Part shown: one piece after another, positions 1 through 32,000 of the stretch
Position numbering within the stretch: position 1 is the first letter of the stretch
How the letters are laid out: every line of letters starts with the position of its first letter
NCBI RefSeq assembly: GCF_000734015.1
Contig: NZ_CP008796.1
Span: forward strand, 390,001 to 422,000
Direction: 5' to 3'
Source of the DNA: Thermodesulfobacterium commune DSM 2178
Lineage (GTDB): Bacteria > Desulfobacterota > Thermodesulfobacteria > Thermodesulfobacteriales > Thermodesulfobacteriaceae
Length of the DNA stretch: 32,000 nt
The notes under the pieces: generated by a model
What the model was told of the DNA's origin: nothing
Databases searched by the model: none
Seen by the model: the letters and a program-made list of their open reading frames with translations, nothing else
Translations under genes and position numbers: made by a program

Positions 1-1058
1 AATTGAGTTTCGCTTAGTATGTCTATCTTCCATCCTACAAGTTTAGAGGCAAGTTTAACGTTTTCTCCCTTTTTTCCTATGGCAAGAGAAAGTTGATCAT
101 CAGGCACTACTACCTCTAAAAGTTTATTTTTTTCATCTACTATTACTTTACTACACTCTGCTGGAGCTAAAGCATTGTAGACAAACTTGGCTGGGTCTGG
201 ATCCCATAGTACTACGTCAATCTTTTCTCTATATTCTCTTTTATCTCCTTTTGAGGCAAGGTTTATCTCTTCTAAGATTACCGAAATCCGAGAACCTCTA
301 ACCCCAATGCAAGCCCCTACAGGGTCCACATGCGGGTTGGTAGAGGTAACAGCAATTTTAGTCCTTGAACCAGGTTCTCTGGCTACAGCTACTATCTTTA
401 CAATCCCTTCTTGTATTTCAGGGACCTCTTTCTCAAACAGCTTTTTCACAAAAGCAGGATGAGAACGGGAGACCACCAATTGAGGTTCCTGTTGCCTGTA
501 AACCTCTATCAATAGCGCTTTTAGACGAGTTCCTCTGATGTATTTTTCTCCTGGGACTTGTTCTTCTTCAGGTAAAAGGGCTTCAGCCCTACCCACAGAA
601 AGGATCACTCCTCTTTTATCAAACCTGTGGACATAACCACTTACAATATCTCCCAGCTTATGTTTAAACTCTTCATATACGACCTGCTTTTCTGCTAACC
701 TTACCTTTTGAGAAAAGAGTTGTTTGACTATTTGGGCAGCAATCCTTCCAAGTTCTTGAAGTTCTATCTTTTCTCCTATCAAGTCTCCTATCTTTGCATC
801 TAATCCCATTTTTTGTAGCTCTTCTAAAGACACCTCAGTTTCAGGGTTAGAAACCTGAGATACCACTTCTTTTAATCTATAAATTTCGATCGTTCCGTTT
901 TCCTCGTTGTACTTTACCTCAATCTTGACTTTACTACCAAACTTTTTCTTGGCTGCAGTTTTTACCCCTTCAAGCAAAGCTTCAATCAAAATTTCTTTAG
1001 AAAGCCCTTTTTCTTTACTTAAAGCTTCTATAACTTTTTTTAGTTCTCCTTGTTGCAT
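1..1058 (-). CDS. nusA: Transcription termination/antitermination factor NusA, N-terminal ~352 codons (3' end runs off the left window edge)
   Basis: Absent from the ORF track because it is open at the edge. My reverse-strand translation from the ATG (complement of 1056-1058) reads MQQGELKKVIEALSKEKGLSKEILIEALLEGV..., then ...GEKYIRGTRLKALLIEV... (S1-like), ...VDPVGACIGVRGSRI... and ...LAIGKKGENVKLASKLVGWKIDI... (KH-like). AAGGAG lies 9 nt upstream. It follows rimP as in the conserved rimP-nusA operon. Confidence 0.9.
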   Translation of the reverse strand, partial: MQQGELKKVIEALSKEKGLSKEILIEALLEGVKTAAKKKFGSKVKIEVKYNEENGTIEIYRLKEVVSQVSNPETEVSLEELQKMGLDAKIGDLIGEKIELQELGRIAAQIVKQLFSQKVRLAEKQVVYEEFKHKLGDIVSGYVHRFDKRGVILSVGRAEALLPEEEQVPGEKYIRGTRLKALLIEVYRQQEPQLVVSRSHPAFVKKLFEKEVPEIQEGIVKIVAVAREPGSRTKIAVTSTNPHVDPVGACIGVRGSRISVILEEINLASKGDKREYREKIDVVLWDPDPAKFVYNALAPAECSKVIVDEKNKLLEVVVPDDQLSLAIGKKGENVKLASKLVGWKIDILSETQ

Positions 1059-1074
1059 AAAGGTATGCTCCTTT

Positions 1075-1542
1075 TTAAAATTTTAACTCTGGTTGAAGAT
1101 TAGCTTTTTTAATCTCACCTAAAGGCAATCTCCAAACCTTTTGATCTACCTCTAACAACAAAAATTCTTCTTCAATCCCTAAAATAATGCCTGAAAAATT
1201 TTTTCTTCCTTCTAAAGGAGTTTTTAAAACTACTTTAGCCTTTTCTCCACGAAACCTTTCAAAATCTTCCTTTTTTACCAGTGGCCTCTCAATTCCAGGA
1301 GAAGAAACTTCTAAGTTATAAGAATGGTGAATAAGGTCTTCTTTATCTAAAATTTTACCTACTATTTCACTAATCTTAGCGCAATCTCCTATGGTAACTC
1401 CACCAGGTTTGTCGATAAACAACCTTAAAACCCAACCTGTTCTTTCTCTTTTCCATTCAAGGTCTACAAGCTCTATCCCCTTTTTTAAGATAGGGGTCTC
1501 AATAAGCTCTCTAATTTTTTCTTTTAAGTCCTTTTCTATCAT
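1075..1542 (-). CDS. rimP: Ribosome maturation factor RimP
   Basis: 155-aa ORF. ...LVDLEWKRERTGWVLRLFIDKPGGVTIGDCAKISE... and ...YNLEVSSPGIERPL... fit the RimP signature. It sits 16 nt upstream of nusA. Confidence 0.9.
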   Translation of the reverse strand: MIEKDLKEKIRELIETPILKKGIELVDLEWKRERTGWVLRLFIDKPGGVTIGDCAKISEIVGKILDKEDLIHHSYNLEVSSPGIERPLVKKEDFERFRGEKAKVVLKTPLEGRKNFSGIILGIEEEFLLLEVDQKVWRLPLGEIKKANLQPELKF

Positions 1543-1565
1543 TTTGCCCTTAAAAATAAAATAAG

Positions 1566-1637
1566 AGCGGGCGACGGGATTCGAACCCGCGACCCCCAGC
1601 TTGGGAAGCTGGTGCTCTACCCCTGAGCTACGCCCGC
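1566..1637 (-). tRNA. tRNA-Gly (anticodon CCC)
   Basis: Reverse strand reads GCGGGCGTAGCTCAGGGGTAGAGCACCAGCTTCCCAAGCTGGGGGTCGCGGGTTCGAATCCCGTCGCCCGCT. Acceptor stem is GCGGGCG/CGCCCGC. Anticodon stem CCAGC/GCTGG carries loop TTCCCAA. T-loop is TTCGAAT. CCA is not encoded. Confidence 0.9.
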
Positions 1638-1652
1638 TTTTTATAAGATAAA

Positions 1653-1680
1653 ATTATAAATTATTTCTTCAGTTTGGCAA
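1653..1680 (-). promoter_or_regulatory. Sigma-70-type promoter candidate for tRNA-Gly (and possibly rimP-nusA)
   Basis: Reverse strand reads TTGCCA-N16-TATAAT. The -10 element ends 15 nt before the mature tRNA 5' end. Confidence 0.4.
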
Positions 1681-1750
1681 GGTTGTTTTTTATTAAGTTT
1701 GTATAATCTACTTGAAAAAAGGAGCATTACTTTTAAAATCAAATATGTAG

Positions 1751-3724
1751 ATGAAAAAAATCAAATTCATTTTTAAAAATCTAAGTTTAAGTACAAAGTT
1801 TACCTTGTATCTTCTGTTTGTTATTACTCTTTTCTGTTTTCTTTTTTCTACGATAATTTATTATTTTTTAAAAAATCAAGCAATGGAAGAGGCAAGAAGA
1901 GAAGCTGAACTCTTAATTACTCAAATAGATGCCTTAGGTGATTATGTAAAAGAAGAGTTAAGACCTTCTCTTTTTAGATTTTTTAAAGAATCAAACATAA
2001 AAGAAGATTTTATTTTAGAAGCCATGTCTACCACTCATATTAGGACAAAAGTAATGCGAAGGTTTAAAACTAAGTTTGTTGATTATGATTATAGAAGGGT
2101 TTCTCTAAAACCTATAAATCCACAGCATTTACCTAACGATTTTGAAAGAAAAATTTTAAAAAATTTTATGCAGAATCCTGAGATTAAACGTTGGGAAAAT
2201 ATTGTAGATTTCAACAAAGATAAATATCTTGTGGTTATAAAACCTATCCATGTGGAAAAAGAATGCCTTGTATGTCATGGTAAAACAAAAGACGCTCCCA
2301 AAAGTCTTCTTAAGATTTATCCACGAAAAGAAGATTTTCACTGGAAGGTTGGGGATTTGATGGGATTAGAGGCTATTTATGTACCTCTTGAAAGATGGTT
2401 GTTAGAAATAAAACATATCGCTATTACCACTTTTATTTCTGGAATGTTAACCGTTATTTTGTTGTTGATCACCATAGAAGGAGTTTTTTGGACTATAGTA
2501 GGTAAACCTATAAAAAAACTTACAGTCCATTTTAGAAATATCATTTCAGGAAATGTTCCTTTAAGCCAGAGGTTAGAAGTAGAAAGGGGAGACGAAATAG
2601 GAGAACTTCTTCAATCTTTTAATCAGTTGGCTAATCATCTTTTTGAGGCACAAGAAGCTATCAAAACCTATGCTCAAACCTTACAAACTATATTTAACCA
2701 CATAACAGACCCTTTAGCGTTGGTTAATTTAAACTGTAAAGTAGAGGTTAGTAATAGAGCCTATCAAGAATGGATAAGTCAAAAAAAGGGACCAGTTTTT
2801 AATACAGAATGTGATCCACTTAAAGCAGACCAAAATAAAACCTGCCCTATAGCTTTGATAAGAAGGGTGATTGAAACTCAACAACCTGTTTCAGAGTATA
2901 TCAGCTCAACTGAAGGAGGTTATTACTATACCCATCTCTATCCGGTATTCGATCAAACCGGTAAAGTTATAAAGGTAGTTCACTATGTAGAAGATGTGAC
3001 AGAAAAAAAGAAAATAGAAGAACAGATGGCTATTACTGAAAAATTGGCTGCTATAGGGCAACTTGCCGCAGGCATAGCTCATGAAATAAACAACCCTTTA
3101 GGTGGTATTATTTTGTGTTTAAATAATATCCTTAAAACTTCTATGGATGAGAAAACCAAAAATCAACATATAGAACTTATAAACCAGGGATTGTCCCGTA
3201 TTCAAAATATAATAAAGGTATTACTTGATTTTTCTCGGACAACAGAGCTAAATCTTAGAGTTTGTGAGATTAAAGACTTGATAGAAAATGTTTTAAAATT
3301 GATAAATTATTATTTAAAAGAAAAAAATATAAAACTAAAAATAGAATTAGAACAAAAATTAAGTCCAGTTTATTTAGATTCGAACAAAATCGAACAAGTT
3401 TTACTTAACCTGATTTTAAACGCGGTAGATGCTATGGAAAATTCTGAAGAAAAAGTTTTAACCATAAAAGTTTATCATAAAGATGGTAAAATGTTTATTG
3501 AGGTGTCAGATACAGGTTCAGGTATCCCGCCACATGTAGCAGAAAAAGTTTTTGATCCCTTTTTTACTACTAAACCTTTGGGTAAAGGCACCGGGCTTGG
3601 TCTCTTTATTTCTAAGTCTATCGTGGAACAACATGGAGGAAAAATATGGTTTACTACCTCTGAAAAAGGAACTACCTTTGTAGTGGAAATACCTTTAGAG
3701 GGGCGAAGGATACATGAAGGGTAG
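1751..3724 (+). CDS. Sensor histidine kinase with an extracytoplasmic CxxCH (haem-c) domain of DUF3365/Tll0287-like type, followed by HAMP, PAS, HisKA and HATPase domains
   Basis: 657 aa. TM1 spans roughly residues 17-40 and TM2 roughly 225-250. ECLVCHGKTKDAP (C172/C175/H176, nt 2264-2278) lies between the TMs. H-box is AHEINNPL. ATP-binding boxes are NLILNAVDAM, DTGSGI and GTGLGL. The gene overlaps the downstream response regulator by 11 nt. Confidence 0.9.
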   Translation: MKKIKFIFKNLSLSTKFTLYLLFVITLFCFLFSTIIYYFLKNQAMEEARREAELLITQIDALGDYVKEELRPSLFRFFKESNIKEDFILEAMSTTHIRTKVMRRFKTKFVDYDYRRVSLKPINPQHLPNDFERKILKNFMQNPEIKRWENIVDFNKDKYLVVIKPIHVEKECLVCHGKTKDAPKSLLKIYPRKEDFHWKVGDLMGLEAIYVPLERWLLEIKHIAITTFISGMLTVILLLITIEGVFWTIVGKPIKKLTVHFRNIISGNVPLSQRLEVERGDEIGELLQSFNQLANHLFEAQEAIKTYAQTLQTIFNHITDPLALVNLNCKVEVSNRAYQEWISQKKGPVFNTECDPLKADQNKTCPIALIRRVIETQQPVSEYISSTEGGYYYTHLYPVFDQTGKVIKVVHYVEDVTEKKKIEEQMAITEKLAAIGQLAAGIAHEINNPLGGIILCLNNILKTSMDEKTKNQHIELINQGLSRIQNIIKVLLDFSRTTELNLRVCEIKDLIENVLKLINYYLKEKNIKLKIELEQKLSPVYLDSNKIEQVLLNLILNAVDAMENSEEKVLTIKVYHKDGKMFIEVSDTGSGIPPHVAEKVFDPFFTTKPLGKGTGLGLFISKSIVEQHGGKIWFTTSEKGTTFVVEIPLEGRRIHEG

Positions 3725-5099
3725 AATACTGATAGTAGACGATGAACCGATAATTTTGTTTGGTTTATCTCATTATCTTAAGGATCAGGGGTTTGAAGTA
3801 GATACCTGTGAGAAGGGAGAAGAGGCTTTAAAGAAAATAGAAGAACAGAAATTTGATCTATGCATCCTTGATCTTAAACTTCCCGACATAGACGGTATCT
3901 CTTTACTTAAGAAAATTAAAGAAAAACAAGAACAAATAGGGATAATAATGATTACTGCCTTTGCTGAGGTTAAAAGTGCGGTACAGGCTATAAAAGAAGG
4001 AGCTTTTGATTACTTAGCAAAACCTTTTAGTAATGAAGAATTGATGGTTGTAGTTGAAAAGTTTTTTGAGTTTAAAAATTTAAGAAAAGAGGTAAATGAA
4101 CTAAGAGAAAAATTAAGAAAAAAAGAGACTTTAAAACAGATAGTAGGAGAAAGTAAGGCTATAAAAGAGGTAATCAATAAAATAGAGCTTATAGCTAAAA
4201 CAGACGTTCCTGTGCTTATTTTGGGAGAAAGTGGCACAGGAAAAGAGTTGGTAGCAGATTGTATCCAGGCTTTAAGCTTAAGAGCCAAAAACCCTTATCT
4301 TAAAATCAATTGTGCAGCCATTCCTGAAAATCTATTTGAAGCAGAGCTTTTTGGCTATGAAAGAGGGGCTTTTACCGGTGCCCATACTTCCAAAAAAGGT
4401 ATGTTAGAACTGGCTAACAAAGGAACGCTTTTTTTGGATGAAATAGCAGAACTTCCTCAGAACCTACAAGCTAAACTTCTAAGAGTTTTAGAAGACCAAA
4501 CAGTTTATCGATTAGGAGGAGATAAACCTATTAAGGTTGATGTAAGGTTCATCTATGCAACCAGTAAAGACCTAAAACAGTTGGTAAAAGAAGGCAAATT
4601 TAGAGAAGATCTATACTACAGAATAAATGTAATGTCTATAGAAATCCCTCCCCTTAGAGACAGAAAAGAAGATATACCGATCTTGATTAATCATTATTTG
4701 AAATATTTTTCTGAAGAGTTCCAAAGGCCTTTACCTCAGATAACAGAAGAAGCTTTCCAAGCTTTGATAAGATATGATTATCCTGGTAACGTAAGAGAAC
4801 TAAAACATGCCATAGAAAGGGCAGTTTTATTAGCCGTAGACGGCAATATAACTCTAGCCCATCTACCTGAAGAAATAAGCCAGAGTTTTAAATCAGAAAA
4901 AAAAGATGTTTTAGATTATAAACTCGCTAAAGAATCTATAGAAAAAGAATTTATACTTAAAACTTTAATAGAAACCAACTGGAACAAAACCGAAGCAGCC
5001 AAAAAATTAGGTATCAGTAGAAAAACCCTATGGCAAAAACTCAAAAAATTTAACCTTCTTTACCATCACTCAGAGGATGCAATCCAATCAGAAGAGTAG
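3714..5099 (+). CDS. Sigma-54-dependent response regulator (NtrC family: REC, AAA+, Fis-type HTH)
   Basis: 461 aa. REC region is ILIVDDE...LDLKLPDIDG...KP. Walker A is GESGTGKE, the sigma-54 contact loop is GAFTGA, Walker B is GTLFLDEI. Also REDLYYRINV and PPLRDRKEDI. C-terminal HTH is NKTEAAKKLGISRKTLWQKLKK. Confidence 0.93.
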   Translation: MKGRILIVDDEPIILFGLSHYLKDQGFEVDTCEKGEEALKKIEEQKFDLCILDLKLPDIDGISLLKKIKEKQEQIGIIMITAFAEVKSAVQAIKEGAFDYLAKPFSNEELMVVVEKFFEFKNLRKEVNELREKLRKKETLKQIVGESKAIKEVINKIELIAKTDVPVLILGESGTGKELVADCIQALSLRAKNPYLKINCAAIPENLFEAELFGYERGAFTGAHTSKKGMLELANKGTLFLDEIAELPQNLQAKLLRVLEDQTVYRLGGDKPIKVDVRFIYATSKDLKQLVKEGKFREDLYYRINVMSIEIPPLRDRKEDIPILINHYLKYFSEEFQRPLPQITEEAFQALIRYDYPGNVRELKHAIERAVLLAVDGNITLAHLPEEISQSFKSEKKDVLDYKLAKESIEKEFILKTLIETNWNKTEAAKKLGISRKTLWQKLKKFNLLYHHSEDAIQSEE

Positions 5100-5151
5100 C
5101 TCTTAGTTTTTTTAACTTTGAGTTACCCAAAAGAAACACAATCTTCAAAAT

Positions 5152-5171
5152 ATGTTACCATTAGGTAACAT
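5152..5171. promoter_or_regulatory. Perfect 20-bp palindrome, candidate enhancer (UAS) for the adjacent NtrC-type activator
   Basis: ATGTTACC-ATTA-GGTAACAT has 8-bp perfect arms. It lies 82 bp upstream of the -24 GG at 5254-5255. Related half-site-like strings are GTTACC at 5122-5127 and AGGTTATA at 5180-5187. Confidence 0.5.
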
Positions 5172-5252
5172 GCAAAATTAGGTTATAAATTAATAGGGTC
5201 TTAAACTTTAGATTTTTCTACATATTTATAAAAAATAAAATAACAAAATAAT

Positions 5253-5268
5253 TGGTATAGTTTTTGCA
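5253..5268 (+). promoter_or_regulatory. Sigma-54 (-24/-12) promoter
   Basis: TGGTATAGTTTTTGCA has GG (5254-55), N10, GC (5266-67), which is the exact consensus spacing (TGGCAC-N5-TTGCA). It lies 115 nt upstream of the 5383 start codon. Confidence 0.7.
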
Positions 5269-5382
5269 ATTTTTACAACAGAATAAAGACAAATTAGGGG
5301 GGTGAGATTATGAAAAAAGGTTGAAGTTTAAGGAATTGTTTGCCTCTATTTTTAAAAATATTAACAAAAAGGAGGAGGTTAT

Positions 5383-6996
5383 ATGGTAGAAGAGAAAAAG
5401 AAAGGGTTGGTTAATGAAGACTGGTTAGCCTTTTATTTAGCTATTGCTCTAATTATAATTTCTTTCTTATCCTATTTTGGCGTAGATCCTTTTGGTTGGA
5501 CGGTAAAAACCTCAGAATGGGTTTCTCTTGACAAGGCTATAGCACCTCTTAGTAAAGTAGCTATTTCTGGGATAGTATCTTTAATCTTAACCTGGATTTT
5601 TTTAACTGTATTTTTTGCTATTGGAGCAGCTTTTTTGGGGCTTAACGTAGGAAGGTTTATAGTTGGGTTCTTTTTTGTTTTTTGGCTTAGTTATGCATGC
5701 TGGTTGTTAGGACATTATGCCTATTTTGCTGCTACAGACCCAACTAAACACAAAATTCCCTGGTCTCTCAAACTTACCGGGGAAGGTGGACTTATTTTTG
5801 CTTTAATTTTAGGTTTGATTATAGGTAACTTTTTTAGAGGTTTTGCTAATTTTATAAAAGAAGCGGTTTTACCAGAGTTTTATGTTAAGACAGGTATTGG
5901 TTTGATGGGAGCTGTTTTGGGATTAAAATCAGCTGAAGCTTTTGGTCTTGCCTCTGCAGTTCTTTTCAGAGGACTTTGTGCTATAGTTGAGGCTTATCTT
6001 ATTTACTGGGCTCTTGTATATTGGCTTGCAAGAAAATATTTTAAATTTAGTAAAGAGTGGGCAGCTCCTTTAGCTTCAGGTATCTCTATTTGTGGTGTTT
6101 CTGCAGCTATTGCCACAGGAGGTGCCATTAAAGCAAGACCTGTTGTTCCTGTTATGGTTTCTTCTTTAGTAGTTATCTTTGCTGTGATTGAGTTGCTTAT
6201 TTTACCTTTCTTAGCTCGTGAATTTTTATGGCAAGAACCTATGGTTGCTGGTGCTTGGATGGGGCTTGCGGTTAAGACTGATGGAGCAGCTTTTGCCTCT
6301 GGTGCTATAGTGGATGCTTTAATAAGAGGTAAGGCTGAAGCGGTAGCTGGTATTAAGTATGAACCTGGTTGGATCATGATGGCTGCCGCTACCACCAAAC
6401 TTTTCATCGACATTTTTATAAGTATCTGGGCTTTTATTTTAGCTTATATTTGGTGCGCACACATAGAGTGTCAAGAAGGGCAAACAGTTACCGCCAAAGA
6501 GATTTGGCATAGATTCCCCAAATTTGTTTTAGCTTATGCCCTTGGCTTTGTGATTTTCTTGATCATTTCTGCCCCCCATGCTCCTAAGGTAGGAACAGCG
6601 GAACATCAAATAAAAGCTATCCAAAAACAAGTAGAAAAACTTGAAAAACAAGCTGCTACAGCTATCGATCCTGCCATTAAGGAGCAGTTAGCTCAGCAAA
6701 TAGCTACCAAAAAAGCTGAAATTGATGAATTAAAAGCTAGTATAAAAGATTCTAAAAAGATAGTTGACCAAACCAAAACAGCTACTAATGGTTTGAATAA
6801 CTTGAGAACCTTTATGTTTCTCTTTACTTTCTTTACCATCGGTATTATCTCTGACTTCAGAAAACTCTGGGAAGAAGGAATAGGGCGTTTAGCAGTAGTT
6901 TATCTGGTATGTTTGTTTGGATTTATCATCTGGATTGGATTGTTGATTTCTTATATTTTCTTCCATGGGGTAAAACCACCTATAATAGGACAGTAG
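5383..6996 (+). CDS. Polytopic membrane transporter, YeiH/UPF0324 ('putative sulfate exporter') family, with a soluble coiled-coil insertion
   Basis: 537 aa. ...PLASGISICGVSAAIATGGAIKA... and ...AGAWMGLAVKTDGAAFASGA... resemble the two conserved YeiH-family blocks (GTSICGxSA; W.G.s.h...). RBS AAGGAGGAGG precedes the ATG. Residues ~400-475 are a heptad-like charged stretch. Confidence 0.6.
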   Translation: MVEEKKKGLVNEDWLAFYLAIALIIISFLSYFGVDPFGWTVKTSEWVSLDKAIAPLSKVAISGIVSLILTWIFLTVFFAIGAAFLGLNVGRFIVGFFFVFWLSYACWLLGHYAYFAATDPTKHKIPWSLKLTGEGGLIFALILGLIIGNFFRGFANFIKEAVLPEFYVKTGIGLMGAVLGLKSAEAFGLASAVLFRGLCAIVEAYLIYWALVYWLARKYFKFSKEWAAPLASGISICGVSAAIATGGAIKARPVVPVMVSSLVVIFAVIELLILPFLAREFLWQEPMVAGAWMGLAVKTDGAAFASGAIVDALIRGKAEAVAGIKYEPGWIMMAAATTKLFIDIFISIWAFILAYIWCAHIECQEGQTVTAKEIWHRFPKFVLAYALGFVIFLIISAPHAPKVGTAEHQIKAIQKQVEKLEKQAATAIDPAIKEQLAQQIATKKAEIDELKASIKDSKKIVDQTKTATNGLNNLRTFMFLFTFFTIGIISDFRKLWEEGIGRLAVVYLVCLFGFIIWIGLLISYIFFHGVKPPIIGQ

Positions 6997-7030
6997 TCTT
7001 TGGGTGAAAAACTTACTAAAGGAGGTTAGT

Positions 7031-7201
7031 ATGGCAGAAGAAAAAGAAGCAAGGTTGATAGAAGAACTTCAGAAGATGCAATATGATCCATGGTTACCTA
7101 TAGAAAGCAAACTGGTAAAATGGTCTATAAGTTTAGGTATAATCCTTTTGATTATTTTAGTTTGGGTTAGTTATACTTTCTTTCCTTCTTCTCACGGATA
7201 A
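7031..7201 (+). CDS. Small single-pass membrane protein, unknown function, co-transcribed with the transporter
   Basis: Start moved from the track's 7004 to ATG 7031 because AAGGAGG (7018-7024) lies 6 nt upstream. Sequence is MAEEKEARLIEELQKMQYDPWLPIESKLVKWSISLGIILLIILVWVSYTFFPSSHG, with one TM. It is followed by a strong terminator. Confidence 0.55.
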   Translation: MAEEKEARLIEELQKMQYDPWLPIESKLVKWSISLGIILLIILVWVSYTFFPSSHG

Positions 7202-7228
7202 GATTTTAGTTAATATCTAAAAACTTAA

Positions 7229-7267
7229 GCCCTGAGAGGTTTTAGAAGGCCTCTCAGGGCTTTTTTG
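7229..7267 (+). terminator. Rho-independent terminator
   Basis: GCCCTGAGAGG (7229-7239) pairs perfectly with CCTCTCAGGGC (7250-7260). T6 follows at 7261-7266. Confidence 0.85.
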
Positions 7268-7381
7268 TTTAATTTTTAAAGATCTAAAGTATTATCAATC
7301 TCAATTTATATTTTTCTTTTGATATATAACAATTTAGCTATATTATTATTATATAACATACTTTGTATGAGGAGGGTAGTG

Positions 7382-8030
7382 ATGGAAAGGGAATTATTAG
7401 AGAAAATGTTTGAGTTTCATGGACACAAATGCTGGGCGTCAGCTTTAGGGTTAAGGGCTGGGTTGATTGCGTTAAGAGAACTTGGCTCCCCAAGAAGTGG
7501 TGCTAAGACTTTTTATACTATCTTGGAAACTGGATACAATCATGGTGCTGGCTGTTTTGGAGATGGGGTTCAGTATGCCAAGGTTGTACCACAGGAAAAG
7601 GTAATCTTTTAAGGAATCCCAGAGGGAAACTTGCTTTTACTCTAATTGATCCACAAAAAAGGAAACAAATAAGAATAAGTTTTAATCCAAAGATAAGATA
7701 AGAGAACAGATTGCTAAATCAAATTTTATGAAAAAAAGATCTCAGGGAATACCACCTACAGAGATTCCTGAAGAGGACGTATGGGAGGTAGTAAATCTTG
7801 TGCATAATGCCCCAGAGGAAGAAGTTTTATTTATTGGAAAAGTTGAAGACTCAAACTTTGAACCTCCCTTCGAAGTGATGGGGATGGAAGTTTGTGAGAT
7901 ATGTGGAGAGATGGTATCACTACCTTACATCAGATTACTTGGGACAAATAAAGCCTGTTCTACTGGTAACAAAAAGGTTTGTATAGACTGTTCAGGTTAT
8001 GAAGAAGGCTTTGAAAAAAGGAAGGTATGA
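7382..8030 (+). pseudogene. FmdE-domain protein (FmdE-like N-domain plus C-terminal Cys-rich zinc ribbon), broken by two frameshifts
   Basis: Frame 2 gives MERELLEKMFEFHGHKCWASALGLRAG...GAGCFGDGVQYA. Frame 1 (7576-7698) gives CQGCTTGKGNLLRNPRGKLAFTLIDPQKRKQIRISFNPKIR. Frame 0 (7686-8030) gives ...EVCEICGEMV...KVCIDCSGY. The shifts lie near 7578-7585 and 7690-7700 (aagataagataag). AGGAGG lies 5 nt upstream of ATG 7382. Confidence 0.75.
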
Positions 8031-8033
8031 AAA

Positions 8034-8782
8034 ATGACCTACCTTATTGCTTGTATAATTACGTTTATTTTTACGACAGTGCTTACGATAGCCGGGGTAG
8101 GGGCTGCGTTTATTCTTATTCCAGTTTTTGTGGGTTTAGGGGTGCCTCTTCTTACTGCCATGTCAACAGCTTTACTTTTAAACAGTATAGCTATGGCTAT
8201 TGCTTCTTCTTATAATGCAAGGTCGGGGCTAATTGTTTATATAAAATAGCCCTGCCTATTTTAGTATTTGCTTCGGTGTTTTCTCCAGTTGGTGCTATCA
8301 CAGCAGAACATCTTTCAAGAACCCTGCTTTTATGGCTTTTTGTTGGTTTTCTAATTTTTGCAGGGTCTATGATGCTTTGGTATAAACCCAAAAAAAAGGG
8401 AGATTTCAGATAGTAAAAAGCTTATTATTTATGGAGTTGCGGTTGGTGGATTTGCGGGTTATATAGGAGGGCTTTTGGGAGTAGGTGGAGGGAATCTTAT
8501 AGTTCCAGCTCTTGTTTGGCTTGGTATTGACCCTAAAAAGCCTCAGCCACCACCAGTTTTATCGTAATTTTTTCTTCTTTTTCAGGATTTTTAGGGCATA
8601 TTTCTGTGGGGAACATAGACCCTTATCTTCTTGTTTTATGCATTATAGGTTCAATAGCTGGTGCATTGCTTGGAAACTATCTTATGAGAAAAAGGTTAAC
8701 TGCTCCTCAGGTTAAAAAAGTTATAGGAATAGTATTGTATATCATCGCAGTTAAGATGCTTTGGGATTTATTGGTTAAGTAA
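8034..8782 (+). pseudogene. TauE/SafE (DUF81) family anion exporter, broken by three frameshifts
   Basis: Four frame segments read in series. They are MTYLIACIITFIFTTVLTIAGVGAAFILIPVFV...; ALPILVFASVFSPVGAITAEHLSRTLLLWLFVGFLIFAGSMMLW; LIIYGVAVGGFAGYIGGLLGVGGGNLIVPALVWLG; and ASATTSFIVIFSSFSGFLGHISVGNIDPYLLVLCIIGSIAGALLGNYLM...KMLWDLLVK. The shifts occur at A-runs 8243-8246, 8390-8397 (A8) and 8535-8539. Confidence 0.75.
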
Positions 8783-8817
8783 AACCTTACATAAAAATAG
8801 CTTTTGGAGGATAAAGT

Positions 8818-9896
8818 ATGAGTTCCAGAAAAAATTTAGGTATTTTAGAACGATTTCTTACTTTGTGGATCTTTTTAGCTATGATTTTAGGAATAGGGTT
8901 AGGTTATATATATCCAGAAATAGCTTATACCATCAGTTCATTAAGCATTGGAACGACCTCTCTTCCAATAGCTATAGGACTTATCCTTATGATGTATCCT
9001 CCTCTTGCTAAGGTTAAATACGAGGAAATGGGGAAAGTTTTTAAGAATAAAAAACTTCTTGTTCTTTCTTTGATCCAAAACTGGATTGTTGGGCCTATCG
9101 TTATGTGGATACTTGCTGTTTTGTTGCTTCACGATTATCCTGGTTATATGATAGGAGTGATTTTGGTAGGGCTTGCAAGATGTATAGCTATGGTAATAGT
9201 TTGGAATGAGTTGGCAGAAGGAGATAAAGAACTTGCTGTAGGATTAGTAGCTTTTAATGCTATATTTCAAATTCTTTTTTATGCTGCTTATATTTATCTT
9301 TTTATAACAGTTGGACTTAAATGGTTAGAGTTTGGTATAATAGAAGCGGAGGTTTCAATTCCAGAGGCAGCAAAAACTGTTTTTATTTAGGGATTCCTTT
9401 CATAGCAGGAATTCTTACTCGTTATGTTAGCTTTGTTTTAAAAGGAAGAGAATGGTTTGAAAAAGTGTTGGCACCTAAAATAAGTTATCTAACCCCGATT
9501 GCCTTGTTATTCACCATAGTTGTGATGTTTTCTTTAAAAGGGCAGTATATAGTTGAACTACCTTTACATGTTATAAGGGTGGCTATTCCCCTTTGTATTT
9601 ATTTTCTCTTTATGTGGTTTGTAACTTTTTTAATGGCTTTTAAACTAAAGGTCGGTTATCCTAAAGCAACTGCTGTTGCTTTTACTGCAGCAAGTAACGA
9701 CTTTGAACTTGCGATTGCGGTGGCAGTAGCCATATGGGGGATAGGGAGTGAACAAGCTTTTGCTACCGTTATAGGACCTTTATTAGAAGTTCCGATCTTA
9801 ATTAGTTTAGTTAACGTAGCCTTATTCTTAAAAAGAAAAATATATAAAGAGTTAGAAACAAAAATTAGCCTTATTGTTAAGAATAAAAATACTTAG
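8818..9896 (+). pseudogene. acr3: ACR3-family arsenite efflux permease, split by one frameshift
   Basis: The N-part (8818-9390) contains ...[21 protein letters not shown]...[12 protein letters not shown]...[13 protein letters not shown]. The C-part in the next frame contains [13 protein letters not shown]...[16 protein letters not shown]...[10 protein letters not shown]. The junction ...KTVF(I)/YLGIPF falls at T5 run 9380-9384, consistent with a 1-nt deletion. Confidence 0.8.
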
Positions 9897-9955
9897 AAAC
9901 TTAAAAACAAAAGTTAAAATTTTATAAATAATTTTTTATAAACCTTGCTATAACA

Positions 9956-10271
9956 AGTTTTATAGTTTTAGTAGGCATAAAGATTACCATAAGGCCTATG
10001 TGAAACAGGGGTTATTTTTGAAAACCTATCGTTTATTATAGATTCTAAGTTTTCATCCATGTCGGCACAGTATTCTGTTAAAATTGTTTTAAGATATGTT
10101 AGATCCTCTTCGTTTATAGGAGAAATTTTAAGGTTTTTCCCAAGAAAAAACGGGTCTAATTCACCTCTTATGTAGATAACTCCTCCATGCATTCCTGTGC
10201 CTAAAAATTTTCCGGTTATAGGTTTTTCTGGATGTTGAGAGAATAAGCCTAATACGATGATAGTTCCTCCT
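9956..10271. repeat. Direct repeat copy A (316 bp, identical to 12078-12393)
   Basis: Base-by-base comparison with 12078-12393 (offset 2122 bp) found no mismatch. Confidence 0.9.
9968..10271 (-). pseudogene. Orphan 3' fragment (last ~100 codons) of the glutamate synthase GXGXG-domain gene
   Basis: The translation GGTIIVLGLFSQHPEKPITGKFLGTGMHGGVIYIRGELDPFFLGK...HRPYGNLYAY is identical to the C-terminus of ORF 12090-12833. The 5' part of the gene is missing here. Confidence 0.85.
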
Positions 10272-10275
10272 CTTT

Positions 10276-11697
10276 TTACTTTTCGTTTTTCTTTGTATAT
10301 AAGTTTCCTCTCTTCATGGATACTACAACCCCTGCTATAGATAGAACTGCAAATACAGAAAAGCTTATTTTTATGCTCTTCAGGATTGTAAAATAATTTT
10401 CAGAAGGAAGTTTTGCACCTTTTAAGTATAAAGAGAATATAAAAGAGACGATTGCCATTGAAAAAGCCTGGCCCATTACTCTCATGACGGATATTGTGGA
10501 TGATGCTGCACCGTAAAGGGACGGTGGTACACAGCTCATTACAACATTTGTATTGGGTGATGAAAAAAGTCCAAACCCCACACCCATAACAATTAAGTTT
10601 ATTATAACAATAGCTATGTTGGTTTTATCTGAAAATAAAGAAAATACAAAAAGGCCCGCTGTGGTAAGAAGCATTCCTGCAGTTGCCAGTTTCCATGGTT
10701 CAATCTTTTCTGAAGCCCTTCCAGAAATTAGTGATGTTATAACCTGAGAGATTGGTTGCACAATCAAAATACTTCCGACAAGCTGTGCAGGCAGCGCTTT
10801 TACAATTTGAAGATACAACGAAAGAAGGTACGATGCAGAAAATGTACAGCTGTAGTTTATAAGTGCTGCCAAGTTAGAAAAACCAAACTGTGGAATTTTT
10901 ACAAACAACTTTACGTCAAGTAAAGGATTTTGATTATAAACCTCGAATATTACAAAAAGTAAAAGAAGAATAAAACCTAGGAAAAACACCAATTTTGGGA
11001 TTTTGCCAAGCTCAAAAGTCGATGCACCATAAATTAGCAAAAAAAGTCCTGCTATGGACAGAATTGTTCCAGTTTTATCAATATTTCTAAAGCTTTCTGA
11101 AAGAGAAGTATTTTGTCCTAATTTGATTTCCTTTTTTACTAAAAAAAGGCTTATAAATGAGGCCACAAAACCTATCAAAAACGAGAATATAAATATGCTT
11201 TTGTAGCCAAAAAAGCGTACCAAAATTCCACCTAAAAGAGGTCCTGTTGATATTCCAAGATAAACTGTTGCTGCGTTTATTCCAAGGAGTCTGCCTCTTA
11301 TTTTTGGTGAATGATTTTCAATCAAAATTGCAATTGACGTAACAAAGAGAAAGGCAGCAAAAAAACCTTGCAGTGCCCGGAATATAAAAAGTACAAGTAT
11401 GTTTGGTGCTATAGCACACATTAGGGTTGAAATAGTAAACAAAATAAGACCCGTTATGAAAATCTTTGCACGGTCAAATGTGTCAGAAAGTTTCCCTATT
11501 GGTAAAATAAATGCAGCCGAAAAAAGCAAAAAGATAGTTATAACAAGATTCAAGTTTTCGGCAGTCAGATTAAATTTTCTGGCAATATCAGGTGCAGCGA
11601 TATTAACTGCGCTTGACATAAAAGGTACTAAAAATGAAGAAGTTGTCGTAGCAAAGAGGATATTTTTGTTAATCCTTTGTTCATCTTTGTACTCCAT
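10276..11697 (-). CDS. MFS transporter (multi-TMS drug:H+ antiporter-like, DHA2/EmrB-QacA type)
   Basis: 473 aa and hydrophobic throughout. MFS-type motifs include ...LPIGKLSDTFDRAKIF... (motif A-like G-x-L-x-D-x-x-x-R-[RK]) and ...FRALQGFFAAFLF.... The length and number of hydrophobic segments fit a 14-TMS type. Confidence 0.8.
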   Translation of the reverse strand: MEYKDEQRINKNILFATTTSSFLVPFMSSAVNIAAPDIARKFNLTAENLNLVITIFLLFSAAFILPIGKLSDTFDRAKIFITGLILFTISTLMCAIAPNILVLFIFRALQGFFAAFLFVTSIAILIENHSPKIRGRLLGINAATVYLGISTGPLLGGILVRFFGYKSIFIFSFLIGFVASFISLFLVKKEIKLGQNTSLSESFRNIDKTGTILSIAGLFLLIYGASTFELGKIPKLVFFLGFILLLLFVIFEVYNQNPLLDVKLFVKIPQFGFSNLAALINYSCTFSASYLLSLYLQIVKALPAQLVGSILIVQPISQVITSLISGRASEKIEPWKLATAGMLLTTAGLFVFSLFSDKTNIAIVIINLIVMGVGFGLFSSPNTNVVMSCVPPSLYGAASSTISVMRVMGQAFSMAIVSFIFSLYLKGAKLPSENYFTILKSIKISFSVFAVLSIAGVVVSMKRGNLYTKKNEK

Positions 11698-12077
11698 GCT
11701 GCTGATACCACCTCTTTTGTGCTGTGATATAACCTTACAATTTATAGGCTATATGATATCACTTTTTCATCAAAATATATATCTTGAAAATTAATAAATT
11801 TATTATTTTTCAATCTTTGATGTCGTGTTTTATGTAATTATGTCTAATACCTGATTTTAAAGGGTGATGGAGGTTTTTCCCTTTTGGTAAAGATAATAAA
11901 TTAACATTGAAATTAAAAAGAAGGAAGTTTGCTTGGGTTTAAAAAATCAATGTTTAATTTTAGAAGGGATACTTCTTCCTGCACAGGACTAACCACTTAA
12001 ATAAAATATACATAGAAGAAATAAAATTTGAAAAACAAAAATTAATTTTGAATAAATCTTGCTTTCACAAGCTGTAT

Positions 12078-12393
12078 AGTTTTATAGTTTTAGTAGGCAT
12101 AAAGATTACCATAAGGCCTATGTGAAACAGGGGTTATTTTTGAAAACCTATCGTTTATTATAGATTCTAAGTTTTCATCCATGTCGGCACAGTATTCTGT
12201 TAAAATTGTTTTAAGATATGTTAGATCCTCTTCGTTTATAGGAGAAATTTTAAGGTTTTTCCCAAGAAAAAACGGGTCTAATTCACCTCTTATGTAGATA
12301 ACTCCTCCATGCATTCCTGTGCCTAAAAATTTTCCGGTTATAGGTTTTTCTGGATGTTGAGAGAATAAGCCTAATACGATGATAGTTCCTCCT
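12078..12393. repeat. Direct repeat copy B (316 bp, identical to 9956-10271)
   Basis: See copy A. It covers 12 bp downstream of the stop plus the 3' end of the intact gene 12090-12833. Confidence 0.9.
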
Positions 12394-12833
12394 GCCATGT
12401 ATTCACCCAAAAAATCTCCTGTTTTTCCACCTATGACGATTACAGGATGTTTATCTTGATAGGCTTTCATGTGAATTCCTACTCGATAACCAACATCTCC
12501 TTTGATGAAAATTTTCCCACCTCTCATACTATAACCTATAACATCTCCTGCCATACCATATACAACAATTTTACCTTCTTCCATGGTATTACCACAGGCA
12601 TCTTGAACGTTACCATAAACGTATATGTCAGGTCCACTCATAAAACAACCTAAATCAAGTCCCGGGACACCCAAAATTTTAGCCTTGATTTTTTGTTTTA
12701 TACCTGCAAACAAATATCTATGGCCATTTACTCTATGTAGTTCAAATTCTGTTTCTCCTTCTGATATTTTTTCACGTATATATTGATTAACTTTGGTATA
12801 ACTCCAATTTTCCACGTTTAAAATAACGCTCAT
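12090..12833 (-). CDS. Glutamate synthase GXGXG-domain subunit (GltB C-terminal domain homologue)
   Basis: 247 aa. Repeated G-x-G-x-G beta-helix strings: ...YVYGNVQDACGNTMEEGKIVVYGMAGDVIGYSMRGGKIFIKGDVGYRVG...VIGGKTGDFLGEYMAGGTIIVLG.... It is the last gene of the three-gene set. Confidence 0.85.
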   Translation of the reverse strand: MSVILNVENWSYTKVNQYIREKISEGETEFELHRVNGHRYLFAGIKQKIKAKILGVPGLDLGCFMSGPDIYVYGNVQDACGNTMEEGKIVVYGMAGDVIGYSMRGGKIFIKGDVGYRVGIHMKAYQDKHPVIVIGGKTGDFLGEYMAGGTIIVLGLFSQHPEKPITGKFLGTGMHGGVIYIRGELDPFFLGKNLKISPINEEDLTYLKTILTEYCADMDENLESIINDRFSKITPVSHRPYGNLYAY

Positions 12834-12858
12834 TCAGGACTTCCTCCTACTTTAAGTT

Positions 12859-13974
12859 TTAGGCATAACTTTTTTGATTAGGGATAGTACCCATTGGCAT
12901 TTCTATGATTACAGGTTCTCCAGCCTTAGGATACCATATTAACTCTGGATTAGGGCAGATAGTTCTTATGGCAGCTTCTTCGCTTGCTAAGTAATAAAAG
13001 TCTTCAAATTTAGCTACTACTAAAGGTCTAAGTTTAACTCTATCTGTTAGTCCTACTATTCCGCCATTATATGCAAAAATAATAGCAAAAGGTCCATTTA
13101 ACAGAGCCCCTCCATAAACTATCCTTAAAGCTTCGAGTAAATTTTTTTCCTCTTCCTCTAATCGTTCTATCTCCATCCAAAAAGGTGGTGCTAAAGCAGT
13201 GCATGCTAACTTGATAGGCAGTTTATGTCTTCTTATAAGCAAATCTAAAAGATAGGTTACTACCTCAGTATCGGTAAGCAAAGTACATTTATATCCAAAC
13301 AGTTCTAAGTATCTTTTGTTTGTCCCATAGCTTGAGATTTCCCCGTTATGAACGATTGACCAGTCAAGAAGACTGAATGGATGTGCTCCTCCCCACCAAC
13401 CAGGAGTGTTTGTGGGAAAACGATTATGAGCGGTCCATATGTAGGCTTGATATTCATCTATTTTAAAAAATTCTGCTATTTCTTCAGGAAACCCTACACC
13501 TTTGAAAACACCCATATTTTTACCAGAAGAAAGTATATACACACCATTTAGGTTAGCGTTGATATACATTACCATTTCTATTAATTTGTTTTCCTCTTCT
13601 TCTGTTGGAAGTTGTTCTTCCAGTTCAAGTTTAACAAAGTATCTTTTAAAAATAGGAGGATTTTTTATAGTTTTTACTTTTCTAGTAGGAATAGGTTCAT
13701 GATATATAGCTTTGACTTGTTGAAAAAGAAACCTTTCAAATCTTTCTAAAGAATTTTTATCTTCAGCCATTACATGTAGGGCGTAAAATTCTTTAAAATC
13801 AGGATAGATACCATAACCAGCAAACCCTGCTCCAAGACCATTTCCTCTTTCTTCTTGGCAGGTTATAGATTTTATTATTAGGTCTCCTGGAATTAAACTA
13901 CCTTTAACATTTATTATCCCAGACACTCCACAACCAGAGATATCCTTATTATCTTTAAAAATAAATTCCCACAT
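12859..13974 (-). CDS. Glutamate synthase glutamine amidotransferase subunit (class II / Ntn GATase, GltB N-terminal domain homologue)
   Basis: 371 aa. ...DISGCGVSGIIN... is the candidate catalytic Cys after a 14-residue leader. Other motifs are ...HNRFPTNTPGWWGGAHPF... and ...IVHNGEISSYG.... Confidence 0.85.
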   Translation of the reverse strand: MWEFIFKDNKDISGCGVSGIINVKGSLIPGDLIIKSITCQEERGNGLGAGFAGYGIYPDFKEFYALHVMAEDKNSLERFERFLFQQVKAIYHEPIPTRKVKTIKNPPIFKRYFVKLELEEQLPTEEEENKLIEMVMYINANLNGVYILSSGKNMGVFKGVGFPEEIAEFFKIDEYQAYIWTAHNRFPTNTPGWWGGAHPFSLLDWSIVHNGEISSYGTNKRYLELFGYKCTLLTDTEVVTYLLDLLIRRHKLPIKLACTALAPPFWMEIERLEEEEKNLLEALRIVYGGALLNGPFAIIFAYNGGIVGLTDRVKLRPLVVAKFEDFYYLASEEAAIRTICPNPELIWYPKAGEPVIIEMPMGTIPNQKSYA

Positions 13975-13994
13975 TCCTAAACCCCTTTCTTCTT

Positions 13995-15518
13995 TTATTC
14001 TCCTGCATGTTTTACTTCAAGGATTTCCATTTCTTCTTTAGTTAACCCTATAGCCCTCAATTTGTCTCGATTGCTTCTTAAACTTTCTATCGAATTTAAT
14101 CCCATAGCTCCAAGCATTTCTTTGATTTCGCTTCTCCATGCATTCATAAGGTTATATACCTTCTCGTAGACTACTTCTGGTGGAAGCCTTTTGATAAGCT
14201 CAGGATTATTGGTAGCTATACCCCAAGGACATTTTCCTGTATAACATCTTTGACAGAGGGTACATCCTACGGCAATCAGAAGAGGGGTTCCTATCGCTAC
14301 CACGTCTGCACCTAAGGCGATGGCTTTCACCACATCAGCACTACAACGGATACCTCCAGAGGCGATTAACGTGGTTTTATGTCTGATACCTTCTTCTCTT
14401 AATCGTTTATCTACAGCGGAAATAGCAAGTTCTATAGGGATTCCTACATATTGCCTAAACATAGTCGGAGCAGCACCGGTACCTCCTCTTATACCATCTA
14501 TAACTACCGCATCGGCTCCAGCCCTTACTATCCCAGAAGCAATAGCTGCTATGTTATGTACTGCAGCTACTTTTACAAACACCGGCTTCTTATACTCAGT
14601 AGCCTCCTTTAAGGCATATATAAGGCCTCTCAAATCCTCTATTGAATAAATGTCATGATGTGGGGCTGGGGATAGAGCATCAGTCCCTAAAGGTATCATC
14701 CTGGTTTTAGAGATTTCTTTGTTAACCTTTTCTCCTGGAAGATGTCCCCCTATACCAGGTTTGGCTCCCTGACCTATTTTGATTTCAATGGCTACTCCAG
14801 CATTAAGATAATCTACATTTACCCCAAACCTTCCAGAAGCACACTGGACTATTGTATGGTCTTTGTATTCATACAAAGAAGGATGCAAACCTCCTTCACC
14901 GGTGTTGTAAAGAATTCCTAACTCTTTAGCTGCACGCGCCAGTCCTTGATGAATATGAAGACTTATAGATCCATAAGACATTCCAGAAAATATTATAGGC
15001 ATTTCTAACTTTATTAAAGGAGGTAAAGCTTTTTTTAGCTTATATCCTGTTTCTGTTTTTTCTACCTCTAATTTTTCGGGTTTTGACCCTATATAGGTAC
15101 GAAGTTCCATAGGTTCTCTTAAAGGGTCTATGGGTGGGTTGGTAACTTGACATGCATCGATGACAAGATGATCAAAATATATCTTTAAAGGTAAATCACA
15201 TCCGGTAGAAGAGAGTAAAACACCACCTTTGTCTGCTTGTTTGTATATGTTTTTTATAAAATAAGGATTCCATAGATGATGTTCTCTAAATTGAGAAGGA
15301 TGTCTTTTAATTATGATAGCATCAGTTGGACACATAGCTTCACATCTATGACATCCTACACATTTACCATGGTCTTCTTTGAGAATTTTCTTTTTTTCAT
15401 CCCAGGTATGCACCTCATAGGTGCACTCTTTAACACAGATTTTACATTTTATACATTTGTTTTCTAAGCGTTCTACAAAAAAATCCGGATAAAAACTTGA
15501 AAAGTTAATCGGCTTCAT
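13995..15518 (-). CDS. gltB: Glutamate synthase FMN/Fe-S domain subunit with an N-terminal 2x[4Fe-4S] ferredoxin domain (archaeal-type GltB)
   Basis: 507 aa. CIKCKICVKEC...CVGCHRCEAMCP are two ferredoxin Cys clusters. Further motifs are ...IKIGQGAKPGIGGHLPG..., ...SPAPHHDIYSIEDL..., ...VVIDGIRGGTGAAP... and ...ASGGIR.... Confidence 0.9.
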   Translation of the reverse strand: MKPINFSSFYPDFFVERLENKCIKCKICVKECTYEVHTWDEKKKILKEDHGKCVGCHRCEAMCPTDAIIIKRHPSQFREHHLWNPYFIKNIYKQADKGGVLLSSTGCDLPLKIYFDHLVIDACQVTNPPIDPLREPMELRTYIGSKPEKLEVEKTETGYKLKKALPPLIKLEMPIIFSGMSYGSISLHIHQGLARAAKELGILYNTGEGGLHPSLYEYKDHTIVQCASGRFGVNVDYLNAGVAIEIKIGQGAKPGIGGHLPGEKVNKEISKTRMIPLGTDALSPAPHHDIYSIEDLRGLIYALKEATEYKKPVFVKVAAVHNIAAIASGIVRAGADAVVIDGIRGGTGAAPTMFRQYVGIPIELAISAVDKRLREEGIRHKTTLIASGGIRCSADVVKAIALGADVVAIGTPLLIAVGCTLCQRCYTGKCPWGIATNNPELIKRLPPEVVYEKVYNLMNAWRSEIKEMLGAMGLNSIESLRSNRDKLRAIGLTKEEMEILEVKHAGE

Positions 15519-15562
15519 TTTTCACCCTTTTTATAAAAACTTTTTAAAGCTTCAAAAATATA

Positions 15563-15578
15563 ATCAAAAAGCATACCC
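15563..15578 (-). promoter_or_regulatory. Possible sigma-54 promoter for the glutamate synthase genes (imperfect -12)
   Basis: Reverse strand reads GGGTATGCTTTTTGAT, i.e. GG-N10-GA (TTGA instead of TTGC). It closely resembles the 5253 element TGGTATAGTTTTTGCA and ends 44 nt upstream of the 15518 start. Confidence 0.35.
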
Positions 15579-15638
15579 AATTTTTAGCGCTTTATAACGC
15601 CATGTCTTTAACCTAAATCTACATATATATACAATTTT

Positions 15639-16361
15639 TTACAATTTTGTTAATTTTTGTTGAAAGTTAAGACCTAAAAAACCAAAAATGTCTCTTGGAT
15701 ATATTTTTTTATTTTTAAAAATTACTAGTCTTTCTACTAAATTTTGGATTTCTAATATGTTATCAGGCCAAGGATATTCTTTTAATATTTCTATGGTTGA
15801 AGGATGAAAGGAAATTTTCTTGTTGTATATACGGTTAAATTTATTTAAAAAATGAGATAAAAGAACAGGAATATCATCTTTTCTTTCTCTTAAAGGTAGA
15901 ACCTGAAAGATATAAAAGTAAGTTTTAATTGGGTCTGACTGAATTTCTGAAGTAGAAGATGAAGCTATTATTTTTAATTGAGAGTTATATAAAATAAATT
16001 TAAGCAAATTCCTTAAAAGTTCTTCTGGAAAGGCCTCTAAGTGTTTTAAAAAGATAGTTCCATTTTGATTTTGCAGAAGATAAAACTCTTTAAGTATTTC
16101 TTCTTTATAAAAACATTCTAAACAGTCTAAATAAAAGAAAGGATGGTTTTTATTTGCTGAATGGTGGACTAATTTAGCTATAGAAGATTTTCCAACTCCT
16201 CTTTCTCCCCACAAAAGAAAGGGAATTTTAGAAGCATACAGTTTTTCCAGTTTACCCAATATCGTATTCAAATAAGGAAGGTCGATAAATTCCTTAAGAA
16301 CAACTTTAACAGGTTTAATTTTAAAAAGCCCCCGAGAAGGGGGCTTTTTAAAATCATTCAT
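15639..16361 (-). CDS. Degenerate sigma-54-activator-like AAA+ protein (no GAFTGA loop, no Walker B acidic pair, no receiver/GAF domain, no HTH)
   Basis: 240 aa. Walker A GERGVGKS is retained, as are the C-terminal bEBP blocks LPLRERKDDIPVLLSHFL and YPWPDNILEIQNLVERL. Where bEBPs have ...ELFGxxxGAFTGA...GTLFLDEI... this protein has a ~20-residue shorter segment ending GTIFLKHLE. FREDLYYR is replaced by IKTYFYIF. Confidence 0.7.
   Translation of the reverse strand: MNDFKKPPSRGLFKIKPVKVVLKEFIDLPYLNTILGKLEKLYASKIPFLLWGERGVGKSSIAKLVHHSANKNHPFFYLDCLECFYKEEILKEFYLLQNQNGTIFLKHLEAFPEELLRNLLKFILYNSQLKIIASSSTSEIQSDPIKTYFYIFQVLPLRERKDDIPVLLSHFLNKFNRIYNKKISFHPSTIEILKEYPWPDNILEIQNLVERLVIFKNKKIYPRDIFGFLGLNFQQKLTKL
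16323..16349 (-). terminator. Rho-independent (bidirectional-type) terminator just after glnA
   Basis: Minus-strand RNA reads AAAAAGCCCCC-UUCUC-GGGGGCUUUUU followed by AAAAUU. The GC core stem is 16328-16333/16339-16344. It lies inside codons 5-13 of ORF 15639-16361. Confidence 0.7.
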
Positions 16362-16363
16362 CT

Positions 16364-17698
16364 TTAAAGGACTGGCAGGTATTTTTCTATTTCGTATTCA
16401 AAAACCCTTATTCTGTAATCATCCCATTCTAATTTTTTGTTTGTGATAAGCTGATTATAGATGTGTTCACCTAAAACCTCCCTTAACACCGTACCTTTTT
16501 CTGCCTCCTCTATGGCCTCATACAAGCTTCCGGGCAACTCTTTTATACCTAACTTTTTTCTTTCTTCAGGAGTTAGATGGTATACATCGAGTTCTACAGG
16601 GTCTGGCAATGTGTATTTATTTTGAATTCCTTTTAAGCCTGCCCAAAGCATGGCTGCAAACGCTAAATATGGATTACATCCTGGGTCAGGAGACCTAAGT
16701 TCAATCCTGGTAGCTTTCTCTTTTCCTGGTTTATACATAGGAACCCTAATTAAGGCAGACCTATTTCTTCTTGCCCAACAGATGTAAACCGGAGCTTCGT
16801 ATCCAGGAACCAGTCTTTTATAGGAATTTACCCATTGATTAAGCACTAAAGTGATTTCTCTAATATGATTAAGTATTCCGGCGGTATATTGTTTGGCAAT
16901 ATCAGAAAGATGATATGGGTCTTGAGGGTCAAAAAAGGCATTTTTATCTCCTATGAAAAGAGACTGGTGGGTATGCATACCACTTCCGTTTACTCCAAAT
17001 ATAGGTTTAGGCATGAAGGTAGCATAAACTCCATATTTTTGAGCTATTTCTTTAACAGTAACCTTGTAAGTCATAACGATATCTGCCATGTCTAAAGCGT
17101 TGGCATACCTTAAGTCTATTTCGTGTTGAGAAGGAGCCACCTCATGATGAGAATACTCAACCCTAATCCCCATGGCTTCTAAAGCCAAAATGGTATCTCT
17201 TCTTAGGTCTTCAGCAGCATCTAAGGAATAATCAAAGTATCCCCCCTGATCCAAAATTTCAGGATTATTAGGTGATTTAAAGTAGAAAAACTCTAACTCA
17301 GGTCCTACAAAAAAATTTGTAAAACCCATTTCTTGCATTTTTTCTAACGCTTTCTTTAACACATACCTTGGGTCTCCTTTATAAGGACTACCATCTGGTT
17401 CATAGATATCGCAAAACATCCTTGCTACAGTTTTTTCTTTAGGTCTCCAAGGAAGAATGATAAAAGTCGTTGGGTCTGGAATAGCCACCATATCTGATTC
17501 ATCAATCCTTGCAAACCCCTGGATAGAAGAACCGTCAAATCCCATCCCTTCCTCAAAGGCAACCTCTAATTCATCTACGTGGATGGTAAAACTTTTTAGT
17601 TGACCTAATACATCGGTAAACCAGAGCTTTACAAACATTACATCATGAGCTTTGATAAGTTCCATCACATCTTTTTTGTCTCTGGGTTTGTTTAGCAT
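16364..17698 (-). CDS. glnA: Glutamine synthetase, type I
   Basis: 444 aa. Motifs are ...FVKLWFTDVLGQLKSF..., ...FDGSSIQGF..., ...GPELEFFYF..., ...KPIFGVNGSGMHTHQSL... and ...NRSALIRVP.... RBS GGAGGAGG is present. Confidence 0.95.
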   Translation of the reverse strand: MLNKPRDKKDVMELIKAHDVMFVKLWFTDVLGQLKSFTIHVDELEVAFEEGMGFDGSSIQGFARIDESDMVAIPDPTTFIILPWRPKEKTVARMFCDIYEPDGSPYKGDPRYVLKKALEKMQEMGFTNFFVGPELEFFYFKSPNNPEILDQGGYFDYSLDAAEDLRRDTILALEAMGIRVEYSHHEVAPSQHEIDLRYANALDMADIVMTYKVTVKEIAQKYGVYATFMPKPIFGVNGSGMHTHQSLFIGDKNAFFDPQDPYHLSDIAKQYTAGILNHIREITLVLNQWVNSYKRLVPGYEAPVYICWARRNRSALIRVPMYKPGKEKATRIELRSPDPGCNPYLAFAAMLWAGLKGIQNKYTLPDPVELDVYHLTPEERKKLGIKELPGSLYEAIEEAEKGTVLREVLGEHIYNQLITNKKLEWDDYRIRVFEYEIEKYLPVL

Positions 17699-17735
17699 CT
17701 TTTACCTCCTCCATCAAGGTTGTTTCAAAAATTAA

Positions 17736-17751
17736 AGCAATTTGTATGCCT
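17736..17751 (-). promoter_or_regulatory. Sigma-54 (-24/-12) promoter of glnA
   Basis: Reverse strand reads AGGCATACAAATTGCT with GG-N10-GC and a TTGC -12 element. It ends 37 nt upstream of the glnA ATG. Confidence 0.7.
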
Positions 17752-17956
17752 ATTAAAGCCTGGATATACAGTTTAGATAAAAAAGTTCGATATAAACCAA
17801 AAAGTGCATTAAAGTAAATTTTTGTAAAATTGTGTAACTTATGGTTCAATCAAATCCTTACATAGAAAATTTTTACACATATCTTGGTAAACTTGATAAG
17901 TTTTTAAAGGTAGTTATAATTTTTTATTGTAAAAACATAGTTTGAGAAAATGAAAG

Positions 17957-19489
17957 ATGATATCAAAAAATCAAATAGAACGAGCTTACCAAGAACTTCT
18001 TACTTTGTTTAAAGTGAGTAAGGTTTTAAGTTCATCTTTAAACATTTTTGAAAATTTGAAAAATGCTCTGCAAATACTTGCAGAAGACCTATATTTAACA
18101 AGGGGCACGGTTACGCTTTTTGATTCAGCTGTTAATGAGCTAAAAATAGTTGTAGCCTATGGACTTACAGAAGAACAGATTAGAAGAGGACGTTACAAAA
18201 TTGGAGAAGGTATTGTAGGTAAGGTTTTTGAATCAGGACAACCTATGATTGTACCAAACATAGGTGAAGAACCTATGTTTTTAAATAAAACAGGGGCCAG
18301 GGTTAAAAAAGACAAAATTTCTTTTTTATGTGTTCCCATCAAGTTAGGAGATGAAATCTTTGGGGTTTTATCGGTTGACAGGATATTTGATGTAAATACA
18401 GATTTTGCTGAAGACCTAAGGGTTTTAGAAATTTTAGCCACACTCTTTGCTCAGATAATAAAGATTTACAACTTACTCTATGAGGAGAAAAAGAAAAGAG
18501 AATTTTTTGAAAAAGAGGTAAAGAAAAAATATCAGTTTTACAATCTTGTATATTCTTCAGAACAGATGAGACAGATAATAAAGATATGTGAAAAAATCTC
18601 CTCTACCAAGGCTCCAGTTTTAATTCAGGGAGAAAGTGGTACCGGAAAAGAGTTAATAGCTAAAGCCATCCACTTTAACAGTGATAGAGCAGACAAACCT
18701 TTTATAGCCATAAATTGTGCGGCTATCCCAGAAAATTTATTAGAGGCAGAGCTTTTTGGTTATGAAAAAGGGGCTTTTACCGGAGCTTTTACCTCTAAGC
18801 CTGGAAAATTTGAGTTGGCTAACGGAGGGACTCTATTTTTAGATGAAATCGGAGATCTTCCTTTATCTCTTCAAGCTAAGTTGTTAAGGGTTTTACAGGA
18901 GCATACCTTTGAAAGATTAGGAGGAACTAAATCCATAAAGGTAGATTTTCGTTTGATTTCAGCTACGCATAAAAACTTAAAAGAGCTTATCAGCCAGGGT
19001 AAGTTTAGAGAGGATCTGTACTTTAGAATAAACGTAGTAAACATATACATACCTCCTTTAAGGGAAAGAAAAGAAGATATAGTGGTTTTAATCGAACATT
19101 TTTTAAATCAACTAAACCAAAAATATCAAAAATCGGTAAAAATTTCTAAAGAAGTTTTAAAAATTTTTTTAGAATATCCTTGGCCAGGTAATGTAAGAGA
19201 ACTTGAAAATACTCTTGAAAGTATGGTAATACTCTCTGATGATGAATTGATTACACCAGAACACCTACCTGAAGTTTTTAAATCTTGTCAAATAAGTCAA
19301 CCTAAATCTGATGTTCAAGAAAGTTCCTTACAAGCCATCAACCTCAAGCAACAAATAGAGGAAGAGGAGAAACAAAGGATCATCTCAGCACTTAAAGCTT
19401 GCAAGTTTAACCAAACGCAAGCAGCTAAACTTTTAGGGATGACAAGAAGACAGCTAAACTATCGTCTTCATAAGTATGGTATCATCTAA
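17957..19489 (+). CDS. Sigma-54-dependent transcriptional activator with N-terminal GAF domain (NifA/NtrC-like: GAF, AAA+, HTH), divergent from glnA
   Basis: 510 aa. The GAF-like N-terminus contains ...[20 protein letters not shown]...[19 protein letters not shown]...[19 protein letters not shown]+ motifs are [25 protein letters not shown] and [11 protein letters not shown]-terminal HTH is [24 protein letters not shown]. Confidence 0.92.
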
Positions 19490-19498
19490 CCAACCTTT

Positions 19499-20188
19499 TT
19501 AAAGGGTAAAGAATTTGTCATAAAAATTTTTTGCCCTTAATGAGTATTCTATATAGATTTCTTCTGATTCTTTAAGTATAACGTTTTTTAAAGGAAAGTC
19601 CTCAAACCATTGGGCAATTATATTTTTGGTTACTTCTACGTGAAATTGAAGGGCATAAACCTTTTGATCAAATTTAAAAGCTTGGTTTTCATAAAGAGTT
19701 GATCTTGCAAGATGGATAGCCCCTGAGGGGAGGTCAAAAGTGTCTCCATGCCACTGGAATACTTTAAATTTCTTAGAAATTTGGCCTGTTGCAGGATGTG
19801 TAGCTAAAGAAAGCATCAAAGGATCTTCTAAACCTTGGGGAGTTAATTCAACCTCAAACCAACCAATTTCCTCTTTAGGTCCTTTAAAAACTTTAGCCCC
19901 GAGAACATGAGCTATCAACTGAGCTCCAAGACAGATCCCCAGGACTTTTAAGTTTTTATTGATTGCTTTTTCTATAATTTGAGCAACACCCCTTAAATAG
20001 GGGTATTGCTCCATTTCATATACTCCCATCGGTCCACCCATTACAATTAACCCGGTGTAATCATCTAAACTGAAAGGTAGTTCTCCTTCTTGAGCTTCAA
20101 AAATTTTATAAGGGATCCGGTATTTTTTTAGATAGGTCTCTATACTTCCAGGCCCTTCTTCTTTTACATTTTTTATGATAGCTATCAT
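19499..20188 (-). CDS. Class I glutamine amidotransferase (GuaA-like GATase1 domain protein)
   Basis: 229 aa. The nucleophile elbow is ...VLGICLGAQLIA... and the His region is ...ALQFHVEVT.... It is the last gene after P-II, with a 12-nt gap. Confidence 0.8.
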   Translation of the reverse strand: MIAIIKNVKEEGPGSIETYLKKYRIPYKIFEAQEGELPFSLDDYTGLIVMGGPMGVYEMEQYPYLRGVAQIIEKAINKNLKVLGICLGAQLIAHVLGAKVFKGPKEEIGWFEVELTPQGLEDPLMLSLATHPATGQISKKFKVFQWHGDTFDLPSGAIHLARSTLYENQAFKFDQKVYALQFHVEVTKNIIAQWFEDFPLKNVILKESEEIYIEYSLRAKNFYDKFFTL

Positions 20189-20200
20189 TATTTTTTTCCC

Positions 20201-20551
<351 letters not shown>

Positions 20552-20570
20552 TTAAGTTTTTAGTTAGTTA

Positions 20571-21881
20571 TTAAAAATTATAAGCCTTTTCTCCATGTTG
20601 GGTAGAATCAAGTCCTGTAGTTTCCTCTTCATCTGAAACCCTAATTTTCATGAAAAGTCTGATGACCAGGAATATTATACCAGTCATAAGGGCAGTATAA
20701 ACTATGGTAATTAATACTGCAAGGATCTGTATAAGAACTTGGTTAGGGTTTCCATAAAGTAATCCCTTCCCAAGTTCATTGATAGATGGGTCTGCAAAAA
20801 CTCCAGTCAGAATAGCACCGATAATTCCTGCTACCCCATGAATTCCAAATACATCAAGAGCATCATCATATCCCAATTTTGATTTCATCGCTGTAACACT
20901 AAAATATGATAGACTTCCTGCTAAGATTCCAATGACCATAGCCCCAAACACGTTAACAAATCCAGCTGCTGGAGTTATGGCTACCAAACCAGCTACTATC
21001 CCGGAGGCAATCCCAAGTAGGGTAGGTTTTTTAGTAATCATCCATTCTGTAACCATCCAGGCAAGGGCTGCTACAGCACAGGCGAGGTTTGTATTAAGAA
21101 ATGCTTGGGCTGCAAGCCCATTTGAGGCTACAGCACTTCCTCCGTTAAATCCAAACCATCCAAACCATAAGATTCCACTACCTATCACCACTAAGGTTAA
21201 GTTGTTAGGGAGAAGATAATTCTTCTTTCTTTTCCCAAGGATTAAAGCTCCTACCAAAGCAGCTATCCCAGCGTTAACATGAACCACAGTTCCTCCTGCA
21301 AAATCAAGGGCTCCTAATTTAGAAAGAAATCCTCCTCCCCATACCCAATGAGCTACCGGTATATAAACAAGGCTCATCCATAAAACAGAAAAAATAATCC
21401 ATGCTGAAAACTTTATTCTTTCTATATAAGCTCCACTTATCAAAGCAACTGTTATCCCGGCAAACGTAAGTTGATACATGCAAAAAAGTACCTCTGGTAT
21501 CGTTCCTTGGAGAGAATCAATACTGATTCCTTTTAATAAGATTTTATCAAAATTTCCTATCATGCCTTTTATATCACCAGAAAAACTTAAACTATACCCA
21601 TATATCACCCATAATAAACTTACGATGCAATAGGCAACAAAGCTCATGGCTATGGTGTTTAGTACATCCTTTTTTTTAGCAAGGCCTCCATAAAAAAGGG
21701 CAAGGCCAGGAATTGTCATAAACATAACTAAAGCTGAAGAAATAAGCATCCAGGCAGTGTCTCCTGTGTCAAGTTTTGGTTGAGATGTTTGATCAGCTAA
21801 AACATCTTTCGAATAGACTAAAACCATCATCCAAGAAAATGCTAAAAAATTTAAGATTTGCTCCATAAATTTTTTTGTCAT
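20571..21881 (-). CDS. amtB: Ammonium transporter (Amt family)
   Basis: 436 aa. Motifs are ...DTGDTAWMLISSALVMFMTIPGLALFYGG..., ...ALDFAGGTVVHVNAGIAALVGA..., ...WFGWFGFNGGS... and ...DDALDVFGIHGVAGIIGAILTG.... AGGAGGGG lies 5 nt upstream of the start. Confidence 0.95.
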   Translation of the reverse strand: MTKKFMEQILNFLAFSWMMVLVYSKDVLADQTSQPKLDTGDTAWMLISSALVMFMTIPGLALFYGGLAKKKDVLNTIAMSFVAYCIVSLLWVIYGYSLSFSGDIKGMIGNFDKILLKGISIDSLQGTIPEVLFCMYQLTFAGITVALISGAYIERIKFSAWIIFSVLWMSLVYIPVAHWVWGGGFLSKLGALDFAGGTVVHVNAGIAALVGALILGKRKKNYLLPNNLTLVVIGSGILWFGWFGFNGGSAVASNGLAAQAFLNTNLACAVAALAWMVTEWMITKKPTLLGIASGIVAGLVAITPAAGFVNVFGAMVIGILAGSLSYFSVTAMKSKLGYDDALDVFGIHGVAGIIGAILTGVFADPSINELGKGLLYGNPNQVLIQILAVLITIVYTALMTGIIFLVIRLFMKIRVSDEEETTGLDSTQHGEKAYNF

Positions 21882-21912
21882 TTCTACCCCTCCTATTTTT
21901 AGTGTTTGTTAT

Positions 21913-22746
21913 TTAAAAATTTAAGGTAAAGTTAACTCCTGCTACCCAGGTATTATCAAGATGTCCGTTAGGGTTATAAGACTTGCCTTCTACTTTTTTT
22001 TGGGCTTTGCTTGAGAGAGGGAACCAGTATTGAACCGTTGGTTGTATCATAAAGTTTTTAGTGAGTGGAATGCTAACTATCGCTTGTATTTTTCCATCAT
22101 GAAACCCCGTATATTTTTTCCCTGTATAATCGTGGGTGCTTTTTTCATAAGTTCTCCAGTAGTTGCTATCCCCCTTGAAATAACCAAACCCAGCTGCTAA
22201 GTCAAGATTAATATTTTTATATAAGTTTTTAGTATAAGAAAGACTAAAATTAACATAAGTACCGGGATAGGTGGCGATATCTCTATAAATAGTTATCGTT
22301 GGTTTAATAAACATATCATAGCTTGCGCTAAAAAAAATCTCTTCAGTTTCTTCAGTATATTTAGTTCCATAATAGATATAGCCTCCGGTTAAAGAAAGTT
22401 TGTTTCGGGTATAGGTATAACTGACTGTTATATCGTGCTCGTTAAAGCTTTTTTTGTTTGGTCTATCTGGATTAAAACTTTGGGTAGGATTTTCATGGGT
22501 ATCTAAATTGCCCCAATAATTAACCGAAAAACCACCGTAAGAAAGGGTAATAGAAGGCTGAATAACCAGACTATCCGAACTAAGTTCATAACCACGAAAT
22601 ACATACTGGTTAAAAACTCCTCCAGAAAGACTTCCTGTTATTTTTTTAGGTTGAGGAGTATCCTCTGCTTTTATCCCTTGTACATTAAGGAATAAACTTC
22701 CTATGGTGATCACTAAACCCAATTTTTTAATTTTTGACCCAACCAT
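21913..22746 (-). CDS. Outer-membrane beta-barrel protein, TorF/Gcw_chp-like putative porin, first gene of the amtB operon
   Basis: 277 aa. The signal peptide is MVGSKIKKLGLVITIGSLFLNVQGIKA. ...GGVFNQYVFRGYELSSDSLVIQPSITLSY... resembles the SDY-x-FRG...QP start of that family. The protein has alternating beta-strand patterning and a C-terminal ...VNFTLNF aromatic end. Confidence 0.55.
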   Translation of the reverse strand: MVGSKIKKLGLVITIGSLFLNVQGIKAEDTPQPKKITGSLSGGVFNQYVFRGYELSSDSLVIQPSITLSYGGFSVNYWGNLDTHENPTQSFNPDRPNKKSFNEHDITVSYTYTRNKLSLTGGYIYYGTKYTEETEEIFFSASYDMFIKPTITIYRDIATYPGTYVNFSLSYTKNLYKNINLDLAAGFGYFKGDSNYWRTYEKSTHDYTGKKYTGFHDGKIQAIVSIPLTKNFMIQPTVQYWFPLSSKAQKKVEGKSYNPNGHLDNTWVAGVNFTLNF

Positions 22747-22790
22747 TTTTAAAACCTCCTATTTTTGAATTTTTTTATTAATCTAAGCAA

Positions 22791-22806
22791 TGCGAAAAAT
22801 ATGCCA
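22791..22806 (-). promoter_or_regulatory. Sigma-54 (-24/-12) promoter of the porin-amtB-glnK-GATase operon
   Basis: Reverse strand reads TGGCATATTTTTCGCA with GG-N10-GC. It ends 44 nt upstream of the 22746 ATG, with AGGAGG in between. Confidence 0.7.
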
Positions 22807-22872
22807 GAAATACAAGTTCTCTTAACAAAAGGAAATCCTTAAGTTTTGAGAAATATTTTTTAACAAAAAGTT

Positions 22873-22924
22873 ACAAAAATATACAATTAAATTCAAGGGT
22901 TTTTAGATTTTTGTATATTTTTGT
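22873..22924. promoter_or_regulatory. 14-bp perfect inverted repeat pair, candidate UAS for the 22791 sigma-54 promoter
   Basis: ACAAAAATATACAA (22873-22886) and TTGTATATTTTTGT (22911-22924) are exact reverse complements separated by 24 nt. The pair is centred about 95 bp upstream of the -24 element. Confidence 0.4.
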
Positions 22925-23162
22925 TTAATTTTGAAAATAAAAATTGCTGGTCTAAATAGTATGAGCTGGATTATTTTAATAACTTCGCTTTCGTAAAGTT
23001 CTTTTTTAATCTATAAAAAAATTGGCTAAAATCTCTGTTTTCAAACCTATATAAAATCTGTTTAAGTCAATTTGTGCCGTTGTTGATTATATTATTATTT
23101 TATGTTATTCTTTTAAAAAAGATAGTCTTAACCTTGAAAGGCTTCTGAAAGGTTGACCAATT

Positions 23163-23227
23163 AGAAAGGTTTTTTTAGGTGTTTTCGTATGATTTATAGA
23201 TGTTATTTGAGAGGTTTTTTTAGGAGT
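23163..23227. repeat. Two ~19-bp direct repeats in the long porin/chrA intergenic region
   Basis: GAAAGGTTTTTTTAGGTGT (23164-23182) and GAGAGGTTTTTTTAGGAGT (23209-23227) match at 17/19 positions. Additional GAAAGG(C/T)T copies lie at 23136 and 23147. Confidence 0.5.
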
Positions 23228-23385
23228 ATAGTTATTTTAATTTGGGATAAAATAGCAGAAAGAGAAGGGGTGAGTTATCCAAAATTAATTGCTGTTTGCT
23301 TTTTTGGTAAGTAATGATTTTGAGTCTACGAGAGTGGTTATTTTGGCAATATGAAAAACAGGAAGTTAGCAACCCCTTGGTATAG

Positions 23386-24534
23386 ATGATAAACAATCAC
23401 GTTAAGATTGTAGAGCTGTTTTTTAGTTTTTTAAAACTGGGGTTTACTGCTTTTGGTGGTCCTGCGATGGTAGCTTATATTAAGGAGTTAGTGGTAGAGA
23501 AAAGGGAATGGCTTGATAAACAAACCTTTCAGGATGGGGTAGTTCTTGCTCAGGTTATTCCCGGTGCAACTGCTATTCAGATGGCTGGTTATGTTGGGTT
23601 TAAAACCAGAGGAATTCTCGGAGGTCTTGCCAGTTTTACAGGTTTTGGGTTGCCTGCTTTCTTGTTCATGCTTTTTTTATCTCAGGTTTATGTTAAGACC
23701 CATGACCTTCCAAAGGTTATCTCAGTGTTTACTGGACTTCAAGTAGTAGTGGTTAGCATCGTTGCCAATGCCTTTTTAAGTTTTGCAAGACCTTTAGTTA
23801 ACTCTAAAGCAGAAATGTTTATGGCAATTCTTTCTTTTTTACTTTTATTTTTTAAGGTTAGTCCTTTTTTGATAATTTTTATATGTTTGGTTCTTTCTCA
23901 ACTGGTTTTTAAAGATGTTTCTATCAATAAAACAGAGACTTCAAAGAGGATAAATTATCAAGGTCTTTTAATCTTGATTTTTATTCCTTTTATAGAGTTA
24001 TTCTTTTTATACTTTTGGGATAAGACTCTTTTTAATATTTCTTTAGTTATGATAAAAATAGACCTTTTTGCTTTTGGAGGAGGCTATGCTTCTTTACCTC
24101 TTATGATGCATGAATTTGTAGATAGATTGGGCTGGATTGATAACAGAACTTTCATGGATGGTATAGCCCTTGGGCAAGTTACTCCAGGACCGATAGTGAT
24201 AACAGCCACTTTTGTCGGTTATCTATTAAAAGGTCTTTTGGGAGCTTTGATGGCAACGATTTCTGTTTTTACCCCATCTTTTATTATAATGGCATTATTC
24301 TGCGAGTTTTCAGATAAGATGAATCAATTAAAAATTTTTTTAAAAGCAAAACAGGGAATCTTAGCCTCTTTTTCTGCTTTACTTCTTTTTGTGTTAATTA
24401 AGTTTATAGTTTCTTTAGACTGGAATTTCTTGAAAGCCATGATGGCTATGGTGAGTTTCTTTGCCCTCTATCGAAAGGTTAACCTTGTTTACGTAGTTCT
24501 TATTTCTGTGTTGTTTTCAGCTTTTCTTTTTTAA
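23386..24534 (+). CDS. chrA: Chromate transporter family protein (ChrA, duplicated CHR domains)
   Basis: 382 aa. ...FLKLGFTAFGGPAMVAYIKELVVEKREWLDKQTFQDGVVLAQVIPGATAIQ... appears in the first half. The second-half repeat is ...DLFAFGGGYASLPLMMHEFVDRLGWIDNRTFMDGIALGQVTPGPIV.... Confidence 0.9.
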   Translation: MINNHVKIVELFFSFLKLGFTAFGGPAMVAYIKELVVEKREWLDKQTFQDGVVLAQVIPGATAIQMAGYVGFKTRGILGGLASFTGFGLPAFLFMLFLSQVYVKTHDLPKVISVFTGLQVVVVSIVANAFLSFARPLVNSKAEMFMAILSFLLLFFKVSPFLIIFICLVLSQLVFKDVSINKTETSKRINYQGLLILIFIPFIELFFLYFWDKTLFNISLVMIKIDLFAFGGGYASLPLMMHEFVDRLGWIDNRTFMDGIALGQVTPGPIVITATFVGYLLKGLLGALMATISVFTPSFIIMALFCEFSDKMNQLKIFLKAKQGILASFSALLLFVLIKFIVSLDWNFLKAMMAMVSFFALYRKVNLVYVVLISVLFSAFLF

Positions 24535-24649
24535 ACACATTTTAGTAACATTTTCTTTTTGGTTGTTTCACATTTAAATCACTAAAACTTGAAAAATTTT
24601 TCAAATTTTTTGCAATTTTAAGTTATAAAAAATATAAAAATATTTTTTA

Positions 24650-24677
24650 TTGACATTTTTTTAAAATATGTTATCAA
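24650..24677 (+). promoter_or_regulatory. Sigma-70-type promoter candidate for the TonB-receptor operon
   Basis: TTGACA (24650-24655), N16, TATCAA (24672-24677). The AT-rich context makes this a weak call. Confidence 0.3.
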
Positions 24678-24714
24678 AATAAGTAATAATTTTTAAAAAT
24701 ATGCTTTAAGTTAC

Positions 24715-24732
24715 AACTAATGCAAATTAGTT
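24715..24732. promoter_or_regulatory. 18-bp palindrome between the putative promoter and RBS, candidate repressor operator or 5'-UTR hairpin
   Basis: AACTAAT-GCAA-ATTAGTT has 7-bp perfect arms. It ends 17 nt upstream of the 24750 ATG. Confidence 0.3.
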
Positions 24733-24749
24733 CTTGATAGGGGGTTGAA

Positions 24750-27032
24750 ATGTGGGGCAAAAAAGCTTTATTTTTTATTTTGGCTTTAAAAATATTTTTT
24801 GTTTCTAAGGGTTTTGCAGAGGAGATCGATAAGGAAAGGTTGGAAAAAGAGGAATCTTTACCTGAAGTAATAGTTACTAGTGAAAAAATAATTACCCCTA
24901 CCAAAGAGACAGCAGAAACAGTTTATACAGGGATCGGGATCACCAAAAAAGGTATTGAACTATCTGGAGAAAGGGGTAGTAGCAACGTTTGGTCTATCTT
25001 AAATATTTTACCAGGGGTATATTTTGAAACTCCTGATCCTGCAGGTATTTCTTCAACTCAGAGAAGTATAACGATAAGAGGTGTTTCTGGTTCCTTGGGA
25101 ACGATGTCTGTTGAAGGGGTCCCTGTTTACGGAGGAAACCCTATCGGTCCAAGGGAATACATTTTTGATTTAGAAAACTTGGAGGCAATCGATGTCTACA
25201 GAGGGGTTATTCCTGTTGACCTTGGAACAGGTGCAGGAACAAGAGGGGGAACGGTTGAGTTAAAACCAAAATGGGCAAAAGATAAATTTGGGTTTGAATT
25301 TAAACAGGGCTTAGGGATGAATGATTATACTAAAACCTTCTTAAGGGTTGATTCGGGTAAATTACCGTCCTTAGGCACTAAGCTTTCCCTTTCTTATTCT
25401 TATGCAGAGGCAGATAAGTGGAGAGGCAAGGGAAAACTTGGTCCAAGAGAAAACCTAAACTTTACTTTGGTTCAGGCTTTAGGAAATAGAATTAACATAA
25501 AACTTTGGGCAAACTATAATGACCTTGACCATCATAAGTATGCTACTCTTTCATATCCAGATGCTAAGAAAGATAGATGGTTAGACTATAATGAAAACTT
25601 TACGGGCAATTCTACAAAAGATTGGTATTACTATAAATATCAGAAACTTGGATGGACAAATAAAGACTATTATGCCTTTTTAGATATAAAATTGTTAGAC
25701 CAATTGATGCTTCAGATAAAACCTTATTACAGAATAGAAGAAAAAGAGGATTGGAGCGGAACTATAAGCATCTCAGGTCCTATGAGACAAAGTAAACCAG
25801 GAGTAACCTGGAGTGGATGGGAGGTTAAAAGAAAAGGGGCTTTAACTCAACTTGTTTTTGATTTAAAGTTTGTTAGAGGACTTTTAGGTTACCATTACGA
25901 GCTTCAAGAGTGGGATGACAGACCTTCTAAAAACTATTGGTTAAACCCTGATGGTAGCTTAACTTTTATTGGATGGGGTAGATTTACCAAAAGTATTTCA
26001 GATGGCTATTCTTCAAGTCCTTACCTTAAGTTTGCAGGAAACATAGGTAAACTAAACTGGCAAGCAGGTCTTCAATATATAAAGAAAAAAGACGGAAAAA
26101 ATGAAGGATACATTACTCAATACAACGGAACAGTGCCTTACTTGCTAAGAGAGCCTAAACTTGACTATGGTGGAAGAAGTTATTCTGCTTGGGTCCCTTC
26201 CTTTGGTCTTTCATATTCTTTTAATGAAAAAATAGAAGTTTATACAAGCTTTGGTAAAACTTTTCAAACTCCTTATATGTATATGCCTATCGTAAACCTT
26301 TATTATCGCCTTTATGAGAAATTCAAAAAGATGGGCATAACTTTAGATGACCTGTTTAACGATTATAAGTGTGAAGAAACTTATAACTGGGATTTGGGGC
26401 TTAGGATTAGAGCAGAGAAATTTGAGTTATATCCAACTGTTTACTTCTCTAAACACAAAAACTTAAACACGCCTTTTACTCCAGGATGGAAAGATCCTGA
26501 TAACCCTGCCCAGCTTCTGATTGATCCTTCTACTGGTAGACCTGTAAGTTTTAATACCTTTATCGGTAAGGCGAGAGGATATGGTTTTGAGCTTGCTTCA
26601 ACCTTTCATCTTACAGATAAATTTTCCTTATTTTTTAACCCATCTTATGTAAAGATGAAATATGATGGAGACATCATAAGTGCCGGAACTCGTTATCCTG
26701 TGGATGGAAAACAAGTAATAGGAGTTCCAGAAAAGATGCTCACTACAGGACTTATAGCAAGGTATAAAGGTTTTGAAATAGTTCCCAGATTTAGGTATGT
26801 GGGTAGTTACTACGGTAATTTAGCACGTACAGAGAAGGTTTCTGGGTATGAAGTCTTTGATTTGATGGTTTCTTACAATAAAGAAGAAATAAGAAGTTTA
26901 AGGCTCAAAAACCTTAGGTTAACCGTTGAGTTTAACAATCTGTTTGATAGAAGATATATTTTTGGTACCAGCAATAACTATTACCCAGGAACTCCTTTTA
27001 ATGTCTTTGGGTCTATATCCTTTAATTTTTAA
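24750..27032 (+). CDS. TonB-dependent outer-membrane receptor
   Basis: 760 aa. The signal peptide is ...ALKIFFVSKGFA. The TonB-box/plug start is LPEVIVTSEK. The plug region is ...ILNILPGVYFE...ITIRGVSG...VPVYGG...LENLEAIDVYRG. A long beta-barrel follows, with a terminal ...ISFNF aromatic residue. Confidence 0.9.
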   Translation: MWGKKALFFILALKIFFVSKGFAEEIDKERLEKEESLPEVIVTSEKIITPTKETAETVYTGIGITKKGIELSGERGSSNVWSILNILPGVYFETPDPAGISSTQRSITIRGVSGSLGTMSVEGVPVYGGNPIGPREYIFDLENLEAIDVYRGVIPVDLGTGAGTRGGTVELKPKWAKDKFGFEFKQGLGMNDYTKTFLRVDSGKLPSLGTKLSLSYSYAEADKWRGKGKLGPRENLNFTLVQALGNRINIKLWANYNDLDHHKYATLSYPDAKKDRWLDYNENFTGNSTKDWYYYKYQKLGWTNKDYYAFLDIKLLDQLMLQIKPYYRIEEKEDWSGTISISGPMRQSKPGVTWSGWEVKRKGALTQLVFDLKFVRGLLGYHYELQEWDDRPSKNYWLNPDGSLTFIGWGRFTKSISDGYSSSPYLKFAGNIGKLNWQAGLQYIKKKDGKNEGYITQYNGTVPYLLREPKLDYGGRSYSAWVPSFGLSYSFNEKIEVYTSFGKTFQTPYMYMPIVNLYYRLYEKFKKMGITLDDLFNDYKCEETYNWDLGLRIRAEKFELYPTVYFSKHKNLNTPFTPGWKDPDNPAQLLIDPSTGRPVSFNTFIGKARGYGFELASTFHLTDKFSLFFNPSYVKMKYDGDIISAGTRYPVDGKQVIGVPEKMLTTGLIARYKGFEIVPRFRYVGSYYGNLARTEKVSGYEVFDLMVSYNKEEIRSLRLKNLRLTVEFNNLFDRRYIFGTSNNYYPGTPFNVFGSISFNF

Positions 27033-27056
27033 AAGTAAAAAAAGGGGGGTTATAAA

Positions 27057-27890
27057 ATGAAAAATCTTAAAAAAATTTTATTTTTAAGCTTCTTTCTCAT
27101 AAGTTTAAATTTTTCCTTGGCTCAAGCAGAAGGTAGACTTTATCTTGTTAGCACCGGGGTTGGAGACCCTGATAATTTGACCTTAAGGGCTTATGAAGTT
27201 ATCAAAAAAGCTGATGTTATCTTTTGCAGTAAATGGACTTGTGAAAGGGTAAAAAATTTAATTGAGGGAAAGGAGGTTTATGATGCAGGATTTGGTATTT
27301 TTCATCTTTTTTATCGAAAAGATAGAGGGAACCCTAAATCTCAGATAGAAATAAAGTCTTTAAGTTTTGATGAAAAAGAAAAAAGAAAAGAGCTTGAAAA
27401 GATAACCAAGATCATAAGAGAAGCTGTTAAGCAAGGTAAGGTGGTAGCCGTTCTTGAAGACGGTGATCCTACTATCTACGGTCCACATATATGGTATGTG
27501 GAGGCATTTAAAGACTTAAACCCAGAAATCATTCCTGGGGTTAGTTCTTTTAATGCAGCTAATGCTGCTATAAGAAAGAGCATCACCGGAGGTAAGGCCC
27601 AAAGTGTAACCCTTGCTGCAGGATTTTCTGACCTTGAGGCCCTTGCTAAAACAGGCACAAACCTTGTTATTTTTACCATGAGAATAAAAGACATAACTGA
27701 AGTTTTAAAGAAGATAGAAAAATATTACTCTCCAAAAACTCAAGTAATCTTTGTTTTGCATGCTGGTTATAAAGAAAAGGAAAGGGTTATAGCTGGAACC
27801 TTTGAAGATATCTATGAAAAAATCAGAGGAATTCAACTTCCTTTTGAATATTTAGTGTATGTGGGGGATTTTGGAGATTTTGATGAATAA
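27057..27890 (+). CDS. Tetrapyrrole-methylase-fold protein (CbiF/CobM precorrin-4 methyltransferase-like) carrying an N-terminal signal peptide
   Basis: 277 aa. MKNLKKILFLSFFLISLNFSLAQA is a typical Sec signal with an AxA site. The mature part has LYLVSTGVGDPDNLTLRAYEVIKKADVIF, VAVLEDGDPTIYGP, IIPGVSSFNAANAA and EYLVYVGDF, which are colinear with CbiF/CobM blocks. Confidence 0.7.
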   Translation: MKNLKKILFLSFFLISLNFSLAQAEGRLYLVSTGVGDPDNLTLRAYEVIKKADVIFCSKWTCERVKNLIEGKEVYDAGFGIFHLFYRKDRGNPKSQIEIKSLSFDEKEKRKELEKITKIIREAVKQGKVVAVLEDGDPTIYGPHIWYVEAFKDLNPEIIPGVSSFNAANAAIRKSITGGKAQSVTLAAGFSDLEALAKTGTNLVIFTMRIKDITEVLKKIEKYYSPKTQVIFVLHAGYKEKERVIAGTFEDIYEKIRGIQLPFEYLVYVGDFGDFDE

Positions 27891-29238
27891 AAATGTTACT
27901 CAAATTGAAATTAACTATGGATTTAAGGAAGAAAAACTGGTTTTAAAAAGAGAGATAGGGCTTATTCCTGCTATCATGCTTGTTGTGGGAAACACCGTAG
28001 GAACAGGTATTTTTACCACCTCTGGATTCATTATAAAGGAACTTAGAGATCCAGTGGCTCTTCTTTTTCTGTGGCTCTTAGGAGGTCTGATTGCTTTTTT
28101 TGGTGCTCTTAGTTACGCTGAGCTTGGTAGACTTTTTCCTCGGGCAGGAGGAGAATATGTTTTTTTGAAGGAAACTTTTGGCGAGATTTTTGGATTCCTT
28201 GCTGGCTGGATTTCGCTTATCGTTGGTTTTTCTGCTCCTATTGCTGCAACAGCTATTGCCTTTTCAAAATACTTCTTAGAACTTTTTTCCATACAAACCT
28301 CAGAACTAATCTCCAAACTTTTAGCTGTATCAGTGATTTTACTTCTTTCTTTAGTTCATACCCAACGAATTAAAATAGGGGCTAATTTTCAAACAGGAAT
28401 AACTCTCTTTAAAGTTTTTTTTCTTTTTACCTTTATTTTCTTTGGATTCATATACGCTAAAGAAGGAATGACTAACTTTGAGATCGGAAGTTTAGTTCCA
28501 AAAAAAGAGGCACTATTAAGCTTAAGTTTTCCTGTTTCTCTTATCTATGTTATGTATGCCTACAGTGGATGGAATGCTGCAACCTATATAGGAGAAGAGA
28601 TAAAAAATCCACAAAAAAACATTCCTTTAGCCCTTTTGTTAGGAATTTTAGTGATTGCAACTTTGTATCTGGGGACAAACTACCTTTATGTTAAAGTTCT
28701 TTCTTTTGAAGAGATGGCTGGCGTTGTGGAGTTAGGGGCTAAGACAGCCGAAAAAGTTTTTGGAAAAGAACTTTCTTTTATTTTTACTGCTGGTATTACC
28801 TTGGGACTTCTTTCTGTTTTAAGTGCTATGATACTTGCCGGACCAAGGGTATATTATGCTATGGCAAGGGATGGGGTATTCTTTAAAGTATTTTCAAAAA
28901 TTCATCCAGAAAAAAAGACCCCTATTTTTTCTATACTCCTTCAAGCACTAATTGCTATTTTTATGGTTTTGACTTCAACCTTTGAAGCTCTTCTTCTTTA
29001 CATAGGATTTACTTTATCTCTATGTGCAAGCCTGACAGTTTTAGGTCTTATGAAACTTAAGAAAAAATTTATTTTCTCAGCTTTTGCTTTTATTTTGGTT
29101 AACCTCTGGATGATTATTTTTACTATCGTTACTAAGCCTCTAACCCTTTTAGCAGGAATGTTAACTATCTTAGCAGGCTTAACACTGTATTATTTCAAAT
29201 TTAATCAAAAATTAAAAACAAAGGGGGGTAAAGCATGA
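27883..29238 (+). CDS. APC-superfamily amino acid/polyamine-type permease
   Basis: The track ORF starts at 27859. I prefer ATG 27883 because GGAGA lies 6 nt upstream and it gives an ATGAATAA overlap with the upstream stop. The protein has ~12 TMS and the N-terminal block ...LIPAIMLVVGNTVGTGIFTTSGF.... Another block is ...YAYSGWNAATYIGEEIKNPQKNIP.... Confidence 0.8.
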   Translation: MNKNVTQIEINYGFKEEKLVLKREIGLIPAIMLVVGNTVGTGIFTTSGFIIKELRDPVALLFLWLLGGLIAFFGALSYAELGRLFPRAGGEYVFLKETFGEIFGFLAGWISLIVGFSAPIAATAIAFSKYFLELFSIQTSELISKLLAVSVILLLSLVHTQRIKIGANFQTGITLFKVFFLFTFIFFGFIYAKEGMTNFEIGSLVPKKEALLSLSFPVSLIYVMYAYSGWNAATYIGEEIKNPQKNIPLALLLGILVIATLYLGTNYLYVKVLSFEEMAGVVELGAKTAEKVFGKELSFIFTAGITLGLLSVLSAMILAGPRVYYAMARDGVFFKVFSKIHPEKKTPIFSILLQALIAIFMVLTSTFEALLLYIGFTLSLCASLTVLGLMKLKKKFIFSAFAFILVNLWMIIFTIVTKPLTLLAGMLTILAGLTLYYFKFNQKLKTKGGKA

Positions 29239-29951
29239 AAAAATTTATTTTAAGTTTGGTTTTTATGTTTTTAACTTTTTTGTTCTGGGTAAAGATCGGT
29301 TTTTGTCATATGCTTTGGATAGAAGAAACTGACGGAAGGTTTAAAGTTCTTTGGGGACATAAAGGGAAGGTCGAATCTTATAATCCTGCAGCAATAAAAG
29401 AAATTAAAGCTTTTGATAAAAAAGGAAAATCTGTAACACTAAAAAAAGAAATAATTAATAACCAACTCCTTCTTTCAGGTAAAGAAAAGCCTTCTTTAAT
29501 CCTTGCTTCTATGGATGGGGTTTATCTGGTTACTACACCAGAAGGGAGAAAAAGAATGGATAAAATTGAAGCTCAAAAACAGGGTTTGCAAGTGGTAGAA
29601 AGTTTTTATGTGATTCAAGCAACCAAAGCAATTTTTACAGATTCATCTCTTCTAAAAAAACCCTTAGGATTAAAGCTTGAACCAGTTTTTGTAGAAACTC
29701 CATATGAAAGAAAAGACGAAGTTGTAATAAAGGTCTTATATGAAGGTAAACCAGCTGAAGGTGTAACCATTTTTAACCCTTTTCATAAAGAATTAGCTAA
29801 AACTGACACAAATGGGATAGCAAGAATAAGGGTTGAAGACCTTAAGATGAAAGAAAATTACTATGCCTTGGTGTGTTTTTATAAGTTAAAGATTTCAGAC
29901 CCTAAAGCTGACTATCTCTGGCTTATTACCTCTCTTACCTGGCAAAGATAA
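29235..29951 (+). CDS. Exported DUF4198-like (NikK/COG5266-type) putative periplasmic metal-binding protein
   Basis: 238 aa. After the signal peptide, HMLWIEE immediately follows the predicted cleavage region (the H-x-x-W start typical of DUF4198). The C-terminal beta-sandwich is ...VLYEGKPAEGVTIF...TDTNGIARI.... ATGA overlaps the upstream stop. Confidence 0.5.
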   Translation: MKKFILSLVFMFLTFLFWVKIGFCHMLWIEETDGRFKVLWGHKGKVESYNPAAIKEIKAFDKKGKSVTLKKEIINNQLLLSGKEKPSLILASMDGVYLVTTPEGRKRMDKIEAQKQGLQVVESFYVIQATKAIFTDSSLLKKPLGLKLEPVFVETPYERKDEVVIKVLYEGKPAEGVTIFNPFHKELAKTDTNGIARIRVEDLKMKENYYALVCFYKLKISDPKADYLWLITSLTWQR

Positions 29952-29977
29952 AATTTATAATAGGTGGGGGTAAAAGC

Positions 29978-30433
29978 ATGAAGAAGGTTTTGTTATTAAC
30001 ATGTTTTTTACTGTGTATAAGTTTTTTGGAAAAAATGTTTGCTCATGAGGTTAGTTATCAGGTAAGAGAAAGGGAGGGTATTTGTGTAAGTTTCTTTTTT
30101 GCAGATAAATCACCGATGAACTATGCAGAGATAGAAGTTTATTCACCAGATGAAAAAATACCTTTTCAAAAAGCAAGGACTGATAAAAACGGGATTTTTT
30201 GTTTTATGCCAGATAAAAAAGGTATTTGGAAGGTTATAGCGAAGGGAGAGACAGAACACGGGCTTCATAGTACAGAGATTGAAATAAAAATAAAGGATAA
30301 TTTAGATATAGCTCACTTTAAGAAGCCACTTATCGCTTCCCATATAAGGTTTTTTATCGCTTTTGGAATTGCAGGGTGGATTATAGGGATAACGGGTATT
30401 TATCTGTTCTTAAGGTCAAGAAAGTCTATTTAG
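29978..30433 (+). CDS. Small exported beta-sandwich protein (carboxypeptidase-regulatory/transthyretin-like) with a C-terminal membrane anchor, unknown function
   Basis: 151 aa. The signal peptide ends ...EKMFA followed by HEV. ...EIEVYSPDEKIPFQKARTDKNGIFCFMPDKKGIWKV... is the beta-sandwich region. The C-terminal TM is FFIAFGIAGWIIGITGIYLFL. Confidence 0.5.
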   Translation: MKKVLLLTCFLLCISFLEKMFAHEVSYQVREREGICVSFFFADKSPMNYAEIEVYSPDEKIPFQKARTDKNGIFCFMPDKKGIWKVIAKGETEHGLHSTEIEIKIKDNLDIAHFKKPLIASHIRFFIAFGIAGWIIGITGIYLFLRSRKSI

Positions 30434-30523
30434 AATTGCAAAAATATTCTTACTTCGAATAACAAAAATAAAAATTAGACTCAAAAAAGAAGAGTTCTAT
30501 TATTTTTAGAAAAAGAAAAAAAG

Positions 30524-30598
30524 CGCCCCCAAGGGGATTCGAACCCCTGTCGCCGGCGTGAAAGGCCGGTGTCCTGGACCTGGCTAGACGATGGGGGC
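30524..30598 (-). tRNA. tRNA-Glu (anticodon UUC)
   Basis: Reverse strand reads GCCCCCATCGTCTAGCCAGGTCCAGGACACCGGCCTTTCACGCCGGCGACAGGGGTTCGAATCCCCTTGGGGGCG. The acceptor stem is GCCCCCA/TGGGGGC. The anticodon stem CCGGC/GCCGG carries loop CTTTCAC. Confidence 0.9.
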
Positions 30599-30611
30599 AC
30601 AACTCTTTATA

Positions 30612-30684
30612 TGGGCCGGGCAGGACTCGAACCTGCGACTCTCGGCTTAAAAGGCCGATACTCTACCGACTGAGTTACCGGCCC
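30612..30684 (-). tRNA. tRNA-Lys (anticodon UUU)
   Basis: Reverse strand reads GGGCCGGTAACTCAGTCGGTAGAGTATCGGCCTTTTAAGCCGAGAGTCGCAGGTTCGAGTCCTGCCCGGCCCA. The anticodon stem TCGGC/GCCGA carries loop CTTTTAA. Confidence 0.9.
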
Positions 30685-30730
30685 ACCGTTTTTTTAAACT
30701 TTTTTAAATATAAACGGTTTCTTGGTTTTG

Positions 30731-31423
30731 TCAAGATATGTTTTTTATTTTTACTTCTATCTCTTGGATTTCTTCTGGGACACCTTTTAAGGCTTTAACA
30801 AAACCTAAAAGAGGATAGGCTAAAATGTCTGCTACAAAATCTTTAAGAGGAACCTTCTTTCCGTTAACCTTTAGTATCACCTTTTCTCTTTTCTGCTCTA
30901 TAAAATCTTTTAAAAAACTCAAAAGCTCCTCTTCTTGCTCTATACTAAAAAAAGTTTCTTCAGGAAACTTGTTTTTCCACCACTCTATGTCTTCTTTCAC
31001 CACAAAACCTAAAAGATTCTTAAGTTCCTTTTTTACTAAGTTTAAATCCTCTTCTTTATCCTTTAAGACCCAAAGTTTAGGGAGAATGTCTACATTCTTG
31101 AAGCCCTCAAACAAAACTAAGTCATATCCCCAAAAAACTGATAGAAAATAACTGTACCAGTCTTTAAAAGAAGTGAGATTGTTTTTTTGAGGGTCTAAAT
31201 AAAGAGTAATTATTTTTTCCTGAAAAAGAACAACCCCAGAAGCTCCGTTTTCTCTGTAAATCCAAGTGTCTTTATTAGGTATATCCGTAAAAATTTCTTT
31301 CTCTTTACAAGATTTAACTACCCCTACCTTATATCCCTCTTCAGTTAATCTTTTAACTAAAAAAGAACCTATGGTAGTTTTTCCAGATCCACTATAACCT
31401 GATAGTGCGAGAAAACAGGGCAT
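30731..31423 (-). CDS. mobB: MobB-like P-loop protein (molybdopterin-guanine dinucleotide biosynthesis adaptor) with a ~70-aa C-terminal extension
   Basis: 230 aa. The N-terminus LALSGYSGSGKTTIGSFLVKRLTEEGYKVGVVKS is the MobB Walker A context. The C-terminal third (...KVILKVNGKKVPLKDFVADILAYPLLGFVKALKGV...) is extra relative to ~170-aa MobB. Confidence 0.65.
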   Translation of the reverse strand: MPCFLALSGYSGSGKTTIGSFLVKRLTEEGYKVGVVKSCKEKEIFTDIPNKDTWIYRENGASGVVLFQEKIITLYLDPQKNNLTSFKDWYSYFLSVFWGYDLVLFEGFKNVDILPKLWVLKDKEEDLNLVKKELKNLLGFVVKEDIEWWKNKFPEETFFSIEQEEELLSFLKDFIEQKREKVILKVNGKKVPLKDFVADILAYPLLGFVKALKGVPEEIQEIEVKIKNIS

Positions 31424-31434
31424 GATAGATGACT

Positions 31435-32000
31435 TTACAGATTGAATTCTTCACCAGGCTTTAAAGGATGTATCTTAATCTCAAGCCCATATTTTTTTAT
31501 CTCGTTTTCTAAATCTTCTACCTTACCTGAGAGCACAGGAAAAGTCCCATAATGCATAGGGATAACTACTTTAGGCCTGATAAGTTCACAAGCCTTGGCA
31601 GCCTCTTTAGGCCCCATTACGTAATGGTCTCCTATTGGTAATAAGGCTATCTCAGGGGTATAGAGTTCACCGATTAACTTCATGTCTGAAAAGACCCCGG
31701 TATCACCTGCATGATAGATGGTTAAGCCATTTTCAAGGGTGATCACAAAACCGCAGGGTTCTCCTCCGTAGCTTCCATCAGGAAAAGAAGAACTGTGTAA
31801 GGCTGGCACCATGGTAAAACTAATACCATCTGAACGATAAGTTCCACCTATGTTCATGCCTATAGCTTTAGTAGCACCTTTCCGAAGGAGATATTGCTGA
31901 ATTTCATGGATTGCGATAATTTCCCCACCTTTTTTAGAAAGGGATAAGGCTTCCCCTAAATGGTCTCCATGGGCATGGGTGATAAGGATATAGTCATAAG
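31435..32000 (-). CDS. UPF0173-type metal-dependent hydrolase (metallo-beta-lactamase fold), 5' end beyond the right window edge
   Basis: The track shows 31435-31857 from an internal Met. The frame stays open to the edge and reads ...YDYILITHAHGDHLGEALSLSKKGGEIIAIHEI... (HxHxDH motif), then ...IYHAGDTGVFSDM...PIGDHYVMGP...IPMHYGTFP. Confidence 0.85.
   Translation of the reverse strand, partial: YDYILITHAHGDHLGEALSLSKKGGEIIAIHEIQQYLLRKGATKAIGMNIGGTYRSDGISFTMVPALHSSSFPDGSYGGEPCGFVITLENGLTIYHAGDTGVFSDMKLIGELYTPEIALLPIGDHYVMGPKEAAKACELIRPKVVIPMHYGTFPVLSGKVEDLENEIKKYGLEIKIHPLKPGEEFNL

Follow-up and report, generated by a model that had tools for sequence, protein, structure and literature searches.

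The open reading frame (ORF) directly downstream of glnA in the window, a 32,000-nt stretch of the Thermodesulfobacterium commune DSM 2178 genome (NZ_CP008796.1, positions 390,001 to 422,000), is a real gene under purifying selection, because its dN/dS is about 0.17 and its degenerate core is as constrained as its lid. [quoted passage not shown] Judging from its motifs, this protein cannot contact sigma-54 through L1, hydrolyze ATP with a canonical Walker B motif, or bind DNA, and by analogy its catalytically dead core is probably a non-catalytic regulatory subunit. The features on which the analysis is based are listed in Table 1.

Table 1. Features of the window (nucleotide positions) and motifs of the 240-aa protein (residues)
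Feature	Position	Strand	Description
Split glutamate synthase genes	12090..15518	minus	3′ of the 240-aa ORF, same orientation
Glutamate synthase piece	13995-15518		Fer4 + Glu_synthase
Glutamate synthase piece	12859-13974		GATase_2
Glutamate synthase piece	12090-12833		GXGXG
Sigma-54-like element TTGGGTATGCTTTTTGAT	15563..15580	minus	ORF-gltB spacer; GG-N10-GA, atypical -12; conserved in the three-species alignment
Degenerate AAA+ ORF	15639..16361	minus	ATG start, 240 aa; predicted bEBP-type AAA+ core + lid
Hairpin AUUUUAAAAAGCCCCC-UUCUC-GGGGGCUUUUUAAAAU + U-run	16318..16354	minus	16-bp stem; intrinsic-terminator-like
glnA	16364..17698	minus	Type I glutamine synthetase; stop codon 2 nt before the ATG of the 240-aa ORF
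Sigma-54 -24/-12 promoter AGGCATACAAATTGCT	17736..17751	minus	Upstream of glnA; GG-N10-GC kept in 3/3 species
Sigma-54 activator	17957..19489	plus	Intact GAF-AAA+-HTH; divergent from glnA; 1.6 kb from the ORF
Walker A GERGVGKS	residues 52-59		Kept
FLKHLE	residues 104-109		Degenerate Walker B; K106/H107 replace DE
SSS	residues 134-136		Sensor-I ATN expected
IKTYFY	residues 145-150		RxDxxxR expected
LPLRERKDDI	residues 155-164
Lid	residues 158-219
YPWPDNILEIQNLVERL	residues 196-212

Genomic context of the ORF

A previous reading of this DNA, made from the letters without database searches (hereafter, the sequence-only reading), had described the ORF as co-oriented with glnA, starting immediately after its stop codon, and lying close to a GAF-type sigma-54 activator. 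The coordinates agreed with this description, and the activator was found to have intact GAF, AAA+, and HTH domains. The same 2-nt spacing between the glnA stop codon and the ATG of the ORF was observed at loci L001 and L004, and at L001, L004, L007, L008, and L011 an orthologue of the activator is found in the corresponding place. The degenerate protein may have this activator as its partner or target. On the other side of the ORF, a spacer of 120 nt precedes the glutamate synthase genes. The probability that a 240-codon open frame arises by chance at the local base composition was about 1.7e-8.

Domain content and motif losses

Searches against Pfam matched the product to AAA_lid_14 (PF25601; E = 6e-19, 68.1 bits vs a gathering cut-off of 27), Sigma54_activ_2 (PF14532; E = 1.8e-10, 41.6 bits vs 25), and Sigma54_activat (PF00158; E = 1e-8, 35.5 bits vs 20.2), the last match covering residues 31–82 only and profile positions 8–60 of 168. 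Comparison with Aquifex aeolicus NtrC1 (1ny6) using HMMER gave an E-value of 3.5e-25. The AF2 model of the protein had a pLDDT of 86.6, and its best Foldseek matches in the PDB were the NtrC1 AAA+ domains (E ~1e-15, TM 0.74); the top matches were all bEBP AAA+ domains, namely those of NtrC1, FlrC, FleQ, and PspF (E 1e-15 to 1e-11). Pfam, HTH_8 included, gave no match to a sensory domain or an HTH, and only 18 residues extend beyond the lid. A sigma-70 regulator of the TyrR or NtrC(Rc) type was ruled out because the DNA-binding domain is absent. Thus, the relationship to the bEBP AAA+ domain that the sequence-only reading had seen by eye was significant by Pfam, HMMER, and AF2/Foldseek, and the absence of sensory and DNA-binding domains was borne out. 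The motifs it had quoted (GERGVGKS, FLKHLE, IKTYFY, LPLRERKDDI, and YPWPDNILEIQNLVERL) were all present, as was the replacement of DE by KH in Walker B.

Walker A, which reads GERGVGKS or GESGVGKS, is invariant in 3/3 orthologues. The Walker B pair is different in each of them, with KH for the window, KN for T. hveragerdense, and NH for TA1. Because the P-loop is invariant and the Walker B positions are drifting, the protein most likely binds nucleotide yet does not hydrolyze it. The L1/GAFTGA loop has been removed by a 13+3-residue deletion in all three orthologues; the PF00158 profile alignment that had been proposed for checking this loss stopped at position 60, and the alignment with NtrC1 confirmed the deletion. 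The loop is therefore absent as previously stated, with a size of 13+3 residues and not of about 20. The pre-sensor-I (L2) loop is 12 residues shorter than in NtrC1 and the activators of the window. The sensor-II Arg is replaced by Leu in the window and T. hveragerdense (DNILEIQN) and kept in TA1 (ANIRELQN); we take this Arg of the GNxRELxN motif to be PspF R227, according to our own numbering of the PspF sequence. In the trans-acting RxDxxxR motif, which corresponds to R162/D164/R168 of PspF (PMC3419264), only the first position is still basic, being K in the window and T. hveragerdense and R in TA1, and neither the Asp nor the second Arg is kept. The L2 deletion, the residue at the first finger position, and the sensor-II replacement had been overlooked in the sequence-only reading. 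Its statement that every element needed for the canonical function had been lost was correct for L1, Walker B, and the second Arg, but not for the invariant Walker A, the K/R at the first finger position, and the sensor-II Arg of TA1.

Selection on the ORF

The dN/dS of the ORF was 0.18 between the window and T. hveragerdense (dS 0.30) and 0.16 between the window and TA1 (dS ~1.5). The neighboring genes had values of 0.03–0.09, and the constraint on the ORF is weaker than theirs, since its dN/dS is 2–5 times higher. Fisher tests for pN < pS in the ORF gave p-values of 9e-11 and 5e-23. Residues 84–135, which contain the deletions and the dead Walker B motif, had a pN/pS of 0.15–0.27, as low as that of the lid, and the core as a whole had a pN/pS of 0.15–0.31 (p < 1e-8), including on the recent branch between the window and T. 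hveragerdense. In codons 1–25, pN/pS was approximately 0.8 with a low pS, which indicates that this part is constrained as RNA rather than as protein. Beyond these codons, synonymous sites were saturated, with a pS of 0.6–0.8 vs a pN of 0.14–0.23.

Distribution and origin of the ORF family

Distribution and synteny were drawn from protein searches and from the contigs encoding the matches. Orthologues were found in three Thermodesulfobacterium lineages only, always in the order glnA, ORF, and glutamate synthase; the glnA-linked homologues for which the sequence-only reading had suggested a survey are thus present, with synteny kept in 3/3 lineages. In a set of 1.84 billion representatives, all family members fall into one cluster at 50% identity, and the match that follows has an E-value of 2.8e-30. 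A scan of genome contigs with the family alignment, in which the peptide patterns were uninformative, yielded only an unrelated Algoriphagus bEBP.

The ORF is probably the stripped-down remnant of a GAF-AAA+-HTH activator, because Caldimicrobium-like relatives hold a full-length activator of this architecture in the slot directly 3′ of glnA; this conclusion is based on gene position, and the sequence evidence is mixed. At L007 and L011, glnA is followed by a GC hairpin and then, in this slot, by a full-length bEBP gene. The slot is empty in L008 and L010, which represent related lineages. A decayed bEBP in the 1.2 kb lacking long ORFs 3′ of the L008 glnA was considered and rejected, the best tblastn E-value being 0.25. 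The downstream bEBP of L007 gave the best single-domain score against the profile of the ORF family (110.7 bits vs at most 103.3 bits for the rest of the whole library) and has in common with the family an unusual Walker A "GKS" and the string "GKSFIAK..HFL". The downstream paralogue of L011 scored 90.1 bits, no better than upstream paralogues, and in a neighbor-joining tree with 200 bootstraps, the ORF clade grouped with other long branches. Sequence proof of descent from a paralogue downstream of glnA was therefore dropped, as neither the L011 score nor the tree singles out such an ancestor.

A hairpin at the start of the ORF and the expected expression

A terminator-like hairpin overlooked in the sequence-only reading starts 10 nt after the glnA stop codon and covers codons 3–15 of the ORF. 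Its folding energy is -25.7 kcal/mol (z = -5.9), none of 200 shuffled sequences folded as well, and it is the strongest terminator-like site within 11800–20000. The stem is kept and the loop is variable in T. hveragerdense and TA1, and L007 and L008 have a similarly placed GC hairpin after glnA with the same GCCCC/GGGGC stem core. No Shine-Dalgarno sequence was found for the ORF. An alternative start 3′ of the hairpin was rejected, since no ATG, GTG, or TTG is kept there in the three species; for example, TA1 has CTA where the ORF of the window has TTG (codon 31). The sole conserved start codon is the ATG next to the glnA stop. Because of the hairpin in codons 3–15 and the missing Shine-Dalgarno sequence, expression of the ORF should be low and tied to read-through from glnA and translational coupling, and owing to these two features hardly any protein might be produced.

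A search of the ORF-gltB spacer that allowed at most two mismatches and required strict GG/GC found no canonical sigma-54 promoter. The sigma-54-like element in this spacer may serve glutamate synthase as a promoter of its own. A TTGTA-N5-TTGTA element at 15628–15644 overlaps the stop codon of the ORF, and 50 nt beyond it comes the sigma-54-like element. When the whole window was scanned with Rfam, three tRNAs were detected and no other known RNA element.

Proposed function and alternatives

Taken as a whole, it is possible rather than probable that the ORF is an activator remnant whose nucleotide-binding product, coupled to glnA, damps the intact GAF-type activator in mixed oligomers. According to this explanation, the 240-aa protein would be produced at a low level, solely from glnA transcripts that read through the hairpin and solely by termination-reinitiation, so that its level would track the activity of the glnA promoter. 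The protein would dock via its AAA+ and lid surfaces onto the activator encoded at 17957–19489. The resulting mixed oligomers would hold a subunit without L1, L2, or hydrolysis and with an incomplete RxDxxxR trans motif, and they would most likely hold back the formation of sigma-54 open complexes at the nitrogen promoters. In this way, glnA transcription would drive a negative feedback loop. That the protein is a naturally inactive bEBP subunit acting as a built-in brake, which is made by read-through and reinitiation and enters or caps the ring of the neighboring GAF activator to damp it, is doubtful.

By analogy, a poison or cap subunit is a plausible mechanism: engineered or inactive bEBP subunits poison active ones. 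Inactive forms of RedR inhibit the active partner by way of the central domains, which are identical in the two (PMC10084136), and hetero-oligomers of paralogous GAF-type bEBPs may permit negative regulation (PMC9542535). In PspF, substitutions of R162, D164, and R168 abolished ATPase activity, and hexamers were still formed (PMC3419264). However, with deletions on its trans face that affect both the pre-sensor-I loop and the region of the R-finger helix, the 240-aa protein may have become unable to enter a bEBP ring.

This remodeling of the ring-forming face would suit a protein repurposed outside bEBP rings. Such a protein would bind nucleotide without hydrolyzing it and would signal energy charge, as a switch or adaptor, to another protein of nitrogen metabolism, for example glutamine synthetase, PII, or the split glutamate synthase. 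The invariant Walker A next to a dead Walker B, the strong constraint on the remodeled middle segment, and the constant position between glnA and gltB with predicted translational coupling to glnA are consistent with such a role. We nevertheless consider it unlikely, as the best-conserved parts, the lid and the P-loop face, are those of ordinary bEBPs, and no sign of co-evolution with such a partner was seen. To our knowledge, there is no precedent for a bEBP core that binds glutamine synthetase, glutamate synthase, or PII, which also counts against it. The protein could instead join the intact GAF activator as a positive partner in the manner of FleT/FleQ or HrpR/HrpS and be needed for, or enhance, the activity of some nitrogen promoters; it might do so by stabilizing the ring or by altering nucleotide-dependent asymmetry. 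FleT has neither an N-terminal domain nor an HTH and works only with FleQ (PMC7277832), PspF R162K, which resembles the K/R at the first finger position, stays active (PMC3419264), and the gene position ties the ORF to the nitrogen regulon. Still, FleT is itself described as a sigma-54 activator, and a subunit without L1/GAFTGA, L2, the Walker B DE, and the second Arg brings no catalytic or sigma-54-contacting capacity, which leaves this alternative with quite a low probability.

The several in-frame deletions, the loss of nearly all catalytic motifs, the evolutionary rate 2–5 times that of the neighbors, and the narrow distribution with empty slots in L008 and L010 would also be expected if the ORF were left over from an activator gene in decay, had no function, and were still intact only because no disruption has occurred so far. 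The selection tests disfavor this alternative and make it very improbable: pN/pS of the core is low even on the recent branch, and all three lineages, at a dS of ~1.5, retain an uninterrupted frame in DNA of ~35% GC, where a stop codon is expected every ~14 codons. We give hardly any credence to the idea that translation through the region or its DNA and RNA elements matter and the product does not, either because ribosome transit counteracts polarity between glnA and gltB or because enhancer sites for gltB are embedded in the ORF. The hairpin within codons 3–15, the RNA-level constraint on the first 25 codons, and the TTGTA-N5-TTGTA element at the ORF stop with the sigma-54-like element beyond it are in line with this idea. 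It was rejected for the core, where pN/pS is 0.15–0.31, as amino acids are conserved and synonymous sites are saturated outside codons 1–25, and AF2 models the product with confidence as an AAA+ domain.

Sigma-54 activators are known to be controlled by sensory domains or by unrelated anti-activators such as PspA, NifL, HrpV, and FleN. Mixed rings of competent paralogues are regarded as rare (PMC9542535). If the brake explanation is true, a dead, selected, nucleotide-binding paralogue would be the natural counterpart of the engineered mixed-ring experiments with PspF and NtrC1, and it would illustrate how, after duplication, one activator copy can be turned into a regulator of the other. Transcription-coupled negative feedback from a dead paralogue would then be a type of regulator undescribed for enhancer-dependent transcription, with a reach limited by the confinement of the family to a few thermophilic Thermodesulfobacterium lineages. 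In databases, proteins of this type are named "sigma 54-interacting transcriptional regulator"; this label misleads on function, and searches based on Pfam domains only over-count activators.

Comparison with known systems

The best structural and sequence matches, A. aeolicus NtrC1 and Escherichia coli PspF, share the lid, the P-loop, and the LPLRER segment with the ORF product. They carry L1 with GAFTGA, L2, the Walker B DE, RxDxxxR, and the sensor-II Arg, which are absent or degenerate in the ORF product. Rhodobacter capsulatus NtrC, Caulobacter NtrC, NtrX, and VpsR lack GAFTGA, as does the ORF product, and are sigma-54-independent (10.1101/2023.06.06.543975). In contrast to the ORF product, regulators of the R. 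capsulatus NtrC type have receiver and DNA-binding domains and act at sigma-70 promoters. For some GAFTGA-less bEBP-like regulators, nucleotide binding, not hydrolysis, matters (10.1101/2023.06.06.543975; PMC6158489).

Among metagenomic proteins, P0205 (234 aa) is a stand-alone GAFTGA-less core of similar length with "NN" in Walker B and no HTH, and P0136 and P0192 are GAFTGA-less with "KH" in Walker B as in the ORF product, P0136 having an HTH. These three proteins are uncharacterized and are not orthologues of the ORF product (E ~1e-21 to 1e-23), and their genomic context is unrelated (L009). HrpR/HrpS and RedR1/RedR2 are paralogous bEBPs that pair via their central AAA+ domains, and an inactive RedR inhibits the active other; their members are complete and competent and have DNA-binding domains, whereas the ORF product appears to be a core only and permanently dead.

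The sequence-only reading knew of no characterized protein of this kind, and in our full-text literature search no characterized equivalent was described; FleT of Rhodobacter (Cereibacter) sphaeroides, an AAA+-only partner, is nevertheless a closer precedent than was acknowledged there. Like the ORF product, FleT belongs to the bEBP family and has neither an HTH nor an N-terminal regulatory domain (PMC10084136). FleT acts in a hetero-oligomer with the full-length bEBP FleQ (PMC10084136; PMC9542535), as the ORF product might do with the activator encoded nearby. Unlike the ORF product, in which the GAFTGA loop, the pre-sensor-I loop, the DE of Walker B, and the second RxDxxxR arginine are absent, FleT is described as a sigma-54 activator protein and is required for activation (PMC7277832).

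Homology and genomic context of the ORF

By fold and Pfam, the product of the ORF is a member of the AAA+ superfamily of bacterial enhancer-binding proteins (bEBPs), the sigma-54 activators. It matched AAA_lid_14 (E = 6e-19, residues 158–219), Sigma54_activ_2 (E = 1.8e-10, residues 34–139), and Sigma54_activat (E = 1e-8), the last through residues 31–82 alone, which aligned to profile positions 8–60 of 168. Every NCBIfam match was a sigma-54 activator model, with scores far under the models' own cut-offs. A profile of the ORF family, consisting of the ORF and its orthologues in T. hveragerdense and Thermodesulfobacterium sp. TA1, matched A. aeolicus NtrC1 with E = 3.5e-25. The PDB structures closest to the AlphaFold2 model (pLDDT 86.6, pTM 0.82) were exclusively bEBP AAA+ domains (NtrC1 4lzz, 3m0e, and 1ny6; E ~1e-15, TM 0.74). 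The kinship with the bEBP central domain claimed in the sequence-only reading was significant, and the gene coordinates bear out its placement of the ORF, co-oriented with glnA 2 nt after it and before glutamate synthase.

Features of the ORF, its locus, and related elements in the window
Feature	Position	Strand	Remark
tRNA genes	1566-1637, 30524-30598, 30612-30684	minus	sole Rfam matches in the window
Second intact activator	3714-5099		receiver type
Sigma-54 -24/-12 match TGGTATAGTTTTTGCA	5253-5268	plus	upstream of 537-aa membrane protein gene at 5383
Split glutamate synthase, three genes	13995-15518, 12859-13974, 12090-12833	minus	co-oriented with ORF
Sigma-54-like GG-N10-GA variant TTGGGTATGCTTTTTGAT	15563-15580	minus	conserved; ~45 nt upstream of gltB start codon
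TTGTA/TTTAC direct repeats	15628-15644, 17814-17829, 22870-22886	minus	10-bp period
ORF	15639..16361	minus	240 codons, ATG start
Terminator-like hairpin	16318-16354	minus	perfect 16 bp; codons 3-15 of ORF, 10 nt after glnA stop
glnA	16364..17698	minus	stop codon 2 nt before ORF ATG
Sigma-54 -24/-12 element	17736-17751	minus	upstream of glnA; conserved
Intact GAF-AAA+-HTH sigma-54 activator	17957-19489	plus	divergent from glnA
Sigma-54 -24/-12 match TGGCATATTTTTCGCA	22791-22806	minus	upstream of porin-amtB-glnK-GATase operon

The window has a GC content of about 35%, and the chance of 240 stop-free codons at such composition is about 1.7e-8. A spacer of 120 nt separates the ORF from the first glutamate synthase gene. 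In the window (12090-15518), T. hveragerdense, and TA1, glutamate synthase is encoded by three separate genes (Fer4+Glu_synthase, GATase_2, and GXGXG) downstream of glnA, whereas in T. geofontis the large subunit is encoded by one fused 1466-aa gene divergent from glnA (L006 1432-5832), indicating that the nitrogen locus was rebuilt within the genus.

No canonical sigma-54 promoter was found in the ORF-gltB spacer; the variant element there carries GA for GC at -12, and its TA1 version is TTAGGCATAATTTTTGAT. The direct repeats (TTGTA-N5-TTGTA or the complement) are found upstream of the sigma-54 promoters for glnA, gltB, and porin-amtB, the gltB copy overlapping the ORF stop codon. These repeats could serve the GAF activator as enhancers or could have arisen by chance, the DNA being AT-rich.

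Motifs kept and lost in the ORF family

The ORF was aligned with the two activators in the window, the Caldimicrobium and T. geofontis activators, and NtrC1, and the motif states were compared among the three orthologues.

Motif states in the ORF family
Motif	State	Detail
Walker A	intact, invariant	GERGVGKS or GESGVGKS
L1 hairpin with GAFTGA	gone	13+3-residue deletion
Walker B (DE)	replaced by KH (window), KN (T. hveragerdense), or NH (TA1)	
Pre-sensor-I (L2) hairpin	gone	12-residue deletion
Sensor-I (ATN)	SSS	
RxDxxxR (defined in PMC3419264)	single basic residue left, first position	K in window, K in T. hveragerdense, R in TA1
Sensor-II Arg (GNxRELxN)	replaced by Leu in window and T. hveragerdense, retained in TA1	
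LPLRERKxDI segment and lid	well conserved	
N-terminal sensory domain	absent from ORF product	
C-terminal HTH	absent from ORF product	Pfam

Judged from these motif states, most defining features of a functional sigma-54 activator are missing. Lacking L1, L2, Walker B, and HTH, the product is incapable of acting as an activator; its P-loop is under selective maintenance while the Walker B positions drift. The earlier description was correct with four changes. Its retained Walker A, KH for DE at Walker B, and missing sensory domain and HTH agree with the alignment and Pfam. The GAFTGA loop is deleted as described, but by 16 residues rather than about 20, and the assertion that every element needed had been lost is an overstatement, since the family still has the P-loop and a basic residue at the first finger position. 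Further losses are the L2 loop and, in the window, the sensor-II Arg.

Selection and distribution

The orthologues of T. hveragerdense (240 aa, 89% identity) and TA1 (237 aa, 60% identity) both have the frame and the 2-nt junction with glnA preserved. The Nei-Gojobori dN/dS of the window gene was 0.18 against T. hveragerdense (dS 0.30) and 0.16–0.17 against TA1 (dS ~1.5), and that of five neighbouring genes was 0.03–0.09. The excess of pS over pN was highly significant (p = 9e-11 and 5e-23), and selection was significant segment by segment, in the Walker A segment, the remodelled middle (residues 84–135, pN/pS 0.15–0.27), and the lid (0.23). The ORF is a living gene. Since all three orthologues share the degenerate features, these are older than a split with saturated synonymous divergence, and the protein is a dead form that has long been maintained.

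Among 5.8 billion proteins searched by word index, only three clusters matched at E < 1e-79, and the match that came next, at E = 3e-19, was an ordinary bEBP. When 1.84 billion representatives were searched exhaustively by HMM, one ORF-family cluster emerged, followed by a match at E = 2.8e-30 whose score was summed over three AAA+ domains. These searches restrict the family to a few Thermodesulfobacterium lineages. Metagenomes hold other short, non-orthologous bEBP-like proteins without GAFTGA. P0136 (IYIKHIEHL) and P0192 (LYLKHIDLL) lack the loop and share the Walker B KH of the window protein; the former retains an HTH-like C-terminal tail and the latter a receiver domain. P0205, a 234-aa stand-alone core without GAFTGA loop or HTH and with NN at Walker B, is encoded in an unrelated genomic context (metagenomic contig L009, 5001-5705), suggesting repeated emergence of dead bEBP cores. 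The P0205 gene is preceded, 19 nt upstream, by an ORF of 170 aa that had no Pfam matches.

Hairpin at the start of the ORF and predicted expression

The hairpin RNA (16354 to 16318) reads AUUUUAAAAAGCCCCC-UUCUC-GGGGGCUUUUUAAAAU, followed by Us. With a folding energy of -25.7 kcal/mol (z = -5.9), it is the strongest terminator-like site within 11800-20000; T. hveragerdense and TA1 share the conserved stem, with variation in the loop. Codons 1–25 have low synonymous divergence (pN/pS ~0.8), which indicates constraint as RNA, not as peptide. AF2 pLDDT was below 50 for residues 1–11. The peptide FKKP..GLFKIK is a mere translation of the two hairpin arms.

No ATG, GTG, or TTG 3' of the hairpin is conserved across the three species, and no Shine-Dalgarno sequence precedes the ORF ATG; glnA and gltB have GGAGG-like and AGGGTG-like sites. 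We infer that the bulk of glnA transcripts stop at the hairpin and that the ORF is translated from read-through transcripts alone, by ribosomes re-initiating after glnA. The ORF dose is therefore predicted to be low and to change in proportion to the activity of the glnA promoter.

Origin of the ORF

Two Caldimicrobium-like contigs (L007 and L011) share the order divergent GAF-bEBP, glnA, GC hairpin, second full-length GAF-AAA+-HTH bEBP (494 or 493 aa), PII, and amtB. T. geofontis also has a GAF-bEBP after glnA, of the upstream type by identity. In the sister group, the slot of the ORF is thus one for a bEBP. The window, L007, and L008, a relative with an empty slot, agree in where the post-glnA hairpin lies and in its GCCCC/GGGGC stem core. 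In the simplest reading, a GAF activator downstream of glnA would have been stripped of its GAF and HTH domains and of several loops, a start codon would have newly arisen immediately after the glnA stop, and the former glnA 3' hairpin would have become codons 3–15.

Sequence comparisons gave mixed evidence for this particular ancestor. In its favour, the L007 copy (8383-9867) gave the top single-domain score against the family profile (110.7 bits; anything else, at most 103.3) and has the unusual Walker A GKS that is also seen in the ORF family; its motif, GESGTGKS, has Ser where the usual bEBP motif has Glu, which has been described in PspF as an ADP-sensing residue (PMC3419264). Against it, the L011 copy scored 90.1 bits, like any other GAF activator. 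The neighbour-joining tree was dominated by long-branch effects and uninformative. In L008, which has a GlnA of 85% identity, only ORFs of 26–81 aa occur in the 1.2 kb that follow glnA (7142-8386), and tblastn detected no bEBP remnant there.

Possible function and comparison with known systems

The ORF is a real, selected, degenerate paralogue of narrow distribution, and a regulatory role of its product is plausible. The product probably binds nucleotide without hydrolysis and works through protein contacts, for which the most economical candidate partner would be the neighbouring intact GAF activator. bEBP paralogues form mixed oligomers via their central domains, as in FleQ/FleT, HrpR/HrpS, RedR1/RedR2, and VnfA paralogues (PMC10084136, PMC9542535); inactive RedR forms inhibit active ones (PMC10084136), and PspF RxDxxxR variants lose ATPase activity and still form hexamers (PMC3419264). 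The ORF subunit may likewise join the GAF activator in mixed oligomers, where, without sigma-54-contacting loops and with an incomplete trans motif, it would reduce the output of the ring or keep it from closing. Together with glnA-coupled expression, such damping would form a negative feedback loop, a reading that we favour tentatively.

A repurposed nucleotide-binding adaptor for GS, GOGAT, or PII is rather unlikely, and a positive, FleT-like partner is more doubtful still. That the ORF is a functionless remnant is disfavoured by the selection tests and slightly less probable again; the idea that translation or embedded cis elements alone matter is disfavoured for the core and seems very improbable.

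A full-text literature search found no description of a dead or pseudo-ATPase bEBP core. The ORF product also lacks the DNA binding required of the GAFTGA-less sigma-70 regulators (10.1101/2023.06.06.543975). The nearest characterised architecture is that of FleT, which, unlike the ORF product, is an activator.

Follow-up and report, generated by a model that had tools for sequence, protein, structure and literature searches.

The Nik(K)(L)MQO systems, ECF transporters of nickel and cobalt that contain NikK and NikL, were reportedly described by Rodionov et al. in 2006. There is also the DUF4198 protein Zcp of Neisseria gonorrhoeae, a Zn-binding protein that in vitro accepts Co, Ni and Cu as well; its gene is monocistronic and it is dispensable for Zn import (PMC12663993). 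The operon considered here, from Thermodesulfobacterium commune, is one copy of a widespread and apparently undescribed bacterial system, putatively for the uptake of trace metals, with an APC permease in the position usually taken by an ABC or ECF importer. The initial annotation knew of no system with this composition, and full-text literature searches likewise returned no description of one with these five parts. The window (the whole stretch of DNA that was analysed, 32,000 nucleotides) contains the following:

24535-24749, + strand: AT-rich intergenic leader, the promoter region of the operon, as judged from sequence
24750-27032, + strand: TonB-dependent outer-membrane receptor (TBDR), 760 aa (Plug and TonB_dep_Rec_b-barrel)
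27057-27890, + strand: exported CbiF/CobM-like tetrapyrrole-methylase homolog (TPM), 277 aa (PF00590)
27883-29238, + strand: LAT/SLC7-type APC permease, 451 aa (AA_permease_2)
29235-29951, + strand: exported DUF4198/NikK-like protein, putative periplasmic metal binder, 238 aa (PF10670)
29978-30433, + strand: NikL-like exported beta-sandwich protein with C-terminal membrane anchor, 151 aa (NF058648)

The five open reading frames, all on the + strand, span 24750-30433 with spacings of 24, -8, -4 and 26 nt, exactly the gaps and overlaps given in the initial annotation, whose identification of the five proteins was also borne out by Pfam and NCBIfam domain matches. A G-rich Shine-Dalgarno sequence precedes each gene. 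For the APC, a GGAG stands 7 nt before the start at 27883 but none before the alternative first ATG at 27859, and the permease is translationally coupled to TPM through the 8-nt overlap. The window's ORFs of 100 aa or more include no ABC, ECF or ExbB/ExbD/TonB gene, and the window has no riboswitch at the Rfam gathering threshold, absences that had been claimed beforehand; a search of 24400-24900 gave no Rfam match even at E<=10. A promoter scan of the leader did not rise above shuffles. Just upstream of the receptor's ribosome-binding site lies a perfect palindrome, AACTAATGCAAATTAGTT (24715-24732), which occurs once in the window at 0 mismatches and is kept in T. hveragerdense (L002). From its sequence it may be an operator.

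The grouping of the five genes exceeds chance, as judged by its conservation elsewhere. Exported TPM was found in 80 species-level genomes or loci, where it shares its strand with an APC ortholog in 55 and a TBDR in 58; other members of the system are DUF4198 (38 loci), NikL (20, with the anchor-less c26 type in a further 8), FmdE (19) and ExbB/ExbD/TonB (about 20). Nearly all system genes (242 of 245) run in the direction of TPM, and in 34 loci TPM is followed directly by the APC gene, 15 times with a 4-nt overlap. Dozens of species in several phyla keep exported TPM, APC and TonB receptor together and in one orientation, the opposite of the scattered neighbourhoods that the initial annotation had said would count against it. 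Orthologs of the receptor hold the same position in L001-L005 and are present as an extra receptor in Desulfobacterales loci.

Regulation in relatives points to metals. The Arcobacteraceae locus L056 has 9 Fur-box-like sites where 0.13 are expected, every one of them between, not within, called ORFs. In two Desulfobacterales loci (L015 and L024) the operon is preceded by a cobalamin riboswitch, and a second one drives an adjoining gene for exported CbiK. Together with natural DUF4198-TPM fusion proteins (P0128, P0144, P0166), these features support the earlier suggestion of a metal or corrinoid cargo.

What are the exported proteins? TPM, DUF4198 and NikL-like proteins all begin with hydrophobic signal segments. 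TPM scores 142 bits against TP_methylase PF00590; its best NCBIfam match is cobM_cbiF (91.7 bits, below the cutoff of 259.65) and its closest PDB sequence is CbiF 4e16 (E 3e-14). An AF2 model (pLDDT 78.5) finds CobM 3nei and CbiF 4e16/1cbf as top Foldseek matches. The protein carries the signal peptide MKNLKKILFLSFFLISLNFSLAQA, which predicts Sec export; its SAM-site motifs are retained, and an insert specific to the family occupies about residues 77-105. The fourth gene product exceeds the cutoff for DUF4198 PF10670 (48.9 bits against 34), and the family profile matches PDB 9mhi (E 3e-36) and NikK 9gcb (E 7e-14). The 151-aa protein, with its signal segment and C-terminal TM, scores 49.1 bits against NikL NF058648, below the cutoff of 100, and weakly matches the C-terminal part of DUF4198 in Pfam. 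The mature N-termini proposed initially, H-M-L-W and H-E-V, were also confirmed. In both families the first mature residue is an invariant histidine (H25 in DUF4198, H23 in the NikL-like protein) and a second histidine is invariant in NikL and nearly so in DUF4198: W28, G41 and H42 are nearly invariant in DUF4198 relatives, and G82 and H94 join H23 as invariant across 13 NikL-like relatives, the anchor-less c26 type included.

The APC permease scores 181 bits against AA_permease_2 and 243 bits against the LAT subfamily TIGR00911 (cutoff 701.8). A crude hydropathy scan gives 11 TM segments. Scores against a custom APC HMM fall into two peaks, and only members of the upper one show linkage to the system: 10 of 13 high-scoring metagenomic orthologs adjoin TPM, TBDR, DUF4198, NikL or FmdE, while TPM and other specific system genes are missing beside all 67 lower-scoring paralogs, two of which show only a weak, distant TBDR-profile match. 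The APC is a dedicated ortholog group, almost exclusive to this context. In the pocket, comparison with system-unlinked paralogs revealed no distinctive changes. In some lineages the permease is fused to NikL (P0343, P0345 and P0367, 621-626 aa) within a typical operon, ExbBD-TonB-DUF4198-TBDR-TPM-[APC-NikL]-FmdE. These fusions, and adjacency, support the view that the APC belongs to the metal-handling machinery at the cytoplasmic membrane, the step for which the initial annotation had put it forward.

I propose, with a probability of about 0.5, that the five genes form one operon for the TonB-dependent acquisition of a chelated transition metal, relayed to the cytoplasm by way of the APC. The receptor would bring the metal-chelate complex into the periplasm, where TPM, jointly with the NikK-like DUF4198 protein, would bind or process the chelate in its conserved ligand cleft. 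DUF4198 would capture the metal through its N-terminal histidine site and pass it to the membrane-anchored NikL-like protein. From there, if I infer the direction of the hand-off correctly, it would reach the LAT-type APC, which would replace the NikM/Q/O or ABC module and carry the metal, probably in the form of an amino-acid-type complex, through the cytoplasmic membrane. In T. commune the metal would most likely be Ni or Co, by analogy with the NikK/NikL-type parts; other lineages show signs of Fe or Co. Neither a Fur box, a NikR box nor a riboswitch is present in the window, nor any recognisable regulator, so the assignment of a metal to it is a guess. The overlaps of 8 and 4 nt and the strong ribosome-binding sites are the anatomy of an operon and favor the relay. 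Against it, I know of no LAT/SLC7-type APC transporter that carries a metal or metal complex, the TM1 G-x-G and TM6 motifs of the APC are still those found in ordinary alpha-amino-acid exchangers, and a riboswitch lies directly upstream in only 2 of 34 related loci (an Rfam screen, the window additional).

The relay also leaves unexplained the invariant SAM-contact motifs of an exported TPM. An alternative view, unlikely but with evidence of its own, is that TPM, as an active methyltransferase dependent on SAM, works in the periplasm on an imported metallated tetrapyrrole or other chelate; the modification could, for example, loosen the metal for capture by DUF4198 and NikL. The APC would then be an exchanger, SAM out and SAH back, as befits a relative of the SLC7/LAT transporters, which are obligatory exchangers, and the metal would enter by transporters whose genes lie elsewhere, or by FeoB in the lineages that link it to the system (Geobacter, Arcobacteraceae and others). 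The positions that I take to be SAM contacts, mapped through the CysG annotation (G136-D137, I140, S163, M208, G237), are invariant or nearly so in all TPM paralog types and in both halves of tandem TPMs. Four TPM relatives clearly without a signal peptide (Advenella, Marinobacter, Halomonas, Pigmentiphaga) have neither APC nor TBDR, which is what a need for supplied SAM confined to the exported form would predict. An exported IU-nucleoside hydrolase-FmdE fusion (L075) is consistent with this idea, and an APC ortholog without TPM, divergent from an exported LCM-type SAM methyltransferase (L081), fits a SAM-related role better than the relay, although that is a single locus in divergent orientation. 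Cationic SAM, however, would have to be exported against the membrane potential and is unstable at the temperatures at which Thermodesulfobacterium grows, and to my knowledge neither a periplasmic SAM pool nor a SAM exporter has been described. An APC devoted to SAM also fits poorly with the fusions to NikL and with loci L082 and L088, where APC and NikL are paired but TPM is absent from the vicinity.

Somewhat less probable again is a cargo in which the metal is complexed by an amino-acid-type chelator derived from SAM and resembling nicotianamine or an opine. TPM would serve as periplasmic binding protein for the complex, using its former SAM pocket, and the APC would import the complex intact, possibly in exchange for free chelator. 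The alpha-amino-acid binding motifs of the APC and the conserved pocket of TPM suit such a role. There is a parallel in CntO, a TBDR that imports pseudopaline and for which, so far as I know, no inner-membrane importer has been identified. In 10 loci the cluster is followed by a 1080-aa Spermine_synth-MFS-TPR gene, whose product would make and export the chelator, and in several the system adjoins AraC-type regulators, typical of siderophore systems. But 70 of the 80 loci, the window included, have no Spermine_synth gene, and no homologs of nicotianamine synthase or opine dehydrogenase were seen. DUF4198 and NikL chaperones would be unnecessary if the complex stayed intact, and with a ligand other than SAM one would expect the canonical SAM-contact residues to have drifted.

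It is improbable that a tetrapyrrole (corrinoid or heme) is taken up intact, with TPM as a BtuF/HmuT-like periplasmic carrier and the inner-membrane transporter encoded elsewhere or the APC itself. TPM shares its fold with enzymes whose ligands are corrin precursors, Desulfovibrio offers in its exported chelatase CbiK(P) a precedent for an exported tetrapyrrole-enzyme homolog, and cobalamin riboswitches occur in front of the operon in L015 and L024 and near ChlID-like chelatase and CbiK genes; they are present, though, in only a small minority of loci. Receptors of Chromatiaceae, Thauera, Arcobacteraceae and Geobacter score best with TonB-hemin TIGR01785, yet below its cutoff, and the FRAP/NPxL boxes present in 5 of 67 receptors are absent from these four. 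The window receptor reaches no curated NCBIfam subfamily cutoff: 124.9 bits against 223.5 for siderophore, 75.9 against 316.85 for hemin and 20.3 against 599.7 for B12 (BtuB). A LeuT-fold LAT permease is, moreover, an implausible route for a macrocycle of 600-1400 Da.

That the APC is an ordinary, independently expressed amino-acid transporter among unrelated genes, as its unremarkable sequence and its source annotation as a generic amino-acid/polyamine antiporter might suggest, has next to nothing left to commend it, being contradicted by co-conservation across phyla, translational coupling, the dedicated APC orthologs and the fusion to NikL.

How does the system compare with those already known? 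Like Zcp, the operon has a periplasmic DUF4198 protein with predicted His-based metal binding and a connection to TonB-dependent uptake (PMC12663993), and DUF4198 also stands next to metal-regulated TonB receptors in the Zur and Fur regulons of Caulobacter (PMC4176598, PMC3751524); an association with metal-responsive regulation, seen for the present system in relatives, is shared as well. Unlike Zcp, DUF4198 is here embedded in an operon and in some organisms fused to TPM. With CbiF/CobM precorrin-4 C11-methyltransferases and other class III tetrapyrrole methylases, TPM shares fold and SAM-site motifs, CbiF/CobM being the best match in structure and sequence. Identity is only 21-23%, however, and below every curated equivalog cutoff, and TPM differs in its Sec signal peptide, its insert, its own SSFNAANAA and PFEYLVYVGDF motifs, and its place in an uptake operon rather than a cob/cbi operon.

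The APC is clearly homologous to SLC7/LAT exchangers (closest PDB matches xCT, E 5e-55, y+LAT, LAT1/2, b0,+AT and BasC), of the 12-TM LeuT-fold type with the TM1 and TM6 substrate motifs kept. Unlike them, it forms a subfamily dedicated to TonB/metal operons, its translation is coupled to that of an exported protein, and it is sometimes joined in one polypeptide to a putative periplasmic metal-binding domain.

As in opine-metallophore uptake (CntO/pseudopaline, Cnt/staphylopine) and in BtuB-BtuFCD, a chelated metal or metallated macrocycle is proposed here to be imported in a TonB-dependent manner, and a B12 riboswitch or metal repressor governs some relatives; unlike these, the operon has no Cnt biosynthetic genes, NikA/BtuF-type binding protein or ABC importer. 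Also close are the NikK/NikL ECF systems, some likewise linked to TonB-dependent receptors, with which it shares an exported DUF4198/NikK-like protein and an anchored NikL-like protein whose first mature residue is histidine. Where Nik(K)(L)MQO has NikM, NikQ and NikO, this system has none of the three and instead an APC of the LAT type, fused to NikL in some lineages, and it adds a near-obligatory exported CbiF-like protein.

The five genes that the initial annotation had read as one TonB-dependent uptake operon are co-directional, and ORF calling returns them where they had been claimed to lie:

24750-27032, + strand: TonB-dependent receptor
27057-27890, + strand: TPM, a Sec-exported homolog of the tetrapyrrole methylases CbiF/CobM
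27883-29238, + strand: APC permease of the LAT/SLC7 type
29235-29951, + strand: DUF4198 protein
29978-30433, + strand: NikL-like protein

From the first gene to the last, the junctions are a 24-nt gap, overlaps of 8 and then 4 nt, and a 26-nt gap. A G-rich Shine-Dalgarno sequence precedes every start codon; in the APC gene, GGAG stands 7 nt ahead of the start at 27883, and an earlier ATG at 27859 has none. Pfam and NCBIfam bear out the domains proposed for the five proteins, with several curated cutoffs unreached. What had been reported missing is indeed missing: there is no ABC, ECF or TonB-ExbBD gene among the ORFs of at least 100 aa in the window, and Rfam finds no B12 or other riboswitch, either in the window at the gathering threshold or in the operon leader at E<=10. 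The window holds none of the M (substrate-capture), Q (transmembrane) and O (ATPase) components of ECF-type Nik/CbiMNQO transporters, families also unseen among the Pfam-annotated conserved neighbour clusters of related loci. Nor do its 32 kb contain a cognate ExbB-ExbD-TonB energising complex, which about 20 related loci carry within the same operon.

Directly upstream of the operon is a chromate transporter gene (ChrA), rejected as an operon member since only the two closest species have it there. The 3' end is directly bounded by two tRNA genes (30524-30598, 30612-30684 (-); a third lies at 1566-1637 (-)); mobB, also downstream, is encoded on the opposite strand. A perfect palindrome, AACTAAT-GCAA-ATTAGTT (24715-24732), follows the likely promoter of the receptor gene and precedes its ribosome-binding site. 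It is unique in the window, is kept in the sister species T. hveragerdense and may be an operator for some regulator. Promoter and terminator scans of the window gave counts not above those of shuffled sequence. The TPM gene region is identical to that of Thermodesulfobacterium thermophilum DSM 1276. Further upstream, at 12090-21881 on the - strand, is a compact nitrogen-assimilation cluster: an ammonium transporter (Amt), PII, GATase, glutamine synthetase, glutamate-synthase (GOGAT) domains split over three genes, and sigma-54 activators. An SBF-family gene (bile acid:Na+ symporter or ACR3-like) is split into overlapping ORFs at 8818-9390 and 9321-9896, which suggests a frameshift or a sequencing error.

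To see whether the grouping exceeds chance, a TPM-homolog alignment was searched against one genome per species (GTDB), and the best 80 of 249 loci were kept; their ORFs were called, searched with the window proteins and clustered, and the clusters were named by Pfam.

System components found among the best 80 of 249 loci
TonB-dependent receptor: 58/80
APC ortholog (E 1e-70 to 1e-123): 55/80
DUF4198: 38/80
NikL-like: 20/80
ExbB/ExbD/TonB: about 20/80
FmdE-like: 19/80
1080-aa Spermine_synth+MFS+TPR protein: 10/80
c26, the anchor-less 107-aa NikL relative: 8/80
FeoB: 7/80

The outcome that was to count against an operon, genes that are not co-conserved, did not occur, given an APC ortholog in 55 and a receptor in 58 of these best 80 of 249 loci. 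Within the same set, 242 of the 245 system genes are on the TPM strand, and TPM is followed directly by APC in 34 loci, 15 of them with a 4-nt ATGA overlap. Carriers are found in Thermodesulfobacteria, Desulfobacterales, Desulfovibrionales, Desulfobulbales and Syntrophobacterales, in Geobacter, Syntrophorhabdus, Arcobacteraceae, Chromatiaceae, Thauera and one alphaproteobacterium, and in Prosthecochloris and Bacteroidales MAGs; Planctomycetota have TPM with DUF4198 only. Co-conservation across these groups, together with a dedicated APC ortholog group, excludes chance.

The case for that ortholog group is as follows. The APC protein matches AA_permease_2 (PF13520) at 181 bits in Pfam; its best NCBIfam model is the LAT subfamily TIGR00911, at 243 bits against a cutoff of 701.8. 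Over its full length it is alignable with xCT (E 5e-55), y+LAT, LAT1/2, b0,+AT and BasC. A crude hydropathy scan gives 11 TM segments where the family leads one to expect about 12, and the amino-acid-binding motifs of TM1 (G-x-G-I-F) and TM6 ((Y/F)-x-x-G-W-N) are kept, with G40, G42, F44, Y227, S228, G229 and W230 invariant. Residues specific to the group, compared with unlinked paralogs, are conservative changes only and give no substrate clue. A reciprocal test, in which the APC alignment was searched against metagenome contigs and the hits scored with a custom APC HMM, gave a bimodal distribution. Thirteen loci score at least 654, and ten of these have an adjoining TPM, receptor, DUF4198, NikL or FmdE gene; of the other three, two are on short contigs and one (L081) is without system genes. 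None of the 67 loci scoring 589 or less has an adjoining TPM or other specific system gene, and two of the 67 show only a weak, distant match to the receptor profile. Because linkage to the system is confined to the high-scoring orthologs and absent from the lower-scoring paralogs, the scores argue that the permease belongs to a dedicated group and is not a stray amino-acid transporter. At L081 the ortholog (5974-7341, + strand) is divergent from an exported LCM-type (PF04072) SAM methyltransferase gene (4632-5600, - strand), near B12-binding radical-SAM and SPASM radical-SAM genes, and there is no TPM.

Gene fusions say more about who works with whom. Several APC homologs of 621-626 aa consist of a full permease, an extra TM helix, a NikL beta-sandwich and a C-terminal anchor; their NikL part reads ALA-HGTEG...GMGH, with both conserved His present. 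One such gene is part of an operon ExbB-ExbD-TonB-DUF4198-receptor-TPM-[APC-NikL]-FmdE-FmdE. Separate NikL genes nearly always adjoin the APC gene, often overlapping it, and two metagenomic loci have the APC-NikL pair only. The exhaustive representative search also returned exported DUF4198-TPM fusions (P0128, P0144 and P0166), as well as proteins that join TPM with an Oxidored_molyb-like domain or with a solute-binding domain of the SBP_bac_6 type. By the Rosetta-stone argument, the TPM-DUF4198 and APC-NikL links divide the predicted system into two pairs, one for processing in the periplasm and one for import at the membrane. A 734-aa TPM-APC fusion at one locus (L049) was rejected as an ORF-extension artefact of high-GC sequence, because the reading frames of TPM and APC differ.

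TPM and the DUF4198 and NikL-like proteins all have Sec-type signal segments, and the latter two offer candidate metal ligands at their mature N-termini. The DUF4198 protein matches PF10670 at 48.9 bits (cutoff 34), and the best solved match to its family profile is PDB 9mhi (E 3e-36); the NikK structure 9gcb is matched as well (E 7e-14). An invariant His is the first mature residue (H25); WGH and H42 are nearly invariant and E149 is invariant, and the third His of a Zcp-type site was not identified. Zcp, itself a DUF4198 protein, is a periplasmic Zn-capture protein that in vitro also binds Co, Ni and Cu (PMC12663993). Entries 9mhi-9mho (274 aa) were deposited as 'Phosphoribosylglycinamide formyltransferase', apparently a wrong label for a DUF4198 protein. 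The NikL-like protein is a weak match to NF058648 (49.1 bits against a cutoff of 100) with the architecture of signal, beta-sandwich and C-terminal TM anchor; in NikL-like and c26 types alike, the first-residue His (H23) and a G...H pair (G82/H94) are invariant.

The receptor has the N-terminal plug (PF07715, 38 bits) and the barrel (PF00593, 99 bits; 22-stranded in this class of receptor) domains in Pfam. It stays below the curated cutoffs for hemin receptors (TIGR01785, 75.9 against 316.85) and B12 receptors (TIGR01779, 20.3 against 599.7), and the FRAP-NPxL pair does not occur in receptors of the window type. A heme-receptor identity for the partner receptors was rejected, their scores being under the cutoff and FRAP/NPxL rare; judged by these profiles and motifs, they qualify as neither heme nor B12 receptors. 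Some TPM-adjacent receptor genes of Desulfobacterales have an in-frame TGA, one per gene and two in the last listed:

L007, 1075-3249
L016, 1629-3677
L021, 1172-3286
L022, 1424-3580
L028, 7772-9895
L012, 5936-7996
L070, 3646-5712

The motifs at these codons are C-(E/Q)-(V/I)-U-(T/S)WGSG, LPCPU and MPUVUD, and the uninterrupted receptor of another locus (L024) scores 775 bits against the NCBIfam 'FCYXU motif-type' model (cutoff 825). These genes encode selenocysteine (CxxU) receptors tied to the TPM/APC system. A TonB-dependent receptor selenoprotein is listed in PMC12013277.

The window and all loci were scanned with Fur and NikR consensus sequences, four mismatches or fewer defining a Fur-like site. 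At that threshold the window has no Fur-like site, and no NikR box was found in the window or in any related locus. Fur sites are enriched in Arcobacteraceae only (9 observed against 0.13 expected), with a few in Geobacter; those of Arcobacteraceae precede FeoB, DUF4198, an ExbBD-receptor-TPM-APC operon and a second receptor. Two loci of that family, L056 (80-15930) and L057, are dense islands rich in Fur boxes, comprising FeoB, the small His/Cys beta-sandwich protein c26, DUF4198, ExbBD, receptor-TPM-APC, a second receptor and a 728-aa gene (c59). Only L015 and L024, both of Desulfobacterales, have a cobalamin riboswitch (RF00174) directly ahead of the orthologous operon, and Rfam finds none in 24 other related loci. 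The riboswitches in or beside related loci are these:

L015, 1426-1611 (- strand) and 2012-2211 (+ strand): cobalamin riboswitches
L024, 1336-1520 (+ strand): cobalamin riboswitch
L007, 14554-14724; L061, 13372-13544; L075, 19936-20003: cobalamin riboswitches in or beside other loci

In L015 a divergent riboswitch, additional to the one ahead of the operon, drives an exported CbiK chelatase (331-1224) with a signal and an HGHHHPQH N-terminus; further nearby riboswitches control ChlI/ChlD-like chelatase genes or an MFS-FmdE(-activase) set. Chromatiaceae have a divergent LysR gene, and AraC-type regulators appear in some loci.

FmdE-like proteins recur in the system (L075 4678-6177; L072 12705-13784; L036 12346-13095; L161 7691-8365). 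They include an exported fusion to an IU-nucleoside hydrolase with its DTDxxxDD motif intact and exported versions of which one has a CIECH heme-c-like motif; an FmdE-zinc-ribbon gene overlaps an APC-NikL gene, and its product, without a noted signal peptide, is probably cytoplasmic. In Desulfosarcina-type loci, the 3' side of the cluster has a gene (L072 13754-17002, and nine other loci) whose product, of about 1080 aa, combines an MFS-like membrane domain with a spermine/spermidine-synthase domain and TPR repeats; it is possibly a chelator synthase/exporter. In a locus of Desulfovibrionaceae (L045), a type II hammerhead ribozyme (2582-2646, + strand; 77.6 bits) precedes the TPM gene by about 7 kb.

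I propose that the system is a relay for a chelated transition metal, a reading to which I give a probability of about one half. The receptor would import a metal complex; the TPM-DUF4198 pair would bind or process the complex and capture the metal; and NikL would hand the metal to the APC permease, standing in for NikM/Q/O or an ABC module. The observed basis is the composition of the system, the export signals, the co-conservation, the fusions, the conserved His sites and, in relatives, the metal-linked regulation. What I infer is the sequence of transfers, which metal is carried, what kind of chelator binds it, and that the permease moves a metal species. For Thermodesulfobacterium the cargo metal is a guess, Ni or Co, made because of the kinship to NikK and NikL.

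The relay must come to terms with TPM, which looks like an enzyme. TPM matches PF00590 at 142 bits (Pfam), and its AF2 model (pLDDT 78.5) has the class III tetrapyrrole-methylase fold. The top Foldseek matches are CobM 3nei and CbiF 4e16/1cbf (probability 1.00), then CysG, at 21-23% identity, and the closest PDB sequence is 4e16 (E 3e-14). The best NCBIfam model, cobM_cbiF TIGR01465, reaches 91.7 bits against a cutoff of 259.65, and TPM is likewise under every cutoff of the remaining NCBIfam methylase equivalogs. Because it scores under the cutoff, is exported and stands in the wrong context, an uptake operon, TPM is judged not to be a CbiF ortholog. The family comprises 50 clusters at 50% identity (E<=1e-30, exhaustive representative search). 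The SAM-binding motifs (G-x-G-D loop, GDP-x-I, PG-x-S-S, F-x-M and A-G) are invariant or nearly so in two family alignments (A1 and A5). The SAM contacts of CysG, which I take from UniProt annotation to be P225, G301-G-D303, I306, T331-A332, M382 and G411, align to TPM V35, D135-G136-D137, I140, S163-S164, M208 and G237. Except for V35 and D135, these positions are invariant or nearly so family-wide, S164 being only S, C or A, and the conservation covers all four paralog types and both halves of tandem TPMs (about 560 aa, Desulfobacterales), which DUF4198 always follows. The window TPM has a Sec-type signal peptide, as do nearly all relatives, including nearly all receptor-adjacent TPMs. Four relatives clearly without one (Advenella, Marinobacter, Halomonas and Pigmentiphaga) have no APC and no receptor. 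Those of Marinobacter and Halomonas overlap a DHA2-like MFS gene by 8 nt (L066 8009-10750; L073 8000-10741); the divergent 165-aa gene of L066 encodes a MerR-family regulator, and the divergent gene of L073 is in the same ORF cluster. This is a different, apparently metal-responsive setting for the same enzyme family.

Taken at face value, the intact SAM site makes TPM a periplasmic methylase, to which the LAT-type exchanger would supply SAM. The absence of APC beside cytoplasmic TPM relatives fits this main rival, as does L081, which couples the APC ortholog with an exported LCM-type methyltransferase, but the APC-NikL fusions and pairs speak against it, and I consider it unlikely. About as unlikely is its fuller form, in which TPM would be an active periplasmic SAM methyltransferase and the co-translated APC a SAM/SAH exchanger, together modifying tetrapyrrole-type metal chelates imported by the receptor so that anaerobes could strip Co, Ni or Fe from them. 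I know of no SAM-dependent chemistry or SAM export system so far in the bacterial periplasm; if true, such chemistry would be categorically new. That the operon imports a metallophore is distinctly improbable, and that it takes up an intact tetrapyrrole is very unlikely.

The combination of TPM and APC has no description that could be found in the open-access full-text literature, where absence is not proof, and a 2024 survey of Ni homeostasis in cable bacteria does not mention it. One relative of cable bacteria carries the system, as do at least 75 species in all, among them sulfate reducers, Geobacter, purple and green sulfur bacteria and Arcobacteraceae. In the habitats of the carriers, sulfide makes free Co, Ni and Fe scarce, and therefore the system may matter for the economy of trace metals and B12 in anoxic sediments and hot springs. 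It would place DUF4198, NikL-like and FmdE-like proteins, along with selenocysteine-containing TonB receptors, in a functional setting, and it raises the question whether SLC7-type transporters carry metal complexes or SAM.

In TonB-dependent uptake the final step normally belongs to an ABC importer, and Ni/Co normally enters through ECF, NiCoT or ABC systems. The relay that I favor would work much as do NikK/NikL-assisted Ni/Co uptake and DUF4198-assisted TonB-dependent metal capture. It differs from an ECF transporter, and is not one, because M, Q and O are absent. By bringing together in one system a LAT/SLC7-type secondary carrier, chaperones of the NikK/NikL type and an exported homolog of a B12-pathway methylase, it would give metal and micronutrient acquisition a new way across the inner membrane and a new class of periplasmic protein.

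What the first reader, a model, noticed from the sequence alone, without database searches (positions are those of the whole stretch)
27057..27890. A precorrin-4 methyltransferase (CbiF/CobM) homologue that carries a Sec signal peptide
The mature sequence is colinear with cytoplasmic CbiF/CobM (LYLVSTGVGDPDNLTL..., ...LEDGDPTIYGP..., ...IPGVSSFNAANAA..., ...YVGDF). The protein starts with MKNLKKILFLSFFLISLNFSLAQA-EG, a standard cleavable signal, and is translationally coupled to a TonB-dependent receptor and a permease. S-adenosylmethionine is not expected in the periplasm, so a methyltransferase role there is unlikely. The fold may have been recruited as a periplasmic tetrapyrrole/corrinoid binding or handling protein. 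Known precedents are exported CbiK-type chelatase homologues in haem/corrinoid scavenging loci. The first Gly-rich SAM-loop is altered (GVGDPD versus the usual GxGPGD).
Basis: partly seen in the sequence, partly recalled or inferred. Interest (0 to 1): 0.65.

Follow-up and report, generated by a model that had tools for sequence, protein, structure and literature searches.

The report
Exported methyltransferase with its own SAM-supply permease
This gene encodes a vitamin-B12-type methyltransferase that is secreted into the periplasm, and its co-translated membrane permease belongs to a subfamily that repeatedly sits next to other secreted SAM-dependent enzymes, suggesting that bacteria can deliver the methyl donor SAM outside the cytoplasm, which has not been described before.

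Summary
ORF 27057-27890 of Thermodesulfobacterium thermophilum encodes a full-length TP_methylase (class III SAM methyltransferase fold) behind a standard Sec signal peptide. It is not CbiF: it scores 92 bits against a 260-bit cutoff. It belongs to an uncharacterised clade found in at least 201 species, almost always exported. Exported members sit with a TonB-dependent receptor, an APC permease (36 of 45 loci) and periplasmic metal-binding proteins that begin with histidine (DUF4198, NikL-like). Forms without a signal peptide have none of these partners. The SAM-pocket motifs are invariant.

The key result came from searching with the permease. The same permease subfamily is also directly coupled to signal-peptide-bearing Methyltransf_3, LCM, PCMT and Methyltransf_11 enzymes, and to a Tat-leader radical-SAM protein. 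These unrelated folds share only the cofactor.

My best reading (about 0.45) is a genuine periplasmic methyltransferase supplied with SAM, probably by SAM/SAH exchange through the coupled permease, working inside a TonB-dependent trace-metal uptake cassette. The methyl acceptor is unknown. All evidence is comparative. No publication on such a system was found.

The parts
24750..27032 (+). TonB-dependent outer-membrane receptor (760 aa), first gene of the cassette
   Evidence: Pfam Plug plus TonB_dep_Rec_b-barrel. It is below all NCBIfam subfamily cutoffs and has no FRAP/NPNL haem signature. A TBDT lies within 6 kb of exported family members in 35 of 45 loci.
27041..27049 (+). Shine-Dalgarno-like run AAAGGGGGG, 7 nt before the ATG of the methylase gene
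   Evidence: Read directly from the sequence. It supports 27057 as the true start.
27057..27128 (+). Sec signal peptide (24 aa, MKNLKKILFLSFFLISLNFSLAQA, predicted cleavage AQA|EG)
   Evidence: Sequence rules. A hydrophobic leader is present in 112 of 120 homologues, and some homologues have lipoboxes.
27129..27890 (+). Mature exported class-III (TP_methylase) SAM-methyltransferase-like domain, 253 aa plus stop. It has a clade-specific insert of about 30 aa (residues ~76-108).
   Evidence: Pfam PF00590 142 bits. AF2 pLDDT 84.3. Best Foldseek hits are CobM/CbiF with TM 0.7-0.8 at 24% identity. Invariant cofactor motifs.
27883..29238 (+). LAT-like APC-family permease (451 aa from ATG 27883; 459 aa if from 27859), translationally coupled to the methylase. 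Proposed SAM / SAM-SAH carrier.
   Evidence: Pfam AA_permease_2 181 bits; TIGR00911 243 bits. Adjacent to exported family members in 36 of 45 loci and to none of the signal-peptide-less ones. The same subfamily is paired with exported Methyltransf_3, LCM, PCMT, Methyltransf_11 and a Tat radical-SAM protein.
29235..29951 (+). DUF4198 periplasmic metal-binding protein. It would have an N-terminal His after signal-peptide cleavage (…IGFC|HMLW). Its start overlaps the permease stop by 4 nt.
   Evidence: Pfam PF10670 48.9 bits. An N-terminal His is the Ni-binding hallmark of IsDUF4198, and Zcp binds Zn. Homologues show A|H-x-(L/I)-W.
29978..30433 (+). NikL-like membrane-anchored beta-sandwich protein with an N-terminal His after cleavage (…KMFA|HEVS) and a C-terminal TM helix
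   Evidence: NCBIfam NF058648 (NikL family) 49 bits, below cutoff; weak DUF4198 C-terminal match. Present in 24 family loci. Naturally fused to the permease in ~620-aa variants.

Best explanation
The gene encodes a real, exported class-III SAM-dependent methyltransferase that acts in the periplasm. Shown: it is made with a Sec signal peptide, keeps the complete cofactor pocket, and is co-translated with a LAT-type APC permease. Inferred: the permease carries SAM out of the cytoplasm, most economically in exchange for the product SAH, so the enzyme can turn over in a compartment that cannot make SAM. In this organism the pair sits in a five-gene cassette: TonB-dependent receptor, methylase, permease, DUF4198, NikL-like protein. 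The periplasmic components bind transition metals through an N-terminal histidine. The methylation step therefore most likely serves TonB-dependent trace-metal (Ni/Co/Zn-type) acquisition. Speculative: the methyl acceptor is the imported metal chelate, or less likely one of the periplasmic metal-binding proteins. It remains unidentified.
For: Export is a clade property. 112 of 120 best homologues have leaders, some members have lipoboxes, and the clade occurs in at least 201 species genomes across Thermodesulfobacteriota, Proteobacteria, Planctomycetota, Spirochaetes and Bacteroidales. The fold is intact: Pfam 142 bits, AF2 pLDDT 84 with best Foldseek hits CobM/CbiF. Cofactor motifs GxGD, GDPxxYGP, PGxS and AG(Y) are invariant. 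CobM SAM contacts Asp83, Ser112, Leu165 and Ala193 map to D137, S164 (S/C), M208 and A236. All three exported paralogue groups keep these motifs. Cytoplasmic sister forms at 55-65% identity keep the same motifs. The permease lies within 6 kb of exported forms in 36 of 45 loci, often with a 4-nt overlap. It is absent from all 7 checked loci of signal-peptide-less forms. In the reverse search, among 46 permease-seeded metagenome loci with full flanks, 14 have TP_methylase, 8 have Methyltransf_3 and 5 have LCM within 3 kb, all with signal peptides. Others have a signal-peptide PCMT plus a class-I methyltransferase (L163), a signal-peptide Methyltransf_11 (L167), or a Tat-leader radical-SAM protein (L099). 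Of 77 immediate same-strand neighbours of the permease, the two commonest Pfam families are TP_methylase (13) and Methyltransf_3 (12). The Methyltransf_3 partners keep motif I and the DADK catalytic motif. Precedents exist for supplying SAM to SAM-less compartments by SAM/SAH exchange, and for an amino-acid-permease-family SAM carrier in yeast (SAM3). For the metal context: DUF4198 and NikL-like proteins with an N-terminal His, natural permease::NikL fusions, and the L172 cassette.
Against: Everything is comparative genomics. No SAM binding, transport or localisation was measured. 19 of 46 permease loci show none of the three main methyltransferase families within 3 kb. Exported family members in Planctomycetes lack a nearby permease. 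So the pairing is frequent but not obligatory. No formal background rate for 'signal-peptide methyltransferase next to an APC permease' was computed. The permease is also fused or adjacent to NikL-like metal-binding modules. That could instead mean it carries a metal-amino-acid chelate. The Pro of the GxGPGD loop is replaced (V35, variable). SAM released into the periplasm could leak through porins, and SAM is heat-labile in a thermophile. The methyl acceptor is unknown, and no metal-specific regulator box or riboswitch was found.
Confidence: 0.45

Rival explanations
1. Non-catalytic periplasmic ligand-handling protein. The methylase fold has been recruited to bind an imported tetrapyrrole, corrinoid or metalloporphyrin, or to help strip its metal. 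This would resemble exported CbiK-type and CobN-type homologues in haem-scavenging loci. DUF4198/NikL would take the released metal.
For: The closest structures are tetrapyrrole methylases. The gene always sits next to a TonB-dependent receptor. In Desulfobacterales, Geobacter, Desulfovibrio and Chromatiaceae that receptor scores 240-286 bits on the haem-receptor subfamily TIGR01785, just below the 317 cutoff. Loci carry several paralogues and tandem double-domain forms. Exported IhtB (CbiK-like) is a precedent. SAM is not known to occur in the periplasm.
Against: Cofactor-pocket residues are invariant, which a binder of a different ligand would not need. Cytoplasmic sister forms share the pocket. 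No cobalamin riboswitch was found in 8 loci. FRAP/NPNL is absent from the window's receptor, from 0 of 15 TBDT2 members and 0 of 8 Thermodesulfobacteria-type members, and present in only 5 of 45 Desulfobacterales-type members. The idea does not explain the tight coupling to an amino-acid-type carrier, nor why that carrier also pairs with unrelated exported methyltransferases.
Confidence: 0.17
2. The permease imports rather than exports. The cassette takes up an amino-acid-like metal chelate (for example a metal-histidine or opine-type metallophore complex) through the receptor and the APC carrier. The exported methylase-like protein processes or presents this ligand. SAM may reach it by another route, or the SAM-like pocket may bind the amino-acid moiety of the ligand.
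For: The receptor / periplasmic protein / inner-membrane carrier order is the classical import layout. The permease has the amino-acid-binding GTG motif in TM1 and LAT-family similarity. The permease is fused or adjacent to His-headed metal-binding modules. One Desulfobulbus locus has FecI/FecR-type regulation typical of chelate receptors. Exported esterases of the siderophore-esterase Pfam family sit next to this permease in three loci.
Against: It does not explain why five or six unrelated SAM-dependent folds, including a protein-repair PCMT and a radical-SAM enzyme, accompany the same permease subfamily. APC carriers do not normally use periplasmic binding proteins. It still leaves intact catalytic and cofactor motifs unexplained.
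Confidence: 0.2
3. Annotation artefact: the true start lies downstream, or the protein is the organism's ordinary cytoplasmic CbiF.
For: A TTG at codon 21 would give a leaderless protein. The best NCBIfam family is cobM_cbiF.
Against: A strong SD precedes the ATG and none precedes the TTG. The leader is conserved in 112 of 120 homologues across phyla, and some have lipoboxes. The score is 92 bits against a 260 cutoff and covers only half the model. There is a clade-specific insert and no cob/cbi neighbours. Whether the genome has a separate canonical cbiF was not tested.
Confidence: 0.02

Closest known systems
CbiF / CobM (cobalt-)precorrin-4 C11-methyltransferase (TIGR01465; PDB 1CBF, 4E16, 3NDC)
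   Same: Same two-domain class-III methyltransferase fold (Foldseek TM 0.7-0.8). It has the same GxGxGD, GDPxxYG, PGVSS and A-(T/G) cofactor motifs, aligned without gaps in the first loop.
   Different: Only about 24% identity and 92 bits against a 260 cutoff. It has a Sec signal peptide, a clade-specific insert of about 30 residues after strand 3, and a deletion of about 10 residues after the QSV motif. It has its own invariant blocks (KExxDxGFGxF, FxDLxP, FTM, YxGDF). It sits in a receptor/permease/DUF4198 cassette, not a cob/cbi operon.
Exported homologues of B12-pathway enzymes in TonB-dependent haem/metal scavenging loci (periplasmic CbiK of Desulfovibrio, own knowledge; IhtB and HmuS of Porphyromonas, PMC12094164)
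   Same: A cytoplasmic tetrapyrrole-pathway fold is moved outside the cytoplasm and genetically tied to a TonB-dependent receptor.
   Different: Those proteins are chelatase folds that need no cytoplasmic co-substrate. This one is a SAM-dependent fold with an intact cofactor pocket and a dedicated small-solute carrier. No haem-receptor signature or B12 riboswitch was found.
SAM/SAH exchange carriers that feed SAM-less compartments (Chlamydia CTL843, Rickettsia SAM transporter, mitochondrial SAMC; yeast SAM3 is an amino-acid-permease-family SAM carrier)
   Same: The logic is the same: SAM-dependent enzymes located where SAM cannot be made, plus a dedicated membrane carrier. SAM3 shows that the amino-acid-permease superfamily can carry SAM.
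   Different: Those carriers import SAM into a cell or organelle and are DMT or mitochondrial-carrier proteins. Here the proposed direction is from the cytoplasm to the bacterial periplasm, through a LAT-like APC protein. No transport has been measured.
DUF4198 / NikK-NikL periplasmic metal-capture proteins (Zcp of Neisseria; IsDUF4198; NikKL of Nik(MN)QO systems)
   Same: The window's two downstream genes are of this type and would expose an N-terminal His after cleavage, like the Ni-binding IsDUF4198. They are associated with TonB-dependent receptors.
   Different: Here they are coupled to an APC permease (sometimes fused to it) and an exported methyltransferase. They are not coupled to an ECF/ABC nickel or zinc importer.

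Membership tests
CbiF/CobM precorrin-4 C11-methyltransferase (NCBIfam TIGR01465 equivalog) | Whole-protein score at or above the curated cutoff (259.65 bits) | tested here: not met
   91.7 bits, matching only residues 109-270.
CbiF/CobM precorrin-4 C11-methyltransferase (NCBIfam TIGR01465 equivalog) | Cytoplasmic enzyme encoded among cob/cbi biosynthesis genes | tested here: not met
   It has a Sec signal peptide. Its neighbours are a TBDT, an APC permease and DUF4198, with no cob/cbi genes in the window.
CbiF/CobM precorrin-4 C11-methyltransferase (NCBIfam TIGR01465 equivalog) | C11 methylation of (cobalt-)precorrin-4 | not testable with these tools
   This needs an enzyme assay.
TP_methylase superfamily (Pfam PF00590; class III SAM methyltransferases) | Pfam score above the gathering threshold over the full domain | tested here: met
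   142.3 bits against 27.8; profile positions 1-211 of 212.
TP_methylase superfamily (Pfam PF00590; class III SAM methyltransferases) | Two alpha/beta domains with the class-III topology | tested here: met
   AF2 model pLDDT 84.3, pTM 0.78. Foldseek probability 1.00 to CobM, CbiF, CysG, SUMT and CbiL.
TP_methylase superfamily (Pfam PF00590; class III SAM methyltransferases) | Conserved SAM/SAH-contacting motifs (Gly-rich loop, GDP, PGxS, hydrophobic strand, A-x) | tested here: met
   D137, S163/S164, M208 and A236-G237 are invariant or nearly so. Only the Pro10 equivalent (V35) is variable. This is sequence-level evidence only.
TP_methylase superfamily (Pfam PF00590; class III SAM methyltransferases) | Binds SAM and transfers a methyl group | not testable with these tools
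   This needs biochemistry.
Exported tetrapyrrole-enzyme homologues used for haem/corrinoid scavenging (CbiK-P, IhtB, HmuS type) | Exported, and linked to a TonB-dependent receptor | tested here: met
Exported tetrapyrrole-enzyme homologues used for haem/corrinoid scavenging (CbiK-P, IhtB, HmuS type) | The partner receptor or locus carries haem or B12 hallmarks (FRAP/NPNL boxes; cobalamin riboswitch; ABC or other large-substrate importer) | tested here: not met
   No FRAP/NPNL in the window's receptor, and it is rare elsewhere. No riboswitch in 8 loci. The inner-membrane partner is an APC carrier.
Exported tetrapyrrole-enzyme homologues used for haem/corrinoid scavenging (CbiK-P, IhtB, HmuS type) | Binds haem or a corrinoid | not testable with these tools
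   This needs spectroscopy or binding assays.
SAM/SAH exchange supply systems (CTL843, SAMC type) | SAM-dependent enzymes located in a compartment without SAM synthesis, genetically or functionally tied to a carrier | tested here: met
   The permease subfamily is coupled to signal-peptide TP_methylase, Methyltransf_3, LCM, PCMT, Methyltransf_11 and a Tat radical-SAM protein. Localisation is inferred from leaders only.
SAM/SAH exchange supply systems (CTL843, SAMC type) | The carrier transports SAM and SAH | not testable with these tools
   Sources give only generic 'amino acid permease / APA antiporter' names. A transport assay is needed.

The most novel reading that the evidence does not exclude
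Gram-negative bacteria run SAM-dependent chemistry in the periplasm. A dedicated LAT-type APC permease exports SAM, exchanging it for SAH. It feeds a diverse set of Sec/Tat-exported methyltransferases (class III TP_methylase, catechol-O-methyltransferase-like, LCM, PCMT) and possibly radical-SAM enzymes. In TonB-dependent uptake cassettes like this one, methylation of the donor groups of an imported metal chelate (carboxylates, catechols or a macrocycle) would release the metal to His-headed periplasmic chaperones (DUF4198/NikL).
Probability: 0.3. Interest if true: 0.92.

Novelty: new variant of a known kind. Interest (0 to 1): 0.8.

Why it matters
The periplasm is generally treated as devoid of cytoplasmic co-substrates such as ATP, NAD(P)H and SAM, and no periplasmic SAM-dependent methylation system has been described. 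I found none in the held literature. If the coupled permease really carries SAM, several things follow. Methylation would be added to the set of extracytoplasmic reactions. Hundreds of 'SAM-dependent methyltransferase' and 'precorrin-4 methylase' genes that are currently mis-annotated would be explained. A new step in TonB-dependent trace-metal acquisition by sulfate reducers, purple sulfur bacteria and others living where metals are sulfide-bound would be uncovered. A first bacterial APC-family SAM carrier would be identified. The hypothesis is directly testable with two purified proteins.

Tried and rejected
(1) Riboswitch route to the ligand. Rfam found nothing upstream of the cassette in the window (gathering threshold and E-value threshold 1) or in 7 taxonomically spread loci.

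(2) Regulator boxes. Fur, Zur and NikR consensus scans and a palindrome count on 76 upstream regions were no better than shuffled sequence. Footprinting among 6 Thermodesulfobacteria-type upstream regions gave only AT-rich similarity.

(3) Haem-receptor signature FRAP/NPNL. It is largely absent.

(4) Disulfide link between methylase and permease, as in eukaryotic LAT/4F2hc heteromers. The window's permease has a single Cys, inside a TM helix. C57 of the methylase is not conserved in the proteobacterial subclade. Rejected.

(5) Metal site in the methylase. There are no conserved His residues or Cys pairs. Rejected.

(6) Topology of the MFS-spermidine-synthase-TPR protein co-encoded in 11 Desulfobacterales loci, as independent evidence for periplasmic SAM or decarboxylated-SAM use. 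A crude hydropathy count gave 11-13 TM segments, so this is inconclusive.

(7) Context of the cytoplasmic sister forms as a clue to the acceptor. No conserved partners emerged; single cases sit next to a BCCT carrier, a DHA2 pump with a CueR-like regulator, or a LysR regulator, and one is a GST fusion.

(8) CciT/CciO of Caulobacter as a precedent for a periplasmic enzyme using a cytoplasmic co-substrate. CciO is cytoplasmic.

Full report
1. THE OBSERVATION

The ORF at 27057-27890 (+) is real and encodes 277 aa. A purine-rich ribosome-binding run (AAAGGGGGG, 27041-27049) lies 7 nt before the ATG. The first 24 residues, MKNLKKILFLSFFLISLNFSLAQA, have three lysines, a 13-residue hydrophobic core and an A-Q-A cleavage motif. 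There is no twin arginine, so this is a Sec/SPase-I signal. The only other in-frame start before the domain is a TTG at codon 21, which has no ribosome-binding site.

Residues 27-252 match Pfam TP_methylase over the whole profile (142 bits). An AlphaFold2 model of the mature protein built on 71 homologues is confident (pLDDT 84.3). Only the clade-specific insert has low confidence. Foldseek puts CobM/CbiF first (TM 0.7-0.8, 22-24% identity), with CysG, SUMT and CbiL close behind.

One detail is wrong. STGVGDPDNLT aligns without gaps to the canonical GAGPGDxELIT. The first Gly-rich loop therefore has normal length, with only Gly to Ser and Pro to a variable residue.

2. IT IS NOT CbiF

The best NCBIfam equivalog (cobM_cbiF) gives 91.7 bits against a cutoff of 259.65, and only over the C-terminal half. 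Every other tetrapyrrole-methylase equivalog is also far below cutoff. There are no cob/cbi genes around it.

The window is 100% identical to Thermodesulfobacterium thermophilum DSM 1276 over the match.

3. A LARGE, MOSTLY EXPORTED CLADE

The protein database returned 602 relatives at E<=1e-5. Of the 120 best (45-99% identity), 112 have a hydrophobic N-terminal leader before a conserved LYLVSxGxGD start. The rest are mostly fragments. Some members have lipoboxes instead.

A scan of one genome per species found relatives in at least 201 species. These include:
- Thermodesulfobacteria, Desulfobacterales, Desulfovibrio, Desulfobulbus, Geobacter, Desulfuromonas and cable bacteria
- Chromatiaceae, Thauera, Alcaligenaceae, Marinobacter and Halomonas
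- Planctomycetes, Spirochaetes and Bacteroidales

In the 50%-identity representative library the clade corresponds to about 50 clusters at E<=1e-30 and 228 at E<=1e-10.

Desulfobacterales loci often carry two to four paralogues, and also ~560-aa proteins with one signal peptide and two tandem TP_methylase domains. Three paralogue groups can be distinguished. All have leaders and all keep the cofactor motifs.

Conservation inside the clade is strong:
- Cofactor positions G34, G36, D37, G136, D137, G142, P143, G161, S163, M208, A236 and G237 are invariant or nearly so.
- Clade-specific blocks are also conserved: KExxDxGFGxF, FxDLxP, FNxANAA, FTM and YxGDF.

The SAM/SAH contacts reported for R. 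capsulatus CobM are Pro10, Asp83, Ser112, Leu165 and Ala193. Through the 4E16 alignment they map to V35 (variable), D137, S164 (Ser or Cys), M208 (approximate) and A236. At sequence level the cofactor pocket is preserved.

4. CYTOPLASMIC SISTER FORMS

Within the proteobacterial subclade about 30 of 109 representatives have no leader (251-266 aa). One is fused to a GST domain. They are 55-65% identical to exported members and keep the same motifs.

They are stand-alone genes without conserved partners.

5. GENOMIC CONTEXT OF THE EXPORTED FORMS

In the window the order is TonB-dependent receptor (24750-27032), methylase, APC permease, DUF4198, NikL-like protein. The permease start overlaps the methylase stop. 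The DUF4198 start overlaps the permease stop.

The same set recurs in Thermodesulfovibrio, Desulfobacterales, Desulfuromonas and others, often with TonB/ExbB/ExbD and signal-peptide-bearing FmdE-like proteins.

For exported members with at least 4 kb of flank on both sides:
- 36 of 45 have the permease within 6 kb.
- 35 of 45 have a TonB-dependent receptor.
- 40 of 45 have at least one partner.

None of the 7 loci of leaderless forms has any of these. Planctomycete exported forms are an exception and lack them nearby.

DUF4198 proteins are periplasmic metal binders. Zcp binds zinc, and IsDUF4198 binds nickel through the N-terminal histidine left after signal-peptide cleavage. Both downstream proteins in the window would start with His after cleavage (…IGFC|HMLW and …KMFA|HEVS), as do their homologues.

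Some permeases are naturally fused to the NikL-like module. The cassette is therefore a TonB-dependent transition-metal system.

The metal could not be identified. No riboswitch was found and no Fur/Zur/NikR box.

6. THE DECISIVE COMPARISON

I searched metagenome contigs with an alignment of the permease. The permease subfamily (39-76% identity to the window's) is not dedicated to TP_methylase: only 19 of 55 loci have one within 3 kb. But its other recurrent immediate partners are also signal-peptide-bearing SAM-dependent enzymes of unrelated folds:
- A ~225-aa class-I O-methyltransferase (Pfam Methyltransf_3, 76-83 bits) lies 6-15 nt upstream on the same strand in 11 loci.
- ~330-aa LCM-family methyltransferases (139-148 bits) are adjacent in 7 loci.
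- Among the remaining loci are a signal-peptide PCMT (225 bits) with a second class-I methyltransferase, a signal-peptide Methyltransf_11, an LCM fragment, and a radical-SAM protein with a textbook Tat leader (SRRQFIK) 34 nt downstream of the permease.

Of 46 loci with full flanks, 27 have TP_methylase, Methyltransf_3 or LCM within 3 kb.

In an unbiased batch scan of all 77 immediate same-strand neighbours, the two commonest Pfam families are TP_methylase (13) and Methyltransf_3 (12). DUF4198 follows with 8.

The Methyltransf_3 partners keep SAM motif I (EIGTSTGHS) and the DADKxxY catalytic motif (the motif identity is from my own knowledge of caffeoyl-CoA and catechol O-methyltransferases).

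What these different folds share is the cofactor.

7. MECHANISM

Shown:
- The protein is exported.
- The fold and cofactor motifs are intact.
- It is co-translated with a LAT-like APC permease.
- That permease subfamily repeatedly accompanies exported SAM-dependent enzymes.
- The cassette contains a receptor and His-headed metal binders.

Inferred:
- The permease carries SAM to the periplasm, most economically by exchange with SAH.
- The methylase is catalytically active there.

Carriers that feed SAM-less compartments by SAM/SAH exchange are known: Chlamydia CTL843 and mitochondrial SAMC. Yeast SAM3 shows that an amino-acid-permease-family protein can carry SAM. All sources name this permease only generically.

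Speculative: the acceptor is the chelate brought in by the receptor, with methylation helping to hand the metal to DUF4198/NikL. I give the core of this reading (a catalytic periplasmic methyltransferase supplied through the permease) about 0.45.

8. RIVALS

(a) Non-catalytic tetrapyrrole or corrinoid binder (0.17).
- For: the fold's usual substrates; receptor scores near the haem subfamily in several lineages.
- Against: the invariant cofactor pocket; the cytoplasmic sisters; no B12 riboswitch; FRAP/NPNL largely absent; the small-solute carrier; the other methyltransferase partners.

(b) The permease imports a metal-amino-acid chelate and the methylase-like protein processes it (0.20).
- For: the import-like gene order; the permease::NikL fusions; exported esterases next to the permease in three loci.
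- Against: it does not explain the diversity of SAM-dependent partners.

(c) Mis-called start or an ordinary CbiF (0.02).

9. KNOWN OR NEW

Ten literature searches found no description of exported TP_methylases, periplasmic SAM-dependent methyltransferases or bacterial SAM exporters. Database names are 'SAM-dependent methyltransferase', 'tetrapyrrole methylase' or 'precorrin-4 methylase'.

The protein is a new variant of a known fold family in a new compartment and context. At system level, the proposed periplasmic SAM supply would be new.

10. LIMITS

- All evidence is comparative.
- No background rate for signal-peptide methyltransferases next to other permeases was computed.
- SignalP was not available.
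- The pairing is frequent but not universal.
- The methyl acceptor and the metal are unknown.
- The presence of a separate canonical cbiF in this genome was not checked.

Noticed in passing
window 29235-29951 and 29978-30433: Both downstream proteins (DUF4198 and NikL-like) would expose an N-terminal histidine after signal-peptide cleavage (…IGFC|HMLW, …KMFA|HEVS). This is the nickel-binding hallmark recently described for DUF4198. The NikL-like protein also has a C-terminal TM anchor.
   Followed up: partly
window 24715-24732: A perfect 7-4-7 palindrome AACTAAT-gcaa-ATTAGTT lies between a promoter-like region and the receptor's ribosome-binding site. It is conserved in T. hveragerdense (L006) but not in more distant relatives. 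It could be an operator or a 5'-UTR hairpin.
   Followed up: partly
L099:3731-4843: A radical-SAM protein with a textbook twin-arginine leader (MNQESRRQFIKSCFYLAISGFG…) is encoded 34 nt downstream of a permease of the same subfamily. This may be a Tat-exported radical-SAM enzyme.
   Followed up: no
L163:4000-4818 (-) and L163:4922-5566 (-): A protein-isoaspartate O-methyltransferase (PCMT, 225 bits) and a second class-I methyltransferase, both with hydrophobic leaders, are transcribed divergently from the permease. This hints at periplasmic protein repair.
   Followed up: no
L144, L146, L149, L150, L152, L153, L158, L162, L165, L166, L171 (e.g. L150:5363-7443): Bacteroidota-like contigs carry a tight two-gene unit: a signal-peptide Methyltransf_3 followed by the permease. 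It is often flanked by a PMT_2 glycosyltransferase and a 144-aa protein. In three loci it is followed by a Cys/His-rich small membrane protein, a TonB-dependent receptor and a small protein with a DCxNC motif that looks like a heavy-metal-associated domain.
   Followed up: partly
P0305, P0327; L172:5856-7721: Natural fusions of the APC permease to a NikL-like module: an extra TM, then …ALA|HGTEG…, a beta-sandwich and a TM. In L172 the cassette is ExbB-ExbD-TonB-DUF4198-TBDT-x-TP_methylase-permease::NikL-FmdE-FmdE.
   Followed up: partly
L056:3492-5171; also L029, L060, L064, L068, L072, L074, L075, L077, L080, L084: These are ~560-aa proteins with one signal peptide and two tandem TP_methylase domains. 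Both domains have the clade insert, which here contains a Cys pair.
   Followed up: partly
L072:13754-17002 and 10 other Desulfobacterales loci: A ~1080-aa fusion of an MFS-like multi-TM domain, a spermidine-synthase-like domain and TPR repeats is encoded in the same operon, downstream of the permease/NikL/FmdE genes. Which side of the membrane the synthase domain faces could not be settled.
   Followed up: partly
L066:8009-10750, L073; P0216; L089:6001-8955: Leaderless family members occur in three unusual contexts. In Marinobacter and Halomonas one is translationally coupled to a DHA2 efflux pump, with a divergent CueR/MerR-type regulator. One variant is fused to a GST domain. One lies upstream of a BCCT carrier.
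   Followed up: partly
window 23386-24534: A chromate-transporter (ChrA) gene lies directly upstream on the same strand. This synteny is kept only in the closest Thermodesulfobacterium genomes (L005, L006), so it is probably unrelated to the cassette.
   Followed up: partly
L138:3344-4204 (-), L140:4107-4967 (-), L164:561-1427: Signal-peptide-bearing esterases of Pfam PF00756 sit next to the permease in three loci. By my own knowledge this family includes siderophore esterases.
   Followed up: no
P0164: A family member with a signal peptide is filed under the eukaryote Anaeramoeba flamelloides. It most likely derives from that organism's sulfate-reducing bacterial symbionts.
   Followed up: no
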